Part shown: piece by piece, positions 1-55,911 of the stretch
How positions within the stretch are numbered: position 1 is the stretch's first letter
Layout of the letters: the number at the start of each line of letters is the position of its first letter
Origin: Chloroflexota bacterium
Lineage (GTDB): Bacteria; Chloroflexota; Ktedonobacteria; Ktedonobacterales; Ktedonobacteraceae
Direction: 5' to 3'
DNA length: 55,911 nucleotides
NCBI GenBank assembly: GCA_046726655.1
Contig: JBKPAZ010000029.1
Location: 1-55,911 of the forward strand
Position numbers and translations under genes: made by a program
The notes under the pieces: generated by a model
Told to the model about the DNA's origin: nothing
Databases searched by the model: none
The model's input: only the letters and a program-made list of their open reading frames with translations

Positions 1-19
1 CTAGGGAAAAGGAGGTACA

Positions 20-553
20 ATGAGCATCACCTCCCAATCGATCAGGCACCCCGCGCTAGATGCGCAGGGGTTGGAGGCGTTGTATCGCGAACAGCTTGGT
101 TTGATCTACCGCTATGTCTATCGCAAGGTGGGCAACCGGCAGGAGGCTGAGGACCTGACCTCGTCCATTTTTCTGAAAGCTGTGCGCCTCCTGCAGCCGG
201 AGGCAGGCCCGGAGCGGATGGGCCATTGGCTCTTGCGGGTGGCGCGGACCACGCTCATAGATTACTGGCGCAGCCACGCTCGCGTGACCAGCAGTTCGCT
301 GGAAGCGTTGCAAGCAGCGGGCTGGGAAGGTCCAGCGCAGCGTGACCCATTTGGGGTAGACGGCAGGCCAACCGAGCGCGTCCAAGCTCTGCTTCAAGCC
401 CTGCCGGAGCGAGACCGAGCCGTCCTCACCTGCCGGTTCCTGTTGGGTCTGTCGACCCGCGAGACGGCAGTGAGGCTGGGGTTGACGGAGGGGAACGTGA
501 AAGCCGTGCAGCATCGTGCGCTCAAACGGGCGGCCGCTCTGGATGCAGGGTGA
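20..553 (+). CDS. ECF-type sigma-70 family RNA polymerase sigma factor
   Basis: 177 aa ORF with ATG shortly after AAAGGAGG. Region-2-like IYRYVYRKVGNRQEAEDLTSSIF and region-4 HTH LSTRETAVRLGLTEGNVKAVQHRALKR. Confidence 0.85.
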   Translation: MSITSQSIRHPALDAQGLEALYREQLGLIYRYVYRKVGNRQEAEDLTSSIFLKAVRLLQPEAGPERMGHWLLRVARTTLIDYWRSHARVTSSSLEALQAAGWEGPAQRDPFGVDGRPTERVQALLQALPERDRAVLTCRFLLGLSTRETAVRLGLTEGNVKAVQHRALKRAAALDAG

Positions 554-727
554 GCGGCGAGGTCGAGCGCCAGCAAGAAGAGCAGCCAATAAGCGGCGCC
601 CTGACCTATAATGTAACCTCGGTCCCTGATCGATCAGATGTGCCTGCGACCCCGGTGCGAGCAAGTCTTAGTCCAGACCCGAACGTGCCGATAATCTCAA
701 GCATACCTGAGAAGAAAGGATACATTC

Positions 728-1210
728 ATGTCTAAAACCTTACACCTCAATTTTGCTGACCGCATGGGAGACGCACTGATCACGACGCTTCTGCGTGCAG
801 GCGTCAAAATAGGAACGATGTCGCTGCTCACCGTGCGCGGCCGCAAAAGTGGTCAGCCGCATACGGTTCTGGTGCTCCTGGTTGAGCAGGACGGAGAGCG
901 TTGGCTGGTCGCGCCTTACGGAGTGGTGCAGTGGGTACGCAACATCCGGGCAGCAGGTACGGCAACGCTCACCCGGGGTCACCGTTCTGAGGCCATCTCC
1001 GTGACCGAACTGCCAGCACAAGAGGCGGCTCCCGTGCTCAAACAGTATCTCTTGCTGCACGTCTCTGCAGGAGTTCGGTCATACTTCGATGTCACGAAAG
1101 ACTCGCCCCTCGAGGCTTTTGAGCGCGATGCGCTGCGTCACCCGGTCTTTAAAATCACGACGGTGGAGGAGCCCACAAGACAGGAACGCAGTCTGAAGGA
1201 GACTGAATGA
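728..1210 (+). CDS. Deazaflavin (F420)-dependent nitroreductase family protein (DUF385-like)
   Basis: 160 aa. LLTVRGRKSGQPHTVLVLLVEQDGERWLVAPYG..VQWVRNIRAAG pattern is typical of this split-barrel family. SD-like GAAGAAAGGA upstream. Confidence 0.6.
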   Translation: MSKTLHLNFADRMGDALITTLLRAGVKIGTMSLLTVRGRKSGQPHTVLVLLVEQDGERWLVAPYGVVQWVRNIRAAGTATLTRGHRSEAISVTELPAQEAAPVLKQYLLLHVSAGVRSYFDVTKDSPLEAFERDALRHPVFKITTVEEPTRQERSLKETE

Positions 1211-1212
1211 TT

Positions 1213-1893
1213 TCATAATGACTCCCTGTGCTGTTCCGACTCAGACGCACTCGTTGTTTGTTCCGCCGAAAGCAGTTGCTTGACAAGCTCACGCGCCTTT
1301 TCAAGCGTGACGCCCGACTTGAGCAAGACCTGGCTGGCAAGTCCCTCCTCTTCACGCAACAGGCCCAGCAGCAGGTGCTCTGTTCCGAGATAGTGATGGC
1401 CGAGGGATCGCGCCTCCTGTACCGCCAGCTCGATACTCGCTTTGCCTTGCTGTGTCATTCCGATCTGGCCATCACCTACCGGCTGCTCCCCCGCCGGGTG
1501 CAACGTTTCGATCTGCGCCCGCACCAGGCTTTGTTGCACCTGGAACCGATTCAGCGCTCTGGCTCCGACACTCTCCCACTCACTCATGATCGCGAGCAAC
1601 ATATGCTCTGTGCCAACGCCATCATGATGGTACCGATAAGCTTCCTCATGCGCCAGCGCCAATACTTTGCGGGCTCGCTCAGTGAACTTAGCAAACGGGT
1701 GATTTGGCCCTGGCGCCATGCTCACGACAACCCGTTGGCTCTCCACGAAGCTCTCGACACCCTCCTCCGTGAAGCGGTATTCGCCAGCAATGCGATACCC
1801 GATCAATTCGCCCCGCGTGACCAGTCGCCTGACTGTCACCGGGTCGATCCGCAGCAATTCTGCAACCTCTTCTGTCGTCAATAGACGTTCCAT
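1213..1893 (-). CDS. Excisionase-type HTH domain fused to Clp N-terminal repeat domain protein
   Basis: Start moved to MERLLTTEEVAELLRIDPVTVRRLV (HTH_17-like). C-terminal half has two Clp_N repeats (GTEHMLLAIM.., GTEHLLLGLL..). Confidence 0.7.
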   Translation of the reverse strand: MERLLTTEEVAELLRIDPVTVRRLVTRGELIGYRIAGEYRFTEEGVESFVESQRVVVSMAPGPNHPFAKFTERARKVLALAHEEAYRYHHDGVGTEHMLLAIMSEWESVGARALNRFQVQQSLVRAQIETLHPAGEQPVGDGQIGMTQQGKASIELAVQEARSLGHHYLGTEHLLLGLLREEEGLASQVLLKSGVTLEKARELVKQLLSAEQTTSASESEQHRESL

Positions 1894-2027
1894 AGATACC
1901 TCCTTGATAATATCGATGATAATGACCGAATTAAATATAATATACATTACTTTGAAGTAATATACAATCTTTGGATGTCCTTCAGATTTTACAACTTGCT
2001 AACAAGAGGAAAGGTATAAACTTACCC

Positions 2028-2057
2028 TTGACAAATATATCGTTTCGATATTATAAT
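2028..2057 (+). promoter_or_regulatory. Sigma-70-type promoter of the padR operon
   Basis: TTGACA (2028-2033), 18 nt spacer, TATAAT (2052-2057), about 50 nt upstream of the padR ATG. Confidence 0.6.
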
Positions 2058-2088
2058 TTATATCGAAACGATAATATCGTTTCGATAT
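2037..2088. promoter_or_regulatory. Three copies of a 15-nt inverted-repeat operator (ATATCG-N3-CGATAT)
   Basis: ATATCGTTTCGATAT at 2037-2051 and 2074-2088, and its complement-orientation copy ATATCGAAACGATA at 2060-2073. The set overlaps the spacer, the -10 box and the start-site region. Confidence 0.65.
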
Positions 2089-2109
2089 AAATAACTAGGG
2101 AGAAGTACC

Positions 2110-2772
2110 ATGTCTCATGATCAGTCCAATTCTTCGATAGGAAATGATGACGTAACATTACCTATTGAGAATAAGTCTGGCCCTGTCACTGCGCGAAAAG
2201 CACCTATGTATGAACTCTTCGTGCTGGGAGAGTTGATGGATGGCCCCCATTACGGCTATCTCCTCCGAGACATTCTCGGCAGGTTACTGGGGCCTTTTCG
2301 CCATATTAGTTGGGGTGTGCTCTACCCCCTTATCCGTCACCTGGAACGCGAGGGGCTTATTGTACCTCATGAAAAGACCGATGCAGGACAAAGCGAGAGC
2401 ATCAAGGGTAACCGGCAACGCAAGCAGTATCGCATTACTGAGACTGGTCAGAGACGTTTCCTTGCTCTCATGCTGGAGACCGGCGACTATACCGCTGATT
2501 ACCCTGAACTCTTTCTCATCAAATTGAACAACCTTGATCATCTCACGCACGAACAGCAACTTGTACTCCTCTGGCACTATCGGGAGTATCTTCAGGTTGA
2601 GAAGAAGTATCTCCAGGAAGGTCAAAGAACCATTTCTGACGGAACACGCTTCATTCCAGAGAATCAGCGTGCGCATGTTTTTGATGTGATTAGTTTCCGC
2701 CTGAGTGGCATTCAGGCGGAGATCGATTGGGTTGCTCGTAAGATTGCTCGCCTGGAAAGTGAAAAGGAATAA
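2110..2772 (+). CDS. PadR family transcriptional regulator
   Basis: 220 aa. Winged-helix core GPHYGYLLRDILGRLLGPFRHISWGVLYPLIRHLEREGLIV. Confidence 0.85.
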   Translation: MSHDQSNSSIGNDDVTLPIENKSGPVTARKAPMYELFVLGELMDGPHYGYLLRDILGRLLGPFRHISWGVLYPLIRHLEREGLIVPHEKTDAGQSESIKGNRQRKQYRITETGQRRFLALMLETGDYTADYPELFLIKLNNLDHLTHEQQLVLLWHYREYLQVEKKYLQEGQRTISDGTRFIPENQRAHVFDVISFRLSGIQAEIDWVARKIARLESEKE

Positions 2773-2775
2773 AAA

Positions 2776-3585
2776 ATGGAAACAACACACATCCGCCTGT
2801 TTTCTCGTCAACCGCTCTCCGCCTTTGGCAAACTCACCATTGCAGCACTCCTTGGAGGGGCCGTCTCAAGCGGTATACTCGCGCTCGCTATCGGATATCC
2901 AGACAACCTTGCATTACTCATCGTAACCGCGTGTCTGCTGTTAGCTGCGGGACTTGTTGTAACTGGGTTACGCTGGATGCCACTACTGGTAGTACTCCTG
3001 AGCGGCATCCTCCTCTATCAGATATCCAACCAACCCTTTGTCATCTATCACCTGACTAATCCAAAGGGAGGAGGATTCTTCCCCTTTGTGTTGGATATAC
3101 TCATCATTGCATTTGTGCTTGTGACGTTCGGGGCAAGTATCGGTGCAACGGTGCAGAACTACCGCCAGGGTGAGCGAAAAGCTCCCCGTTGGCTTTCATC
3201 TGCCCTGATCGGAGTAGCGGGGATGGTTATTGGCGCAATTTTCATCGCCGCCATCGGGCAAACAAGCGCACCTACAAGTACAACTTACACAAACGGGATG
3301 CCGACTGTACATATGAGTGCAGGTAATTTTAGCCAACCTTCTGTCACTATTCCCAAGGGCTCGAAGCTCTTGCTGGTAGATGATGTGGCAGTGCTCCATA
3401 TTCTTGCAAACGGCAGTTGGGAGAATGGGGTGCCCAAACCGGAGAAAGAGCCAGGCGCACCTACCGTCAATAATGTACAAGTCAATAGCAATAGTGTTGA
3501 GGTTGGACCATTTAGCACAGCGGGAACCTATCACATCTATTGTACGGTCCATCAAGGGATGAACCTGACGGTCATTGTTCAGTAG
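2776..3585 (+). CDS. Polytopic membrane protein with C-terminal cupredoxin (amicyanin-like) domain
   Basis: 269 aa, starting 3 nt after the padR stop. Several hydrophobic helices, then C-terminal GTYHIYCTVHQGMNLTVIV (a Cys-x2-His-x2-Met type-1 copper ligand pattern). Confidence 0.55.
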   Translation: METTHIRLFSRQPLSAFGKLTIAALLGGAVSSGILALAIGYPDNLALLIVTACLLLAAGLVVTGLRWMPLLVVLLSGILLYQISNQPFVIYHLTNPKGGGFFPFVLDILIIAFVLVTFGASIGATVQNYRQGERKAPRWLSSALIGVAGMVIGAIFIAAIGQTSAPTSTTYTNGMPTVHMSAGNFSQPSVTIPKGSKLLLVDDVAVLHILANGSWENGVPKPEKEPGAPTVNNVQVNSNSVEVGPFSTAGTYHIYCTVHQGMNLTVIVQ

Positions 3586-3869
3586 TACGAGTACAGCCGT
3601 CCATCTGAACTCAAGAGAAGAGAACAGCCTGAAATATACAGTAAAAGGAGAAGAGCAGCAAATGACAACCCATTCCCAGAAATTGACCATCACAGTCACG
3701 CAACCGACTACTCTCAGCACAATCATCGCTGTTGTTCCGACCGAGCCAGGCCAGATAGGTGACATGGTTACGCGCAGCAGGCGGCGCGCAGAGGCATTGT
3801 CCCATGCTGCAGGCTTCGTTGGCACCGCCATTCATCACAGGAAGTTGAGGTATCCTCCATCAATGGCGA

Positions 3870-6800
3870 TCATTCCTCAAGTGGATACATTTTCACTACA
3901 GAACCATACATCATTTCCGGTGTCTGGACATAAGCAGAACCGATAGAGAGTTGTTCAATACGTTCAGAAAGGTCTTGTCCTTGACGTCCACGGATGAAAC
4001 CTGAAGCCTTGCGCGACTCAGGATAATTCATGCGGAAGATGACTTTGGTCCCTGCATTACCAAGTACATCCGGGTGAAAGTCTCCTATTCCCTGGCTTGC
4101 AACAATGACCGAGATGCCAAATTTACGTCCCTCTTTCATCAACTTAGGCAAGGTGATATCTTTAGCAAGACGATGAGCTTCATCAAGCACAACTGCTAAC
4201 CGAAGCTGTTTCGCGTATCCCCAACGGAACATATCCTTATAGAGTTTGCGTAATACAAAAGCTCCAGCAGCCATCTGTAGTGTTTCTGCAAACAGATTGT
4301 GTAGATCAATAACTAACCCGCTACGTACAAGAGACAGTAGATCTGCTGATTGTTCTGTTGGACGGAAGAGATCCATCTCCAGTAGTGGGCGGCAACGAGC
4401 AGCAACATTAGTAACATGACGTGTTTGCTCATTTTGCTCAATCCGCTTCAATACATCTTTGAGTGTGGGATAATCCAGCATTTGTAGGGTAGCTATATCA
4501 CTATCATTATTAAACCCGCGCGCCTTATAAGCATCCCTAACTGATGTATAGACAATATCTTTCTGCATCTCACCAAGCCCGGCCACATATGCAAAAATCT
4601 CAGCTACCGCTAATGCATTCGCCATCCATCCTCCCTGTCCACCTTCTCGAGTGCATTCAAAAGGTGAAAATGGAAGCCCTTTCGCAGCGTCAAGCACACC
4701 TGGCTGGATCGCTTTTGTAAAAGTACCCTGTGACTCGGCAAACTGTCCATGAAAGTCCAGGACAAGCGCGGGGACATTTTGCCGCCCTAGTTCAGACAAT
4801 ATACGTGTTATTGTCCATGATTTTCCTTGTCCAGGGATGCCAAGCATGAAAAGATGTGGGCTGCCTTTCACTCCAGGATTCCAGTCCACCTGTTCACCCA
4901 AAGCTTCACCTAGAGGGATAACAACCTCACTGGTATCGATCTGATTTTGAACATCTACAGTCTCGATAATGGAAGTCACCGGTTGCTCATCATGCTGAAG
5001 AGGCTTTGTTTTTTTTCCATGCCCTACAAATTCTCCTTCAGATATATTCGATTGTATCGCATTTGGATCGGGTTGTTGTTCCTCAAAAGCAGCAATGTCT
5101 GTCCAGCTTTGCCCACTCACAGAGCGAGACAGAGTAGGAAAAAGTTCTGTATCATTTTCAAAATCTCTGGCAGTAAGTACAACGACCTTTGCATTGTCAA
5201 GCAATAACGGTTTCCGTGGCTCACTATCCAGACTAACAATGTATCCCTCATAGGTTGGCCTGAAGTCCAGGCCCGTTTTTTCTAATCTTGTGACATGTTC
5301 CAGGAAAGAACCCTCGGTATCGGGATCAAATAAATTGTAGCGGCGAGAACGCTCGAAGTAAAAGCGAAGCACATTTGCCAGATAGGAACGTTGCAGGGCA
5401 CCATCTATACGGTTTTCGTTAAAAAAGCGATTCTTCACCGCTTGCGCTGATCCCTCCATCTGTAAGACCATGGCTTGCGCTAACTCCTCAAGTGGCACAC
5501 GTCCTCTCCTCCATTTTACTTCTATAAAGATCGCATCCACGATGTTTCGTTTCAATGAAACAAGCACAAGATCACAGCGTCTCTCTCCGCGTGTTGGCTT
5601 GCCGGAACTATCCTGCGAGAAGAGGCGAGGATAAATATCTACTGGCACAAGGACAGCCTGCCGCAGCTTTTTATTTCTTTGCAACCATGCAGTAACTACA
5701 CCCAATCCCACTGCCGCCGCCGCACTGGTTGAGGATTCGAGCGCATCTAACGCAAGACGCCCAGAGATCGTTTTCAAGTGATGGAGCAAGCGACTTACAC
5801 TCTGATCAATGCTTGCAAAACCGAGGTCATCCATTGCCTGGCCAAGTAAGGAACCAATCTCTTCATGCCATGCCGTTGTGACCATCATACGATGCCCAAG
5901 CCCCTCCGTAAATTCTGGCGAGTAATCAAGGACATACTTACGAGCAACTTCATTAAGGCCCGGCTGATTGGGAGAATCATAATAGTCAAGAGTGAAAAAA
6001 CGATCCAGGGTAATAACCCAGTTCGTATTTACATGCAGACGTTCCAGCAAGTCGCGCCTTTTTGCTTCAAGACGTACTTCTAGTACTGGTCGAGTATCAG
6101 AAGGACCACCCAGCAGATAACCACCTGCATTCAGCAACGAGGTATGTAATTCCATCAGCGTCTCACTATACCTGGGACCAGCAGGATGTGGCTCCGGTTT
6201 CCTTACCCCTTCTGTAACAATGCGATGTCGCCAGAGCAGCTCCTCATTATTCGATGTGAATTGTGAGATAAAGCGATTGACCAGCCCATAGAGTGAGAAG
6301 CTACTGGTATCGCTCCCTGTTGTATCCAACGATGGAGAGGAGGCAACAATAGAGGGCCGGGTGAAATCCGTCACTACCGCGATATGTGCTTCTGGCGGCG
6401 CGGTTTTCTCTAATTGACTCATTGCGCGGGCGGTCGTTGTCAATCCGGGAAGGAAGTGATCAGAGTTCCTTGCGTAGCGTTGATCGATTTGCTGCTGGCG
6501 TACCTGCTCCAATGCTTGAAACGTACTTTTATGTTCATCTTCGGCATAGGAGATAATCTGAAACGCGGGGAGAGAATACATTTGCTCAAGCTCACCGGCG
6601 GGAGTTTTCTCGGAAAGCATTTTCTTTATGGCTTCTGCAAAGAAGTCGCCCCGGTCAGGGTTGATAAGTGTGGTCACAAGTGTCTCGGCATAAGGATGTA
6701 GCTGATGAAATTTCGCGAGGTGTTCCGCCAATTGATCCGGTTGAATGTCACCGACACCTACCTGGTCAATACCAGTATCTAGAATTACAGCAATATCTCC

Positions 6801-8906
6801 AAAGCGTCGATGGGGATCAGGGACACCCGCCGGAAGAGCTATCCCATGAAAAAAACGCAGATTTTGGAAAAAGGCAAAAGCCTCTGTAGAAGCTGCCGCA
6901 TGGTATGCGAAGGCAGGCACATTTGTCGGTACTAATAAGCGCAAGGCTTGCAGGTCAATGCTCAGTTTACGTTCGCGCAGTGGGTAGTCAAGCAGTTGCT
7001 TCTCCCATTCACGTAGCAGTTGTGTATAGCTGGCAACCCATGCCGCGCGCAATGGATGAGTAGGCAAAATAACAATTGCCTCCTCCACTTGTTCTCCACT
7101 ACCCGTATTCCTGATAAGCAACGAGTCAATCGAGAGCGCATCGCGCAACTCTGACACATCAGCACGATGCGATACGAGTTCATCTATGAGTTCACGATAT
7201 ACCCGGGCATAACGCAGCGCGGAGGCAGCAAGATCAGGCGTCCAATCGACGGCCTCAATGACAGCACGTATATCAGATTGCTTTAGCCGCTTAAAGAACG
7301 TCTCCCGCTCGCGCCAGAATGCCAACCAGAACTCAGAATTTTCCGCTAGCAGGGGATAGGCCGAAAAACTTTGTTTGTCTACGGGCCGCACCTCATCGAC
7401 ATTCAGGATAAAGCAACCGCCTTCACGCGGCTCAGCAAGAACCTGCTTCTCCAAGGCTAAGAGAGTGCTATTCAGCCCAATGTTGAGTATGCGACGATCG
7501 TTCAATCGCAGCCTGAAATACTCAAGGTCTTTATTGATCCATTCCGGCTCTGTTTCGGCAAGTACGGTCTCACGCATATCGACCGCGACTTCGAGCCGAC
7601 CGAAAGCAAGCGTTGGGACAGTTTGTAAACTCTGCCTCGGCGGTTCAGGTAATGAGGAATCAATACCTTTAACCAGGAAAAATTCATGGCTGTTAGCACG
7701 AAAAGTCCCATCCGTTTCCACGTTAATAATCTCACTACCATCCGCACTGAGGGGAGCGATCCTGATACACATGCCGAAGTCAGGTGGCTCGTCAAAATCC
7801 ATATCCAGTTTGATCGTGACAGCTCTCCGACTCCCAGCGACGCTACGCTCATCGATACACTCCTCAAATCCATTTTCGCTGTCGGAGGGTACAATACCAA
7901 CTCGCCAGCGACTCAGTTCCTTTGGTAACACCGGTTCCGTTCTCCAGCGAACAGTGATGGTATCTTTCGCGCCGTAGCGTGCCAGTAAACTGCCCTTTGC
8001 TCCATCTGGCTGCCTGAGATGGCAGTAGGGTTCCACCTCGCCGCTGGCTTTAACAAAAGGTGTTATGCTAACGGAGCGCATATCACTGGGATCAGTTTTG
8101 GGAAATATCCAATGATCAAATGTCAGTGTTTGCTCTTTTGCCAGTTCACGAGACCAGGCGCGCACATCATTCATTGCTCGTCCATGAAAAAACTGAGTCA
8201 AAGCAGTCGTTGTAGACGCATCTACTTTTATACTTTGAATACGTTCGCGCATCGTCGCACCAAGTTTGTTAGGATGCGACAAGCTCAGCACACAATCACG
8301 GTTGACATCGAGTCTTGATACAAATGTATCGCTGCCATCCGCAATGAGTCCAACACGCCAGAGTTCCAGGCCAATCTGTGTGGTTTCCTCTGACTGCATA
8401 CGCCCTAGCAGCTTAAGTGCAAAATCAAGGCGCTGTTCATCGCTCACGTCGAAGAGACCACGCAATCGTGCAAAAACAGCACGGGCTGCAGTCAGAAGTT
8501 CAGGAGAAAGTTGAGCAAGCACACGCTTTAATACGAGCATATGTAAAGTCCGCCCATCGATAAGGGCAAAGGAATTGGCAATTGAACTATAAGCGGCATC
8601 TACGAGATCAGAGGGGATAAATAGACAAAGACGCTCCTGCTTACGATTTCGTATCTCAATCGCCTTGTCTGTCGTAATGAAAATAGTGTCAGCTTTCATG
8701 TGCGCTTCATTTGAAATGAGAATGTGAAATACTACTCCCTGCGCCAGTTGCTGCTGCATAATAAATTGGCAAATGTGCTGCGCTTCAAAACGATCAAGAA
8801 AATCTACCCTGGCACAGTGACCAGGCTCTGTATCTTTTAAACGTTCGATGATTTCATGCGACAGCAATTCTACTTGTAGCATGTCTGTTTGAGATGAATC
8901 TATCAT
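3870..8906 (-). CDS. Giant defence-type protein with a large unassigned N-terminal region, a PD-(D/E)xK-like motif and a C-terminal HerA/FtsK-type P-loop ATPase; DptH (DndH)-like architecture
   Basis: 1678 aa uninterrupted ORF. Walker A LGIPGQGKSWT (K about aa 1362), Walker B LAVVLDEAHRLA, SVIVASQGIGDF. Upstream CDLVLVS-x11-IFIEVKW (D1112, E1129, K1131). Start lies 3 nt after the stop of the preceding gene. Confidence 0.6.
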   Translation of the reverse strand: MIDSSQTDMLQVELLSHEIIERLKDTEPGHCARVDFLDRFEAQHICQFIMQQQLAQGVVFHILISNEAHMKADTIFITTDKAIEIRNRKQERLCLFIPSDLVDAAYSSIANSFALIDGRTLHMLVLKRVLAQLSPELLTAARAVFARLRGLFDVSDEQRLDFALKLLGRMQSEETTQIGLELWRVGLIADGSDTFVSRLDVNRDCVLSLSHPNKLGATMRERIQSIKVDASTTTALTQFFHGRAMNDVRAWSRELAKEQTLTFDHWIFPKTDPSDMRSVSITPFVKASGEVEPYCHLRQPDGAKGSLLARYGAKDTITVRWRTEPVLPKELSRWRVGIVPSDSENGFEECIDERSVAGSRRAVTIKLDMDFDEPPDFGMCIRIAPLSADGSEIINVETDGTFRANSHEFFLVKGIDSSLPEPPRQSLQTVPTLAFGRLEVAVDMRETVLAETEPEWINKDLEYFRLRLNDRRILNIGLNSTLLALEKQVLAEPREGGCFILNVDEVRPVDKQSFSAYPLLAENSEFWLAFWRERETFFKRLKQSDIRAVIEAVDWTPDLAASALRYARVYRELIDELVSHRADVSELRDALSIDSLLIRNTGSGEQVEEAIVILPTHPLRAAWVASYTQLLREWEKQLLDYPLRERKLSIDLQALRLLVPTNVPAFAYHAAASTEAFAFFQNLRFFHGIALPAGVPDPHRRFGDIAVILDTGIDQVGVGDIQPDQLAEHLAKFHQLHPYAETLVTTLINPDRGDFFAEAIKKMLSEKTPAGELEQMYSLPAFQIISYAEDEHKSTFQALEQVRQQQIDQRYARNSDHFLPGLTTTARAMSQLEKTAPPEAHIAVVTDFTRPSIVASSPSLDTTGSDTSSFSLYGLVNRFISQFTSNNEELLWRHRIVTEGVRKPEPHPAGPRYSETLMELHTSLLNAGGYLLGGPSDTRPVLEVRLEAKRRDLLERLHVNTNWVITLDRFFTLDYYDSPNQPGLNEVARKYVLDYSPEFTEGLGHRMMVTTAWHEEIGSLLGQAMDDLGFASIDQSVSRLLHHLKTISGRLALDALESSTSAAAAVGLGVVTAWLQRNKKLRQAVLVPVDIYPRLFSQDSSGKPTRGERRCDLVLVSLKRNIVDAIFIEVKWRRGRVPLEELAQAMVLQMEGSAQAVKNRFFNENRIDGALQRSYLANVLRFYFERSRRYNLFDPDTEGSFLEHVTRLEKTGLDFRPTYEGYIVSLDSEPRKPLLLDNAKVVVLTARDFENDTELFPTLSRSVSGQSWTDIAAFEEQQPDPNAIQSNISEGEFVGHGKKTKPLQHDEQPVTSIIETVDVQNQIDTSEVVIPLGEALGEQVDWNPGVKGSPHLFMLGIPGQGKSWTITRILSELGRQNVPALVLDFHGQFAESQGTFTKAIQPGVLDAAKGLPFSPFECTREGGQGGWMANALAVAEIFAYVAGLGEMQKDIVYTSVRDAYKARGFNNDSDIATLQMLDYPTLKDVLKRIEQNEQTRHVTNVAARCRPLLEMDLFRPTEQSADLLSLVRSGLVIDLHNLFAETLQMAAGAFVLRKLYKDMFRWGYAKQLRLAVVLDEAHRLAKDITLPKLMKEGRKFGISVIVASQGIGDFHPDVLGNAGTKVIFRMNYPESRKASGFIRGRQGQDLSERIEQLSIGSAYVQTPEMMYGSVVKMYPLEE

Positions 8907-8909
8907 GAC

Positions 8910-10616
8910 TCAGACCTCCACCTTCATCATCTCTTTGCCCGCATATGGAGGATGCAAGCGTTGGACCGTAAAATCATCTGAAAGATCACGGAAAATTCCC
9001 ATCTGTCGCAGGCGACGCAGCATGGCACGCAGGTTTTCACGCGCTGCAGCAATATATTCCGCGCCTTCAAATAGTGATGGTGGTCTGTCAATCAGTATGC
9101 CAAAACGCTTCTCCAAGAATTGCAAGAAATCCTGTAAGCGAATTGGTTGCAATTCTTGACCGGTCTGCTCTTGATTGGTCGGCGCAGAAAGTCGTACCGC
9201 TGCTAACTGTACAAACACCGCTAGCAGGTCATTCGTCGGCGCATAGCGCCAGGACTTACGACTGAGCGTAGTACCACGTAGCACTCCTTGCGTTTTCTTG
9301 ATCCCTCCTACACCCGAATACCACTGAATAAAATTCTTAACAGCACCTTCGCGCTGAGCCTCTATCAGGAGGCTTACTACCCGCTCCACATCATCCTCAG
9401 TTGTTCCAACGATTTCATCTAACCAACTAAGAGCCTCCGGGTCATCCTCCTCGCCTTCATTAGTGTTCATTCTGCGAATTTCATCTTCATCATTACGAGC
9501 AGAGGCGGCAATATCTCTACCGAGGATGGGATCATTACGTAACTGGAGCAAGCCCTGCAAATATTCTGCCCCTGAAATATCCGGTCGCAATACGTTCTCA
9601 ACGATGGGTTTGTAGCGCGCGTTGCGTTTTAGTTTCTCCATATAACTGTCTAGCTGACGGAGAAGCAAGTTAGATGACAAGAATTGTTGATAGGTTTCAA
9701 TGTCACGCCGCACACAGGCTTTTGCCATCTCCTGACTATATCCGGCTGAGGATTCTGTAAAATCCAGGTAGAGTTGCGGAGGAGAGATCTTTGTGCTATC
9801 GCACATTGCGATAGGCAAATTATTAGGGTACCGTACCAGTTCATTCACGGCATTGACGAGTTTAAGTGTGTAATTGAACAGCTCAAAATTAATGAGAACA
9901 AGCAAATGATGAGTAAACGCCTGTGTCGGCATCGTCGTATAGTATTCAAAAAGATAACGCAAGAGATCAATCGCAAGCTCTTTAGCAAGCGCGGGGCAGG
10001 GACTAGAAACGTTCTTTTCTCTATTGATCCCCGGCCTGGTATTTTGAAATCCATCTAAAAAAGCAATAGAAAGACGCGTGAGCGTATCTAATCTGGCTTC
10101 TCCATCATATGTACCACCTAAATCAGGAATGCTGCCAATTATCACTCCACGTCCAAAAACCCTTTTCACAAAACTTCGTAACGCATCGTCTGCCCCCAGA
10201 TACTCGCGCAACGCCTGATAAATAAATGTATCAGCGCTCCTTTGACGGCTCCCCTGAGCAGGGAAGCCTGGTTTGTGTGCAAGAATCGTATAAGGAACAA
10301 TAGATGTGATTTGCTCATTAACATGAGAACGACCTACACTACCTGTCGTAATCAGTGTTGTTCGCACAAGGCGTTCTATTACTTTTCGACCTTCAGCATC
10401 ATTAAATCCCTCAAGATCTGAATGGTTAGATAAGGCATCAACGAATTTGGCAATAGTTTTAGGGTCATTCGTCTGCCTCGCTTTTCCCCTCCCTTGAGAT
10501 AAAATGGTGAAGAAAAGAGAAGGGAGGAATAGGTCAATATCAAAATCATTCATATTTATTGTAGAGATACGTGGAAATTTTACCCCAACGATATCCTTTG
10601 GTAGCTTGATCTTCAT
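8910..10616 (-). CDS. Middle subunit of the three-gene operon, with no recognisable catalytic motif; DptG-like by position only
   Basis: 568 aa ORF. ATG lies 15 nt after the stop of the upstream gene, with AGGAAGGA as SD. Stop lies 3 nt before the next ATG. Confidence 0.4.
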   Translation of the reverse strand: MKIKLPKDIVGVKFPRISTINMNDFDIDLFLPSLFFTILSQGRGKARQTNDPKTIAKFVDALSNHSDLEGFNDAEGRKVIERLVRTTLITTGSVGRSHVNEQITSIVPYTILAHKPGFPAQGSRQRSADTFIYQALREYLGADDALRSFVKRVFGRGVIIGSIPDLGGTYDGEARLDTLTRLSIAFLDGFQNTRPGINREKNVSSPCPALAKELAIDLLRYLFEYYTTMPTQAFTHHLLVLINFELFNYTLKLVNAVNELVRYPNNLPIAMCDSTKISPPQLYLDFTESSAGYSQEMAKACVRRDIETYQQFLSSNLLLRQLDSYMEKLKRNARYKPIVENVLRPDISGAEYLQGLLQLRNDPILGRDIAASARNDEDEIRRMNTNEGEEDDPEALSWLDEIVGTTEDDVERVVSLLIEAQREGAVKNFIQWYSGVGGIKKTQGVLRGTTLSRKSWRYAPTNDLLAVFVQLAAVRLSAPTNQEQTGQELQPIRLQDFLQFLEKRFGILIDRPPSLFEGAEYIAAARENLRAMLRRLRQMGIFRDLSDDFTVQRLHPPYAGKEMMKVEV

Positions 10617-10631
10617 ATGATTTCCTTCCTG

Positions 10632-13600
10632 CTATTGCACCCTCACTCGCACAATTTTATTATCACGTTGGGTAACAAGATGAACGCGGCGCTGATTTTC
10701 AATTAAAACCAGGTCACGAGTTTCACGTAGCAGTAGAACATCTTTGAAGAGTTTCAGGTCTTCAAGTAGTGGTTTAAATTCTGGTGCTGTAGGTTGCAAT
10801 CCATCGGCCATTCGCATAAGTAGCTCGAACAGGTCAATGGTAATCTCAAGGCGTGGTAGACCAGAATAATGCTTTAATACGACCATCTCAGGCAGCCTCT
10901 CGACCATAGAAATACCCTGTGGATGCTCTACCAGGAACTCAAATTCCTCCAGGGGAAGTTGTTTGAGGACAACCAACTGCTGATCAATTGAGGCGCTGAC
11001 CTTCACACTGAGTTTTCCTTGGGGCACATCTTCTATGACACCATCCGAACGCAGAATGCCGAGGATTACTACTTCGCGGAGTTTTCGCACCTCCACATCA
11101 TCAAGACGTCCATCAAGCAGCATCATGAAGAGTTTAGAGTATTCGTATGGGAGCAATGCCAACCAGCGCACTTTCGGTATAACAGAACCATCCTGAGCAG
11201 CCACAACAGGTTTACCAGCATCAAAGTACAAACGCCGTTTGAATGCTGCCATCCACGTAGGTTCGTTCTCAAAGCGTTGAAAGGGGAGATCTTTTTTATC
11301 GGCAAAGAGAAGGCTGCGCTGTTCAGCATCCCTCGCAGTTTGATGAAAATGCAGGAAGCGATCAAGGTGCGGATGCGGGAAACGCGCGGGGTCGAACGGC
11401 ATTAGATCAGCCAGCAATTCATCATGTTGTTCAATCGGAGCAAATGCAGATTGCCAGTAAGCAAAATTTATGAGCGATGCGCCTGCTTCTGCTCCATGTC
11501 GCGCAGCATGCACTTGTTCACAGCTCCAGTTACCAGTAATCAGATAAGCAAGAGCCGAACGTAGATCACGCATGGTAGTATGCCGCTGTCGTCGTAGATG
11601 CGAGAGCAAGAAGAGAAACTCAAGGCGTTGTATGACTCTTGGTTTTCGTAGTTCGAGAGCGTTATTTCTCAAGGGACAGACCACCTGGGCCGCGCAATCC
11701 TCACAAATCTTCCATTTGTCGGCTGCGACCAGACTTTGCAACACTTGCCGGAAAACAGAATCTCCCTCCGCATCCGGTAAACTTACAAAGGCCCGCTTTT
11801 TCAGGTCTATGACCCATACGTCTAGCTCTTCTACATCACTGGCATCTCTTGCTTTCTCTAGCTGCACTGATAGCCAGGGGAAACGATCTTGATGACGTAT
11901 AAAATAGTCAGCGAGACGCCCATCGTTGATAGCGATCAGTACGGTCAAATTGACAGCAGGTTCATTGCTCCCTTCCAACCCCTGCAGTTTCCCGGTGAGT
12001 TGTTGGTCCGCACTTAGACTTTGATGTGATTCTGATGCATCGTAGCAACTGCGATAGTGGTGTCCATCCCATTCCCATTCCCATCCACTCGAATCTTGTT
12101 GAATAACCGTTGCCTGTTGTTCCAGCAACTTTTGCTGCACCTTTTCCAGGAAGGCCGTTTTTCCATCCCCTGGGTTTCCACAGAGGAATACCACTTTTGG
12201 CCTCAGATCAAAAATGGCAGGTAATAACTGCTCATCCAGCGCGGTAAGTACATAGGTTTCCCGCACAAATTCTGAATCCAATCCCCGGTTGTTCTTATTA
12301 CCTATTTCACTATTGCGATAGAGACTACGTACATCATTCACCCAGGAGTTGGTATACTCTCGCAAAGCTTCTGTCTGTAGTGGTTCTTCGACAGCCAGAA
12401 GAGCCGTTTGGAGTTCTTGCCGCATTTGAGCAACAGTAGCTGGACGCTCAGTTGGATTATTTGAGACCGCTCTTAACAATACTGCCGCTATTCTACGCAT
12501 CTTTACATCTATAAACTGCTCCAGCGGGATAAGGCTCCGTTGAACGCCTTCTGTAATACTAAAGGGCATATAGCCAAAAAGCGATTTAAATAAAACTACG
12601 CCAATTGCATAACGATCACACGTCAAAGGAAAAGCAGAAGAAGGAGAAGCCGAAAAGGTCTCCGGGGGGAGATACAGCGGAGTCCCAGCAGCCTGGCCTG
12701 GAGTGCCCTGCCGAATAGCAAAGCCAAAATCGATTAGTACCGGACGATTGTCAGCCTCACGGAGAATAATATTTGCCGGTTTAATATCCCGGTGAAGCAG
12801 TTGTTTTTCTTCGAGTGCTTCTACCGCATTCAATAAACCCTGTGCCAATGACCACCAGCGTTCTAACGGCCAGGGAAACTCCATCTCAATCTGTTGCAAT
12901 GTCGGACCAGCAATATACTCCATTTTGACATGCACATCATTTTGTGGCGGATAAATATCAAAAATACGCGGCAGATATCTGCTACTGATGTTTCTCATAG
13001 CGTTAAACTCAGCGGCAGCCTGCTGCAACACCTCTGAAGGACTGATGTACTGTTTCAGAGCAAATAAGCCGAGTGACTCAAAGTCATTATCACTCGCAAG
13101 ATAGGTGTATGCTGTTGTTCCACGTCCAAGCAAACGATGTACTCTGTAACGCTTATCAAGCAATCTTCCCTCGACCGTGTCGGCTTGTATTTCTATGCGC
13201 AGACGACGAGCAAGATCATTAAGGCGTGTAGAAATTTCTTTTGCTGAAGGAGGCGTTGTTCCCTTTGCAGGAGTGACGACCTGTCTGAAAAGCGCGCCGA
13301 GTTCGTTCGCCAGTTCGGCAGAGAGAAACGAAGTCCAACGTGGTTGTTGGGGAAAGATTACATCACTTTCCACATTGGCACGAATATTGGAGAGCGAAAC
13401 ACCTGATAGACGTTCCAAAAAGACCAAGGCCAGGCTATATGTATCTGTTTCGGCAGTGGCATAGCCATAGCCAATAGCAAGCTCTAAAGCAGCATACGGG
13501 TCTTCGATAGAAAGAGTATCGAGTGATGGAGCAATAGAGTTTGTGCCAACACGAGCGGCGTAAAAATTTGTAAAGACAACTTTGGGTGGTTGAATACTCT

Positions 13601-13949
13601 GAACATAAATCGTGTCTGGCCCAATAGCTCGGTGCAAAACGTTATGAGTATGGATTTGATCTAGAGCCTTAAAACAAGCAGCGGTCAATAATAGTTCTTG
13701 TACAAATTCCTCGCGCGTCTCTGGCTGGGGATAGATACTCAATGGTTTTCCGGATGGAGGCATAATCGGCAAGACGAGAAAATCATCAGACCACCTGAAA
13801 GGAATATTGACCAGAGGTACAAAACCAGTTGAAAATAATTTTTGCAAGGCCATACATTCATGCATATAAAAATCATAAAGCTTCTGTGAGTCAAGCGGGT
13901 CTTTCGTTAGATCATATACCATCAATTGGAGCGTCTTGTCCGGGCCCAA
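10632..13949 (-). CDS. Tandem pseudokinase plus Hanks-type Ser/Thr kinase fused to a C-terminal P-loop NTPase (DptF/DndF-like module)
   Basis: 1105 aa. Kinase: LGRGTTAYTY (G-loop, about aa 274), FALKQY, LLHRDIKPANIIL (D388), LIDFGFA, GTPLYLPPE. N-terminal degenerate copy: LHRAIGPDTIYV, TNFYAARV. C-terminal half: Walker A FLCGNPGDGKTAF (K597) and C749-x2-C752-x5-C758. The annotated start is TTG; see the upstream ORF at 13922-14032. Confidence 0.7.
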   Translation of the reverse strand: MGPDKTLQLMVYDLTKDPLDSQKLYDFYMHECMALQKLFSTGFVPLVNIPFRWSDDFLVLPIMPPSGKPLSIYPQPETREEFVQELLLTAACFKALDQIHTHNVLHRAIGPDTIYVQSIQPPKVVFTNFYAARVGTNSIAPSLDTLSIEDPYAALELAIGYGYATAETDTYSLALVFLERLSGVSLSNIRANVESDVIFPQQPRWTSFLSAELANELGALFRQVVTPAKGTTPPSAKEISTRLNDLARRLRIEIQADTVEGRLLDKRYRVHRLLGRGTTAYTYLASDNDFESLGLFALKQYISPSEVLQQAAAEFNAMRNISSRYLPRIFDIYPPQNDVHVKMEYIAGPTLQQIEMEFPWPLERWWSLAQGLLNAVEALEEKQLLHRDIKPANIILREADNRPVLIDFGFAIRQGTPGQAAGTPLYLPPETFSASPSSAFPLTCDRYAIGVVLFKSLFGYMPFSITEGVQRSLIPLEQFIDVKMRRIAAVLLRAVSNNPTERPATVAQMRQELQTALLAVEEPLQTEALREYTNSWVNDVRSLYRNSEIGNKNNRGLDSEFVRETYVLTALDEQLLPAIFDLRPKVVFLCGNPGDGKTAFLEKVQQKLLEQQATVIQQDSSGWEWEWDGHHYRSCYDASESHQSLSADQQLTGKLQGLEGSNEPAVNLTVLIAINDGRLADYFIRHQDRFPWLSVQLEKARDASDVEELDVWVIDLKKRAFVSLPDAEGDSVFRQVLQSLVAADKWKICEDCAAQVVCPLRNNALELRKPRVIQRLEFLFLLSHLRRQRHTTMRDLRSALAYLITGNWSCEQVHAARHGAEAGASLINFAYWQSAFAPIEQHDELLADLMPFDPARFPHPHLDRFLHFHQTARDAEQRSLLFADKKDLPFQRFENEPTWMAAFKRRLYFDAGKPVVAAQDGSVIPKVRWLALLPYEYSKLFMMLLDGRLDDVEVRKLREVVILGILRSDGVIEDVPQGKLSVKVSASIDQQLVVLKQLPLEEFEFLVEHPQGISMVERLPEMVVLKHYSGLPRLEITIDLFELLMRMADGLQPTAPEFKPLLEDLKLFKDVLLLRETRDLVLIENQRRVHLVTQRDNKIVRVRVQ

Positions 13950-14032
13950 CTTGCGGGCAGTTGTTGTAGAGCTTTTGCAGCTCTGCGCTCTCCTTCAGTT
14001 GCAAATGGCCCCGCGCTAACCAACTGAGCCAT
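13922..14032 (-). CDS. 36-codon ORF with strong SD overlapping the kinase gene start in another frame (leader peptide, or true N-terminus separated by a frameshift)
   Basis: GAAGGAGAG-N5-ATG at 14032. Translation by hand: MAQLVSAGPFATEGERRAAKALQQLPASWARTRRSN*. The kinase ORF is in the -1 frame relative to it and is open from codon 13 of this ORF. Confidence 0.3.
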   Translation of the reverse strand: MAQLVSAGPFATEGERRAAKALQQLPASWARTRRSN

Positions 14033-15039
14033 GGAATCTCTCCTTCTCGACAGAGGCTAAATATGTACAGAAATCCTGGCATATGTCTTATAGTTCGCTC
14101 ATTTTCTAGAGCATCAAATGAATTTTTATAAAAAATTCAGCTATACAACGAGCAGAACTATATCATATTCAGCACTTTCATTCAAGCGTAAAGAGGATAG
14201 TGGGATAGTTGCCATATGTCCAATTCTATGAGTTGGATTTAGCATATCTCGTTGTACTGGATGCCCAAAAACATCTGAATCCTTTGAGAGGAAACTGTTG
14301 GAGATCTACTGAAGAGCTAATATGATTCCAAATATTTTATTGTTTTAGGATTGTCGGCTATCAGTGCGGTTAAACCCTCCTCGTTTCGGTATGAAAACGG
14401 TCTATTTTCTGCAAAACAATAGACTCACTAATCTTCAGGACCATCGGATAAGTGACAAAAGATGTATACTTTTCAGAGAGGCCACACCATTACGAAAGCC
14501 GTAGAGGAAGAAATAACCGATGCGACTCGAAAGCTTCATACAACAGCATGCCCACAGAGATGCACAGGCCCTCTTTGCCGAGCATCAACAAGACCAATCC
14601 GTCCGAGAAGAGCCAGAACGTATACGCAGCCTCGCAAAATTCGAGGCCAACCAGTTCTACCAGCACGGATTTGTCCTTCTATTCCTGAAAGCCTCGCTTC
14701 TGGGCAATGAGCAGGAAGTTACAAACCTTTACACACAAACCTTTATCAAGACATACACAGGCCTCAAGAATGAAGAATACATATCCCAACCCTGATTAAG
14801 ATAGCTCGACTTGTGACATCACTTTAGAAAACAGATGTAACATACAAAAAACATTGTGTACACAAGCAACCAATGCTTGTGCTTAAAAATACCGTGCACG
14901 ATGAGCGGTATGTGAGCGGTATTTTCGATAATGAAGAGAAAAATGAAGAGCAATACCGTTGAGATAATGAGTCGAATGTTCTTGTTGTGGTTATCTTCAT
15001 CGATCAGAATCGGTTCTATCATGAGAAGCAGATCACTGA

Positions 15040-16248
15040 TTACTTTGAGGAACCTCTACGCGAGAGATTCTCGACCATCCAGCGAGCTACCGTGGCATTG
15101 ATCTCCCCAGGCACAGGTTGCGGTCCGTGTGGGAGACCCCTGTGATGAGCGGCCAGGTATGCGAGCGATTGAGCCTGTAAAGCGAAACCTAGATCCATCG
15201 TCTCTATTGGATTGCCTCCGCCACCTGCGAGGTTAAGCATCTCACCCTGGGCGAGCAGCGTAATACGCCTTCCATCTTCAAGTGTGAAAAGTTCGACCCA
15301 CTCACGGAAGCGTTCAACGGTAACCGCCCTCCGTCTTAGTTCAGCGAGGTCAATCTCCCATGAAAAATGACCTGCATTCGCAAGAATGGCCCCATCGGGC
15401 AAGCGGTTAAAGGACTCAGCGGGAATGGCTCCTGGTCTTCCTGTCGCAGTGAAGAATACTTCGCCAATGCCTATCGCTTCCTCAAGTGTTGTGACACTCA
15501 TCCCATCCAGTACCGCCTCAAGCGCCCGGATTGGGTCTAATTCAACGACCGTCACCTGACCACCTAACCTGCGCAGACAGCGTGCAATACCGCGCCCAAC
15601 TGAGCCGTAGCCAAAGACCACGAACCGCTTGGATTGTACTAACAAGTTCGTCTCACGCATAAAGCCCTCGACGATCGTTGGTCCAACCCCATGCTCATTC
15701 TCCATAATGAGCTTGAGCGGACTATCATTGATCACGATAATAGGGAATGATAGTGCGCTGCGCAGTTCTCCCCGCAAGCGGTTGGCACCGGTCGTTGTCT
15801 CCTCGGTACCGGCGATGACATGGCCTCGACCTGGATGAGTAAGATAGGTCGCGACGAGGTCAGCTCCGTTATCCAGGAAGAGATGTGGATCATACGACAA
15901 TACCTGACCTATATTCTCTTGATGTCTGGTGCTATCGTCCTCCTGTTGTCCAAAGACAATGACCCCGGTATGCTTTAGAGCGGCTGCAACATCGTTCTTC
16001 GTCGTACCTGGACTGCCGGTAATGACAACTTTAGCCCCTCCTGCTTGCAGGACAGAACAAAGCACTGCCGTCTTAGGTTCGACATGTAAGCACATGCCAA
16101 TTGTAAGCCCGGCGAAAGGCTTCGTCTCGCTAAACTGTTCCCGCAGCCTCTGAAGGAGTCGCTGATGGAGTTCGGCCCAGCGAATCTTCTGAAAGCCTTG
16201 CGCCACTAGATGATGATCAGGAATGCCCTGATCTTGTTTATCGATCAT
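15040..16248 (-). CDS. ahcY: Adenosylhomocysteinase (short, about 400-aa type)
   Basis: 402 aa. NAD-binding VVFGYGSVGRGIARCLRRLGGQVTVVELDPIRALEAVLDGM and GHFSWEIDL, matching SAH hydrolase family patterns. Confidence 0.7.
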   Translation of the reverse strand: MIDKQDQGIPDHHLVAQGFQKIRWAELHQRLLQRLREQFSETKPFAGLTIGMCLHVEPKTAVLCSVLQAGGAKVVITGSPGTTKNDVAAALKHTGVIVFGQQEDDSTRHQENIGQVLSYDPHLFLDNGADLVATYLTHPGRGHVIAGTEETTTGANRLRGELRSALSFPIIVINDSPLKLIMENEHGVGPTIVEGFMRETNLLVQSKRFVVFGYGSVGRGIARCLRRLGGQVTVVELDPIRALEAVLDGMSVTTLEEAIGIGEVFFTATGRPGAIPAESFNRLPDGAILANAGHFSWEIDLAELRRRAVTVERFREWVELFTLEDGRRITLLAQGEMLNLAGGGGNPIETMDLGFALQAQSLAYLAAHHRGLPHGPQPVPGEINATVARWMVENLSRRGSSK

Positions 16249-16591
16249 GAGTTAAGCCTTTCGCTTTAGCTGGAACAGGTAATACCAGTAATTGTGAGCA
16301 GCTACCGGGCCGTCATCAAGGCAAGCCGATGTATGACTCTACCACGCTTCGTTTTTTACCGTCAAGTCGAAATATGGAGCAGCAGAGTATTCATTGCGGC
16401 AACAACAAAACTTGTCTATAATTTCTCTAGCACTATACAGGCATGTTGGAAGCCGCGAGTTCTTGGTAGTTTAGGATAGCAACTGTAGGTGCGATGCAAG
16501 AAATATTCATACAAGCTGGTTTCAACTTGCAGCAATAGTCTTGCATTCCATTTATAACCCGATCGTACAAGATTGTGAAAGGCAGAATCCT

Positions 16592-17626
16592 ATGTTTCCA
16601 TGGTCTATCGACACACATGGCCGTTTCGAAGAGATGACGTTTGATAGCACAGTGCTTAGACACAACCCCTTGGGAGATCCACACAGGCGACCATTGTGGG
16701 TATACTTACCGCCTGGCTATGATGATGAACCTACCCGACGCTATCCGACCGTTTATCAGATACAAGGCCTCACAGGCCAACTCGACATGTGGCGCAATCG
16801 CTCGTCGTTTAGGAAAACCTATCCCGAGCTAGCTGACGAGCTGTTCGCCAAAGGCGAAGCTCCGCCTTGCATTATCGTTTGGGTGGACTGCTGGACATCG
16901 CTTGGTGGAAGCCAGTTTCTGGACTCTCCCGCCACTGGTCGTTACCACACCTACTTGTGTAATGAGATCGTGCCCTGGATCGATGCACAGTACCGGACAC
17001 TCCCGCAACGCGAGCACCGTGGCATCGCGGGCAAATCGAGCGGTGGTTACGGAGCCATGATCACGCCCATGCTCCGACCAGATCTGTGGGGTGGCTTTGC
17101 CACTCACGCCGGTGATGCATTGTTCGAGATGAGCTATCTCCCTAACTTTCCGAAGTCCATACGAGCCCTCCGAGATGACTATCATGGCTCGTTCGAAACG
17201 TTCTGGGAAGACTTTCGAAGCAGACCAGCCTTTTCTAAACAGAGCGACGGCTACCTGTTGAATGACTGGTGCATGGCCGCCTGCTACTCGGCTGATGAAG
17301 ACGGCACCGTCCATCTCCCGTATGACCTTGCAACCGGAGAACTCAATGCCGGTGTCTGGGCAAGATGGTTAGCCTGGGATCCCGTGCGTATGGTGCCAGC
17401 TCATGCAGAGACGCTGAAGAACATGCGAGCGATTTATATCGATGCCGGCAAGCAGGATGATTTTTTCCTCGACCTTGGTGCAGAAGCATTTCGGCAAGCG
17501 CTTGAACGCATTGGCGTTATCGATGTATTCTTCGAATTGTTCGATGCGACCCACTTTGAAATTGAGTACCGCTATCCCTTGAGCTTAAAGTATCTCGCTG
17601 AGCGACTCTCCCCTGGAATCGTTTGA
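16592..17626 (+). CDS. Alpha/beta hydrolase, putative esterase family
   Basis: Start moved to the ATG after GAAAGG. YPTVYQIQGLTG and nucleophile elbow GIAGKSSGGYGA. Confidence 0.6.
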   Translation: MFPWSIDTHGRFEEMTFDSTVLRHNPLGDPHRRPLWVYLPPGYDDEPTRRYPTVYQIQGLTGQLDMWRNRSSFRKTYPELADELFAKGEAPPCIIVWVDCWTSLGGSQFLDSPATGRYHTYLCNEIVPWIDAQYRTLPQREHRGIAGKSSGGYGAMITPMLRPDLWGGFATHAGDALFEMSYLPNFPKSIRALRDDYHGSFETFWEDFRSRPAFSKQSDGYLLNDWCMAACYSADEDGTVHLPYDLATGELNAGVWARWLAWDPVRMVPAHAETLKNMRAIYIDAGKQDDFFLDLGAEAFRQALERIGVIDVFFELFDATHFEIEYRYPLSLKYLAERLSPGIV

Positions 17627-17862
17627 TAGGGCATCATCTTCCTAAACTAAGATCCTCACGTCTTTCCGTTTCAAGAAAATGCCAATCACGATCATTAATA
17701 CAATTGCCGTATTGACGAGATTATTTGGGTGCAGAATCATAGATGGCTTTCTTGCTTCTCTCTCGATGAATTTCAATTTGAGGCAACCCGAAATATGCTA
17801 TACTTACATTCATCACAGAGATTACTCGCGTATTTCTTTGAAGCATCCAGGAGAGTGTTATC

Positions 17863-18375
17863 ATGCCTGTCTCCGTAACCAATTCCAAGTTGATCTATGA
17901 AGCCCTAAAAGCGTGCGATATCAAAATCATGTCCGCCCTCCCCGAAACCTGGCTCGTCCACCTTATTCGTATAGCAGACGAAGACCCGGATATGACGCTT
18001 GTGCGTCTCGCCAAAGAGGAAGAGGGCATAGGTATTTCAGCAGGAGCGCACCTGGCGGGCGTCAACTCCGCATTGCTGATGCAAAATCACGGCTTTCTGG
18101 CCGCAATCAACCCGATTGTCTCACTGGCGCTGCTTTACAAAATTCCCTTGTTCATGCTGATCAGCTATCGCGGGCACATGGGCGAAAAAGATCCCTGGCA
18201 GACACAAGGCGGTCTTGCCACAGAGTCAATCCTGCGCGCTTTGAATATTCCAACCTGGCTCCTGACCGACTCTCGTGATATCTACCGCCGCCTCAAAGAT
18301 GCGCAAACATTAGCCCATGCCTCGCTACACCCGGTCGCCGTCTTGTTAACACGTGAGTTAATGTGGGAGGACTGA
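17863..18375 (+). CDS. Sulfopyruvate/phosphonopyruvate decarboxylase-like TPP enzyme, alpha (N-terminal pyrimidine-binding) subunit
   Basis: 170 aa. LPETWLVHL..LAKEEEGIGISAGAHLAG..LMQNHGF pattern as in ComD-type subunits. Confidence 0.65.
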   Translation: MPVSVTNSKLIYEALKACDIKIMSALPETWLVHLIRIADEDPDMTLVRLAKEEEGIGISAGAHLAGVNSALLMQNHGFLAAINPIVSLALLYKIPLFMLISYRGHMGEKDPWQTQGGLATESILRALNIPTWLLTDSRDIYRRLKDAQTLAHASLHPVAVLLTRELMWED

Positions 18376-18377
18376 CC

Positions 18378-18959
18378 ATGCTACGAGCAGATGCATTACA
18401 GGCCATTTACCCTGAACTGGAAGACCGCATCGTTGTGACGATCATGGGCGCAGTTGCTGCCGAGTTATATGCACTCGGACACCGCCCCAACTTTTTCTAC
18501 CTCGAACACGCAATGGGCCTCGCCTCGTCGATGGGTCTGGGGATTGCTCTTTCGATGCCAGAACATCAAGTCATCGTCCTCGATGGCGATGGCTCGCTGC
18601 TCATGAACCTTGGTACCTTGAGCACAATGGCACGTTACAAGCCAGGCAATCTGCTGCACATCGTCTTCGATAACGAGAGCCTACTCTCTGTTGGTGGCTT
18701 TCCAACAGCGACATCCACCGGAACCGATCTTGCTGGCATCGCCAGGGCCTCAGGTGTGCCATGTGTGATGGAAGCCAATACCCTCGAAGGCATGCAGAAG
18801 TGCGTTTCCGAGGCGCTCAAAGGCAATACATTGACAACGATTGTCTCAAAAGTCGAAGCAGTCAGCCCAAAGTCTTTTCACATGGACTTAGCGTTACTTG
18901 AGAATCGCTTCCAGTTCTCGCGTTGCCTGGAAGCGATGCGAAAAAAGCCCACGGTCTAG
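18378..18959 (+). CDS. Sulfopyruvate/phosphonopyruvate decarboxylase-like TPP enzyme, beta (diphosphate-binding) subunit
   Basis: ATG lies 2 nt after the alpha-subunit stop and is preceded by GGGAGGA. TPP motif LDGDGSLLMNLGTLST. Confidence 0.65.
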   Translation: MLRADALQAIYPELEDRIVVTIMGAVAAELYALGHRPNFFYLEHAMGLASSMGLGIALSMPEHQVIVLDGDGSLLMNLGTLSTMARYKPGNLLHIVFDNESLLSVGGFPTATSTGTDLAGIARASGVPCVMEANTLEGMQKCVSEALKGNTLTTIVSKVEAVSPKSFHMDLALLENRFQFSRCLEAMRKKPTV

Positions 18960-18976
18960 ATTATCGAAAGGAGTGA

Positions 18977-19756
18977 ATGATGACAAATATCTTGCAGCAG
19001 TTGCTCGATGAACTGAACTCCGGTCGTTTAAAAGTAGTTGATCTAACTTCACCGCTTGAACCAGATACCCCCGTGATCGACCTGCCACCCATATTTGCAC
19101 CATCGCCAGGTTTAACGCTTGCCGAGATTTCGCGCTACGATAGTCGCGGACCAGCCTGGTACTGGAACGTGATCAGCATGGGTGAGCACACAGGCACGCA
19201 CTTCGACGCACCGATTCACTGGGTCACAGGCAAGGATCTACCCAACAATGCAACCGATACTATCCTGCCGGGTAGGTTCATTGGTCCCGCCTGTGTGCTC
19301 GACGTATCGTCCGAGGTGCAGCAATCCCCCGATTTTTTGCTAACTATTGACCGTGTCGAGCAATGGGAGAGCGTATATGGGCGTCTTCCGGCTGGCGCGT
19401 GGCTGCTGGTGCGCACCGGTTGGAGTAAGCGAGAAGGCCGTGAAGCATTCCTGAACGTCCAGGAGGACGGGGCACACTCGCCCGGCTTTCACCCAACGTG
19501 TTCGGCATACCTGGCAAAAGAGCGCGACATATTGGGTGTTGGCGTAGAAACCGTCGGCACCGATGCGGGACAGGCAGGAGGCTTCGATCCCCCTTTCCCA
19601 AATCACACATTTATGCACGGTGCAGGAAAATTCGGCGTTACGAGCCTGGTGAACCTGGAGCTATTACCGCCGACAGGCGCGATAGTAATTGCTGCACCAC
19701 TCAAGATTGTCAACGGCTCCGGCAGCCCGCTGCGTGTAATCGCCATTACACCATAG
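18977..19756 (+). CDS. Cyclase family protein (kynurenine formamidase-like)
   Basis: 259 aa. Signature GEHTGTHFDAPIHW. Confidence 0.75.
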   Translation: MMTNILQQLLDELNSGRLKVVDLTSPLEPDTPVIDLPPIFAPSPGLTLAEISRYDSRGPAWYWNVISMGEHTGTHFDAPIHWVTGKDLPNNATDTILPGRFIGPACVLDVSSEVQQSPDFLLTIDRVEQWESVYGRLPAGAWLLVRTGWSKREGREAFLNVQEDGAHSPGFHPTCSAYLAKERDILGVGVETVGTDAGQAGGFDPPFPNHTFMHGAGKFGVTSLVNLELLPPTGAIVIAAPLKIVNGSGSPLRVIAITP

Positions 19757-19843
19757 CCATATTGATCTGCAGGGTAGTTGCTCTCTCTCTGGCATATTTT
19801 GAGCACGATGGTTATCTGCCACCTGCAAGTAGGAGAACACCCT

Positions 19844-20617
19844 ATGCCCACATTAGAACTTGAGACCATTCGCTGCGAACTTGATGGAAACCTGGGCCGA
19901 CTGCGCCTCAATCGACCAGAAGCCCTCAACGCCGCCAACTGGGCATGGGTACAGGACCTGGTTACCGCTACCGACTACTTTGCTCAGAGCCAGGAGACTC
20001 ACGTGATCATCGTCAGTGGCGAAGGTCGTGCCTTTTGCAGCGGTCTTGATAAAAAAGAGTTGTCTCAAGGCAACCTTACTCGTGAATGGTTCGCAACCTG
20101 GGAAAAAGGCGTCACTGGACTGGCTAACCTTGATGCCATCACCATTGCCGCTATTCAGGGTTTTTGTCTTGGTGGTGGGCTGCAAGTTGCCCTGGCATGC
20201 GACTTACGTATTGCCACAACCAATGCCATACTCAGCATCCCTGCCGTTAGAGAAGGACTCGTTGCTGCTCTCGGTCCCATGCGGCTCGCCAGGATCATTG
20301 GAGTTGGTCCTGCTAAACAACTCTGTTTCTTAGGTCACCGTTTTACAGGTGAAGAAGGATTGGCGCTGCGCATTATTCATGAGGTCTGTCCACCTGAGAG
20401 CCTCGAAACACGCTCGCTGGCAATGGCTGAAGAACTCCTGAGTATTCCCTTTACAGCGCTTAAGCACACCAAGCGCCAGATCGACCGCTCCTTCGACCTG
20501 GATTTTGAGACACTCATGGCTGAATGGGTTGATGCCGCTGATGATTGCCTGCGTTCGCCTGAGCACCAGGCAGTCATGGAGGAGTATCGCGAAGAGTTAG
20601 CCCGGCGTGACAAATAA
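19844..20617 (+). CDS. Enoyl-CoA hydratase/isomerase (crotonase) family protein
   Basis: Start at the ATG after AGGAG. GEGRAFCSGLDKKE and GFCLGGGLQVALACDLRIA. Confidence 0.8.
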   Translation: MPTLELETIRCELDGNLGRLRLNRPEALNAANWAWVQDLVTATDYFAQSQETHVIIVSGEGRAFCSGLDKKELSQGNLTREWFATWEKGVTGLANLDAITIAAIQGFCLGGGLQVALACDLRIATTNAILSIPAVREGLVAALGPMRLARIIGVGPAKQLCFLGHRFTGEEGLALRIIHEVCPPESLETRSLAMAEELLSIPFTALKHTKRQIDRSFDLDFETLMAEWVDAADDCLRSPEHQAVMEEYREELARRDK

Positions 20618-22481
20618 GTTGAGCGAAAAACAGGCGCGCTTGCGCGCTCTTGAAAATCAGATCAAAAGGTTAAAAAGACGCATTGCCATTCTGGACCAAC
20701 GGAGCAATCGTATTGGCTGGCTACGTGTAGCCATCTTTTTTACAGGCGCATTGCTCAGCATCCTGGCTTACTTCCTTGAGGGTTGGTGGCTTTTACTGAC
20801 CGGCGCAGTGCTAACGCTCTCCATCTTCAGCATCGTTGCGTATTTTCATGCCCGCATAAACAGGAGCATTACACGGCACAAAATCTGGATGCAAATCAAA
20901 TCAGCTCACGTAGCCCGCATGAAGCTCGATTGGAGTGGTATCCCTCAGGTACAATTACCAGAATCCCCACCTGATCATCCTTTTGCAACCGATCTCGACA
21001 TCACAGGAAAACACTCGCTGCATCACCTCATTAATACAGCCATCTCATCCGAGGGAAGCCAACGATTACAAGATTGGTTAATGAATACCGCCCCAGACAT
21101 GCAAGTTATTCGCAAAAGGCAGGCGCTTATACGGGAGCTTACCCCTTTAACTATCTTTCGCGACAAACTTCTCATGAAATCTCTGCTCGCATCAAAAAAT
21201 ACAGCCAGTGCATGGGGGGGAAAAACGTTACTGCACTGGCTGAACGAGCAAACTACACCCAAATCGCTACTCCCACTACTATTCATATCCTTGTTCTTAT
21301 CAGTGCTCACGATCACCCTTTTTGTACTGAACATATTTCATCTTATTCCTCAGTATTGGGTATTTATGTTGTTACTAACCATCCTCTTCCTTTTCGTTAC
21401 AAAAAATCAGCGGGGCGATCTTTTTGAGGACGCTTACCAACTAAGAGATGCGTTCGCACAACTCAGTCTCATTTTTGAGTACCTGGAGACATATCGCTAC
21501 GGCAAGAACCTGAACCTGAAAGCTTTGTGCGAACCTTTTTATCAGGATCGCGAACATCGCCCCTCGTCGCTTTTGAAAAAGATCGCTCGCACTGCTGCAG
21601 CAGCCACTTTGCAAAGGAACCTGCTGCTGTGGATCATTGTGAATGTACTGGTACCGTGGGACTTCTACTTTTCATATCGCTTTAATCAGTACAAATCCCA
21701 GATAGCAGCGCGCTTACCTGCATGGCTGAATATTTGGCTTGAGCTCGAGGCTCTTAACTCCCTGGCAAATTTCGCCTACCTGAACCCTGAATATATTCTG
21801 CCCGAGGTCGTTTCTTGTCAAAATCAAGACAACCTACCATTGCGAGTTTGCGACCTGGGGCATCCCCTCATACCAGAGGGGCAGAAAGTCGTAAATGACT
21901 TCGCCATCTATAAACTGGGTGAAATTAACATCATTACTGGCTCAAACATGACAGGCAAAAGCACTTTTCTGAGAACGCTAGGCATTAACCTTTGCCTTGC
22001 ATATGCTGGTGGGCCAGTCAATGCAAGTCTGTTTCAGACCGCTCTTTTCAGGGTGTTTACCTGCATAAAAATTAGCGACTCCGTAACCGAAGGCTATTCC
22101 TACTTCTATGCCGAAGTCAAACGCCTGAAAGCGCTCCTGACAGAGGTTGAATCTGCCAATAAATTGCCCGTTTTCTTTCTCATCGACGAGATATTTAAAG
22201 GCACGAACAACCGCGAGAGGCGCATTGGCAGTGAATCCTACATTTCGGCGCTTGTTGGACAAAACTGTCTCGGCGTAATATCGACACACGACCTGGATCT
22301 GGTAACGTTGGCAGCTAAGTTACCCGACATCAGGAATTATCATTTCAAAGAAGATGTTCTTGATGGAGAGATGGTGTTTGACTACATATTGCGAGAAGGG
22401 CCATGCCCAACGACGAACGCGCTAAAGATCATGCAAATGGAGGGATTGCCTGTTGATCTAAAAGGCCTGAAAGATGAATGA
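20607..22481 (+). CDS. MutS-related protein with an N-terminal membrane region plus MutS domain V ATPase, and no mismatch-binding domain
   Basis: 624 aa. Hydrophobic helices at about aa 35-80 and 215-265. ATPase motifs ITGSNMTGKSTFLRT, FLIDEIFKGTN and ISTHD. Confidence 0.75.
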   Translation: MTNKLSEKQARLRALENQIKRLKRRIAILDQRSNRIGWLRVAIFFTGALLSILAYFLEGWWLLLTGAVLTLSIFSIVAYFHARINRSITRHKIWMQIKSAHVARMKLDWSGIPQVQLPESPPDHPFATDLDITGKHSLHHLINTAISSEGSQRLQDWLMNTAPDMQVIRKRQALIRELTPLTIFRDKLLMKSLLASKNTASAWGGKTLLHWLNEQTTPKSLLPLLFISLFLSVLTITLFVLNIFHLIPQYWVFMLLLTILFLFVTKNQRGDLFEDAYQLRDAFAQLSLIFEYLETYRYGKNLNLKALCEPFYQDREHRPSSLLKKIARTAAAATLQRNLLLWIIVNVLVPWDFYFSYRFNQYKSQIAARLPAWLNIWLELEALNSLANFAYLNPEYILPEVVSCQNQDNLPLRVCDLGHPLIPEGQKVVNDFAIYKLGEINIITGSNMTGKSTFLRTLGINLCLAYAGGPVNASLFQTALFRVFTCIKISDSVTEGYSYFYAEVKRLKALLTEVESANKLPVFFLIDEIFKGTNNRERRIGSESYISALVGQNCLGVISTHDLDLVTLAAKLPDIRNYHFKEDVLDGEMVFDYILREGPCPTTNALKIMQMEGLPVDLKGLKDE

Positions 22482-22582
22482 TAGTACCATTCCAGGCTTG
22501 CATACAAGTTGTTTTTTCAGCTAGAATAACGAGAAACATTATCTGCATCTGTCGAAAAAAGAAGACAAATGAGGAGGTACTC

Positions 22583-22825
22583 ATGGACGATACTGAAATT
22601 CTGAAAAACATTACAGAATTAGTGAACGAGGAACACGAACTGATGAACCTGGCAGAAGGTAGCGGTTTGGATGATTCTCAGCACGCACGTATGAAGGCAC
22701 TCGAGGTCAGCCTGGACCAGTGCTGGGATTTGTTGCGCCAACGCCGAGCCCGGCGACACGCAGGCCTCAACCCCGATGAAGCCCAGGTACGTGATCCCGA
22801 AATAGTCGAGCATTACCAGCAGTAA
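22583..22825 (+). CDS. DUF2630-like small protein
   Basis: 80 aa from the ATG after GAGGAGG. ILKNITELVNEEHELM....LDQCWDLLRQRRA pattern. Confidence 0.55.
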   Translation: MDDTEILKNITELVNEEHELMNLAEGSGLDDSQHARMKALEVSLDQCWDLLRQRRARRHAGLNPDEAQVRDPEIVEHYQQ

Positions 22826-22892
22826 CAGGTAAAACAAGTTTTTGTTGTACAGGATTTCTGGGCAGGGTACCAGAAAATACGCAGAAATAACC

Positions 22893-24911
22893 CTATACTT
22901 CAGGCCCTGGTAGGTGAGAGACAAGTATATTTTGATTCAACATATTCATCGGCACAATGCCAAATTCAGAAAGCGCTTGCATCTCCAGGTCACTGCTAAA
23001 GAACTGCATATAGGCCTGGAATGCTGCTGAACCATCGCCTTGCGTATAGAAATGCTCAATACTCCAAAACGCATAGGTGCCCTGAAGTAATGTTTGCGTA
23101 CCGGGCGCTACGCCATCGATGGCTAGTATCTTTACACCTGTTTCCTGCGCCACCGCCAGGGGTACATAGCTAATCGCTCCCTGTGTCTGAGAAACTGCCT
23201 GCGCGACCGAAGCAGGCGAGTCCTGCTTGATTCTGATCCCTGCTACATGCTCTGTCACACCATTCAGCACAAATGTTTGAAAAATTGTGGTGATACTGGC
23301 TGCCGTAGGAGGAAGAATGACCGTGATAGCTTCGTCAGAGCCACCCACCTGGGCCCAATTCGTGATTTGCCTCTGGTAGATCTCCTGTATCTCGGCGCTG
23401 CTCAATCCACTCACCTCTACGTCAGGGCTAACAATCAGTGCGTACAGTAATGCTCCCATCGGGTGATCGGTCAGGTTTCGCACGGGGGTAGCAGTTAGGT
23501 CAAAGCCTGCGACATCAATACGGCTATGCTGCAATTTGTTCAGGCTAGCACGGCTTCCATCTGCTTGTAATGAGATTGTCAATCCTGGACAGTGGTTCGC
23601 ATAATCAGTATCGATTTGTTGTAGCAGGGGCTGCAAATTCAGAGAACTATCTAGTGAAAGTGTTCCAGGCGTACAAACGACGGGAGGAGCCCCAGTAGCT
23701 GTGGGAACAACAGTGCCATTTATTATCGGCGTTTGTGATTGGCCTCTTGTGGGCGTGATGTGAACTTGCGGTATAGAGTTGCTGCCTTCTTTAGATGGGA
23801 TTGAAGGTGTTACACCACCTGAAGCAGTCGTAGGGGTAGGTTTGCCCAATTTCGTTCCCACGACGCTTCCCTGACTGTCGCTATGAAACGGGAGACCAGG
23901 AATATCTTGTAGATGCAGTGGCAAGGACGAGAAGAAAAAAAGGGTACCCACCAGTCCAAATAAAACCAGTAAGATGGAGAGCAAAGAGAGGGCACGGCTC
24001 CATGTAAAAGACATTCGTCGTCGAGAACGTATCTCAATGCGGCGTTGAGGTTTGACAGAAACGACAGGTGAGTTATCAGAGGCAACGGCTGCCAGCAGCG
24101 CTTCAGCTAGAGCACTCGCGTTTGGGAAGCGCGCCTCTGGGCTTTTAGCGAGAGCCACGCGTACGACAAGCTCCACTGACTCTGGGAGATCGGGGCGAAA
24201 TTGACGCAATGAGGGAATAGCTTCATTTGCATGTTTCAGAGCAATCTCGCCCTTAGTCTCACCATCGTAAGGAAGCTGTCCCGTCAACAAGCGATAGAGG
24301 AGCACACCTAATGCATAAATATCACTGGCAGGAGAAAGCATGCCAACCACCTGCTCTGGGGCTGTATATGCCTGATTTCCCTCTTCAATTTGCGCTACTA
24401 AGGGATCGAATTCCTGGTGGATTCGCTTCATACTAAAGTTGGTGAGAAGGATATGCTGATCACTTTGTACCAGGACACTTGATGGTTGGATATTTCCATG
24501 TACGATATGTTGTTCATGCACGTATTGTAGCGCTGCGCATAGTTGAGTAATACAATGCACAACCAGGGGCATCTGTATAAAGCGTTCCTGGTTTTCAGAC
24601 TTCTCTAGAACCTGCTCGACCGTCTCTGCCTCTGCAAACTCTGTTACACTAAAGAGCAAGTCATCACCTGCCCCAAACTCGAGCAGAGGCTGTATATGCT
24701 CATGATGGCAATGCCATACTTTCTCCACTTCTGAGGCAAAGTGCTCCTGGAATGCGGTAGGATCAGGAAACGGTGGTCGAAATAAGCGCAACACTACGTC
24801 AGACCCGCCTCGAGTTGTGGGACGTGCGCGATACGTTTCCACCATTCCTTCTCGTCCCAAACACTCAAGCAAAAAATAATTGCCTACCATCACCCCAGCG
24901 AGTTCCACCAT
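22893..24911 (-). CDS. Membrane-spanning pseudokinase fused to a PstS-like periplasmic binding domain
   Basis: 672 aa. The kinase fold has degenerate catalytic residues (VVLRLF, HGNIQPSS, TNFS). One TM helix (ALSLLSILLVLFGLVGTLFFF). C-terminal PBP-like region (ITNWAQVGGSDEAITVI, GAISYVP, YAFW). Confidence 0.7.
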   Translation of the reverse strand: MVELAGVMVGNYFLLECLGREGMVETYRARPTTRGGSDVVLRLFRPPFPDPTAFQEHFASEVEKVWHCHHEHIQPLLEFGAGDDLLFSVTEFAEAETVEQVLEKSENQERFIQMPLVVHCITQLCAALQYVHEQHIVHGNIQPSSVLVQSDQHILLTNFSMKRIHQEFDPLVAQIEEGNQAYTAPEQVVGMLSPASDIYALGVLLYRLLTGQLPYDGETKGEIALKHANEAIPSLRQFRPDLPESVELVVRVALAKSPEARFPNASALAEALLAAVASDNSPVVSVKPQRRIEIRSRRRMSFTWSRALSLLSILLVLFGLVGTLFFFSSLPLHLQDIPGLPFHSDSQGSVVGTKLGKPTPTTASGGVTPSIPSKEGSNSIPQVHITPTRGQSQTPIINGTVVPTATGAPPVVCTPGTLSLDSSLNLQPLLQQIDTDYANHCPGLTISLQADGSRASLNKLQHSRIDVAGFDLTATPVRNLTDHPMGALLYALIVSPDVEVSGLSSAEIQEIYQRQITNWAQVGGSDEAITVILPPTAASITTIFQTFVLNGVTEHVAGIRIKQDSPASVAQAVSQTQGAISYVPLAVAQETGVKILAIDGVAPGTQTLLQGTYAFWSIEHFYTQGDGSAAFQAYMQFFSSDLEMQALSEFGIVPMNMLNQNILVSHLPGPEV

Positions 24912-24913
24912 GA

Positions 24914-26461
24914 TTATCCTCTCATCTGCAATTGGTGTTGTTCTATACTAACCCGTGCCCAGATTACAATCTTACCTGTGTGCATTGCTGTAGGAGCGTA
25001 ATTTATTGCGCCCTCTGCGCCAGTACTACCACGACTGGATGGATCAGGGAAGAAGAATGAAGAAAGGAGCGCAGCAATTAGGCCAATCAAAAGTAAGATG
25101 ACAACCAGAATCGGCAATAACTTTTTCAAACGCGAATCGGAAGCCTTCTCCCTCTTCTTCTGTTCTCCACCAGAAGCAGGCTGCGCTGGCGGAAAAGTAT
25201 TATCTGGGGGCGTTTCAGGAACTAATGGTTTGCTATGCAAATACCCGGTGGCAGTAGATGGCATTGAACCCGCAGTTTCGTTCCCTATGGGAGACCATTC
25301 AACAGGATCTGTTGACCAGAACATATGTGTCCCGCTACCTTCGGTCTCCTGCAAGAAATTAGTCTTGCGGCTCAACGTTCTCTCTGATTCTTTATCGCCC
25401 TCAACAGGTGTAGCCTCAAGCGATGCCTGGTTAAAAGACGGCTCAAAGACCGGAGCAGGCGAATCGGATTGCCCGCCTGGAATGGTAGGGACAGTAGGAG
25501 ACGTTGAAGAAGACTGAGCAACGTAAGCAGGCACTGGAGTCTGCAGACCACCACCTGCAGTAGATGCCTGATTGGGTGTAAGTTGGCGTGTCACCGGTAA
25601 AACAGATTTAGCGACTGGGGAGGCAACGGGAGCAACACTTATCGCCACCGCCAGTGCATTGCTAAATTCTTCCGCGGAAGCAAAGCGATCGTCCGAGCGC
25701 TTCTTTAAAGCCAGGTGTAGCACCCCATCAACAGCATCCGAGATGCTCGGATCCAGCGAACGTGCCGAAGGTACTTGCTGTCGAACATGCTTGAGCAATA
25801 CTTCGACCGGCGTTTGTCCTGTAAAGGGGGGCTGCCCTGTAAGAATGCGAAATAACAGTACACCAAGCGAGTAGATATCGCTGCCTCGTCTTAACACTCC
25901 CAATGATTGTTCTGGCGCTGCATATTCAGCTGAACCCCAGCCAATCCGCGTGAGCGATTGCTGGCTATCGTCATAACCTCGAACAATACCAAAATCGGAA
26001 AGCAGCATACGGCCATCTGCTCCAACAAAGATGTTCGTAGGTTTGATATTGCCATGTATCACATCACTATCATGTGCATATTGAACAGCACTGCACAACT
26101 GTTGCATGATTGGCAATGCCTGCATTGCAGAGAACTTTCCACCAACACGTATCAAGAGATCTTCGAGCGTACCCGTCGTCACGAGCGGTGTAACAGAGTA
26201 AAGGAGGCCCTCACCTTCGCCGAATTCAAGAAATGGCAAAATATTTGGATGCTCAAATTGACCTATTTTTTCCGCTTCGGTCATAAAATATTCACGGAAG
26301 GACTCACGCTGAGCATAGCCAGGACGGAACACCTTCACCGCCACTTCATAACTTCCCTCTCCAGTCTGGCGAGCACGATACACATCCGCTATTCCTCCCC
26401 TACTGATACATTGCAGCAGGAGATAATCACTTAACATTACACCTTCAAGAAGATCAGACAT
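24914..26461 (-). CDS. Hanks-type kinase-like membrane protein with an atypical HGN catalytic loop
   Basis: Start at MSDLLEG. AVKVF (K43), VIHGNIKPTNIF (N138 in place of Asp), LSDFGI, EYAAPE. C-terminal TM helix LLPILVVILLLIGLIAALL. Stop lies 2 nt before the next gene start. Confidence 0.7.
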   Translation of the reverse strand: MSDLLEGVMLSDYLLLQCISRGGIADVYRARQTGEGSYEVAVKVFRPGYAQRESFREYFMTEAEKIGQFEHPNILPFLEFGEGEGLLYSVTPLVTTGTLEDLLIRVGGKFSAMQALPIMQQLCSAVQYAHDSDVIHGNIKPTNIFVGADGRMLLSDFGIVRGYDDSQQSLTRIGWGSAEYAAPEQSLGVLRRGSDIYSLGVLLFRILTGQPPFTGQTPVEVLLKHVRQQVPSARSLDPSISDAVDGVLHLALKKRSDDRFASAEEFSNALAVAISVAPVASPVAKSVLPVTRQLTPNQASTAGGGLQTPVPAYVAQSSSTSPTVPTIPGGQSDSPAPVFEPSFNQASLEATPVEGDKESERTLSRKTNFLQETEGSGTHMFWSTDPVEWSPIGNETAGSMPSTATGYLHSKPLVPETPPDNTFPPAQPASGGEQKKREKASDSRLKKLLPILVVILLLIGLIAALLSSFFFPDPSSRGSTGAEGAINYAPTAMHTGKIVIWARVSIEQHQLQMRG

Positions 26462-26737
26462 GCGACACCCCACAATGGTACGTCTCGGCTGGTAGTTTTG
26501 CAGGCGCAATAGACCGAACCCAACAAAACCTGGTATCGGTAATACATCGAACTAAACGAGGAGAGATTCTCTTTTCGGAGATTTAACAGACTAAGACGAC
26601 AAAAAGAGGCATTTTCTGAATAAGTTCATCGAGGCGAAACTAAAAGTACTATGCAAGCCACAACACCTCTCGCTCCATCTTCACCATCACAGCCGGCACT
26701 TTTTCCGACAATAGACACGCCGCCAGGAGATACCAGA

Positions 26738-27058
26738 TCAGATCTTGAGTCCCAGAATCAACAAAATCGTCAGAATATGCAAGAGTTGATCGACCCAAAT
26801 CGGATCAATCACCTTATAACGCGATTTAAGAGGATCAATCACAAAATGAGTACCAAATAAAATAGCAATGGCAAGCAGCGACGGGTGCGCGAAAAGAATA
26901 AATACAGCCGTGTATGTCGCGCAATGATAAAAATTGACTTCCCAACTTTTGCCTTTCTCGATACTCATCCAGGTACTTTGAAACGCAAAATCCCCCACAA
27001 AATGGCAAGCCAGCCAGATAAGCAGGGTAGTAATAGGGATATCAAACAGCATTGGCAT
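26738..27058 (-). CDS. DUF3307-like small membrane protein
   Basis: 106 aa. HFVGDFAFQSTWM motif and three hydrophobic helices. Confidence 0.5.
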   Translation of the reverse strand: MPMLFDIPITTLLIWLACHFVGDFAFQSTWMSIEKGKSWEVNFYHCATYTAVFILFAHPSLLAIAILFGTHFVIDPLKSRYKVIDPIWVDQLLHILTILLILGLKI

Positions 27059-27175
27059 TCTCCCTCGCTAAAGTACTCTACATATTGAGTATAGTTCAGC
27101 AAGAAATCAGCAACAATGAGCTATATCGCCTTAAATGTGTGAGGTAGAACACAATTTTAATTTCACGCCCCATAC

Positions 27176-28906
27176 TTACACCAGTTGGCTATGGTGACCT
27201 GTATTGGTGGCACGCTTGTGTCGTAAGCTTCCTCGCCAGGGCATACCCGCTAATACACGCAGCAGAAGCAGAGCCGTAACCAGCATCCAGAAGCAGAACG
27301 ACAAGTCCTGAGCAAGAAAGGAGCTATCAACCTGCCCTTGGATCACAGCCGCAATCATTGCCGCTCCCACACCAGTAGTCATCCACCACAGAGAAGAATC
27401 GCGCTTAGTTCCTTTTTTATAGAGCATAATGAGGATACGCACAAAGAGCCAGAAGAAAAGCGCCAGCACAGCGATAAACGCCAATAAGCCAAAGAGGCCC
27501 GTACTTACCCATACATGCAGCAAGATGTTATGCGGATGGGAGAGTGTTGGCTCATCTTGCAGACCAGTCGAAGCACCGGTAAAAGGATTTTGCAAAATCC
27601 AGTAATGATGATTAACTAAAGCGGGATTAAAACATACTGAATTTTGGCTGTAGTAACACAACCAGTTCTCCATACCTACCCCAAACCATAGGTGATCGCG
27701 AATCATCTTGAGCGCACTTAGCCAGAGAAATAGGCGCTTTGTCAGAGTGCTGATGCCAATCGCATCTTGATGGCCTGCAACAAAGAAATTTAGGATAGGT
27801 TTATGGTAAATTAGTACAACAGCGCCTAGTACAACAATTCCGACCAGTCCGCCAATCAGTAATTCCTTACGGTTTCGGATTGAAAGCGCAAGTATAAAAA
27901 GTAAAGCAACGCCGATCGCCACCCAGGCTCCTCGCGATTGACTCAGGTAAAGTACCAGAAGCATAGGCAAACAGATCGCGATTGCACTTATACGTATCCA
28001 CCTCGATCCCCGTATACTAGATGCTGTCCATGCTCTGACGAGTATCAAAGCCAGCCCAATAGGCAAGACGTAATCAAAGAACAGCCCTATGCTGTTTGCG
28101 CTTCCATACATCGCATGTACACGCCGTATGCCATCCGGTTCCAGTACAAGCTGACTCTTGAATAAGAAATACTGTGCCATACCCAGTAAAGCCACTAGCA
28201 GTCCTGACGCCAGCAGAGCGAGCAGCAATCGAGCAACATCCTGGCGAGTGCGCAGACAAAACATCGCCAGTAGCACATAGAGAATCGGTTCGAACACCTC
28301 TTCACGAAATGCTCGTAGTGCCACCCGTTGTGCGTATGCAATGAAGACAGAGATGCCTGCGGCCAGTATGAAAACAATAATCGGTAGAGCAAATAGCCCA
28401 AGACGATCCCGCAGTTCACGCCATGACAGGCAATAACGCCAATTTCCTCGCAGCAGCAAAAATTGAACCAATGCCACCGCAACGCAAATCACCAGAGCAA
28501 CCTCAGCAATGCTGAAGGAGTAGTGGCCAAACACCGTTTGCCGTTGCAGGTAGTAAGGAAGCGCCAGGGGTAGCAGAGCAACGGCAAACGGCAAACGATA
28601 CCAGCATAACAGCGCAAAGATCAGTAGAAAAGGCAAGGAAATCAGAGGATTTAATTGAAATAGTCGTCCTGTACCAAGGTTTGCATTGCCAACTATATAA
28701 TACAGGGCCATCGACAAGATTAGCGCAGCCTCAATAATACGGTCATGCCAGAATGGTGTAAGACCCTTTACTAATTGAGAATTTGCTGTTGGCGGGCTGT
28801 CGGACGTATGTGAAACGCTCTCCTGGCTATCTTCAGTTTCCTCTGCTCTCTCTCCATTCTGCGTATGATCACCAGGTAATGGCTGCAGGAGATTCTGGCC
28901 GCTCAT
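27176..28906 (-). CDS. O-antigen ligase (Wzy_C) family polytopic membrane protein
   Basis: 576 aa with at least 10 predicted helices. YLSQSRGAWVAIG loop is typical of O-antigen ligase/polymerase-like proteins. Confidence 0.65.
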   Translation of the reverse strand: MSGQNLLQPLPGDHTQNGERAEETEDSQESVSHTSDSPPTANSQLVKGLTPFWHDRIIEAALILSMALYYIVGNANLGTGRLFQLNPLISLPFLLIFALLCWYRLPFAVALLPLALPYYLQRQTVFGHYSFSIAEVALVICVAVALVQFLLLRGNWRYCLSWRELRDRLGLFALPIIVFILAAGISVFIAYAQRVALRAFREEVFEPILYVLLAMFCLRTRQDVARLLLALLASGLLVALLGMAQYFLFKSQLVLEPDGIRRVHAMYGSANSIGLFFDYVLPIGLALILVRAWTASSIRGSRWIRISAIAICLPMLLVLYLSQSRGAWVAIGVALLFILALSIRNRKELLIGGLVGIVVLGAVVLIYHKPILNFFVAGHQDAIGISTLTKRLFLWLSALKMIRDHLWFGVGMENWLCYYSQNSVCFNPALVNHHYWILQNPFTGASTGLQDEPTLSHPHNILLHVWVSTGLFGLLAFIAVLALFFWLFVRILIMLYKKGTKRDSSLWWMTTGVGAAMIAAVIQGQVDSSFLAQDLSFCFWMLVTALLLLRVLAGMPWRGSLRHKRATNTGHHSQLV

Positions 28907-29073
28907 TTATTTTACTTCACTATTCTGCACACCAGTGCATGAAAAATATAGATGTAAATACGTAAAAACGTAAGTGAAAGTCACGGTGTGAGTATAGCAA
29001 AATGCGGCCAGTTCGTCTATAATATGCCGCCAGCTTGCCATCATTCGAGAAACAGCAAATTTCCAAGCTCGCC

Positions 29074-30447
29074 TTATCGAGTCAATTCAGTCACGAACTG
29101 GTGAAAGACATGCGTATGGTGATCAATATCTTCCTGTGTGTGCTGGATTGAGACTGTCCACTGATCATCAAAGCCCGGCGGGAAGAGGATTCCGCGATTT
29201 GCCAGGAAGAGCCAGTAGGCATACGAGACATCCATGTCAATTTCCCACCAGGCGCGATAATTACGCGCACGCTCAAAACGGAACATGGCACAACCCTTCG
29301 CACCAATCTGAGCAACATGCATCGGCAAATCAAATTCCTCGATAATACCTACATAGGATTCCCCAAGGTGTTTCGAGAGACCATTGGCATGTGCATGAGC
29401 TTCAGGCGTGAAGATCTGTGTAAGTGTCACCAGTCCTGCACGCATCGACATAGGATTACCATTAAAAGTGCCCAGGTGTAATACCTCTCTGTGGTTGATC
29501 CGGCGCATGATCTCCTCACGTCCACCGAACGCGCCAATTGGCATACCGCCACCAATAGACTTCGCCAAACAGATCAGGTCGGGTTCCACTGGATAGAGTT
29601 CCGTGATCCCACCTGGAGCTACAGTCACGCCTGTTTTGACTTCGTCGAAGATCAGCAATACCCCGTGTCGGCGGGTAATATCACGCACATTTTGGAGATA
29701 GCCTTCATTAGGCAGCATAATGCCAACATTCATCAAGACCGCCTCGGTGATTACAGCCGCCACCTCGCCTTCGTGCTTGCTCAAGATGCGATCCAAAACC
29801 TCGGGATCATTGTATGGGGCAATAATTGTGTTCTTCTTCACATCAGCAGGAATGCCTTTTGAAGCCGGAACAGTATGTGGTCGTTCCGCGGGACCTGCAG
29901 CATCAACCGAAGGCTTGGTACTCATGAGTACAGTATCGTGATGGCCATGATACGAACCCTCGATCTTCACAATTTTATCACGACCAACATGCGCACGAGC
30001 CAGGCGGAGCGCATCCATCGTTGCTTCGGTTCCAGAATTACAGAAACGTACCTGCTCAATTGGTGCAAATCGTCGAACCATCTCCTCTGCCAGATACACT
30101 GTATCAGGACAGGGCAACGCATAGAGACTGCCTTTGCCAAGTTGGTCCCGCAATGCCTCTACCAACACTGGGTGAGAGTGACCAACAAGCAGACTCCCAA
30201 AACCAAGATGAAAGTCTACATACTCATTACCATCGATATCCCAAATACGGCTACCCTCAGCGCGATCGACGAAAAGAGGATAAGGGGGAATAGCTTGAAA
30301 TGAACTGGAAACGCCCATTGGCAATGAGGCTTTCGCGCGTTGGTGGATTTTTTGCGAACCAGGAGTTCGCCTGCGAAATTCCGCTTCCTCTCGTGCTACG
30401 ATCTCTTCTACAAGTTTACGGTTAATCGTGATGGGTTCCCGAAGCAT
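29074..30447 (-). CDS. Class-III (aspartate aminotransferase fold) PLP-dependent aminotransferase, glutamate-1-semialdehyde aminomutase-like
   Basis: Start at the second ATG, preceded by AAAGGAG. NSGTEATM, LLIFDEVKTGV (PLP lysine), GTFNGNP. Confidence 0.8.
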   Translation of the reverse strand: MLREPITINRKLVEEIVAREEAEFRRRTPGSQKIHQRAKASLPMGVSSSFQAIPPYPLFVDRAEGSRIWDIDGNEYVDFHLGFGSLLVGHSHPVLVEALRDQLGKGSLYALPCPDTVYLAEEMVRRFAPIEQVRFCNSGTEATMDALRLARAHVGRDKIVKIEGSYHGHHDTVLMSTKPSVDAAGPAERPHTVPASKGIPADVKKNTIIAPYNDPEVLDRILSKHEGEVAAVITEAVLMNVGIMLPNEGYLQNVRDITRRHGVLLIFDEVKTGVTVAPGGITELYPVEPDLICLAKSIGGGMPIGAFGGREEIMRRINHREVLHLGTFNGNPMSMRAGLVTLTQIFTPEAHAHANGLSKHLGESYVGIIEEFDLPMHVAQIGAKGCAMFRFERARNYRAWWEIDMDVSYAYWLFLANRGILFPPGFDDQWTVSIQHTQEDIDHHTHVFHQFVTELTR

Positions 30448-30681
30448 AACAGCTCCTTTCATGGGATGGGAGGAACAGGTTCAACAAGTCTAACAAGTTT
30501 CTTTGTAAATAGGGTCGTTTCAGGCATACCGAGATGCATCGTTTAGCCTGCTATTTAAATTATAACCTGAAACCTGGGGGGTTAGCAATTATTCGTCGTA
30601 GAAATGGGAAATTTACACGAATTTTTCATAAAATGAAAGGTTCTCTAACGAAATTCGCAATTATTCTCGCGATACACGCCA

Positions 30682-31536
30682 TTAAATTCGCTTATTGGCT
30701 GTCGCTGTTGCTGTAGTGGTAGTAAGAGGTTTTCCGCTATCAGGTTTGCGCGTCATCCAGGCAAAAATGCCACCCGCGATAAGTAGGTATATTGTATAAA
30801 ACAGAAGTTGCAAGATGGTGGGTGCCTGGGCGTACCCTATGATTCCATGCAGCAGGTCACCAAGAACACTATCCTCACTGAGAATATGCGTGGTATTCCA
30901 GACGGGTATTGTACCAACGGTGAGCCAGCCTAACTGCTGTATATTTTGCACTGCATCTGAAAGCAAGCCTGCCGCAAAGAAGAGCAGGAGTATCCCCATG
31001 ACGCGGAAGAAGATACGGTAGTCGAGTCGATATCCTAACTTATAAATCAGTACACACAATCCCACAGCAGACAACATCCCCAGCAATGCACCAGTCAGCA
31101 ACAGAATAGCGTTGGTTTGGAACGCGAAAGCGAGTGTAAAAAAAGCGCTCTCTAGCCCCTCACGTCCAACTGTAGTGAAAGCGAGCAGACCAAGAGCAAA
31201 TCCAGAACCGGCAGCGCTCGCCCTGGCGGTTATTTCCCGTTTCATGGAACGGCTATGCTTTTGCATCCAGAAGGTCATAGTAGTGAGTAATACGACTGCC
31301 ACCAGGTATGTTATCGTCTCGAAGATAGTCTGGAAAGTTGTATCCGCATATTCATGCACGAACACATAAAGAGCTAATCCACCAAGGATCGAACCTAGAG
31401 CCGCGAGACCTACACCAGCCCAAACAGCGCGGGCTTTTCCCATCTGATCAAGTTGACGTAGTGCAGCAAAAAGAATACTGACAATCAGGCTTGCTTCCAG
31501 CCCCTCGCGGAGGAAAAGAACAAATGTTGCTATCAT
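30682..31536 (-). CDS. FTR1/EfeU family high-affinity iron permease
   Basis: Two REGLE motifs (LREGLEASL, GREGLESAF) in a 7-helix membrane protein. Start moved to MIATFV. Confidence 0.8.
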   Translation of the reverse strand: MIATFVLFLREGLEASLIVSILFAALRQLDQMGKARAVWAGVGLAALGSILGGLALYVFVHEYADTTFQTIFETITYLVAVVLLTTMTFWMQKHSRSMKREITARASAAGSGFALGLLAFTTVGREGLESAFFTLAFAFQTNAILLLTGALLGMLSAVGLCVLIYKLGYRLDYRIFFRVMGILLLFFAAGLLSDAVQNIQQLGWLTVGTIPVWNTTHILSEDSVLGDLLHGIIGYAQAPTILQLLFYTIYLLIAGGIFAWMTRKPDSGKPLTTTTATATANKRI

Positions 31537-31675
31537 GTACGACCTTCTCAAAATAAGATGTTGTGATGTTGTAGCCGCCAACCCCAATCCCTACTAAATC
31601 ACTCAGATATTAGCATGCCCTAATATGAAAAGTCAAGATCAAAAAAGGCCCAATATCACAAAAAGGTCACATACT

Positions 31676-32383
31676 TTAACATATCACCCATATTTTGGCC
31701 GCTACTGCTTTGCTGATGCAGACCTCATGTCCTTCAACGAGCAACTTGAAATTCTCCTCCTGCGGATCAGCAGATTCGCTTTCGTCTTTTTTAGCCAGAA
31801 CCGTTAATTGCGTTCCGGGTGTCAACCCTTTCTCATGCAGGTATAAAATTAACGCTTCCTCATCCTCAACTACCTCTGAGATAAGGAGAATTGTGGCCTT
31901 CTCACTATTTGCCAATGTAGAGAGACGAACAGCTCCTTGATCATTCAGATAAGTACGCGCATTCGCTACCGAGCCGGGGATCGGATTCCCATGAGGACAG
32001 GTTGTTGGATTATTCAAGCTGGTAATCACACGATCCTCTACCGCGCCGGAGATAAAATGTTCCAGGCGACAGGCCTCTTCATGCACCTGGTGCCATTGCA
32101 TGCCCAACATATCGACCAGGAAACGCTCTGTCAGGCGATGCCTACGTAATACCGCTTCAGCCGCCCGGTTTCCCGCCTCCGTGAGTGTCACCTGGCGCCT
32201 GCTATCCATCTCGACATATCCATCTCGCACGAGACGTTTGAGCATTTCGGTTACGGTTGGCGCAGAGACATGAAACTTTTCCGCCAGCCTGGCGCCGATC
32301 ACCACCTCGTCTTCCGCGCTCATGTTGTAGATCGTCTCCAGATATTCTTCAACAGTCGCGCTCAGCGACTCTTCAGTTTTCAT
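31676..32383 (-). CDS. DtxR/MntR family metal-dependent regulator with C-terminal FeoA-like domain
   Basis: VEEYLETIYNM....LAEKFHVSAPTVTEMLKRLVRDGYV, metal-site helix HRLTERFL..HEEACRLEH. The ATG is preceded by GAGGAG. Confidence 0.85.
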   Translation of the reverse strand: MKTEESLSATVEEYLETIYNMSAEDEVVIGARLAEKFHVSAPTVTEMLKRLVRDGYVEMDSRRQVTLTEAGNRAAEAVLRRHRLTERFLVDMLGMQWHQVHEEACRLEHFISGAVEDRVITSLNNPTTCPHGNPIPGSVANARTYLNDQGAVRLSTLANSEKATILLISEVVEDEEALILYLHEKGLTPGTQLTVLAKKDESESADPQEENFKLLVEGHEVCISKAVAAKIWVIC

Positions 32384-32632
32384 GACGCTTCTCCTCAATT
32401 GATGCTTATTCCGACTATTTTACTAGGATTTTAGCACCGAATAATTTCAACAGTCAAGAATATTAAAATCAAACATCTCCATCACTCGCGGAATACCCAC
32501 ATTTTCTCCTCCTATCCTAGCAAGAATGAAAGTAAAGGACCTTGGAAAAGCCTTCAAACATATAATTACCATTGATCTTATGAGATTATTACATTATAAT
32601 ATTATGTATATTAATCTGCAGGGGAGTTGCTC

Positions 32633-33478
32633 ATGAATACAAACCTAAATGCGGACGTGACAACCTCGCTCAATGATGCTGAACCTCAGAAAGAGATAAT
32701 GCCAATTAACCGGGACTCCCCCGTTCCTCTGCATCATCAAGTGCGGAACTATCTCCTTGGTTGTATTGAACGCGCGGAATTACTACCAGTCCAAAAACTC
32801 TTGCAGGAACGCGAGTATGCGGCCCGCTTCGGCATCAGTCTCGCACCCGTCCGGCAGGCTATCCTCGACCTCGTCAAAGAGGGCTATCTCTACCGTGTGC
32901 CTGGTCGCGGCACATTCGTACGCGAACAAAAGGTCGAAGAGAAGATCAGCATTCTTTCCAGCTTCACAGAGAGCATGCGCGCCAAGGGCCTCAGCGCAGT
33001 CCTGCGTGTAATCGAGCTGCGTGTAGGCAAGGCCCCTGCTGCTGTCAGGGCAATGCTTGGAGCAGATGACCAGCAGTTTGTCTTTCTCCAACGTGTCGCT
33101 TTGGTCGATGGGGAGGCCATAGCGCTGCTTTCTTCCTCTCTGCCAGCGCGGCTTGTACCTGGATTAGAGACGCTCGATCTCAATGGCCAATCACTCTACA
33201 AAACCTTGGAAGAGCGCTACGGCATTGTGCTGGCGCGAGCCGAAAGCACCATCGAAGTGGTACGCTGTCGTGGCACTCAGTCAACCGTACTTGGCATTCC
33301 CCAGGGAACGCCGATGCTGCAAGTGGAGGGTAAGACCTATGATGTAACAGACCAGTTCGTGGAATTTGCGCAGGTGCTCTATCGAGCCGACCGTTTTCGT
33401 TTCACTATTGAAAGCTTCCGGCGGGATGATCGCGTCTTGCACCTGATCGGAGCGTCGGACAGTGAGGAGGGCTTCTGA
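32633..33478 (+). CDS. GntR/HutC family transcriptional regulator (UTRA effector domain); FrlR-like by context
   Basis: HTH LLQEREYAARFGISLAPVRQAILDLVKEGYLYRVPGRGTFV, followed by a UTRA-like C-terminal half. Confidence 0.8.
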   Translation: MNTNLNADVTTSLNDAEPQKEIMPINRDSPVPLHHQVRNYLLGCIERAELLPVQKLLQEREYAARFGISLAPVRQAILDLVKEGYLYRVPGRGTFVREQKVEEKISILSSFTESMRAKGLSAVLRVIELRVGKAPAAVRAMLGADDQQFVFLQRVALVDGEAIALLSSSLPARLVPGLETLDLNGQSLYKTLEERYGIVLARAESTIEVVRCRGTQSTVLGIPQGTPMLQVEGKTYDVTDQFVEFAQVLYRADRFRFTIESFRRDDRVLHLIGASDSEEGF

Positions 33479-33480
33479 TC

Positions 33481-35139
33481 ATGGAAAAGGCTTCTTCAGC
33501 CATCGAAGGCAAAATGTTTCTGCGTAATGCGACCGGGCTACGGCGGGAAGTGTCACTGCTTGACGCTTTCATCATGAACACCTTCGGCATGAATATTGCC
33601 GTTGGGGCCGTCTTTCTATTCCTGCAGGCCCCCGCGTTTTTCCCCAATGGCAACATGCTGGTTGCAGTGATTATCGGCACCCTGCTGATGGCATTCACGC
33701 TCTTATGGGTGTACTCGACCTTTGCGGCTGCCATGCCACGTTCTGGCGGTGACTACGTGTACGTCAGCCGCGCATTACATCCCTTTCTCGGTTGGCTGTT
33801 GGGCTGGAGCCAGGGGATGTGGCTCATCTTCTTTTGGATTGGATTTAATGCCTGGTTTGCGCTCACCTTTGCAGTACCCATTGCGCTTACCACGATCGGG
33901 GCCGTGACCGGACAAAGCGGCTGGATCGATTTCAGCAACAATTTGTTGGCCTCGTTTTCCATTTTGGGTATCACCACCCAGTGGTGGGTCCTCATCATCG
34001 GTCTGCTGATCAATATCGGTTTCGCCGCGCTGCTGATCCTGGGCGGCCAGAGTTTCTGGCGCTGGCAAAAGGTGTTCTTTCTCTTCGCTGGTGGGAGTAT
34101 CCTCCTGGCGTTCCTACTCCTGCTGTTTGGTGGGGGTCAAATCCCAGGCGCCTGGGACAGCTTTGCTATTCATAACAAGGGGCTCTTATTCAATCAAGTG
34201 ATTCCGGCCGCAGTGAGGAACGGCTATACCTTGCCTGGTGGCTTTAGCCTGGCTGATACCTTGCTCATGCTGCCCTGGGTGTTTTTCGTGGTGGGTTATG
34301 CGCAGGGGTCAGCCCAGATCGGTGGCGAGGTCAAACATGCCGCGCGCTCGCAGTATCTTGCCATGGTCGGTGGGGTGCTGCTCAACGGAGCTATGCTGGC
34401 GCTGCTCGTGATTGCTTTCACGCAAGCCGTTGGCATAGACTGGATTGGGAGCGTTGGCTATCTCTCGATTAACAATCCTACGCTGCTCAACTTGCCAGGT
34501 ACACTCTCACCGAGCTACAACTTCATCGTGAGTTTGCTTACAGGCAACGTGCTAGTTCCGCTCATCATTGGGATCGGCTTTGTGTTCTGGGCGCTGTTGG
34601 GAACCCCCCTTTCCGAACTCCAGGCCACGCGCTACATGCTGGCCTGGGCAGTTGACCGCATGGTTCCAGCGCCGTTAGGTGATGTCAGCGAGCGTTTTCA
34701 CTCCCCGGTCAAAGCCATCATCTTCTGTACGGTGACCGGGACACTTGCGCTGATTGCCCTGGTAACAGTGCCAGTGGCAAGTCTGCTGGGCGCTTTGCTG
34801 GCGCAGATCGCTGCTTTTATTCTAGTTTCGATCGCCGGGATTGTTTTCCCCTTTAAACTGCGAAATGTATGGGAATCAGCAGGCGGGCACAGAATTTTTG
34901 GTATTCCCACTGTTACGCTGGCAGGAATAGGTGGGGTGATTGTTCTCGGTACTCTTATGTTGATGTTCATCTTCAATAGCACGATTAATTCGACGTTCGG
35001 AGTAACGGCACAGCGGTCTCTCGAGTTCATAATCGGTGTGATTGTGGTAGGGATTATCTGGTATGTTGCTGCTTACTTCTTGAATCGCAACCAGGGCGTT
35101 GATGTCAGCCTGGCCTACCGTGAGATTCCACCAGAATAG
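33481..35139 (+). CDS. APC superfamily amino acid/amine permease (FrlA-like by context)
   Basis: 552 aa with about 12-13 hydrophobic helices. AAAMPRSGGDYVYVSRAL motif. ATG lies 2 nt after the regulator stop. Confidence 0.8.
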   Translation: MEKASSAIEGKMFLRNATGLRREVSLLDAFIMNTFGMNIAVGAVFLFLQAPAFFPNGNMLVAVIIGTLLMAFTLLWVYSTFAAAMPRSGGDYVYVSRALHPFLGWLLGWSQGMWLIFFWIGFNAWFALTFAVPIALTTIGAVTGQSGWIDFSNNLLASFSILGITTQWWVLIIGLLINIGFAALLILGGQSFWRWQKVFFLFAGGSILLAFLLLLFGGGQIPGAWDSFAIHNKGLLFNQVIPAAVRNGYTLPGGFSLADTLLMLPWVFFVVGYAQGSAQIGGEVKHAARSQYLAMVGGVLLNGAMLALLVIAFTQAVGIDWIGSVGYLSINNPTLLNLPGTLSPSYNFIVSLLTGNVLVPLIIGIGFVFWALLGTPLSELQATRYMLAWAVDRMVPAPLGDVSERFHSPVKAIIFCTVTGTLALIALVTVPVASLLGALLAQIAAFILVSIAGIVFPFKLRNVWESAGGHRIFGIPTVTLAGIGGVIVLGTLMLMFIFNSTINSTFGVTAQRSLEFIIGVIVVGIIWYVAAYFLNRNQGVDVSLAYREIPPE

Positions 35140-35149
35140 GACGCGACGC

Positions 35150-37276
35150 ATGGAGATGGAAACGAAAGGGCGAGGCGAGACACACACGATACCTGCGACA
35201 CGCCCACGAGTGATCGTCGTGGGCAACCTGACCATCGACGACGTGGTACTGCCGGACGGTACGACTCACATGGGGAGCCTAGGAGGCAATAGCCTGTATA
35301 CTGCGCTTGGTGTGCGGCTCTGGCAGCCCAGTATCGGGTTGGTAACGCGCAAGGGCGAAGATTTTCCACACGACCTTACAGTTATGCTGAACTCCCTCGG
35401 TGTAGCGGCTGATGGGGTGGTCGATATTCCGGGGCCAACCGTCCGCAACTGGGTGGTGTATGAGACCAACGGTGAAAGGCACTGGATCTACCGCACGCCG
35501 AGGGAGCGGTCACGTGAGGTAGCTATACAGGCTAATGACCTTCCTGCTGAGTGGCTGGAGGTGGAACCACCACCGGTCGTACATATCACAGCCATGCCGT
35601 TGGACGCGGCAGAAGCTATCGTAGACAGGCTACGGAGCGTCTCCCCTCGCACCATCATCACGCTGGACACCCACGAGGATTACGTCGTTGACTACCGGCA
35701 GCGATTACGAGCGCTGGCAGGGAGAGTAGATGCTTTCCTGCCAAGCCGCTCGGAGCTAGCTGACTTGGTGGGATACGACGAACCGCTCCGCGCTCTTACA
35801 GACCTCTCGAACCTTCCTACGCCAGTCATCGTCATCAAGATGGGAGCAGAAGGTGTGTTAGTGTGGGACAAAGCCAAAGGGACCTTGCATGAGGTCGGTG
35901 TAGCCCCGGGATTTGTCGTGGATGTAACAGGTGCTGGCGATGCATTTTGCGGTGGATTTGCTGCCGGATTGTCCCTTGGATATAGCCCGGTAGATGCGGC
36001 TCATCGTGGCGCCATTTCTGCCTCCTACGCGGTAGCAGGCTTCAGCTCCATGCAACTGGCTCATATTGATCCCGCCGAAGCGCAGGCCCGCATCCTCACC
36101 AATCCTCCAGTCGTTCATCTCTTGCCTGAACCCACGCCGCTCTTGCAAATGGAGGTTCCAGGAGCGGATCGAGTAATCAGCAGCTCTGTGGATAGTATGC
36201 ACGAGGAGATTGCGATGATCCCGAAGCTCCTGGCAGAACAGCTTGAGATGCTAGCCGAGCCGCTACGTACGCTCGCTCAACGGCTGAATGCCAGAGGCAT
36301 CGAACACCTCTACTTTGTAGGGTGCGGAGATTCGGCCTTTGCGGGTGCGGCCACAGCTCTCGCCTTCCAGAAGCTTATTGGTATTCGCGCCGATGGTATA
36401 CATGCCCTTGAGCTGGCTCGTTACCGTGTGCGCTACCTACCCGAACACAGCGCAGTTGTGTGCATTTCCTTTTCCGGCAGGGTTGGCAGAACCATCGAGG
36501 CGGCTATGCAAGCAAGACGATTTGGACACCGGGTGCTTGTTCTCACAGGCAACCCTGACTCCCCCTTAGCGAAGGAGGCGACCGATGTCATTACGCTGTC
36601 CGTCCCAACGTTAGGCTACTCGCCGGGAACAAGCACGTATCTTGCCATACTGGCCGCACTGTTTGATCTCGCGGTTGCATGGGGCGAGGCTCGTGGAGCC
36701 GATATGGCCAGAGCACGGGCATTGCTGTGGGATGTACCTAACCTTACCCAGCATACGCTCGAAGTGGCGAGTGAGCCAGCACAAAGCGTAGCAGAGCAGA
36801 TCGCAAAGCACGATTGGGTGACCTTTCTCGGCGCCGGGCCTAACCTGGCAACAGCACACTTTGGGGCCGCCAAACTGTTCGAGGGGCCGCAGAAGCTGGG
36901 TGTGGCTACCAACATCGAGGAGTGGGCGCACGAGCAGTATTTCGTAAGCGGCGCAGGAACACCTGTCTTCCTCATTGCACCCTCCGGTGCCTCTTTCGAC
37001 CGCGCTGGCGAGATTCTTTCCGAACTGAACTTCATTGGGGCCGATCCAGTATTCATCAGTGACACGAGACCGCGTGTCCCGCCTGGGACGTTTATTCCTC
37101 TGGCTCCGGGTTTGCCAGAGATATTCTCACCGCTTCTGGCTGCGCTGCCGCTCAGCCTAGTTGCCTTCCACCTGACCCGCACAAGTGGCCAGGAGCGTTT
37201 TGAGTTTCCCAGCCCGGAAGCGGCACAGGAGCATTATGAGACAATCCACCGGGTCACAGAGGGAGAGCCGGCATGA
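35150..37276 (+). CDS. Fusion protein of a PfkB-family sugar/fructosamine kinase (N-terminal) and a double-SIS deglycase/isomerase (C-terminal)
   Basis: PfkB signature DVTGAGDAFCGGFAAGL. SIS motifs LYFVGCGDSAFAG, VVCISFSGRVGRT and VTFLGAGPN. One uninterrupted 708-codon frame. Confidence 0.8.
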   Translation: MEMETKGRGETHTIPATRPRVIVVGNLTIDDVVLPDGTTHMGSLGGNSLYTALGVRLWQPSIGLVTRKGEDFPHDLTVMLNSLGVAADGVVDIPGPTVRNWVVYETNGERHWIYRTPRERSREVAIQANDLPAEWLEVEPPPVVHITAMPLDAAEAIVDRLRSVSPRTIITLDTHEDYVVDYRQRLRALAGRVDAFLPSRSELADLVGYDEPLRALTDLSNLPTPVIVIKMGAEGVLVWDKAKGTLHEVGVAPGFVVDVTGAGDAFCGGFAAGLSLGYSPVDAAHRGAISASYAVAGFSSMQLAHIDPAEAQARILTNPPVVHLLPEPTPLLQMEVPGADRVISSSVDSMHEEIAMIPKLLAEQLEMLAEPLRTLAQRLNARGIEHLYFVGCGDSAFAGAATALAFQKLIGIRADGIHALELARYRVRYLPEHSAVVCISFSGRVGRTIEAAMQARRFGHRVLVLTGNPDSPLAKEATDVITLSVPTLGYSPGTSTYLAILAALFDLAVAWGEARGADMARARALLWDVPNLTQHTLEVASEPAQSVAEQIAKHDWVTFLGAGPNLATAHFGAAKLFEGPQKLGVATNIEEWAHEQYFVSGAGTPVFLIAPSGASFDRAGEILSELNFIGADPVFISDTRPRVPPGTFIPLAPGLPEIFSPLLAALPLSLVAFHLTRTSGQERFEFPSPEAAQEHYETIHRVTEGEPA

Positions 37277-37872
37277 GTGAAACTATGCGAGAGAATGAGG
37301 ACAGCTCACCGATAAAGGCCGGGCTAGAGATCGGGGTCATGGGCTCAGCGCGGCTCACCGAGGGCGACGACTGGTGGGCACGCGCCCACCAACTGGGTGC
37401 ACTGCTTGCAGGAAAAGGCTTTGTTGTCGTGACCGGTGGGTATGGTGGTCTCATGGCAGCAGTCAGTCATGGAGCACACGAGATGGGTGGTCGAGTAATC
37501 GGATTACCTATGCAGCACTGGACAGAGGTAAAGCCAAATCAGTGGAATGCTGACCTGCGCTGGTCGAGCAACTACGGTACGCGTCTGAACCATTTCCTGC
37601 ACTGTGACGGGGTCATTGCCCTACCGGGCGGCGTTGGAACGCTTTCAGAGATGGCAATCGTCTGGGCAGCGAGCCAGACCGAAGGACACGCCCTGCCACT
37701 TGTCTTGCTCGGCAATTGCTGGCTGCAAGTCATTCAGTCTGTGCGTGAGAACCTGGTCGTGAGTGATGTAGACCTTAACCTCCTGCGATTCGCGGCAGAC
37801 CCGGAAGAAGCCGTGCAAGAGTTACAAGCGGGATTGCAGGATAAACGGATTGGACAAGGACCGTACGGGTAA
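37273..37872 (+). CDS. LOG/TIGR00725-like Rossmann protein (lysine-decarboxylase-like family)
   Basis: VVVTGGYGGLMAAVSHGA and ALPGGVGTLSEM motifs. ATGA overlap with the upstream stop. Confidence 0.65.
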   Translation: MSETMRENEDSSPIKAGLEIGVMGSARLTEGDDWWARAHQLGALLAGKGFVVVTGGYGGLMAAVSHGAHEMGGRVIGLPMQHWTEVKPNQWNADLRWSSNYGTRLNHFLHCDGVIALPGGVGTLSEMAIVWAASQTEGHALPLVLLGNCWLQVIQSVRENLVVSDVDLNLLRFAADPEEAVQELQAGLQDKRIGQGPYG

Positions 37873-37916
37873 TGCCTGCTCTGATTCCCGTAATGTTTCT
37901 ATAAGGGAGTTATACC

Positions 37917-38864
37917 TTGAGTGTCAAATCTTTCTATGCCTCCGATATCCATGGCTCGGAAATGCTATGGCGCAAGTTCATTAATGCTGCCGGTTTTTAT
38001 GGAGCCGAGGTGTTGATTATGGGTGGTGACATCGCTGGCAAAGCAGTGGTTCCTATTGTGAGCCGGAACACATCCTTTTATGCCCCAGCAGTCACCGGTG
38101 AACAAACATTTACAGAAGACCAGTTGCCTGCTCTCGAACGTCGCATTCGTGACCTCGGCCTTTACCCGCATCGCATGACAGAGGATGAACTGGTAGCAGT
38201 AGACCATGACCAGGGTGCGATAGATGCGCTCTTTCTTCAAATCATGAGAGAGACGCTGGAACGCTGGCTCAGTCTAGCTGAGGAGCGATTACAAGGAAAA
38301 GGAGTGCGACTCTACGTCATGCTTGGCAACGATGACGAGCCAGTACTGCGTGAAGTGTTAGCAAGTTCACCGCTTGTGGTGGATCCTGAGGACTGTATCG
38401 TCGAATTGGGTGAGGGGTTCCAGATGCTCTCCTGTGGCTTTGCGAATCCGACTCCCTGGCATTCGCCACGGGAGATGCCAGAAGAGGAACTACAGCGCCA
38501 TGTTGAAAATCTTCTGAGCCAACTGGGAGACCCGGCCAGGTCTGTATTCAATCTGCATGTTCCTCCTATTCGCACTGCTATTGATACTGCACCTGTCGTC
38601 AATGAGAATCTGAGTCCCGTCATTCAGGGAGGCTCTATTCTCATGGGACCTGCCGGGTCGGAAGCGGTACGCACCGTGATCGAGAAATACCAGCCCTTGA
38701 TCGCACTGCACGGTCATATTCATGAGTCTCGAGGCACAATCAAGATCGGGAAGACCGTGTGCATCAATCCAGGGAGTGCGTATGGCGAAGGAGTCTTACA
38801 CGGCGCACTGTTTGAACTGGACAAAAGAAAGGGCCTGAAGCGCTATCAACTGACATCGGGATAG
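37917..38864 (+). CDS. Calcineurin-like metallophosphoesterase
   Basis: ASDIHGS, MGGDIAGK, LGNDD and LHGHIHES motifs. TTG start. Confidence 0.75.
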   Translation: MSVKSFYASDIHGSEMLWRKFINAAGFYGAEVLIMGGDIAGKAVVPIVSRNTSFYAPAVTGEQTFTEDQLPALERRIRDLGLYPHRMTEDELVAVDHDQGAIDALFLQIMRETLERWLSLAEERLQGKGVRLYVMLGNDDEPVLREVLASSPLVVDPEDCIVELGEGFQMLSCGFANPTPWHSPREMPEEELQRHVENLLSQLGDPARSVFNLHVPPIRTAIDTAPVVNENLSPVIQGGSILMGPAGSEAVRTVIEKYQPLIALHGHIHESRGTIKIGKTVCINPGSAYGEGVLHGALFELDKRKGLKRYQLTSG

Positions 38865-38974
38865 TATCTGCATCATCAAACAAAGACCGCAGTTACTCAA
38901 CATGCATGGGCTACTACATACTGGTGTGTTTAATCGCGAAAATGAATGGTCCTTGCACATTCATGGGAAAACAC

Positions 38975-39003
38975 TTGACAGACCACAAAACCCTCTGTAT
39001 ACT
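38975..39003 (+). promoter_or_regulatory. Sigma-70-type promoter of the T-box/trp operon
   Basis: TTGACA (38975-38980), 17 nt spacer, TATACT (38998-39003). Confidence 0.6.
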
Positions 39004-39009
39004 TTCCTC

Positions 39010-39336
39010 ATACACAATTGAATACGGAAAAGCATCGAACAGGAAGAGTATACGACCCGCCACGGTCATAGAGAGTCGGGACTGGTGAAAACCGGCACCA
39101 GGCAGTCGTAGAATGGGCCTGGGAGCAAAGAGCGAACGTTCTTACATGAACTAGTAGTACTCATTCGGAACGTCCCCCGTTATCGAGGACAGGATATCCT
39201 CTGCATATCAAAGTGTATCCGGCAAAGAGGGATTAGCTGCAATTCTCGGAGAGTTTAGCTAATCTGAATCAGGGTGGCACCACGAAAGCGTTGCGTTACG
39301 CCTCTCGTCCCTATTATGGGAAGAGTGGCGTTTTTT
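39010..39336 (+). promoter_or_regulatory. T-box riboswitch leader with tryptophan (UGG) specifier
   Basis: Stem I elements in canonical order: AG bulge AGAGAG (39069-39076), distal loop CUGGUGAAAA (39082-39091), S-turn plus specifier GUAGAA-UGG-G (UGG at 39114-39116). T-box sequence AGGGUGGCACCACG (39271-39284), then a terminator hairpin plus U6. Confidence 0.8.
39299..39336 (+). terminator. T-box-controlled intrinsic terminator
   Basis: CGCCUCUCGUCCC / GGGAAGAGUGGCG stem (13 positions, 2 mismatches) followed by UUUUUU (39331-39336), 39 nt before the trpS ATG. Confidence 0.65.
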
Positions 39337-39374
39337 ATTGTACTTTTTTTCTTACATGTCGATGGAGGTATATC

Positions 39375-40424
39375 ATGCCAGTTGAAACGAACCAAAACGT
39401 GAAACCAGAGCCATTTGCTTCTAATGCAAACTTGCCGGTCAAAAAACGTGTCTTTTCCGGCATACAGCCGACGGGCAATCTGCATCTTGGTAACTACCTG
39501 GGAGCCTTGCGTAACTGGGAGGAAACTCAGACAATGTATGACAACATCTTCTGCATTGTTGATCTACACGCGCTCACGTTACCAATCGATCCAAAGGAGT
39601 TGCACCATAGCATACGCCAGCTCGCTGCACTCTACCTGGCCACCGGCCTGGATACGCGCTATGTCAAGCTGTTCAGACAGTCACATGTCCATGAGCATGC
39701 TGAGATGTGCTGGATTATGGAATGCTATACTCCGATGGGTTGGCTTAACCGCATGACGCAGTTCAAAACCAAATCGGGCGAGAGTCCAGAATCGGTCGGG
39801 ACCGGCCTCTACTGCTATCCGGTGTTGATGGCATGTGACATCTTGCTATATCAGACTAACTTCGTGCCAGTCGGCGACGACCAGAGGCAGCACGTCGAGT
39901 TCACACGAGACCTGGCGCAGCGCTTTAACTCGCTTTATGGACAACAGGTGTTCACGATCCCGGAGGCACAGATTCGCGAGGTGGGCGCACGTATCATGGC
40001 GCTTGATGTTCCGACGAACAAGATGAGCAAAAGCGACCCCAATCCAAACTCTCGCATTAATCTGCTTGATGATCCTAAGACTATCAAGCAGAAGATTGCA
40101 CGAGCCACTACTGATTCGTTGCGCCTGGTTGCCTTTGATCCAGAGCGCCCTGGCATTACCAATCTGCTGACCATCTATCAACTGCTGACAGAACAGTCAC
40201 AGCAGGAGATCGAAGCAGAATTTGCTGGCAAGGGATATGGTGACTTCAAAGCTGCGCTTACCGAGAGGTTAGTAGCGACGCTGGAACCCATTCAGAAGCG
40301 CTATTATGAGCTGATGAACGACCCAGCCACCCTTGAGAACATTCTTAAGCAAGGGTCCGAACAGGTGCGCCCTATAGCAGCGGCCACCTTGCAGCATGTC
40401 AAAGATGTAATAGGATTGGGTTAA
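39375..40424 (+). CDS. trpS: Tryptophan--tRNA ligase
   Basis: Start after GGAGG. SGIQPTGNLHLGNYLGA (HIGH-type) and KMSKS motifs. Confidence 0.93.
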   Translation: MPVETNQNVKPEPFASNANLPVKKRVFSGIQPTGNLHLGNYLGALRNWEETQTMYDNIFCIVDLHALTLPIDPKELHHSIRQLAALYLATGLDTRYVKLFRQSHVHEHAEMCWIMECYTPMGWLNRMTQFKTKSGESPESVGTGLYCYPVLMACDILLYQTNFVPVGDDQRQHVEFTRDLAQRFNSLYGQQVFTIPEAQIREVGARIMALDVPTNKMSKSDPNPNSRINLLDDPKTIKQKIARATTDSLRLVAFDPERPGITNLLTIYQLLTEQSQQEIEAEFAGKGYGDFKAALTERLVATLEPIQKRYYELMNDPATLENILKQGSEQVRPIAAATLQHVKDVIGLG

Positions 40425-40427
40425 GTT

Positions 40428-42002
40428 ATGTTCTATCCAACACTTGACGAAATCAGGCAACTGCGAGACGCGGAAATGACAGCAAGGGCCGATACCCGCA
40501 AGCCCTTGCTGCCCATCTGCTGCGACATTCTTGCCGACATGGAGACCCCTGTCTCAGCCTATTGCAAAATCGCCTCAGGCGCACACAGTTTCTTGCTGGA
40601 GAGTGTTGTAGGTGGGGAGCGCATAGCTCGCTATTCTTTTATTGGCATTGATCCCTACCTGGTAATGAAACATCGTGGCGAAATAGCCACATTGCACAGG
40701 CAAAGATCTGGACGCGATGCATCTGACCTTTCTTCAATCGAAGAGGTTCAATGTCATGATCCTCTTGCTTTAATTCAAACGGAGTTGGAGTACTACCGCC
40801 TCGTCAAACCCCTGGGTATCGCACATGATAAATTGCCAAGTTTTCATGGCGGTGCGGTCGGCTACCTTGCTTATGAAACCACAGCATGTTTCGAGCATAT
40901 ACCCGTTCCAGAAAAAGATGAGCTTGGTTTACCCCTGGCGATCTTTTGCTTCACCGAGACAGTGTTAGTCTTTGACCATCTCAAACACCGTGTCAGAATT
41001 GTTACACACTTACATCTGGACGCATCCGACCTACATGCAGAATATAAGCGTGTGCTTGCCATCATCGAAGATGTGCAGCAACGCCTTCACCAATCACCTC
41101 ATCTACCAGAAGAGCCTGCCATTAGGCACGATCCATCCGAGTTGCAAGTCAACTCAAACCGCACACCTGGCGAATTCGAGTCAATGGTGTGCAAGGCACA
41201 AGAATACATTCGCGCAGGTGATATCTTCCAGGTCGTACTCTCACAGCGCCTGAGCCGTCGCATCAATGCAGCACCATTTACTGTGTATCGTGCTCTACGT
41301 TCGATTAATCCTTCGCCATACATGTTCTTTCTAGATTTACAGGACTTCTACGTCATTGGTGCTTCACCCGAATTACTGGTGCGTTTCGAGGACGGAGAAG
41401 TTACCATTCATCCCATTGCTGGTACACGTAAACGGGGTAATGATCCACAAAGCGATCTACAGCTTGCCGAGGAATTGAAAAACGATCCTAAAGAGCGCGC
41501 TGAGCATGTAATGCTGGTTGATCTTGGACGCAATGATGTCGGACGAGTGAGCATCCCTGGCAGTGTTCAGGTCAGCCAATTCATGGAGATCGAGCGCTAT
41601 TCTCATGTCATGCATCTTGTCTCCAACGTCACAGGTCAGCTTCGCCCGGATCTCACTTCATACGATGCGCTGCGAGCAGGGTTTCCGGCCGGTACGGTCT
41701 CAGGAGCACCAAAGATTCGCGCTATGGAGATCATCAGCGAATTGGAGGGAGAGCAAAGAGGTATATATGCTGGAGCTGTCGGCTACTTCAGCCATTCAGG
41801 CAATCTGGATACGGCTATCACCCTTCGTACCATGGTCATCCACAAAGGCCGCGCCTATATACAAGCTGGAGGGGGCATCGTCGCCGATTCCAATCCTGCC
41901 GAGGAATACCAGGAGAGCATGAATAAGGCAAAAGCGCTTTTACGCGCACTTGACGAAGCCGAAAACATTGCTAAAGAGCGGAGAGAAGCATGCTATTATT
42001 AA
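40428..42002 (+). CDS. trpE: Anthranilate synthase component I
   Basis: 524 aa. [16 protein letters not shown] near the N-terminus and chorismate-binding C-terminal motifs ([26 protein letters not shown]). Confidence 0.93.
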
Positions 42003-42556
42003 TCGATAATTACGACAGTTTTACCTACAACCTTTATCAATATCTGGCAGAATTGGGAGCCGATGTACAAGTGCGGAGGAACGATCAGGTAACCATCAGT
42101 GAAATCGCAGCGATGAGGCCTGATCATATTGTAATATCACCAGGGCCATGCACTCCAGCAGAAGCCGGTCTGTCCTGCCAGGTTATTGAAACATTTGGAC
42201 CATGCACTCCCGTGCTTGGAGTCTGTCTTGGGCATCAAGCTGTAGGCCAGGCCTATGGCGGGCACATCCTACGAGCACCGCAGCCAATGCATGGCAAAAC
42301 CTCGTTGATGTACCACCGGGGACAGGGAGTCTTTCACAATCTACCCGTTCCGTTTGAAGCCAATCGCTATCATAGTCTCATCGTTGAGCGCTCAACCCTC
42401 CCGGCTGAACTGGAGATTACCGCCGAGACGGCGGATGGTTTAATTATGGGTCTGCGGCACCGTACTTACCTGGTCGAAGGAGTACAGTTCCACCCTGAGT
42501 CAATTATGACTCCTATAGGAAAAGACCTGCTACGTAATTTCCTGACAATGCATTGA
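41990..42556 (+). CDS. trpG: Anthranilate synthase component II (glutamine amidotransferase)
   Basis: [19 protein letters not shown], catalytic GVCLGHQ, FHPES. Overlaps the trpE end by 13 nt. Confidence 0.9.
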
Positions 42557-42574
42557 ACCGAGAGGAGTTAAGAA

Positions 42575-43618
42575 ATGATCCGTGAAGCAATCTCACACGT
42601 CACAGCCGGAGCAACTTTGAGTGAAGGCGATGCGGCTGTAGTGATGGAAGAAATTATGACAGGCGTTGCTACCCAGGCACAAATGGGAGCCTTTCTGACG
42701 GCATTGCACCTGCGCTCTGGCAGTGAGACCGTCCAAGAAATCACTGGACTGGCGCGTGTTATGCGCCAGAAAGCCGTACGAGTGCATTTGACAGAGAACA
42801 TCGCAGCACAAGCGATAGACACTTGTGGCACAGGCGGAGACAGGGCTGGTACATTTAATGTTTCCACTGCGGCGGGTATTCTTTCGGCGTCTGCAGGCGC
42901 ATCTGTAGCAAAACATGGCAACCGTTCCGCTACCAGCCGTTGCGGAAGCGCGGATGTGTTGGAGGCACTGGGCGTGCGTATCGATCTTGGCCCTGACCAG
43001 GTCGCACAATGTGTGCAAGAAGTCGGCTTTGGCTTCATGTATGCTCCCGCTTATCACCCAGCTATGAAACACGTTGGGCCGGCACGACGCGAGATTGGCA
43101 TACCTACTGTGTTCAACATTCTTGGCCCATTGACAAATCCAGCACACACACACTATCAGGTACTCGGAGTTGCCGATAGGTCGCTACTGCGTAAAATGGG
43201 TGAAGCATTACTGCATCTCGGATGTAAACATGCCCTCATCATTCATGGAGAAGATGGCATCGATGAATGTTCTTTGAGCGCCCCCACACGCATCTGTGAA
43301 GTGCGCAAAGGTGAGGATTTGCGAGAATACACCATTACGCCAGAGGAGGTTGGACTCACTAGTGTGACCGACCGGCGCGCATTTCAAGGCGCTACCCCTA
43401 CATATAATGCTAAGATGCTAAAGGACTTATTGAGCGGGCAGGACCATAGCCCTGCTGCTGATATGCTTTGCCTGAATGCTGGCGCTGCGCTCCTGGCAAA
43501 CGAGTTGGTAACATCCTTCTCCGAAGGGGTTAAATTAGCTCGTGCTACGTTACATGATGGCAAGGCCAGGCGCAAACTGGAAGATATTATCGCATATACC
43601 CAGATATTAGCAGGGTGA
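42575..43618 (+). CDS. trpD: Anthranilate phosphoribosyltransferase
   Basis: DTCGTGGDRAGTFNVSTAAG and KHGNRS motifs. Confidence 0.93.
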   Translation: MIREAISHVTAGATLSEGDAAVVMEEIMTGVATQAQMGAFLTALHLRSGSETVQEITGLARVMRQKAVRVHLTENIAAQAIDTCGTGGDRAGTFNVSTAAGILSASAGASVAKHGNRSATSRCGSADVLEALGVRIDLGPDQVAQCVQEVGFGFMYAPAYHPAMKHVGPARREIGIPTVFNILGPLTNPAHTHYQVLGVADRSLLRKMGEALLHLGCKHALIIHGEDGIDECSLSAPTRICEVRKGEDLREYTITPEEVGLTSVTDRRAFQGATPTYNAKMLKDLLSGQDHSPAADMLCLNAGAALLANELVTSFSEGVKLARATLHDGKARRKLEDIIAYTQILAG

Positions 43619-43621
43619 ACC

Positions 43622-45028
43622 ATGTTTCTTGACCAAATCGTTTCGCAGACAAGGACCGACCTTGAACAGCGTAAGCGTAAACTGCCATTGGAGGAACTGC
43701 AGCGTTTAATATCGGCGCAAGCCGCGCCTCGCGACCTATTAGAGGTGCTTCGTCCTCGATCGAAATCCAGGATTAGCTTGATTGCTGAGGTTAAACGGGC
43801 CTCACCCTCGAAAGGGGTATTTGCGCCCCATGTTGATCCTATAGCGCTGGCATGTACCTACGTGGCAAATGGGGCAGATGCTATTTCTGTACTCACCGAG
43901 CCTCACTTCTTCCTGGGTTCATTTGAATACCTCGCGGCTATTAAACAGGCAGTCAGCATTCCAGTATTGTGCAAAGATTTCATCATTGATGAATACCAGG
44001 TCTATGAGGCACGAGCTTGGGGAGCAGATGCCATCCTACTTATTTGTGCAATCCTGGATCAGATCCAACTACAGCTCTTGCTCAAAGTCGCCCATGACCT
44101 GCGTATGCGTTGCCTGGTTGAAGTGCATTCCGTCGAAGAGGTACAGCGAGCAATCGAGGTAGGGGCGATTATAATCGGTATCAATAGTCGCGATCTCAAG
44201 ACCTTTAAGGTGAATCCCAATCTTACCAGAGAATTACGTCCGCTGATTCCTGAAGATCATGTTGTTGTAGCCGAAAGTGGTATACACACCAGTAGAGACG
44301 CACGCCGCCTTGCTCGCTACAATGTACAGGCCATGCTGGTAGGTGAATCACTCGTCACATCTCAGGACATACCTGGACAGATTCGTACACTTCTCCAGGG
44401 AGCCAATGAAAGTGTGCAGGTGAAAATCTGCGGCATACGTACCAAAGATCAACTTCTCACAGCCAGAGATGCAGGCGCAGACCTGCTAGGTTTTATGTTT
44501 TACGAACCAAGTTCGCGCTACATTCAGCCACGAGGTGCTAGAGAGTTGCTAAAAACTTTCGAAGAAGACCAAAATACTCCCGAATTCGTTGGAATTTTCG
44601 TTAACAAGGAAGCTGAGTTTATTAACGACATCGTTGAACAAGTTGGTCTGCATGTTGTACAGCTACATGGAGATGAGTCGCCTGAGTTCTGCAAGCGCAT
44701 CAAACGCCCGGTCATCAAAGGGCTTCGTATGAACAGTTTAGCTGCTCTTAGTATGGTAGAAGAATATGATGAAGCGACGTGGCGAATCTTACTTGATACC
44801 CCAACAGTAAAATGGGGCGGTACCGGTGAGACACATGATTGGAACTTAGCTCGATTAGTAGCACAACAAACGCCTATATTCCTGGCTGGCGGCTTGACTC
44901 CTGAAAACGTCGCGCAAGCGATACAGCGAGTTCGTCCCTGGGGAGTCGATGTAAGTAGTGGTGTTGAGATCAACAGCTATAAGGACCCTGCTAAGATACG
45001 AGCTTTCATCCAAAATGCACATAATTGA
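43622..45028 (+). CDS. trpCF: Bifunctional indole-3-glycerol-phosphate synthase / phosphoribosylanthranilate isomerase
   Basis: 468 aa. IAEVKRASPSKG (IGPS) in the N-terminal half. VKICGIRT and WGVDVSSGVE (PRAI) in the C-terminal half. Confidence 0.9.
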   Translation: MFLDQIVSQTRTDLEQRKRKLPLEELQRLISAQAAPRDLLEVLRPRSKSRISLIAEVKRASPSKGVFAPHVDPIALACTYVANGADAISVLTEPHFFLGSFEYLAAIKQAVSIPVLCKDFIIDEYQVYEARAWGADAILLICAILDQIQLQLLLKVAHDLRMRCLVEVHSVEEVQRAIEVGAIIIGINSRDLKTFKVNPNLTRELRPLIPEDHVVVAESGIHTSRDARRLARYNVQAMLVGESLVTSQDIPGQIRTLLQGANESVQVKICGIRTKDQLLTARDAGADLLGFMFYEPSSRYIQPRGARELLKTFEEDQNTPEFVGIFVNKEAEFINDIVEQVGLHVVQLHGDESPEFCKRIKRPVIKGLRMNSLAALSMVEEYDEATWRILLDTPTVKWGGTGETHDWNLARLVAQQTPIFLAGGLTPENVAQAIQRVRPWGVDVSSGVEINSYKDPAKIRAFIQNAHN

Positions 45029-45048
45029 AGATACTGGGGAAATTTTAA

Positions 45049-46284
45049 ATGCAAACACACAACATAACACAAGCATACCGGCACAATCTCTATCCTGATG
45101 AACGTGGGCGCTACGGAACCTTTGGCGGAAAATTCGTTCCTGAAAGCCTGATGATGGCTCTTGCGGAGTTAGAGGCGGCCTATGAACAGTCACGAAACGA
45201 TTCCGAGTTTCAAGCTGCACTGCGAGAGCAGCTTTCTAACTTCGTCGGACGCCCAACAACCCTCCACTACATTCCGCGCTTTTCACAATTGATAGCACCC
45301 GGCGCTAAAGTCTACCTCAAGCGTGAAGACTTGGCCCATACTGGCGCGCATAAGATCAATAACGCTCTGGGCCAGGGCTTGCTGGCAAAGCGTATGGGGA
45401 AACGGCGTATCATTGCCGAAACAGGCGCGGGTCAGCATGGTGTCGCAACTGCGACTGTCTGTGCAATGCTCGGCCTTGAATGTATCGTTTACATGGGTGA
45501 AGACGATATCCAACGCCAGTCACTCAACGTTTTTCGCATGAAGCTGTTGGGAGCCGAAGTACGTCCCGTCGCCAGTGGGAGTCGCACTTTAAAAGATGCT
45601 ATCAATGAGGCTATTCGGGACTGGGTGACGAACGTTGAGACGACTTTTTACTTAATCGGCTCGGCAGTTGGGCCTCATCCCTTTCCGCTTATCGTGCGCG
45701 ATTTCCAATCTGTTATTGGCAAAGAGGCACGCGAGCAGATACTCTCACAGGAAGGGCGATTACCCGATATGGTTGTCGCCTGTGTCGGGGGTGGAAGCAA
45801 CGCCATAGGAATCTTCTATCCTTTCGCTGACGCCCCAGGTGTACAGCTCATCGGCGTCGAAGCCGGCGGCTCAAGTCTCGATCCAGGTCATCATGCGGCA
45901 ACCCTCGTGGCTGGTAGGCCAGGTGTGTTACATGGTGCATTCAGCTATCTTCTTCAGAACGAAGATGGACAGGTACTAAATACACACAGCATCTCGGCAG
46001 GACTTGACTATCCTGGAATAGGCCCGGAACACAGTTACCTGAAAGAGACTGGTCGCGCGAACTACACCTCAGTAAATGATGCAAGCGCATTGCGAGGTTT
46101 GCAAATCTTGAGCCAGAGTGAGGGTATAATCCCTGCATTGGAACCAGCGCACGCATTGGGCTATTTACTAGAGCAAGGCGAACAGGACAACATACCGATA
46201 GGTTCACTGATTATTTTGAACCTATCGGGGCGTGGTGATAAAGATATGCTCACCGTCGCAAAGGAGTTGAATGTCACGCTGTAG
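45049..46284 (+). CDS. trpB: Tryptophan synthase beta chain
   Basis: [11 protein letters not shown] (PLP lysine), [19 protein letters not shown]. Confidence 0.95.
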
Positions 46285-46293
46285 GAGTGTAGA

Positions 46294-47001
46294 ATGACAG
46301 TTTTCCAATACGATACCCAAATTTTGACACGTTATCCCACTGTCGTTGGTGGTGTAATTCTGGCACGAGGCATGACAAATGGTCCGACTCCAAAAGATTT
46401 ACAAGCAGCTTTTCTAGCTGAACAACAAGCTACCTTGCAACGCATTGGAGATACACCTTTGAGTCAGATTAAATCACTAGCGGCATGGCGCAATGTTTTC
46501 CGCAGTTTTGGCGTGGACCCAACCCAGTACCGCAGTGCCGGTGAAGCTCTGCTACGCCGTTTAACCAAAAAAGGGGATATTCCAGGCATTAATATGCTGG
46601 TTGATCTAGGCAATCTGGTTAGTATTCGCTATGCATTGCCAGTCGCAGTGTTCGATACTCGTACTTTGCATGGAGCGGTTACAGTACATTTCTCCGACGG
46701 ATCAGAACGCTATACTACGCTAGGAGAGGACGAAATGCAGCATCCAGAACCGGGCGAAGTAGTTTTTTCTGACGGAACTAAGCTGGTAATTGCAAGGCGC
46801 TGGTGTTGGCGCCAGAGTGACCAGAGTGCAGCACAGCAAAATACCACACAGGCTATTATTACGGTTGAAGCTCACCATGCCAAAGGCAAGGAAGACGTCG
46901 ACGCTGCTCTAAATGACTTACTGACATTATTACGTACATATGCTGGTGGAAACTTAGTTTCGGGAAGGCTTGATGCTACGAAACCTGTCATATCAGACTG
47001 A
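46294..47001 (+). CDS. Stand-alone B3/B4 domain protein (PheT-related tRNA-binding-type domain, COG3382-like)
   Basis: 235 aa. WRNVFRSFGVDPTQYRSAGEALLRRLTKKGDIPGINMLVDLGNLVSIRYALPVAVFD matches the B3/4 domain pattern. Confidence 0.6.
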   Translation: MTVFQYDTQILTRYPTVVGGVILARGMTNGPTPKDLQAAFLAEQQATLQRIGDTPLSQIKSLAAWRNVFRSFGVDPTQYRSAGEALLRRLTKKGDIPGINMLVDLGNLVSIRYALPVAVFDTRTLHGAVTVHFSDGSERYTTLGEDEMQHPEPGEVVFSDGTKLVIARRWCWRQSDQSAAQQNTTQAIITVEAHHAKGKEDVDAALNDLLTLLRTYAGGNLVSGRLDATKPVISD

Positions 47002-47025
47002 AAAGAACATTAATTGGGAGATACT

Positions 47026-47892
47026 ATGCAATCTGACTCTACAACTCCAACGCCTGCTACACGGATTACTCAGGCCTTTGAACAAGCGCGACGAGAGAGC
47101 CGAGGTGTACTCATCCCCTACTTCATGTGTGGCTACCCCTCGGCAGCTCAAAGTATAAAACTCACGCTGGCAGCGATCCAAGTGGGAGCGGATCTTATCG
47201 AACTGGGCATGCCTTTCAGTGATCCACTCGCGGACGGAGCCACCATCCAGCAGGCTGGGCAGGCCGCACTCGAGGGTGGCATGACCATCCAAAGCTGTTT
47301 AGAGATTGCCTGTCAGATCTCAGCCAGGAGTGACGCTCCCCTCATTCTCATGGGTTACTACAACCCAATACTGGTTTATGGTATCGAGCAATTTTGCCAG
47401 AGGGCAGTTGCTAGCGGCGTTTGTGGCTTAATAATCCCCGACCTGCCGCCCGAAGAAGCAGAACCATTGCAACAAGCTACACTACGGCACGGACTATCGC
47501 TCATCTTCCTCATACCACCCACAACACCTGACGAGCGCATTACCCACATTGCTAAGATGGCAACCAGTGGCCACGGCAGTTTCATGTATTGTGTTGCGCT
47601 GAACGGCGTTACTGGAGCACGCACAACACTTCCATCGTACTTACGTGATTTTATCCAGCGAGTCTATGACTATACGAAAAGTTTTCACCTTCCCCTCGCT
47701 GTCGGCTTTGGTATTTCAACGCCCGAACATGTCGCTGAGTTGACAAGCTATGTAGATGGTCTAGTGGTAGGCAGTGCGCTGATTAAGCTCATCGATGATC
47801 ATGGAGAGGAAGAGCAAGTTGAAGTTGTGAAACGCTACATTTTGAGCTTGCACCAGGCATGCTCTAGGAAGGAGAGAAAAGAAGCAAGCTAG
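47026..47892 (+). CDS. trpA: Tryptophan synthase alpha chain
   Basis: Start at the ATG after GGGAG. GADLIELGMPFSDPLADG, and GFGIS near the C-terminus. Confidence 0.9.
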   Translation: MQSDSTTPTPATRITQAFEQARRESRGVLIPYFMCGYPSAAQSIKLTLAAIQVGADLIELGMPFSDPLADGATIQQAGQAALEGGMTIQSCLEIACQISARSDAPLILMGYYNPILVYGIEQFCQRAVASGVCGLIIPDLPPEEAEPLQQATLRHGLSLIFLIPPTTPDERITHIAKMATSGHGSFMYCVALNGVTGARTTLPSYLRDFIQRVYDYTKSFHLPLAVGFGISTPEHVAELTSYVDGLVVGSALIKLIDDHGEEEQVEVVKRYILSLHQACSRKERKEAS

Positions 47893-48088
47893 CAGCAAGC
47901 TAGCTACCACTCTTACAATATTACATATCTGGCTAATCTCTTCTGAGTAACCAGGTCGATTACCTGAATGAGGGCTCGACATAGCTTTGGAACCGCCAAT
48001 CATGACAAAGTGGTCACGATGAGCCAAAGTACTGGCAAGGGGGACCAGTCACAGCCATCAGGTTGACACACAAAAAGGAGTAATAATC

Positions 48089-49168
48089 ATGATTGTCGTA
48101 ATGAAGCAGCATTGTAGTGAGGAATCTATTGAACACGTTATGACCTACTTGAAAGATCATGGATTAAGCGGTCACCTCTCGCAAGGAGTAGAACGCACCA
48201 TCATTGGTGTCCTCGGCGCGGTTGGCGTTGCCGGCACACGCACTACTGCGGGTGGCATTTATCCAGAAATTAGTGATGCTTTGGAGGGCCTTCCATGCGT
48301 TGAGACGGTATTGCCCGTCTCCAAACCCTACAAACTTGCAAGTCGTGAATTCCACCCCACCGATACTATTGTCGAGATTCCTGTTGCCTGTCTTACCGAA
48401 GGTATCGTTCGTATTGGCGATACTCCAGTTGTGATGATGGCAGGCCCATGCACAGTCGAGAACGAAAAGCAGCTTATGACCACTGCCGAAGCTGTTCGAA
48501 AGGAAGGAGCAGTTATCCTGCGCGGTGGCGCCTTTAAGCCATCTACCTCACCTTATGGCTTCCGAGGTCTTGGTGAAGTGGGGCTTAAATTGCTTGCCAA
48601 AGCTCGCGACGAGTTTGGCTTAGCAGTAATCACCGAGGTCATGACCCCAACAGACGTCGCAATGGTCTGTGAATACGCCGATATCCTGCAAATTGGCACT
48701 CGTAACATGCAAAACTATATGCTGCTCGATGAGGTAGGTCGCACAGATAAACCTGTGCTACTCAAGCGCGGCATGTCAGCCACTATTGAAGAATGGTTAC
48801 TCGCTGCAGAATACATACTTTCACAGGGCAATTCCAATGTCATTCTGTGCGAACGCGGCATTCGTACCTTTGAGAAGATGACGCGCAATACGATGGATAT
48901 CAGCGCTATTCCTGTTATTAAACGAGTCTCGCATCTGCCAATTATCTCCGACCCTAGCCAGGGCACAGGACATCGTGATCTCGTTGCTGCCATGTCATTA
49001 GCTTCAATCGCAGCAGGCACTGACGGGTTACTCATCGAGGTACACCCCAATCCTGACGAAGCATTGAAAGATGGTGCTCAATCGCTGACACTCGAACAGT
49101 TCAAAAGTTTAATGCCACGAGTAGAGTCGGTTGCTATGGCAGTTGGTCGCGGTGTCGTGACAGGCTAG
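48089..49168 (+). CDS. aroF: 3-deoxy-7-phosphoheptulonate (DAHP) synthase, type I-beta, with N-terminal ferredoxin-like regulatory domain
   Basis: 359 aa. MIVVMK...IIGVLG N-terminal domain, then the catalytic barrel ([31 protein letters not shown]). Confidence 0.88.
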
Positions 49169-49335
49169 CAGCAAGAGAGATATCAAAGGCATGACCTGGT
49201 ATCTACTGCACCGGTACGTTGGTGCGGGTATAGTCTATGTCAGCGCTCTAGATTTCTGCAGATTTACAGCACAGGCTTAGTAGGCAAAGATGTGCTATAC
49301 TTTAGTAGTGCTAGCAGGGGCCGTTCCTGCGTAGA

Positions 49336-49683
49336 TTGAATAAGGAGATAAGAATGACAACCGTTGCAGAAATCTTCGATGCAATGCCCAAAAATTTCAA
49401 TTCCGCTGCCGCAGCAGGTATGACTAAATCGTTCCAATGGAACATTACTGGAGAGCAGGCCGGAGTCTGGGCTTTCAAAGTCGTCAACGGGGTTGGCGAA
49501 CTTGTACCACATGCTGTAGAGAAGCCCGACGTCACCTTCACCATCATCGATAAAGACTGGATTGCATTGATAGAAGGAAAACTTGATGCACAGAGCGCCT
49601 TTTTCAGTGGCCAGCTTAAAATAGCTGGCGATATGGGACTTGCACTCAGGGTACCTCAGCTCTTCCCTACAACGAGAAGCTAA
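49336..49683 (+). CDS. SCP2 sterol-binding domain protein
   Basis: 115 aa after AAGGAG. C-terminal AFFSGQLKIAGDMGLALRV motif. Confidence 0.7.
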   Translation: MNKEIRMTTVAEIFDAMPKNFNSAAAAGMTKSFQWNITGEQAGVWAFKVVNGVGELVPHAVEKPDVTFTIIDKDWIALIEGKLDAQSAFFSGQLKIAGDMGLALRVPQLFPTTRS

Positions 49684-49860
49684 CGAAGTAGAGCCTGGCA
49701 CTCTTCGCCGGTGCCAGGCCAGAGCCACGAGGCTCATTTGCTCAGCTTTTCAATTTTCAAATCTTGCCATTCCTTATGTTCTGTGGTATACTCACGATGT
49801 CTAAGAATGTCTTTGCCCGCCACTTCTAAAGTACGGCAACCCCGTAGAAAGGCGTCCGAC

Positions 49861-50361
49861 ATGGCCCTTAGGAGCGATGAACTACACCATAACCTTCAGC
49901 ACCTCAATGGTATGTTGACCACTCACGAAGCAGCAAAACACCTCGATCTCAGCTACTGGCATTTTATGCATCTCGTGGAAAAAGGACTGATACCAGGCGT
50001 GCGCGTTGTTGATCGCTGGCTCTTCTCCCCCAATGATTTGAATGAATATCGCCGTCGAAAGTACGGCCAACTGGAAGATTTGGCAAAGACGGCTCTGGAG
50101 CATCCGTCAGTTGAACTGACTGAAAAGCAGGAGACGATCTGCCAGTATCTGGTTAACAGTGAGCGCCCATCGGAAATTGCCCGCAAACTCAAACAATCCC
50201 GGCAGGCAGTTCACTCCCAAATTTCCCTCATCAGAGAAAAAGTCTCCCGCATCCAGCCCAAAAAAGCATCCTCACACATACCCGAAACACCTCAAAATAC
50301 ATCGGCGAGAACCACTCGTGTAAGTAAAAGCCCCATTCCACTTCGACCACCTAAAAAATAA
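49861..50361 (+). CDS. DNA-binding protein with two HTH modules (excisionase-type plus sigma-70 region-4/LuxR-like)
   Basis: LTTHEAAKHLDLSYWHFMHLVEKGLIPG and LTEKQETICQYLVNSERPSEIARKLKQSRQAVHSQISLIREKV. The start is uncertain (ATG 49861 after GAAAGG; alternative ATG 49807). Confidence 0.5.
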   Translation: MALRSDELHHNLQHLNGMLTTHEAAKHLDLSYWHFMHLVEKGLIPGVRVVDRWLFSPNDLNEYRRRKYGQLEDLAKTALEHPSVELTEKQETICQYLVNSERPSEIARKLKQSRQAVHSQISLIREKVSRIQPKKASSHIPETPQNTSARTTRVSKSPIPLRPPKK

Positions 50362-50382
50362 ACTCTACCAGATAAAGTAAGA

Positions 50383-50417
50383 CCTGTAAGTCTTGCGAGG
50401 CTTACAGGCCTTTTCTT
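50383..50417. terminator. Hairpin between convergent genes (possible bidirectional terminator)
   Basis: CCTGTAAG (50383-50390) / CTTACAGG (50401-50408) stem with a 10-nt loop, followed by CCTTTTCTT. Confidence 0.45.
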
Positions 50418-50440
50418 AAGACAAGCTAACACAGGAGTCT

Positions 50441-51595
50441 TCAGTTCTTTAGCAGCGACGCTTCAATCAACGGTGCCATAGCTGGTTCATGATTGGCAAG
50501 CGCACGCAACAAGCCAAAACATCCCGCCAACATCATATCACCATGCGGAGTAGCCTCGTAAGGGCGAAGCGATGAACCTCGCAGCATCTCACGCTTTGGG
50601 CCGGTCACAGCCAGGAAAGGAAACAATTCCCTACCATTACCCCTATTAACATCATTGAGAATCAACGCCCCATGGCCGCTCGTGTTAAACACCTCTTCGT
50701 TCGTTAACGTCCCGTCCGCCAACTTCACAAGCATTTGCTCAAGTTCGGGGCGACCAATCTCTCCCGTATGGTGTTCAAAGATACCTACAATACGGCCTTG
50801 CACAAGATGAAACGCCAGTGTATGAAAATTACCAACGTTGCACAGCAGGCTATTATGTTGACCTCTGACGAACGGGTCTTCCAACGCCCCAAGCACTGCT
50901 GCCGAGCCAGTATCCATTAACAGTAGCGGAGAGTGCGGGACTGAGCCACTCATTGCCTGGTAACGCGCAGCGCTAGCTGAGATAGATCGCAAACGTGTCA
51001 GATCAGCAGGAGTATCTTGTGCAGAGTAAGCAAAAGCGCTCGGTACCGGATTCTTCTGTACCGTTTGCGCAATAAAGTCAAAGCGAAAACGACGATCACT
51101 CACCCCCGGAGGAGCTGCTCCATGGTCAAAGGCCGCAATAGCCAATGCATCAACAGAGGGATCAACATCAAAAGCCCGCAAGGCGCTGCTAATAGCTCGA
51201 GCATCGAAATCCTGTAATTCGATATGTACCACACCTGAATGTTCTTTTCGTCGCTCAGCTTCAGACTCATCTATGATCTCAAAACCCATCTGTTCCACCA
51301 TCGTGAGATCATCATCAAAAGTCCGTCCTGCCCCCGCTGTAACAGCGACAGCAAAACCAGCCAGCGCATGGTCACGGGCCGCCCAATGACATGGCCCACC
51401 ACCCATTGTCACACCTGTCAAGAGTATCGGCTGACCACGTTCAGTCGCTCGCTTGATGCGTTCGGCGACAATAACCGTTGGCGATGGCATTACCATTTTG
51501 AAGCAGTTCTCTATCGTCTTCCCACTCTCGAAGAGCAGGATATCCTGCGTGCCCGTGCCAACATCAACGGCAAGGATTCGAATTGATTTGGACAT
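50441..51595 (-). CDS. ASKHA (actin/Hsp70/sugar-kinase fold) protein, DUF1786-like
   Basis: 384 aa. N-terminal phosphate-1-type motif ILAVDVGTGTQDILLF and a second LLMDTGSAAV motif. Confidence 0.45.
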   Translation of the reverse strand: MSKSIRILAVDVGTGTQDILLFESGKTIENCFKMVMPSPTVIVAERIKRATERGQPILLTGVTMGGGPCHWAARDHALAGFAVAVTAGAGRTFDDDLTMVEQMGFEIIDESEAERRKEHSGVVHIELQDFDARAISSALRAFDVDPSVDALAIAAFDHGAAPPGVSDRRFRFDFIAQTVQKNPVPSAFAYSAQDTPADLTRLRSISASAARYQAMSGSVPHSPLLLMDTGSAAVLGALEDPFVRGQHNSLLCNVGNFHTLAFHLVQGRIVGIFEHHTGEIGRPELEQMLVKLADGTLTNEEVFNTSGHGALILNDVNRGNGRELFPFLAVTGPKREMLRGSSLRPYEATPHGDMMLAGCFGLLRALANHEPAMAPLIEASLLKN

Positions 51596-51689
51596 AAGTG
51601 TACTCCTGAGTTAATAAGAGGTGTCATGATATGAGTATATCACCTTGATTTACAAGGAAGTATTGCGTCTTCTTTTTCAAATTACGAAC

Positions 51690-51718
51690 TTGACGTACTC
51701 CCTTAGAAGGAATACAAT
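51690..51718 (+). promoter_or_regulatory. Candidate sigma-70-type promoter of typA
   Basis: TTGACG (51690-51695), 17 nt spacer, TACAAT (51713-51718). Confidence 0.4.
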
Positions 51719-51831
51719 GTAGATGGAAGTTATCGGTAAAAAGTCAACATATTGACCGGGCGACTCTAGCCGTCCGGTTTTCTTATGTCTTCGGGGAGTT
51801 ATTCACCAAATTTATGCAGGTTCTAAATGCA

Positions 51832-53664
51832 ATGACTCAGACAAAAAACTTAGTAAAACGAGACGATATTCGCAACGTTGCCATCATTGCCCACGTTGAT
51901 CATGGAAAAACCACGTTGGTGGACGGCTTGCTCAAACAAAGCCACATCTTTCGCGAGAACCAGCATGTGGGTGAGCTCATCATGGACAATAATGATCAAG
52001 AACGCGAGCGCGGAATCACTATCCTGGCAAAAAACACAGCTATCACCTATCGCGGAACTAAAATCAATATCATTGATACTCCCGGACATGCTGACTTTGG
52101 TGGAGAGGTTGAGCGTGTACTAAACATGGCCGATGGCTGTATTCTACTTATCGATGCAGTGGAAGGGCCGATGCCGCAAACGCGCTTCGTCCTGCAAAAG
52201 GCGTTAGAACTCAATCTTCAACCCATCGTCGTAATTAATAAAATTGACCGCCGTGATGCACGTATTGACCAAGTACTCGATTGGACTCAAGATCTATTCC
52301 TGGAACTGGCAACAACCGATGCGCACCTCGATTTCCCCATCCTATATGCTATTGGACGTGACGGTGTTGCAATGTATCATCCTGATGACAATCGCCGTGA
52401 TCTTGAGCCATTGTTCGAATCTATCCTCAATACCGTTCCTGCACCCATTGTGGATCCCGAAGCGCCTCTGCAAATGCTAGTCGCAGCCCTCGACTACGAC
52501 GATTACAAAGGTAAATACGCTATAGGCCGCATTGTACGAGGGCGTATCTCTCCCAATTCGTTTGTAGCACATATCAATCGTGATGGTGTAGTATCCCGTC
52601 AGAAAATCAATCTCGTGCTGGCGTATCAGGGACTACAACGAGTCGAAGTCACAGAAGCGGTTGCCGGTGATATTGTTGCCCTTACGGGTATAGCGAACGC
52701 AAACATCGGTGACACCGTAGCCGATGTGAATACTCCCGAAGCTTTACCGACCATTGCTATCACCGATCCTACATTAAAGATGACCTTCAGCGTCAATACC
52801 AGCCCTTTTGCTGGACGTGAAGGAAAATATCCAACTTCACGACAACTGCGAGCGCGCCTCTATCGTGAACTCGAGACAAATGTCAGCCTACGGGTGGAAG
52901 AAGGCAATTCACCCGACGAGTTTATCGTTTCGGGACGCGGTGAATTGCACCTCTCGGTTTTAATTGAGACAATGCGCCGCGAAGGATACGAGTTCCAGGT
53001 ATCACGCCCGGAGGTCATCACTCGCGAGGGAGAGATTGGACAACTCGTTGAGCCGATCGAACACCTTGTCATCGATACGAGGGATACCTATATCGGTGTG
53101 TTAACTGAGACACTGGCCGCTCGCAAGGCGCAGCTAACCAACATGACCAATGATGGCTCGGGCAATGTACGCCTTGAGTATCACATTCCGACACGTGGCC
53201 TGATCGGTTTCCGTAATGCATTTCTCACCCTGACACAGGGTAATGGAGCAATGAGCAGCATGCTAATCGGCTATGAACCCTGGTTAGGCAAAATCGGCAC
53301 TACACGCATGGGCGCATTGATGGCCTCTGAGAACGGCGTGGCAATGACCTACGGGTTGAATAATGCTCAGCAGCGTGGAGACACCTTCATCGAGCCTGGC
53401 ACCCCCGTATATGAAGGTATGATTGTTGGTTTGAATGCCCGGCCTATGGATATGGTCGTTAACGTGTGCAAAGAGAAGCAGAAGACCAACATTCGTTCTT
53501 CTACCGCCGATATCGCGGTACGCCTGACACCGCCGCTCATCATGAGCCTTGAACAATCACTCGATTTCATCAACAACGATGAACTCGTCGAGGTGACGCC
53601 ACAAAACATCAGGCTACGCAAGCGTTACCTGACCCAGCACGAACGAGCACGCGCCAGGGAGTAA
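51832..53664 (+). CDS. typA: Translational GTPase TypA/BipA
   Basis: [39 protein letters not shown]-like domain layout. Start taken at MTQTK. Confidence 0.93.
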
Positions 53665-54136
53665 CCTCCGACCCTGTTCGCTCACAACATGCTGAGCAAA
53701 TGCCCCTGAGTGTGTAACCAGGGGAGGAAGCGCCACCGCCGCTTTTCGTCCTCCCTGGTGATTACCCACGAGTGGGAGAAGCAGAGAAGCCTGGGTCAAC
53801 AAGACCCCCTGTGCCTGTGGTCCTGCTGATGGTTGCTCCTCCTTCCCTCGCGCTGCTTTCACCTAACTCGTCGGTAATCACCAATTAGCATGATAGGCCC
53901 ACGGGTTGCGCAACGAGGTGGCTCTTTGGCGTGAATCGGCTCCACAACGACTGTCATTCACCCTACGCGAAAAAGCGGTGGTGGGTCGTGGCTTTCCTGC
54001 GTGATGCCTTGCTCGAGAAGGACGACCCCACTTGATCTTCACTGCCTGAGCATTTCTCGCTAGTCGATATGAGGACTTCTTCTCACCGCTTTTTGTGGTA
54101 GTCTGTGAGAAACGAAGCAGAAAGGAGATACGACCC

Positions 54137-54643
54137 ATGGCTGAAGACAACTTCACGCTCACGACGTTTTACACCTCCTGGAAAGAGTACCAGGATCATA
54201 TCAAAGGGGCGCTCGCGCCGCTGGCCGCCGAGCAGCTTGAGCTGCGCGCCGCACCTCACCTGCGCTCCATCGGCGAGAATGCCCTGCACATCATCGGCTG
54301 CCGTGCCTTCTGGTTCACCGAGTTCCTCGGCGAGGACGGCGGCGAGGAGATGAAGGTGTATGTGGGTTGGAACGAGGTTGCGCTGGCGCTGGGGGCACCC
54401 GTCCCAACCGCTGCCGAGCTGGCCCAGGGCCTTGACCGCACGTGGCAATTCATGACGGATTGCCTGGCCCGTTGGAGTCCCGACGACGTGCACCAGACCT
54501 TCCCCGACGACTGGGATGGCAAACAAGTTGACTTATCACGCGCCTGGGTTGTCTGGCATGTGATGGAGCATGACCTGCACCACGGTGGCGAGCTCTCGCT
54601 CACCCTCGGCTTGCACGGGCTCCCGGCGGATTTCCCCGGCTAG
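54137..54643 (+). CDS. DinB family (four-helix-bundle metalloprotein) protein
   Basis: ATG after AAAGGAG. NALHIIG and HVMEHDLHHGGELS His motifs. Confidence 0.75.
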   Translation: MAEDNFTLTTFYTSWKEYQDHIKGALAPLAAEQLELRAAPHLRSIGENALHIIGCRAFWFTEFLGEDGGEEMKVYVGWNEVALALGAPVPTAAELAQGLDRTWQFMTDCLARWSPDDVHQTFPDDWDGKQVDLSRAWVVWHVMEHDLHHGGELSLTLGLHGLPADFPG

Positions 54644-54819
54644 AGCCTGTTAAAGACTCGCCTCTGAAGAGGTCAGGATACTCACCAATTCATCGGCGAG
54701 AGTGTTCAAGTGTGCCTCGCTTTCAGGAAAGTTTTTGTTCTTCCTCATCAAAGAGGCACATTTTTATCCCTGCTCGCTACAAGTTACCTCTCGTTGCGCA
54801 TCTCGTGGGTAGGAGACGA

Positions 54820-55470
54820 TCACGGTACCGTCACTGTCGCTACAGGATTCCAGCCAGGAGTGTTCACGGGTACGCCGGGCGGATTAACCCCAACCTGGTA
54901 GATCGTGATGACCTTGTTGGTGGTGTCCCCATTCGCATCGAAGGATTGTTGTCCCAGCACCCCGGTAAAGGAAATACTCTCGATCGCGGCAATCACCGCG
55001 GTTCGGAACGCTACAGCCCCTGCAGAATCACTCGAATTCTGCGGCGCATGTGCCCCATTGGCCAACGCCGTTTTGATTGCCTGGATCAGGATGTTCATGG
55101 CGTCATAGGACGCCGCGCTGTAGGCGCCAAAGTTGCTCGCCCCGTAGGTAGCATCGTATTGCTGGATGAACGACGATGCCCCTGGCGCTTTCGCCACGTC
55201 TTCGGTCGCAACGGTGCCGTAGGCCGGGCCACCTGTGCCTGTTGGAACCGCGTTGGCAAAGTCACTGGTGACAACACCATCACCCCCAGCCAGTGGGGTA
55301 GCTTGTAGCCCAGGCACTTGCAGCATCTGCTGTCGGATCAAGTCGCCCCCAGCAGAGTTCAGACCGCCAAAATAGATTACATCCGGACTCATGGTCGCAA
55401 TCTGCGTGAGCAGCGAGACATAGGAGGTAGTCGTTCCTGGCTCGCTAAATGCTTCCAGGTAAAGCATGCG
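54820..55470 (-). pseudogene. 5'-truncated periplasmic solute-binding protein gene (LivJ/Peripla_BP_6-like), C-terminal two-thirds only
   Basis: Recognisable SBP sequence begins abruptly (..EAFSEPGTTTSYVSLLTQIATMSPDVIYFGG..). There is no signal peptide or N-terminal lobe. The upstream sequence is replaced by the IS630-like element. Confidence 0.55.
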
Positions 55471-55526
55471 GAGATATGATACAATGAGGGGGAGAAATGT
55501 GGAAGATTGAAGAAAGGAAGAAAGAA

Positions 55527-55911
55527 ATGACAGCTCCCATAACTCTCCGACCATTGGACGAACAAACCCTGACCGACCTCTACAGTCGCTACGATGGCAC
55601 CTCCGATACCGAAACGCGCACGCGCTATCAGATGCTCTTGCTCGAAGCCTAGGGGCAGACCTCGACCCAGATTGCCCAGATCGTGCTGCGGAGCCAGGAC
55701 ACGGTGGTACGTGTCCTCAAACGGTTCTTCACAGGCGGGTTGGATGCTGTCCCCCGACGAACTGCACCAAGCCGAGAGCGAACGGTCACGGCAGCCTGGG
55801 AGGCTGAGTTGGTGCGAGTCATCGAGTTGGACCCCCATGAAGTAGGACAGGACACAGCGAACTGGACCACTGAGAGGCTCGCAGAATACTTATACCAGCA
55901 AACGGGTGTTC
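55527..55911 (+). mobile_element. IS630-family transposase gene, N-terminal HTH part, interrupted by an in-frame TAG and running off the window
   Basis: Hand translation: MTAPITLRPLDEQTLTDLYSRYDGTSDTETRTRYQMLLLEA*GQTSTQIAQIVLRSQDTVVRVLKRFFTGGLDAVPRRTAPSRERTVTAAWEAELVRVIELDPHEVGQDTANWTTERLAEYL. TAG at 55650-55652. Confidence 0.6.

Follow-up and report, generated by a model that had tools for sequence, protein, structure and literature searches.

A MAD6-MAD7-MAD8-like, kinase-fused DndFGH triad with a NERD deletion in its first gene in a member of the Ktedonobacteraceae

The window (the whole 55,911-nucleotide stretch of DNA analysed here, from a member of the Ktedonobacteraceae, class Ktedonobacteria, phylum Chloroflexota) carries three co-directional minus-strand genes, A, B and C. 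An earlier note on this DNA had described them as an orphan, kinase-coupled relative of the DptFGH/DndFGH restriction module. Renewed ORF calling recovered all three genes with the sizes and spacing claimed there, the intergenic gaps being 15 nt (A-B) and 3 nt (B-C). The locus is made up as follows.

14122..14204, minus strand: conserved upstream block, 86% identical to the region 5' of the intact homologue in the related locus L009
13922..14032, minus strand: original start region of gene A, reduced to a remnant ORF of 36 aa (Shine-Dalgarno sequence and ATG 14032; ORF listing)
13932..13946, minus strand: deletion junction in gene A (blastn against L009; junction compared with L009, L012 and L026)
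10632..13949, minus strand: gene A, 1105 aa from a TTG start (ORF call)
8910..10616, minus strand: gene B, 568 aa (ORF call)
3870..8906, minus strand: gene C, 1678 aa (ORF call)

Shine-Dalgarno-like sequences lie 5' of gene B (AGGAAGGAAA) and gene C (GAAGGTGGAGG). The proposal that each gene has its own ribosome-binding site holds for these two. It does not hold for gene A if the 1105-aa protein is what is expressed, since the internal starts have none. A promoter-like site (TTGAAT-17-TATAGT with TG, 14185..14157), recognised by consensus match alone, lies within the upstream block. The neighbours of the triad in the window are housekeeping genes with no defence island, and neither tRNA genes nor integrases marking an island were found. 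The absence of dnd genes and of a methyltransferase from the window was confirmed: the scanned ORFs (plausible genes of at least 120 aa in the 55.9 kb) gave no match to a DNA methyltransferase, dnd or ssp. The sole SAM-related gene of the window encodes an adenosylhomocysteinase (15040..16248); a functional link between it and the triad was rejected, as it recurs in no related locus and lies 1.09 kb away. We also rejected a fourth operon gene, the 211-aa minus-strand ORF at 3196..3831, which belongs to no family, lacks homologues in all related loci and runs antisense to a gene (2776..3585) that plausibly encodes a membrane cupredoxin-like protein. Two further Ser/Thr kinases are encoded at 22893..26509.

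The interval given in the earlier note ends at 14032 and overlooks a frameshifting deletion in gene A. Its closest homologue, P0002, is an intact protein of 1313 aa with 87% identity. The first 29 residues of P0002 match 14032..13946 (93% identity), whereas residues 212-1313 align from 13940 onward in a different frame, and blastn against L009 shows that 541 nt are absent at the DNA level between 13946 and 13932. This makes gene A a NERD-less allele, truncated at its N-terminus. The deletion takes out codons 30-211 or so, which belong to the NERD domain that nearly all relatives have, and a TGG(G) microhomology is present at both breakpoints. The ATG at 14032, preceded by a strong Shine-Dalgarno sequence (GAAGGAGAG), is the ancestral start, and the 1105-aa ORF is read in another frame; the first 29 aa of the remnant ORF correspond to the NERD N-terminus. 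In principle, the missing 541 nt could be an assembly error.

We considered recurrent NERD loss as a pattern among the relatives of gene A and rejected it. A split between NERD and kinase in locus L008 comes down to a 1-nt shift in an A-run and the assembly, to judge from its contig names, is long-read, so that the split is probably a sequencing error; most short homologues are cut by contig ends. One copy in another species (L032) is clearly decayed, having neither NERD nor pseudokinase and a gene C that is both broken and interrupted.

The deletion raises the question of whether the window locus is a dead remnant, in which the frameshift has abolished subunit A of a system that needs all three subunits and decay is under way. 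We consider this quite possible, though somewhat short of an even chance. The ancestral ATG now yields only the 36-aa peptide, no Shine-Dalgarno sequence precedes the internal starts TTG 13949 and ATG 13922, the L032 copy provides an example of decay elsewhere, and mad6, like mad7 and mad8, is needed for phage resistance in the P. aeruginosa MADS system (10.1101/2023.03.30.534895). On the other hand, the 1102 remaining codons of gene A contain zero gaps and zero stops relative to P0002, and B and C have kept their full length, so either the deletion happened recently or the cell still uses the truncated protein. Also speaking against a dead locus are the conserved upstream promoter, Shine-Dalgarno sequence and ATG, and the stop codon of the remnant ORF (TGA, 13924..13922), which overlaps the in-frame ATG 13922 as TGATG and so allows reinitiation.

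What remains of gene A retains both its pseudokinase and its kinase; the NERD domain is what the deletion has removed. Its parts are these.

10632..13949, minus strand: gene A remainder, MAD6-like or kinase-fused DndF-like (profile matches; collinear with bona fide MAD6)
13949..13200, minus strand: pseudokinase, about aa 1-250 (degenerate HRA at 106)
13169..12360, minus strand: active-type Ser/Thr kinase, aa 261-530 (K299, D388, D407)
12245..10635, minus strand: DndF/SspF-like P-loop and C-terminal domain, aa 569-1105 (Walker A K597; hhhhN675-D)

The kinase has HRD at 386-388 (with D388) and DFG at 407, and Pfam Pkinase matches gene A at 1.7e-32. The P-loop motif reported earlier, GNPGDGKT, was found at aa 591-598. 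It is followed by a Walker B in which the Asp is replaced by Asn (hhhhNDGR; here LIAIN675-DGR), a hallmark of DndF, and all 98 full-length homologues have both Walker A and the Asn-type Walker B. The earlier suggestion of a kinase fused to an F-like protein stands. Against PADLOC models, the C-terminal 561 aa match SspF at 7.5e-31 (9.9e-24 over nearly the full model) and DndF at 1.8e-8. The NCBIfam MAD6 model (NF047741, cut-off 460 bits) gives gene A 270.7 bits over model positions 217-611 only, and P0002 448.1 bits over the whole model (1-611), just below the cut-off; P0002 also aligns collinearly with a genuine MAD6 of 1391 aa (E=9e-70). The DptF model (TIGR03238, cut-off 50 bits) reaches 16.3 bits with gene A, 19.4 with its C-terminal domain and 21.7 with P0002, and the PglW model (NF033442) reaches 91.5 bits with gene A (3e-26), far under its cut-off of 990.

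Gene B gives the clearest family assignment. It matches the curated MAD7 model NF047733 over all of its positions (1-529 of 529) with 475.4 bits, above the cut-off of 410, and its homologues carry Pfam PF26611 (MAD7); in PADLOC it matches mad7 at 6.7e-22 and SspG weakly (4.4e-4 over 96 aa). Gene B is an intact MAD7, the middle subunit said to resemble DndG/DptG. MAD7 is a small family of patchy occurrence, accounting for 339 of 1.84 billion cluster representatives. DndG has a triple winged-helix (triple-wHTH) fold related to PDB 7EXX, and Maestri et al. matched Pseudomonas Mad7 to 7EXX (DndG) with an HHpred probability of 99.5%. Our searches of PDB sequences with gene B (phmmer and two profile searches) returned no match, and its AF2 model (pLDDT 71.5, N-terminal half poor) had no Foldseek match in the PDB at E<0.3; neither the DndG fold nor any other fold was recovered from the PDB for gene B. 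The published link between MAD7 and DndG was thus not reproduced by sequence, profile or Foldseek searches.

Gene C is intact and MAD8- or DndH-like, with the following features.

3870..8906, minus strand: putative MAD8/DndH-like effector gene (NCBIfam MAD8; PADLOC DndH and mad8)
8822..8226, minus strand: MAD8 N-terminal domain, aa 29-227 (NCBIfam MAD8)
around 5657..5502, minus strand: predicted PD-(D/E)xK nuclease motif, D1112...E1129-x-K1131 (motif and conservation)
5006..3873, minus strand: HerA/FtsK ATPase, aa 1301-1678 (K1362, D1575/E1576, Q1605)

All of the motifs previously claimed for gene C were located (GIPGQGKS at 1356, VVLDEAH at 1572, ASQ at 1603 and D1112-x16-E1129-x-K1131), and D1112, E1129 and K1131 are invariant or nearly so in a 44-sequence alignment. 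The C-terminal layout of DndH is an active PD-(D/E)xK nuclease with a HerA/FtsK ATPase behind it that has a Gln sensor-1. Gene C shows this layout, its C-terminus matches PADLOC DndH at 5.4e-36, and PDB searches find HerA (4D2I) and the DptH structure 7ES4 (4e-5); the label DptH is attached to many gene C homologues in JGI annotation. The PADLOC DndH models have no match in aa 1-1300. Compared with a bona fide MAD8 of 1858 aa, gene C is collinear over aa 29-1196 and the ATPase (BLASTP E=7e-51). The NCBIfam MAD8 model NF047742 scores 51.9 bits on aa 29-227, below its cut-off of 175. An AF2 model of aa 1-1200 (pLDDT 83), a multi-domain structure of 1200 aa, gave weak domain-level matches in Foldseek, to Brr2 SF2 helicases (2e-5), FN3-type beta-sandwiches and Rossmann methyltransferases (about 1e-2). 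The N-terminal array of DndH comprises an inactive SF2 C-domain, an HTH, two beta-sandwiches, a TRD and an inactive DAM methylase with a nested TRD, and the matches are of the kinds expected from such an array but too weak to confirm the full set of eight DndH domains.

Among the closest known systems is MADS (Maestri et al., Cell Host Microbe 2024). The gene order mad6-mad7-mad8 is the same; from end to end, A runs collinear with a MAD6 of 1391 aa (NERD-pseudokinase-kinase-P-loop) and C with a MAD8 of 1858 aa. However, identity is only 23-26%, proteins A and C of the window fall under the curated cut-offs, the window copy has its NERD deleted, and the triad comes without mad1-5 (HTH, N6-MTase, AAA/OLD-like ATPase, DUF4276 and specificity subunit). 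The MAD6 and MAD8 used for this comparison come from a Piscinibacter plasmid operon, in which all eight genes pass the curated MADS1-8 cut-offs. Since the operon is complete (mad1-8) and its MAD6 and MAD8 are collinear with A and C, a fused kinase is what MADS normally has. The kinase extension, regarded earlier as a departure from known systems, is the normal MAD6 architecture of kinase and P-loop.

The triad also has a published counterpart on the Dnd side. Rakesh, Aravind and Krishnan (NAR 2024, PMC10853773) described NERD with an inactive and an active S/T/Y kinase fused to DndF. They also described DndFGH as standing alone, uncoupled from dndABCDE, and both points were restated in 2026 (PMC12839542). 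That work, which is purely computational, shares with the window the domain grammar of F with its Asn-type Walker B, the three-gene operon, the nuclease and C-terminal HerA/FtsK ATPase with Gln sensor-1 in H, and the decoupling from dndABCDE. The PT-dependent DptFGH/DndFGH modules of Salmonella and E. coli B7A have the same layout of F (P-loop), G and an H of about 1700 aa that joins a nuclease to a HerA-like ATPase; the window triad differs in lacking dndABCDE, in the kinase fused to F and in staying under the DptF cut-off. Likeness to DptFGH, as the earlier note had proposed it, therefore holds at the level of the superfamily, by the SspF, DndF and DndH matches given above, and not for the Dpt families themselves: beyond the DptF shortfall, the DptG and DptH models matched no triad protein. 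SspFGH (Wang et al., mBio 2021, PMC8092258) is likewise a three-gene cassette with an FtsK-like C-terminus in H, and its SspF profile matches the P-loop half of gene A better than any other; it differs in that SspG matches weakly and SspH not at all, SspF has no kinase and the window has no sspABCD. PglW of BREX type 2 shares the NERD-pseudokinase-kinase N-terminal half and differs in its C-terminal half, and the window contains neither PglZ nor PglX.

Judged by its sequence, then, the triad is a real anti-phage module of a described kind, MAD6-MAD7-MAD8 or kinase-fused stand-alone DndFGH. With gene B above the MAD7 cut-off, A and C collinear with MAD6 and MAD8, and stand-alone DndFGH already in print, the system can no longer be called undescribed. 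We hold it to be very probable that the locus is a stand-alone MAD6-MAD7-MAD8 module whose gene A, in the window, is NERD-less through deletion. Protection against phage with epigenetic escape has been shown only for the eight-gene P. aeruginosa system (10.1101/2023.03.30.534895).

The relatives of the locus bear on whether the module stands alone. Triads without mad1-5 were found by tblastn in 21 of 21 GTDB Ktedonobacteria species loci retrieved, and MAD1-5 had no tblastn match in the window or in the 21 related loci. The genome scan used a close MAD7 alignment whose reach is Ktedonobacteria only; a diverse 56-sequence alignment was too divergent. Kinase fusion, which the earlier note had wished to see surveyed, is present in homologues too, the intact gene A homologues of about 1313 aa carrying NERD (PF08378) and Pkinase. 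Triad sites differ between genomes and are sometimes beside BREX, ThsA-Macro, HEPN, CHAT or NACHT genes.

Although these triads lack a modification gene of their own, the triad could still be the restriction half of a split system, its partner enzyme (a MADS-type MTase, PglX, dnd/ssp or an orphan methylase) being encoded elsewhere in the genome. We consider this possible, though less likely than not. Canonical MADS couples MAD6-8 to MAD2 (N6-methyltransferase) and MAD5 (specificity subunit), and DndFGH and SspFGH, when left unrestrained, are toxic because they damage the DNA of hosts that lack the modification (PMC8092258). In Ktedonobacter sp. SOSP1-85, moreover, the triad lies directly behind pglX-pglZ-brxL of a type 1 BREX. 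This is the only such case: the other 20 of the 21 species loci have no adjacent modification gene (at the level of the locus), nor has any other of the nine contexts (seven distinct genomic settings) an adjacent MTase. Linkage to dndABCDE is often absent in the published survey, where DndFGH components occur in 1798 taxa but the full set of eight dnd genes in no more than 316 (PMC10853773).

A role outside defence, such as that of a kinase-regulated DNA translocase acting in chromosome segregation during the mycelial, sporulating life cycle, appears highly improbable. The triad does occur across the whole class, frequently surrounded by housekeeping genes, one of its parts is a HerA/FtsK ATPase, and Ktedonobacteria genomes are rich in Ser/Thr kinases, the two additional ones of the window included. 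Yet its proteins have full-length homology to experimentally validated defence genes and conserve a restriction-type nuclease motif, and decayed and deleted copies occur. Its genomic position varies, none of the flanking genes of the window recurring at any other triad locus, and the small, patchy MAD7 family also speaks against such a role.

For the module in its stand-alone MAD6-MAD7-MAD8 form, homology to the described systems suggests a division of labour. Subunit A would act as sensor and regulator through its nucleotide-binding P-loop, Asn-type Walker B and fast-evolving C-terminal domain, and would carry Ser/Thr kinase and NERD nuclease domains as co-effectors. Subunit B may be a DNA-binding adaptor. 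Subunit C would bind DNA via its long N-terminal domain array, translocate it by the HerA/FtsK ATPase and cut it by the PD-(D/E)xK nuclease. From the window gene A, a protein of 1096-1105 aa could be made only from the internal starts, perhaps by termination-reinitiation at TGATG. Since only starts without a Shine-Dalgarno sequence are left, the window system would be either NERD-less and weakly expressed or inactivated, with B and C intact. The phosphorylation-coupled, modification-independent mode proposed in the earlier note is a hypothesis. A bolder proposal is that the Ktedonobacterial triad is self-sufficient and modification-independent, the kinase and P-loop sensing infection and licensing the nuclease-translocase, and that the NERD-less window allele functions via TGATG reinitiation. 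We think this unlikely; if it were true, the NERD nuclease would be a dispensable back-up effector, perhaps shed as costly.

New here are the conservation of a mad1-5-free triad across the 21 Ktedonobacteria species loci retrieved and the 541-nt NERD deletion in gene A of the window. For annotation, the curated MAD6 and MAD8 models miss the Ktedonobacterial clade, narrowly or clearly, and gene A of this contig should be flagged as disrupted. For the biology of the class, Ktedonobacteria offer natural test cases of how a triad without its own modification enzyme discriminates self from non-self, and K. racemifer, Dictyobacter alpinus and Thermogemmatispora are cultured carriers of the triad.

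An ORF listing of the window bears out three minus-strand genes of the sizes and spacings previously reported, with intergenic gaps of 15 nt (A/B) and 3 nt (B/C):

10632..13949, minus strand: gene A, 1105 aa, TTG start
8910..10616, minus strand: gene B, 568 aa
3870..8906, minus strand: gene C, 1678 aa

Genes B and C are full length, and every motif quoted in the earlier note was found at the residues it named in genes A and C. Gene A contains GNPGDGKT at 591, HRD at 386-388 and DFG at 407, while its first kinase-like domain has a degenerate HRA. Gene C contains GIPGQGKS at 1356, VVLDEAH, ASQ and the nuclease motif D1112-x16-E1129-x-K1131, whose D, E and K are invariant or nearly so across 44 aligned homologues.

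The proposed likeness to DndFGH/DptFGH holds at superfamily level, through matches to SspF, DndF, HerA and the DptH fragment 7ES4. For gene A, profile matches of the C-terminal 561 aa are to SspF at 7.5e-31 and to DndF at 1.8e-8, and another SspF model is covered nearly end to end (9.9e-24). Gene A also shares the DndF hallmark described by Rakesh et al. (PMC10853773), in which Asn replaces the Walker B Asp; the corresponding hhhhNDGR motif is present in 98 of 98 full-length homologues. Against the curated DptF model, the gene A family scores 16-22 bits, below the cut-off of 50. The gene C ATPase matches both HerA and 7ES4, and many gene C homologues carry the JGI label DptH. Foldseek matches for gene C residues 1-1200 (AF2 pLDDT 83) were all weak, to an SF2 helicase, FN3-type beta-sandwiches and Rossmann methyltransferases, which are the kinds expected for DndH. 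Searches with gene B against the PDB by sequence and by profile, and with Foldseek, gave no match. Maestri et al. report that Mad7 resembles DndG (7EXX) and Mad8 resembles HerA.

A more specific identity comes from the methylation-associated defence system (MADS). Gene B matches the NCBI curated MAD7 model over its full length (475 bits, cut-off 410). The N-terminus of gene C matches MAD8 and its C-terminus matches the PADLOC DndH and mad8 models, and the N-terminus of gene A matches the MAD6 model at positions 217-611 only, as expected given the deletion in this gene. A tblastn search of plasmids with gene B recovered an operon of Piscinibacter gummiphilus in the order HTH, N6-methylase, AAA ATPase, two hypotheticals, kinase (1391 aa), 557 aa and 1858 aa, in which all eight proteins exceed the curated MADS1-8 cut-offs. 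The Piscinibacter MAD6 aligns with P0002, the intact 1313-aa closest relative of gene A, across the kinase, the P-loop region and the remainder as far as the C-terminus (E=9e-70), and their NERD N-termini also align. Its MAD8 is collinear with gene C across residues 29-1196 and the ATPase (E=7e-51). The kinase extension of gene A, earlier taken as a departure from known systems, is therefore canonical MAD6 architecture. It had looked like a departure because the curated models NF047741 (MAD6) and NF047742 (MAD8) stop after 612 and 200 N-terminal positions, whereas the proteins themselves reach 1391 and 1858 aa in a bona fide MADS. As a consequence, the DndF-like and DndH-like parts stay out of sight in annotation and the Ktedonobacterial clade goes undetected; intact P0002 itself scores 448 against a cut-off of 460, 12 bits short.

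Nor can the operon be called undescribed, as had been suggested. DndFGH is commonly decoupled from dndABCDE, with components in 1798 taxa and the complete eight-gene set in only 316, and DndF may carry an N-terminal NERD and tandem inactive/active S/T/Y kinase domains (PMC10853773, NAR 2024). A 2026 paper (PMC12839542) restates both the decoupling and the NERD/kinase-fused DndF and likens the arrangement to PglW. The MADS authors, who also note incomplete operons, require MAD6-8 as the core in their detection model. Based on these three sources, an orphan, kinase-coupled DndFGH-like operon is of a described kind. Its sequence identifies the locus as a divergent new MADS MAD6-8, or kinase-fused stand-alone DndFGH, with a disrupted gene A allele.

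This disruption is what the earlier, largely correct, observation overlooked. The closest gene A homologues, ~1313 aa long, have an N-terminal NERD domain (PF08378), which is missing from the window protein. By tblastn, residues 1-29 of P0002 (87% identity) map to 14032..13946 in one frame, and residues 212-1313 map from 13940 in another, 1102 residues without a gap. At the DNA level, 554 nt in the 5' part of gene A at L009, a related locus with an intact homologue, correspond to 13 nt in the window, a net loss of 541 nt that shifts the reading frame. A TGG(G) microhomology is common to both breakpoints. The upstream promoter-like block, SD and ATG are conserved; this ATG, at 14032, where the stretch named in the earlier note ends, has a strong SD but does not share the reading frame of the 1105-aa ORF, and it now opens only a 36-aa peptide. 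The TGA of this remnant overlaps an ATG at 13922 (TGATG) that is in frame with the rest of gene A. On inspection, no SD precedes either ATG 13922 or TTG 13949.

Among 21 species-level relatives, NERD is kept in 17 of the 18 loci holding the gene A 5' end. The exception (L032; CAVSHN010000016.1, 7483-18023) is a decayed triad copy, with gene A lacking both NERD and pseudokinase, and gene C split across several frames, with a ~1.4 kb insert between residues 464 and 481. At another locus (L008, 9351-10001), a 1-nt shift within a run of A leads to NERD and kinase being called as separate ORFs. This is probably a sequencing error and not a genuine split, as the way the contig is named points to a long-read assembly.

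Every close homologue belongs to Ktedonobacteria, with Ktedonobacter, Dictyobacter, Thermogemmatispora and many soil MAGs represented. MAD7 is a small family, matched at E<=1e-3 by 339 of 1.84 billion cluster representatives. In nine fetched contexts, representing seven distinct genomic settings, the order is always A-B-C, with A of 1303-1325 aa where intact, B (MAD7) of 546-570 aa and C of 1680-1751 aa where complete. MAD1-5 matches are absent from all 21 GTDB species loci, and no methyltransferase adjoins the triad in the nine contexts except in Ktedonobacter sp. SOSP1-85 (L004/L014, BNJI01000001.1), where pglX-pglZ-brxL of type 1 BREX precede it; this pairing may reflect functional coupling. 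The distance from brxL to the triad start is 374 nt, on the same strand. Neighbours otherwise vary between genomes, being housekeeping genes in some and defence-like in D. alpinus (ThsA-Macro, HEPN/DUF499, CHAT) and K. racemifer (TerY/vWA/PP2C/kinase with large helicases).

A scan of the plausible genes of the window confirmed the absence of DNA methyltransferase, dnd and ssp genes, and found no BREX genes. No flanking gene recurs in any related locus. Both flanks are housekeeping. One has a sigma factor, PadR and a membrane cupredoxin-like protein; the other has genes for adenosylhomocysteinase, an esterase, a TPP-enzyme, a cyclase, enoyl-CoA hydratase, a MutS-like ATPase and two Ser/Thr kinases, with the trp operon further out:

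2776-3585, plus strand: membrane-protein-like ORF, 269 aa, cupredoxin-like C-terminus (YHIYCTVHQGM), no Pfam match
3196-3831, minus strand: overlapping ORF just downstream of gene C, 211 aa, probably spurious
15040..16248, minus strand: adenosylhomocysteinase, co-directional with the triad
20607-22481, plus strand: MutS-related ATPase, 624 aa
22893-26509, minus strand: two tandem Ser/Thr kinase genes
39026-39315, plus strand: T-box leader (Rfam RF00230, 99.4 bits, gathering score 93)

Between the triad and the adenosylhomocysteinase gene lies a 1.0-kb AT-rich stretch (14033-15039, ~43% GC) with no credible ORF, in which conservation with a related locus is limited to the ~200 nt nearest the triad (promoter, leader). 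In the 624-aa protein, similarity to MutS/MutS2 is confined to residues ~370-618, which match the C-terminal ATPase part, and is far below the cut-offs. One tandem kinase (672 aa) ends in a PstS-family phosphate-binding domain (TIGR02136, 8e-32, 412-655), an unusual kinase-sensor fusion. The T-box leader immediately precedes a Trp-tRNA synthetase gene (39291..40424) and runs into its start; this gene is followed to 47892 by trpE, trpG, trpD, trpC/F, trpB, a B3/4-domain protein and trpA.

Judged by its residues, subunit A has an intact Walker A, an Asn-type Walker B and an active-type kinase (K299, D388, D407) behind a pseudokinase, and subunit C combines a conserved PD-(D/E)xK motif with a HerA/FtsK ATPase whose sensor-1 residue is Gln. 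By analogy with the DndFGH, SspFGH and MADS literature, the three proteins would form one complex in which A senses infection, via nucleotides or invader proteins, and carries kinase and NERD as back-up effectors, B binds DNA, and C translocates and cuts it. Self-DNA could be spared either by a modification enzyme encoded in trans or by sensing that does not depend on modification. In the window, the most that could be produced of subunit A is a NERD-less protein translated from a poor start site, and the system may therefore be weakened or dead.

Follow-up and report, generated by a model that had tools for sequence, protein, structure and literature searches.

The 1678-aa protein encoded on the minus strand at positions 3870–8906 of the window (the whole 55,911-nt stretch of DNA analysed here) is, with a probability that we put at roughly 80%, the large restriction subunit, of the MAD8/DndH family, of a three-gene anti-phage module; its nuclease function is predicted from sequence conservation and structural models. 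The gene, which we call H, is intact, and the full-length homologues of its product measure 1655–1750 aa. The initial annotation had read the protein as a DNA-degrading or translocating effector, a reading supported by a restriction-endonuclease (REase) fold, by conservation of the D, E and K residues and by HerA/FtsK matches, with cleavage predicted. In the module that we propose, H would act together with F, a kinase-fused DndF/MAD6-like P-loop protein, and G, a MAD7, DndG-like DNA-binding protein. DndFGH assembles in a 2:2:1 ratio, and the complex binds, translocates and nicks DNA (PMC10470545), which bears out the nicking and translocation that the initial annotation had cited for it. By analogy with that work, wHTH, TRD and dead-methylase domains would mediate DNA binding by the complex, ATP would power DNA translocation by the HerA/FtsK ring, and the nuclease domain would nick or cut it, with metal held by D1090, D1112 and E1129 and with K1131 as the catalytic lysine.

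From the N terminus, H is predicted to comprise an alpha/beta-plus-helical head, a beta-sandwich, an alpha+beta domain, a dead methyltransferase fold, a PD-(D/E)xK domain, a flexible linker and a HerA/FtsK ATPase (all coordinates below are on the minus strand). The head (aa 29–258; 8133–8822) consists of an alpha/beta domain with a helical, HTH-like region behind it and corresponds to the MAD8 N-terminal signature, as judged from the AlphaFold secondary structure and from NCBIfam MAD8 NF047742, which scored 51.9 bits over aa 29–227, below its cut-off of 175. It is followed by an all-beta, beta-sandwich-like domain (aa 278–430; 7617–8075; AlphaFold DSSP, pLDDT mostly 85–95), a class I SAM-methyltransferase fold that is predicted to be inactive (aa 700–1000; 5907–6809), the putative nuclease, a PD-(D/E)xK restriction-endonuclease-fold domain (aa 1040–1250; 5157–5789), a variable, low-confidence linker (aa 1251–1329; 4920–5156; pLDDT 31–48) and the HerA/FtsK-type P-loop ATPase (aa 1330–1678; 3873–4919). 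Mean identity was highest in the nuclease domain (0.74), ranged from 0.49 to 0.63 in the N-terminal domains and fell to 0.18 in the linker.

The nuclease proposal in the initial annotation was built on a peptide that spans aa 1107–1135 of H (5502–5588). The codons of the candidate catalytic core (5514–5573), namely D1112 (5571–5573), E1129 (5520–5522) and K1131 (5514–5516), all lie within 5511–5580, where that annotation had placed them. The bare D...ExK pattern is uninformative, because H contains the loose form D-x(8-30)-[DE]-x-K at 3 starting positions versus 11.4 ± 4.4 in shuffled sequences. Requiring the hydrophobic strand context as well leaves a single site in H, at D1112, and such a site turns up in about 1% of 2000 shuffles. 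All of 43 Ktedonobacteria homologues have D1112 and K1131, and at least 90% of them have E1129. The conservation extends across a set of 126 sequences, made up of the window protein and cluster representatives, some only about 26% identical: D1112 is found in 125 of the 126, E1129 in 120 and K1131 in 120 (with arginine in 4 more), so that the three residues singled out initially are retained in 95–99% of representatives. P1088 (125/126) and D1090 (119/126) are conserved similarly, giving a set that reads P1088-x-D1090, R-C-D1112, E1129-V-K1131-x-R1133 and Q1149. Consistent with a shared motif, an HMM of the family nuclease domain scored 185 bits against a bona fide MAD8 (PLDAH...RRTDLALF...LVEVK) and 119 bits against a Rhizobium homologue; its match to Priestia DptH was weak, at 7 bits, but lined up D...EVK in the corresponding position. 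A Pfam search of H returned no nuclease family matching aa 1040–1250.

Structure prediction places these residues where a PD-(D/E)xK enzyme would hold them. The AlphaFold model of aa 1000–1270 (pLDDT 81, pTM 0.81; core pLDDT 85–95) has an alpha-beta-beta-beta-alpha-beta core, with a helix at 1059–1077, strands at 1085–1088, 1113–1119 and 1122–1132, a helix at 1139–1161 and later strands at 1214–1224 and 1234–1244. D1112 sits at the opening of strand 2, and E1129 and K1131 lie within strand 3, in agreement with the beta-strand context that had been claimed for the motif. In a wide VIA-align search with the domain, the top 35 rows (Z 4.3–7.4) were almost exclusively PD-(D/E)xK nucleases, headed by McrC (Z 7.4), SduA of Shedu (7.2), HamA (6.7 and 6.6) and AF1548 (6.0), with DdmD, LlaBIII (Z 5.2), SdaI, NucS, PaqCI, Cfr10I, NucC, Can2 and Hjc next; all of these Z values are below 8, a range that, according to the tool, can mean a shared arrangement only. 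Foldseek found no PDB match to the model at E ≤ 0.001, and its weak rows were mostly nucleases (FokI, Bse634I and HamA). The REase-like fold first suggested from sequence is thus also what AlphaFold and structure search predict for aa ~1040–1250, a region that combines a predicted PD-(D/E)xK fold and conserved residues with structural similarity of moderate strength. Taken together, conservation and modelling confirm the motif as part of a genuine conserved restriction-nuclease domain ahead of the ATPase, with cleavage activity predicted.

The C-terminal domain is, by its motifs and family-HMM matches, a HerA/FtsK-clade P-loop ATPase. The Walker A (GIPGQGKS, aa 1356–1363) and Walker B (AVVLDE, aa 1571–1576, with VLDE at 1573–1576) motifs are invariant in homologues, as are the arginine finger R1594 (EGRKFG) and the sensor Q1605 (VASQG) among 43 of them; all fall within 3870–4890, the last ~340 aa, to which the initial annotation had assigned them. 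Pfam matched DUF87 (26.2 versus a cut-off of 23.2) and TrwB_AAD_bind (37.5 versus 20.5), and the PDB matches of this domain include HerA (4d2i) and the solved DptH C-terminal domain (7es4).

The ~1100-aa N-terminal region had been thought to hold no assignable feature; it instead contains a dead methyltransferase fold and further domains. In a VIA-align search with aa ~700–1000, 50 of the 50 listed rows were methyltransferases or methyltransferase-fold GRAS domains (Z 8.8–11.1). The catalytic motifs [DNS]PP[YFW] and GxGxG are both absent from H, and in the domain strand 1 is followed by NPDRG and strand 4 by DFTRP. We therefore predict that aa ~700–1000 form a catalytically eroded, inactive methyltransferase-fold domain; a dead DAM methyltransferase has also been described in DndH, along with an inactive SWI2/SNF2 C-domain and HTH, beta-sandwich and TRD domains in its N-terminal part (PMC10853773). 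The model of the N-terminal region has alpha/beta, helical, all-beta and alpha+beta domains in that order and was searched only as a whole, 1000-residue model, for which Foldseek gave long alignments to Brr2 helicases (TM about 0.09) that are unreadable per domain.

H is preceded by two genes on the same strand. The G gene (8910–10616), 3 nt upstream of H, encodes a 568-aa MAD7, DndG/SspG-like protein (NCBIfam MAD7, 475 bits versus a cut-off of 410; PADLOC mad7 and SspG). A further 15 nt upstream, the 5′-truncated F gene (10632–13949) encodes a pseudokinase, a Ser/Thr kinase and a DndF/SspF-type P-loop core; this MAD6-like product matches Pfam Pkinase and, in PADLOC, SspF (102 bits), mad6 and, weakly, DptF, with an NCBIfam MAD6 score of 270 bits that is below the cut-off of 460. 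Kinase/NERD fusions, and variants with tandem inactive and active kinases, have been described for DndF (PMC10853773). Intact F relatives are mostly 1250–1420 aa long; here, codons ~31–209 (about 180, covering the NERD-like MAD6 N-domain) are absent and the frame is shifted. The original start survives as a 36-codon remnant with a ribosome-binding site (13922–14032, identified by sequence reading and tblastn), to which aa 1–30 of the relatives' F proteins map by tblastn in a frame that differs from that of F. The TGA that ends the remnant shares bases with an ATG lying in frame with F (TGATG). F, G and H were all detected in about 55 of 80 related loci, and most of the remaining loci are on short contigs or have F, G or H split or fused.

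Because F is truncated and frameshifted, the F–G–H complex may not assemble normally here, and because F has lost its NERD nuclease domain, the module may be weakened or decaying. A stronger form of this argument, which we regard as rather unlikely, accepts the domains as described and takes the module here to be a decaying remnant, in which H no longer serves as a nuclease-translocase. The loss of about 180 codons from F with its start in another frame would fit such decay, as would similar damage among relatives, with H or F split in loci L021, L030, L046 and L079. However, H and G are full length and free of stops, H retains every catalytic and ATPase residue, F keeps its kinase and P-loop parts intact, and the overlapping TGATG could still permit translation of the truncated F; the F deletion could also be an assembly artefact of the MAG. 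Modification genes bear on the same question. None of mad1–5 occurs within the window, and in the source genome, a 69%-complete MAG, neither MAD2, MAD3 and MAD4 (over cut-off; NCBIfam MAD2 and MAD3, PADLOC mad4) nor DndC and DndD were found. The PADLOC mad2 model was non-specific, with 40 matches in this genome and matches in all 14 control genomes, and was replaced. The missing genes are consistent with decay, but they are weak evidence because the MAG is 69% complete; moreover, five large related genomes that carry relatives also lack MAD2 and MAD3, which indicates that their absence is normal for the clade. Base composition does not mark the operon as an island, as its 46–50% GC is similar to that of other parts of the window.

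We also considered whether the PD-(D/E)xK-fold domain is non-catalytic and serves in DNA binding or sensing, with cutting left to a different nuclease, for example the NERD domain present in F or, where a full MADS operon exists, MAD3–MAD4. Such systems often contain inactive REase and helicase domains (PMC10853773), the neighbouring methyltransferase domain is itself inactive by prediction, the F protein of intact relatives has NERD as a second nuclease-like domain, and MADS has a distinct MAD3–MAD4 nuclease (PMC13662399). Nevertheless, this proposal is quite improbable, as 95–99% of the 126 representatives retain the full acidic/lysine set and the nuclease domain is the most conserved part of H, the opposite of the eroded methyltransferase motifs; the REase domain of DndH, too, has been judged to retain all key catalytic residues (Krishnan et al., PMC10853773). 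That D...ExK arose by chance in a domain of unrelated fold, as the lack of enrichment of the loose motif and of Pfam or significant Foldseek matches might suggest, deserves almost no credence given the strand topology of the model, the nucleases that dominate the structure search and the near-invariant conservation across distant relatives.

If H is the restriction subunit that we propose, these results correct how a common Ktedonobacteria family, annotated as a 1678-aa 'ATP-binding protein', is described, since its members would be predicted MAD8/DndH-type nuclease-translocases; they supply the candidate catalytic residues D1090, D1112, E1129 and K1131, and they tie MADS MAD8 to DndH by a nuclease motif that both have. 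In these lineages the F–G–H triad normally occurs without mad1–5 or dnd modification genes, which therefore raises the question of how host DNA is spared. One tentative and on balance doubtful answer is that the kinase-F/G/H triads found in Chloroflexota, Actinomycetota, Armatimonadota and others are a branch of the MAD6-7-8/DndFGH lineage that stands alone and restricts DNA without a dedicated modification partner. Such triads might distinguish self from non-self by having the dead methyltransferase and TRD domains of H read an unlinked host mark or DNA state, or alternatively by kinase signalling, and in Actinomycetota a UvrD-like helicase may be a fourth subunit. Were this so, the NERD-less copy here would demonstrate that no nuclease besides that of H is needed.

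Among known systems, the family closest to H by sequence comparison is that of MADS MAD8 rather than canonical DptH. Our reference MAD8 comes from a complete, eight-gene MADS operon on a Piscinibacter plasmid, a locus that exceeds the NCBIfam cut-offs for MAD2 to MAD8 and whose MAD8 scores 230.9 on NF047742 (cut-off 175); hhalign aligned it with H at a probability of 100 (E 1.5e-52, 1136 columns, aa 19–1205). With MAD8 of MADS (Pseudomonas aeruginosa SMC4386), H shares homology over aa 19–1205, the PxD...D...EVK motif and its position behind MAD7 and a kinase-bearing MAD6-like gene. By contrast, this locus lacks mad1–5 (regulator, methylase, OLD-like ATPase/Toprim and specificity subunit), its MAD8 and MAD6 scores fall below the NCBIfam cut-offs and its MAD6-like protein is without the N-terminal domain. 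In MADS, mad6, mad7 and mad8 are each needed for defence (bioRxiv 10.1101/2023.03.30.534895), and MAD7–MAD8 has been termed an ATPase-nuclease module, separate from the MAD3–MAD4 nuclease (PMC13662399).

DndH/DptH (E. coli B7A and Salmonella) is of the same size class (~1700 aa) and is encoded in the same F–G–H operon, its order of inactive methyltransferase, REase and C-terminal HerA/FtsK recurs in H (PMC10853773), and tandem inactive and active kinase variants of the F subunit are known there too. Sequence similarity to H, however, is detectable only in the ATPase: hhalign with Priestia DptH (probability 97.7) is confined to aa 1333–1684, PADLOC DndH models align only at aa 1301–1611, and TIGR03237 gave no match to H in the NCBIfam scan. 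A canonical phosphorothioation-linked Dnd system was accordingly rejected for this locus, with no DndC or DndD found in the 69%-complete MAG and only the ATPase resembling DptH by sequence. McrBC, Hachiman HamAB and Shedu, whose nucleases are coupled to NTP-driven motors or act beside them, have in common with H the logic of a PD-(D/E)xK nuclease with a motor ATPase, but they show no sequence similarity to it, their motor is an AAA+ GTPase or SF2 helicase rather than HerA/FtsK, and their nuclease and motor are separate proteins. Type IIG/ISP enzymes (BpuSI and LlaBIII), like H, unite target-recognition, methyltransferase-fold and PD-(D/E)xK domains in one polypeptide, and Krishnan et al. compared DndH with BpuSI (PMC10853773); H differs from them in its domain order, in a methyltransferase domain devoid of catalytic motifs and in having a HerA/FtsK instead of an SF2 motor. 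The design of a nuclease plus HerA/FtsK is not new, having already been described for the DndH and MAD8 families, with the REase and HerA/FtsK domains of DndH published by Krishnan et al. in 2024 (PMC10853773). The locus reveals no new kind of system, and H would be an ordinary new MAD8/DndH member.

The gene for H, the 1678-aa MAD8/DndH-like protein, occupies positions 3870–8906 on the minus strand. The initial annotation had proposed a PD-(D/E)xK motif next to a HerA/FtsK ATPase in H, and its numbering of D1112, E1129 and K1131 proved right on the translation, in which the quoted peptide spans aa 1107–1135 (nt 5502–5588, minus strand). Likewise, the ATPase motifs lie where they had been placed, at nt 3870–4890, which contains Walker A (GIPGQGKS, aa 1356–1363), Walker B (AVVLDE, aa 1571–1576) and the invariant residues R1594 and Q1605. 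The bare nuclease pattern is not above chance, as the loose form D-x(8–30)-[DE]-x-K has 3 start sites in H compared with 11.4 ± 4.4 in shuffles (that is, no enrichment), and the motif therefore needed independent support. In the strand-context form, D1112 is the sole site, and such a site turns up in about 1% of shuffles.

A word-indexed search retrieved 177 relatives of H; among the 120 listed, all those that are named belong to Ktedonobacteria and some carry the JGI label DptH. Of 43 relatives compared, every one has D1112 and K1131, and at least 90% have E1129. An HMMER search with aa 1000–1340 of H, run against the full set of 1.84 billion cluster representatives, gave 349 matches, mostly in proteins of 1600–1750 aa and at about aa 950–1300. 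The proposed motif is conserved in a 126-sequence alignment in which some members are just ~26% identical to the query: D1112 is found in 125 sequences, E1129 in 120 and K1131 in 120 (with arginine in 4 more). The same alignment retains P1088 (125), D1090 (119), R1133 (117), Q1149 (114) and D1168 (125). Moreover, the nuclease domain (aa 1040–1250) is the best conserved segment of H, with a mean identity of 0.74; the ATPase reaches 0.71, the N-terminal domains 0.49–0.63 and the linker 0.18.

An AlphaFold2 model of aa 1000–1270 (43-row alignment; pLDDT 81, pTM 0.81) has an alpha-beta-beta-beta-alpha-beta core, with D1090 after strand 1, D1112 opening strand 2 and E1129-V-K1131 within strand 3. 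Foldseek returned no match to this model at E ≤ 0.001; its weaker rows were FokI, Bse634I, HamA, McrC and Shedu. An independent VIA-align search of 48,161 chains was led by McrC (Z 7.4), SduA (7.2), HamA (6.7 and 6.6) and AF1548 (6.0), followed by DdmD, LlaBIII, SdaI, NucS, PaqCI, BsmI, Cfr10I, NucC, Can2 and Hjc. No one Z value is decisive; it is the near-uniform family membership of the matches, jointly with the residue placement, that supports the restriction-endonuclease-like fold predicted for the motif region.

A model of aa 1–1000 (76-row alignment, pLDDT 88) comprises an alpha/beta domain (aa ~29–132), a helical region (aa 135–258), an all-beta domain (aa 278–430), an alpha+beta domain (aa 433–520) and a helical segment leading into a Rossmann-type domain. 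The region at aa ~700–1000 has a class I SAM-methyltransferase fold (50 of the 50 listed VIA-align rows, Z 8.8–11.1). This domain is predicted to be inactive because the catalytic motifs [DNS]PP[YFW] and GxGxG are both missing from the whole of H; strands 1 and 4 are followed by just NPDRG and DFTRP, respectively. The C-terminal ATPase matches Pfam DUF87 and TrwB_AAD_bind, HerA structures, the DptH C-domain 7ES4 and Priestia DptH (probability 97.7). In the published architecture, DndH begins with an inactive SWI2/SNF2 C-domain, followed by HTH, beta-sandwich and TRD domains, and continues with an inactive DAM, the REase and HerA/FtsK (PMC10853773). The predicted domain order of H agrees with this from the methyltransferase-fold domain onward, and the domains ahead of it in the model of aa 1–1000 may correspond to the N-terminal ones of DndH. 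A distant homologue of 1710 aa (P0251) shares the MAD8-like N-terminal architecture and the nuclease domain, and an FtsK-type ATPase (NCBIfam FtsK, 232 bits) replaces the HerA-type of H, which fits the published 'HerA/FtsK capture'.

For comparison we used a Piscinibacter plasmid with a complete operon of the methylation-associated defence system (MADS), in which MAD2 to MAD8 all exceed the NCBIfam cut-offs. The Ktedonobacteria profile of H aligned with its MAD8 (1858 aa) over aa 19–1205 (probability 100, E = 1.5e-52). The nuclease-domain HMM scored 185 bits against this MAD8 and 119 bits against a Rhizobium homologue, both of which keep P-x-D, D and E-V-K, and 7 bits against the canonical Priestia DptH, which has D...EVK at the equivalent position. 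On these alignments and scores, H is assigned by sequence to the MAD8 branch of DndH-like proteins, with which it has the nuclease motif in common.

Directly upstream of H on the same strand are genes for G (MAD7; 475 bits, cut-off 410) and F, a MAD6-like protein joining a pseudokinase–kinase to an SspF/DptF-like P-loop core. The F(kinase)–G–H triad is the constant unit across 80 related loci from Chloroflexota, Actinomycetota, Armatimonadota, Planctomycetota and Acidobacteriota. The flanks covered reach about 2 kb beyond F on the upstream side and about 9 kb beyond H on the downstream side; mad2–5 homologues were absent from them, except that a single locus (L059) has weak MAD2 and MAD5 matches downstream of H. 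DndC, DndD, MAD2, MAD3 and MAD4 gave nothing over cut-off in the 69%-complete source MAG, and MAD2 and MAD3 are absent from five large related genomes bearing the triad. Upstream neighbours differ, and include a UvrD-like helicase (Actinomycetota), BrxL, a radical SAM protein and an IS3 transposase. In L055 (151–1818), L064 (1–1749), L068 (187–1758) and about 20 further actinobacterial loci, the kinase-F gene is immediately preceded, on its own strand, by an ORF of 520–580 aa whose C-terminal part has UvrD/PcrA-like helicase motifs; in Actinomycetota its product may be a fourth triad component specific to that lineage. A Rhizobium anhuiense plasmid locus (L089, 7488–22879) encodes NERD-kinase F, G and H, then two DNA methyltransferases and a phospholipase D-family protein, with UvrD-helicase and PD-(D/E)XK nuclease genes close by; this is a methylase-linked triad arrangement, unlike the others.

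The F gene (10632–13949, minus strand) is N-terminally shortened; F of intact relatives is mostly 1250–1420 aa. Their aa 1–30 align at 14032–13943, and their sequence from aa ~210 onward aligns from 13946 in a different frame, such that ~180 codons present in all relatives, corresponding to the PglW/NERD-like N-terminal domain of MAD6, are missing and the frame is shifted. This deletion and frameshift could be an artefact of MAG assembly. The start of F persists as a remnant ORF of 36 codons (13919–14032, minus strand) that has an RBS and whose TGA overlaps an in-frame ATG of F (TGATG), making stop–start coupling possible. H or F is broken into several ORFs in four related loci (L021, L030, L046 and L079), one example being Thermogemmatispora tikiterensis, with H as 297 + 1454 aa; triad decay seems frequent among relatives.

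Elsewhere in the window, an adenosylhomocysteinase gene (ahcY, 15040–16248, minus strand) is located 1.1 kb ahead of the operon in the same orientation, probably by coincidence, as no DNA methyltransferase is near it. Two adjoining genes (22893–26509, minus strand) encode PknB-like Ser/Thr kinases of 672 and 531 aa, the former with a C-terminal PstS-like phosphate-binding domain. A gene at 20607–22481 (plus strand) encodes a MutS/KamC-like protein of 624 aa in which the C-terminal ATPase region is the only part of MutS present; it comes after genes for thiamine-diphosphate decarboxylase subunits and for an enoyl-CoA hydratase.

The predicted folds, the conserved catalytic and ATPase residues, the MAD8 homology and the operon partners are shown here for H. 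Drawing on the DndFGH literature (PMC10470545, PMC10853773), we propose that F, G and H would assemble on DNA, that the dead methyltransferase and TRD domains would provide recognition, that the HerA/FtsK ring would translocate DNA, and that its nicking or cleavage would fall to the PD-(D/E)xK domain. Taken together, the analysis upholds both the original observation and the reading of H as a predicted DNA-degrading or translocating effector. The REase and HerA/FtsK combination was already known in DndH-type proteins (PMC10853773), as was MAD7–MAD8 as an ATPase–nuclease module (PMC13662399); the H locus is a partly degraded, modification-orphan addition to this already described DndH/MAD8 design.

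Follow-up and report, generated by a model that had tools for sequence, protein, structure and literature searches.

A MAD6 homologue with tandem kinase domains and a 5' deletion in a Ktedonobacteraceae contig

An open reading frame (ORF) at 10632-13949 on the reverse strand of a 55.9-kb window of Ktedonobacteraceae DNA (the window being the whole stretch that was analysed) encodes two kinase-like domains followed by a P-loop domain in a single 1105-aa translation. This raises the questions of which family the protein belongs to, whether the fusion is real, and whether this copy is still functional. The original prediction described a degenerate and an intact kinase joined to an F-like subunit of a Dnd/Dpt-type system, and the kinase motifs, the HRA and NFY substitutions, the Walker A lysine K597 and the cysteines C749, C752 and C758 all lie at the residues it named. 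The ORF is very probably a 5'-deleted MAD6, the F-type subunit of a three-gene anti-phage defence module (MAD6-MAD7-MAD8) that falls into one class with DndFGH and SspFGH. Coordinates are collected in Table 1.

Table 1. Features of the MAD6-MAD7-MAD8 locus and their positions in the window
Feature	Position	Strand	Basis or description
Promoter-like site	14157..14185	(-)	TTGAAT, 17 nt spacer, TATAGT preceded by TG; about 125 nt ahead of the leader ATG
Leader ORF, 36 codons, MAQLVSAGPFATEGERRAAKALQQLPASW-ARTRRSN then stop	13922..14032	(-)	first 29 codons are the original MAD6 N-terminus (NERD start); remainder out of frame
Deletion junction	13944..13945	(-)	blastn and DNA alignment against orthologue L006; NERD/N-lobe pattern of relatives
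Pseudokinase, aa 10-258	13176..13922	(-)	begins at about beta3 and alphaC and runs through the C-lobe; hhalign, conservation, model
Active Hanks-type Ser/Thr kinase (predicted), aa 262-535	12345..13166	(-)	Pfam, conservation, Foldseek
DndF/SspF-type core, first half, aa 544-973	11031..12320	(-)	derived P-loop kinase-like domain and large helical lid; PADLOC, AlphaFold, conservation
Walker A GNPGDGKT, aa 591-598 (K597)	12156-12179	(-)	invariant in 82/82 relatives
Probable zinc site, C749, C752, C758, C810	11520-11705	(-)	conservation
C-terminal alpha+beta domain of core, aa 974-1105	10635..11030	(-)	model; few conserved residues
MAD7, 568 aa, G-type subunit	8910..10616	(-)	NCBIfam NF047733, PADLOC
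DndH/MAD8-like H-type subunit, 1678 aa	3870..8906	(-)	PADLOC, NCBIfam, PDB matches
PD-(D/E)xK nuclease motif D1112...E1129-V-K1131 of DndH/MAD8-like protein	5514-5573	(-)	
HerA/FtsK-type Walker A GIPGQGKS of DndH/MAD8-like protein	4818-4841	(-)	
Walker B VVLDE of DndH/MAD8-like protein	4179-4193	(-)	

Domain architecture and family assignment

The second kinase domain carries the complete catalytic set (G275, G277, K299, E314, D388, N393 and D407), distributed over the G-loop LGRGTTAYTY (274-283), FALKQY (296-301), HRDIKPAN (386-393), DFG (407-409) and PPE (428-430). Pfam Pkinase matches aa 268-481 with E 1.7e-32, and the catalytic residues are retained in 77 to 82 of 82 diverse full-length relatives (K299, H386, D388, N393 and D407 in 81 or 82). 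Judged by its sequence, aa 262-535 has every residue expected of an active Hanks-type protein kinase, from the Gly-rich loop, beta3 Lys and alphaC Glu to the HRD Asp, catalytic-loop Asn and DFG Asp. In the first domain, HRD is replaced by HRA (106-108) and DFG by NFY (128-130). Across the 82 relatives the position of the catalytic aspartate is occupied by A, N or G and never mostly by D, while H106 is invariant. Profile-profile comparison of aa 10-258 with the active kinase by hhalign pairs HRA with HRD and NFY with DFG (probability 99.94%, E 1.4e-36), and an AlphaFold model of aa 10-545 (pLDDT 82) aligns over 559 columns with the pseudokinase-kinase pair of TYK2, in agreement with the earlier assignment of aa 1-255 as a predicted pseudokinase. 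The top match of this model is S. aureus Stk1/PknB, to which the kinase aligns in Foldseek with a target TM-score of 0.75-0.80.

The remainder of the protein resembles the core of DndF and SspF. The PADLOC SspF models PDLC02795 and PDLC02796, which have no curated cut-off, match aa 578-896 (positions 48-355 of 560, E 6.4e-30) in one case and aa 569-1050 (positions 34-503 of 525, E 1.1e-22) in the other. In the AlphaFold model of the core (pLDDT 89.3, pTM 0.89), D637, present in all 82 relatives, ends strand 2 (model strand 87-92), and the Walker B strand LTVLIAI is followed by N675, which is equally invariant, and D676. A lid of about 14 helices occupies domain residues 189-424, with C749, C752 and C758 placed between its early helices. 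These three cysteines are retained together in 80 of 82 relatives which, like the intact Walker A motif in all 82, is beyond chance; a fourth, invariant cysteine, C810, probably completes the zinc site. The lid is followed by an alpha+beta domain (domain residues 436-560, with strands at 436-465, 479-493 and 536-560 and helices at 495-530), and a Foldseek search of the C-terminal core against the PDB returned no fold match at E <= 0.001. The arrangement found here, from Walker A, D637 and N675-D676 to the lid and the alpha+beta domain, is that of the DndF/SspF core: in the account of DndF given in section 20 of PMC10853773, the lid spans about 200 aa and 12-13 helices with an optional zinc-chelating insert near its start, and is followed by an alpha+beta domain without known structural relatives. 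By comparison, the DptF model TIGR03238 reaches 16.3 bits against a cut-off of 50 and covers just the P-loop at aa 585-612, so that the protein belongs to the DptF superfamily but is no equivalog of DptF. The possibility raised beforehand that the C-terminal half is a generic NACHT/STAND module is rejected, the corresponding Pfam matches being below threshold and restricted to the P-loop.

The full-length family has the order NERD (a restriction-type nuclease), pseudokinase, active Hanks kinase, P-loop kinase-like domain with a zinc-bearing lid, and a fast-evolving alpha+beta domain. NERD, pseudokinase, kinase and core are all present in relatives with 85-87% identity to the window protein, which keeps this order from the pseudokinase onwards and lacks NERD and the first pseudokinase strands. 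The NCBIfam MAD6 model (NF047741) scores 270.7 bits against the window protein, below its cut-off of 460, and the match is limited to model positions 217-611 (aa 5-383) because the N-terminus has been deleted. Intact relatives of about 1310 aa match positions 1-611 with 445, 448, 492, 503 and 508 bits. For canonical MAD6 proteins (about 1385 aa) the score is 754 bits in Pseudomonas violetae and 855 bits in Ralstonia mannitolilytica; at the C-terminus both align with window aa 544-1105 (E 1e-59 and 7e-61). More broadly, homologues from Chloroflexota, Actinomycetota and others that lack a linked methyltransferase score about 360-510 bits and proteobacterial MAD6 750-860, the former lying near, not far above, the cut-off and so forming a sister clade to the experimentally studied MADS. 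By its sequence, the window copy is classified as a truncated homologue within this clade straddling the MAD6 cut-off.

Database searching for the same fusion, which had been proposed as a check, shows that it is not new, contrary to what the original prediction had implied. At E <= 1e-3, 807 clusters at 50% identity match; among the best 150 of these, most proteins are 1250-1440 aa long with the match beginning at residue 730-840. The fused form is the commonest architecture, found in hundreds of protein clusters from many phyla, and relatives occur in at least 476 species genomes. MAD6 already has its own NCBIfam model, section 20 of Rakesh, Aravind and Krishnan (NAR 2024, PMC10853773) describes the DndF core fused to NERD and to inactive and active S/T/Y kinases, and the NERD-kinase-DndF fusion appears again in PMC12839542. 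With its NERD domain lost and no methyltransferase in the window, the protein appears to be an unremarkable and partly decayed representative of a family already described.

Partner genes and comparison with known systems

MAD7 begins 16 nt past the MAD6 stop codon and exceeds the cut-off of NCBIfam NF047733 (475.4 bits against 410; aa 5-558 to positions 1-529). It also matches the PADLOC models mad7 (E 6.7e-22) and SspG (E 4.4e-4); no solved structural relative was found for it. The third protein matches PADLOC DndH (E 5.4e-36) and mad8 (E 1.6e-16), while the NCBIfam MAD8 model hits its N-terminus with 51.9 bits, under the cut-off of 175; matches in the PDB are HerA and the C-terminal domain of DptH (7es4, E 4e-5). 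Its nuclease and ATPase motifs are intact and at least 93% conserved in 62 relatives, and it has no N6-methyltransferase motif IV ([DNS]PP[YFW]). The prediction of an F-type P-loop subunit in a Dnd/Ssp-class three-gene module is therefore upheld by the SspF matches and by the MAD7/SspG-like and DndH-like partners. The trio is present at each examined locus that extends far enough. In the window its gene order and spacing are those of MADS loci, for which the published MacSyFinder model makes MAD6, MAD7 and MAD8 mandatory. On a Piscinibacter plasmid, a MADS operon of eight genes has a 'protein kinase' of 1391 aa at the position of MAD6.

The closest described system is MADS (Maestri et al., Cell Host Microbe 2024), whose MAD6 is of the same family with the order NERD, kinase-like, kinase and P-loop core, and whose downstream partners are the same, with the qualification that the giant ATPase-nuclease of the window is DndH-like and falls below the MAD8 cut-off. 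In MADS, mad6, mad7 and mad8 are each needed for defence (bioRxiv 10.1101/2023.03.30.534895). One difference is that MADS has MAD1-5 (HTH regulator, N6-methyltransferase, AAA ATPase, small protein and specificity subunit), of which the linked MAD2 and MAD5 give methylation-based self-marking, whereas none of MAD1-5, and neither Dnd nor Ssp modification genes (dndABCDE, sspABCD), were found in the 55.9-kb window, nor any methyltransferase or S-subunit domain in its scanned ORFs of at least 120 aa. This is not peculiar to the window, as MAD2 and MAD5 are absent within about 7-10 kb at 23 of the 47 related loci whose flanks are long enough, and in Chloroflexota and Actinomycetota the trio usually lacks a methyltransferase. 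The DndF variants of stand-alone DndFGH described in section 20 of PMC10853773 have the same architecture and likewise no linked modification module.

SspFGH (Wang et al., mBio 2021, PMC8092258) is also an F-G-H trio, in which the F subunit has a Walker A and the H subunit is FtsK-like, all three genes being needed for Ssp defence. It reads the phosphorothioate marks made by SspABCD, which the window lacks, and damages unmodified DNA. The SspF models of PADLOC (525-560 positions) match the C-terminal half of the window protein alone and thus say nothing of a kinase or NERD; compared with DndF and DptF, the window core is nearer to these models (E 6e-30) than to TIGR03238 (16 bits), and the window copy is without NERD. 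PglW of type 2 BREX/Pgl (NF033442) is homologous in its N-terminal half, with the same order of NERD, pseudokinase and active kinase. However, its C-terminal half consists of an RNA polymerase alpha-CTD-like domain, winged helix-turn-helix domains and an inactive STAND domain where the window protein has a DndF-type core, and its partner genes are unlike those of the window. Since the PglW model, whose cut-off is 990 bits, scores 91.5, with positions 323-781 aligning to the tandem kinase region only (aa 94-528), identification of the protein as PglW is rejected. Staphylococcal Stk2 and PD-T4-6 have a homologous Hanks kinase, but are stand-alone abortive-infection kinases without pseudokinase, P-loop core or G and H partners.

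The 5' deletion and the state of the window copy

Relative to an 85%-identical orthologue (L006), blastn and DNA alignment show that 541 bp (3x180+1) are gone from the 5' region, with TGGG microhomology at the junction. This frameshifting deletion took the NERD nuclease, the linker and the pseudokinase strands beta1-beta2. The first domain does lack a G-loop, as had been noted, but this is in part an effect of the deletion. Likewise, the 10632-13949 ORF contains the domains reported for it, but is truncated at the 5' end: the TTG at 13949 from which it starts sits within the frameshifted remnant, the true start is likely the ATG at 13922, and the NERD domain of the family had been overlooked. 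The protein database product is 1096 aa, shorter than the 1105-aa ORF. Ahead of ATG 13922 no clear Shine-Dalgarno sequence can be read. What remains of the original start is a leader ORF whose MAQLVSAGPFATEGERRAAKALQQLPASW can be compared with the N-terminus of an intact homologue (P0002), MAQLVSAGPFATEGERKAAKALQQLPANW; a GAAGGAG Shine-Dalgarno directly precedes the leader ATG, and the leader ends in a TGA that overlaps the start codon of the main ORF (TGATG at 13924-13920). The promoter-like site further upstream comes from a consensus scan that found 5 sites where 2.9 were expected, and is weak evidence.

Whether the remaining gene is alive is nearly balanced. Termination-reinitiation at TGATG, after the 36-codon leader, could still yield a protein of 1096 aa without NERD, which has a roughly even chance of being functional. 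Almost as plausible is that the deletion uncoupled the start and left a dead gene. As related systems cannot do without their F subunit, the trio as a whole would in that case be a remnant in decay, tolerated or even selected for want of a protective methyltransferase. Pointing to this are the demonstrated deletion and frameshift, the lack of a clear Shine-Dalgarno before ATG 13922, the requirement for mad6 and sspF in their own systems, and the toxicity of SspFGH when unrestrained by its modification (PMC8092258). The truncation is moreover seen in this contig only (P0001, a cluster with a single member), and decay is seen elsewhere, in a locus with truncated MAD7 and no MAD8 (L005) and in two fragmented loci (L017, L022). 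Arguing for a living gene, the remaining 1096 codons, MAD7 and MAD8 are all uninterrupted, the leader retains the original promoter-like site and Shine-Dalgarno, and the TGATG overlap favours reinitiation. Against the closest retrieved orthologue, dN/dS is 0.117 for the MAD6 remainder, no different from MAD7 (0.134) and MAD8 (0.112), but since a recent deletion leaves no dN/dS signal, these values do not discriminate between dead and live. Some trios that are complete in other respects (L007 and loci of Bacteroidota/Chlorobi, for example) have an F subunit with neither NERD nor a kinase, showing that NERD is not universally required.

Possible roles of the kinase pair

By analogy with MADS, SspFGH and DndFGH, we infer that MAD6, MAD7 and MAD8 would act as a single complex, in which MAD8 would be the DNA motor (HerA/FtsK ATPase) and main PD-(D/E)xK nuclease and MAD7 a DNA-binding adaptor. 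The C-terminal core of MAD6 would dock on this complex, bind nucleotide and serve as its sensing or regulatory subunit. The pseudokinase may restrain or scaffold the active kinase, which on detection of foreign DNA or infection would phosphorylate itself, its partners or other proteins; in intact relatives, NERD may be a second nuclease. A literature search found no published kinase-activity test for any MAD6 or DndF fusion.

Instead of regulating the complex, the kinase may be a terminal effector: if phage inhibitors block the MAD8 nuclease, it would phosphorylate host or phage proteins broadly and cause abortive infection in the manner of Stk2 and PD-T4-6, with NERD cutting DNA in intact relatives. 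We regard this as possible but rather doubtful. It agrees with the hypothesis, published in section 20 of PMC10853773, that N-terminal fusions to DndF, including the S/T/Y kinase and NERD, are backup co-effectors, and resembles a proposal for the NERD domain of PglW (PMC12839542). The kinase domain matches the PADLOC PD-T4-6 models with up to E 1e-43, and the existence of solo F subunits makes the N-terminal fusions optional, which fits add-on effectors. On the other hand, the NERD-pseudokinase-kinase arrangement is the commonest architecture and not an occasional one, and near-invariant catalytic residues next to a pseudokinase kept as such are what regulated tandem pairs, the JAK kinases among them, typically show.

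A further reading, which we consider unlikely as a whole, is that the trio without a methyltransferase is a self-contained, modification-independent defence in which the pseudokinase-kinase pair licenses MAD8 on infection, the NERD-less allele being functional by way of reinitiation. If so, the window allele would demonstrate that the NERD nuclease can be dispensed with.

Finally, it is hardly conceivable that the kinase/P-loop fusion is an artefact of assembly or gene calling that joins two genes, as the original prediction had cautioned: split ORFs do exist at two metagenome loci (575 and 816 aa, overlapping, in L009; a 216-aa NERD and 1097 aa in L004), but such overlapping or abutting ORFs are typical of frameshifts, and independent, continuously fused homologues are found in most of the best 150 of the 807 cluster representatives and in the complete or isolate genomes of Ktedonobacter racemifer, Dictyobacter alpinus, Thermogemmatispora, Ktedonosporobacter rubrisoli, Ralstonia and Pseudomonas violetae and on the Piscinibacter plasmid.

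Family identity and domain architecture of MAD6

The MAD6 equivalog profile of NCBIfam, NF047741 (612 positions, cut-off 460 bits), matches aa 5-383 of the window protein at profile positions 217-611 with 270.7 bits, a score that falls below the cut-off only because the first 216 profile positions are deleted here. Intact relatives are matched along positions 1-611 and score 445-508 bits, the K. racemifer, D. alpinus and Thermogemmatispora proteins lying above the cut-off, and canonical MAD6 proteins of about 1385 aa score 754 bits (Pseudomonas violetae) and 855 bits (Ralstonia mannitolilytica). The C-terminal 560 residues of both canonical proteins align to window aa 544-1105 (E values of 1e-59 and 7e-61). 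The complete set of eight MADS genes is seen on a Piscinibacter plasmid, in the order HTH protein, N6-methylase, AAA ATPase, two hypothetical proteins, a 1391-aa “protein kinase” and hypothetical proteins of 557 and 1858 aa. Judged by these matches, the window MAD6 belongs to a known family as a new member with a deleted N-terminus, and MAD6, MAD7 and MAD8 together are a three-gene module of known type, here without its methyltransferase.

Features of the window, of the MAD6 translation and of related loci
Feature	Position	Strand	Description
MAD8 (DndH-like)	3870-8906	-	1678 aa
MAD7	8910-10616	-	downstream of MAD6
MAD6 ORF	10632-13949	-	1105-aa translation
ATG overlapped by leader stop	13922		TGATG
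Deletion junction	13945/13944		541 bp (3x180+1) missing relative to L006
AT-rich segment	13950-15040		1.1 kb, G+C about 0.43, between adenosylhomocysteinase gene and MAD6 leader
MutS-related protein	20607-22825		MutS domain V only (624 aa), then DUF2630 protein
Two adjacent Hanks-type kinase genes	22893-26509	-	672 aa, fused to periplasmic-binding-protein-like domain; 531 aa
Degenerate kinase, HRA	aa 106-108
Degenerate kinase, NFY	aa 128-130
Active kinase, G-loop	aa 274-283
Active kinase, FALKQY lysine	K299
Active kinase, HRDIKPAN	aa 386-393
Active kinase, DFG	aa 407-409
Active kinase, PPE	aa 428-430
Walker A, GNPGDGKT	aa 591-598
Cys cluster	C749, C752, C758
L001 (Ktedonobacter sp. SOSP1-85)	2034-20690		type 1 BREX segment, intact trio
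L004 (metagenome)	9351-13294		MAD6 split, 216 + 1097 aa
L007	4923-17986		606-aa kinase-less F subunit, MAD7, 1700-aa H subunit
L009 (metagenome)	8311-12451		MAD6 split, 575 + 816 aa
L037 (Pseudonocardia oceani)	6347-11581		stop-to-stop MAD6 ORF, 1745 aa

The original prediction suspected that joining a Hanks kinase to a Dnd-type F subunit in one protein was without precedent. The architecture has in fact been published under two names, MAD6 of MADS and the NERD-kinase variant of DndF: N-terminal fusions of DndF are catalogued in PMC10853773, and PMC12839542 repeats them and notes PglW as having the same NERD, pseudokinase and kinase arrangement. We found no papers in the searchable literature that link MADS to DndFGH/SspFGH, only reviews listing both. 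NF047741 spans just the NERD domain, pseudokinase and kinase N-lobe, and the MAD8 profile NF047742 just the N-terminal part (200 positions for a protein of about 1700-1900 aa), so annotation is silent on the DndF-like core of MAD6 and the nuclease-ATPase part of MAD8. The locus is properly annotated as a MAD6-MAD7-MAD8 (DndFGH/SspFGH-class) module whose MAD6 is 5'-truncated. The practical value of the locus is this annotation, and it opens no long-standing question to a new test.

The domain reading of the original prediction (pseudokinase, Hanks kinase, F-type P-loop half) was right according to Pfam, profile alignment and the PADLOC SspF models, and each motif it listed lies at the residue it had assigned. 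Pfam assigns aa 268-481 to the protein kinase family (E value of 1.7e-32). The N-terminal 250 residues can also be identified, by profile comparison and structure prediction, as a true kinase homologue. In profile-profile alignment, aa 10-258 match aa 262-535 (99.94% probability, E value of 1.4e-36) from helix alphaC into the C-lobe, with HRA opposite HRD and NFY opposite DFG. The AlphaFold model of aa 10-545 (pLDDT 82.2) has S. aureus Stk1/PknB as its top match and the TYK2 pseudokinase-kinase pair as its fourth, over 559 columns. Conservation was counted across a diverse set of 82 full-length proteins. In this set the active kinase retains K299 in 81, E314 in 77, H386 in 82 and D388, N393 and D407 in 81 each, while the pseudokinase retains H106 in all 82 and P111 in 81, carries Ala, Asn or Gly at the catalytic Asp position, and has the DFG-like Asp in 47. 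This pattern indicates that the pseudokinase is conserved as such, rather than being a decaying duplicate, and that the kinase pair is under selection.

The C-terminal half is matched by PADLOC SspF models at aa 578-896 (E value of 6e-30) and aa 569-1050 (E value of 1e-22), and by the DptF model TIGR03238 with only 16 bits. Rakesh, Aravind and Krishnan (PMC10853773) describe the DndF core as a P-loop kinase of derived type, in which Walker A is canonical and Walker B has Asn replacing Asp, with a lid of helices spanning about 200 residues, including a zinc insert in some members, and a fast-evolving alpha+beta domain without structural relatives; the window protein has every defining feature. 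All 82 diverse relatives share an identical Walker A; D637, S639, A673, N675 and G677 are retained in 80-82 of them and the three cysteines of the cluster in 80. C810 does not vary across an alignment of 32 sequences. The AlphaFold model of this half (pLDDT 89.3, pTM 0.89) shows the P-loop sheet, a lid of about 14 helices and, at the C-terminus, the alpha+beta domain. Foldseek returned no PDB match at E values of 0.001 or below (generic P-loop/AAA+ matches only, at 0.027 or above), and sequence searches of solved structures gave nothing usable, leaving this half without a structural homologue for comparison. We also considered the P-loop half as a NACHT/STAND module and rejected this reading, since the Pfam matches to these families cover about 30 residues and lie below their thresholds.

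The 5' deletion and the leader ORF

Close relatives (up to 87% identity) are about 1313 aa long and carry a NERD nuclease domain (PF08378) at their N-terminus. Directly upstream of the window ORF, in a different frame, lies a 36-codon ORF whose first 29 residues, MAQLVSAGPFATEGERRAAKALQQLPASW, equal the N-terminus of these relatives. The segment missing here was defined against the orthologous locus L006 (85% identity), and TGGG microhomology is found at the junction. Among 81 diverse relatives, it encodes the NERD domain with its PD-(D/E)xK signature (D47 in 81 of 81, K62 in 80 of 81, numbered as in an intact homologue), followed by a segment patterned like a kinase N-lobe, including a Gly-containing loop and, in strand beta3, Lys or Arg (48 of 81). 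The deletion therefore cost the protein its nuclease and the beta1-beta2 strands of its pseudokinase, which partly accounts for the lack of a G-loop remarked on in the original prediction.

The leader ORF still has its ribosome-binding site (GAAGGAG) and a promoter-like site, and its TGA overlaps an ATG of the main frame, so that a 1096-aa product made by reinitiation is plausible, though unproven. MAD7, MAD8 and the remainder of MAD6 are all without interruption. Ratios of dN/dS against L006 are 0.117 for the rest of MAD6, 0.134 for MAD7 and 0.112 for MAD8; as a test of decay in the truncated gene the ratio does not discriminate, its value being like those of the neighbours, and the similarity across the trio would fit either a recent deletion or continued function. 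Two metagenome loci, L009 and L004, carry MAD6 split into overlapping or abutting ORFs, and the upstream ORF of L004 stops at the same TGATG as the window leader. The conserved CAATTGATGG makes TGATG a common stop for frameshifted upstream frames. In L037 the MAD6 match begins at residue 480, and the N-terminal excess may be an extra domain or a mere open frame in high-G+C DNA.

MAD7, MAD8 and the surroundings of the module

MAD7 scores 475 bits against an NCBIfam cut-off of 410, and sequence searches with it gave no usable solved structure. The 1678-aa protein matches PADLOC DndH (E value of 5e-36) and PADLOC mad8; its sequence matches in the PDB are limited to HerA and 7es4, the C-terminal domain of DptH (E value of 4e-5). 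Its nuclease motif (D1112...E1129-x-K1131) and Walker A and B are kept, each at least 93% conserved in 62 relatives. An active methyltransferase hidden within MAD8 was rejected, as motif IV is absent and Pfam gives no methyltransferase match.

MADS defence needs mad6, mad7 and mad8 each (bioRxiv 10.1101/2023.03.30.534895); Ssp defence likewise needs sspF, sspG and sspH each, and SspFGH damages unmodified DNA (PMC8092258). By analogy, MAD6, MAD7 and MAD8 would form one complex, with MAD8 as putative motor and main nuclease, MAD7 as probable DNA binder, and the MAD6 core serving in nucleotide binding and in sensing or regulation. The kinase pair may license the complex as a regulated switch, the role originally proposed, or may act as a backup effector, according to a published hypothesis.

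Elsewhere the window encodes housekeeping or unrelated functions, among them a sigma factor, an esterase, a MutS-related protein, two Hanks kinases, the trp operon and BipA; genes for a DNA methyltransferase or an S subunit are absent, as are Dnd and Ssp genes. The two Hanks-type kinase genes appear unrelated to the defence module. Module G+C is 0.43-0.48 against 0.50-0.58 in the flanks; no tRNA gene or meaningful flanking repeats marking an island were found. The AT-rich segment contains ORFs of 91 aa at most, matches nothing in Rfam, lacks terminator-like sites and does not resemble the regions upstream of the module in related loci. The adjoining adenosylhomocysteinase gene was rejected as part of the module, being absent from every related locus examined.

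Distribution and locus configurations

Exhaustive searching with aa 544-1105 recovered 807 clusters (50% identity) at E values of 1e-3 or below, and 244 at 1e-30 or below. Most of the best 150 clusters are 1250-1440 aa long with the match starting at residue 730-840, corresponding to the full fusion; others are 800-920 aa (kinase and core) or 560-620 aa (core alone). Relatives occur in at least 476 species in a scan of species-representative genomes, from Chloroflexota, Actinomycetota, Pseudomonadota, Acidobacteriota, Armatimonadota, Bacteroidota and other phyla.

Among the best 80 loci, 47 had enough flanking sequence for their configuration to be counted. The fused F subunit without MAD2 (N6-methyltransferase) or MAD5 (specificity subunit) nearby, the configuration of the window, is found in 23, mostly from Chloroflexota, Actinomycetota, Acidobacteriota and Armatimonadota; canonical MADS, with MAD2/MAD5 directly upstream of the fused F subunit, is found in 15, mostly from Pseudomonadota with scattered other phyla. 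A kinase-less F subunit in the order F-MAD7-MAD2-MAD5-MAD8 is seen in eight, mostly from Bacteroidota, Chlorobi and others, and one locus, from an unclassified metagenome bacterium (L034), has a kinase-less F subunit and no methyltransferase. About half of these 47 loci thus have no MADS methyltransferase, posing the question of how the cell's own DNA escapes cutting.

In Ktedonobacteria the trio is found among varied defence genes, once directly adjoining a type 1 BREX system. There, in L001, the intact trio lies immediately downstream of a segment encoding the PglX methyltransferase, PglZ and BrxL, which raises the question of whether another system's methylation is usable as the trio's self mark. 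The kinase-less module of L007 adjoins TraG-like, relaxase and resolvase genes, so that the module also travels on a mobile element. In the F-MAD7-MAD2-MAD5-MAD8 loci (L038, L045, L049, L071, L072, L075, L088 and L089), the methyltransferase and specificity genes lie between those of the G and H subunits, and the hosts are Bacteroidota, Chlorobi, Spirochaetia, Magnetococcales and one archaeal-labelled MAG.
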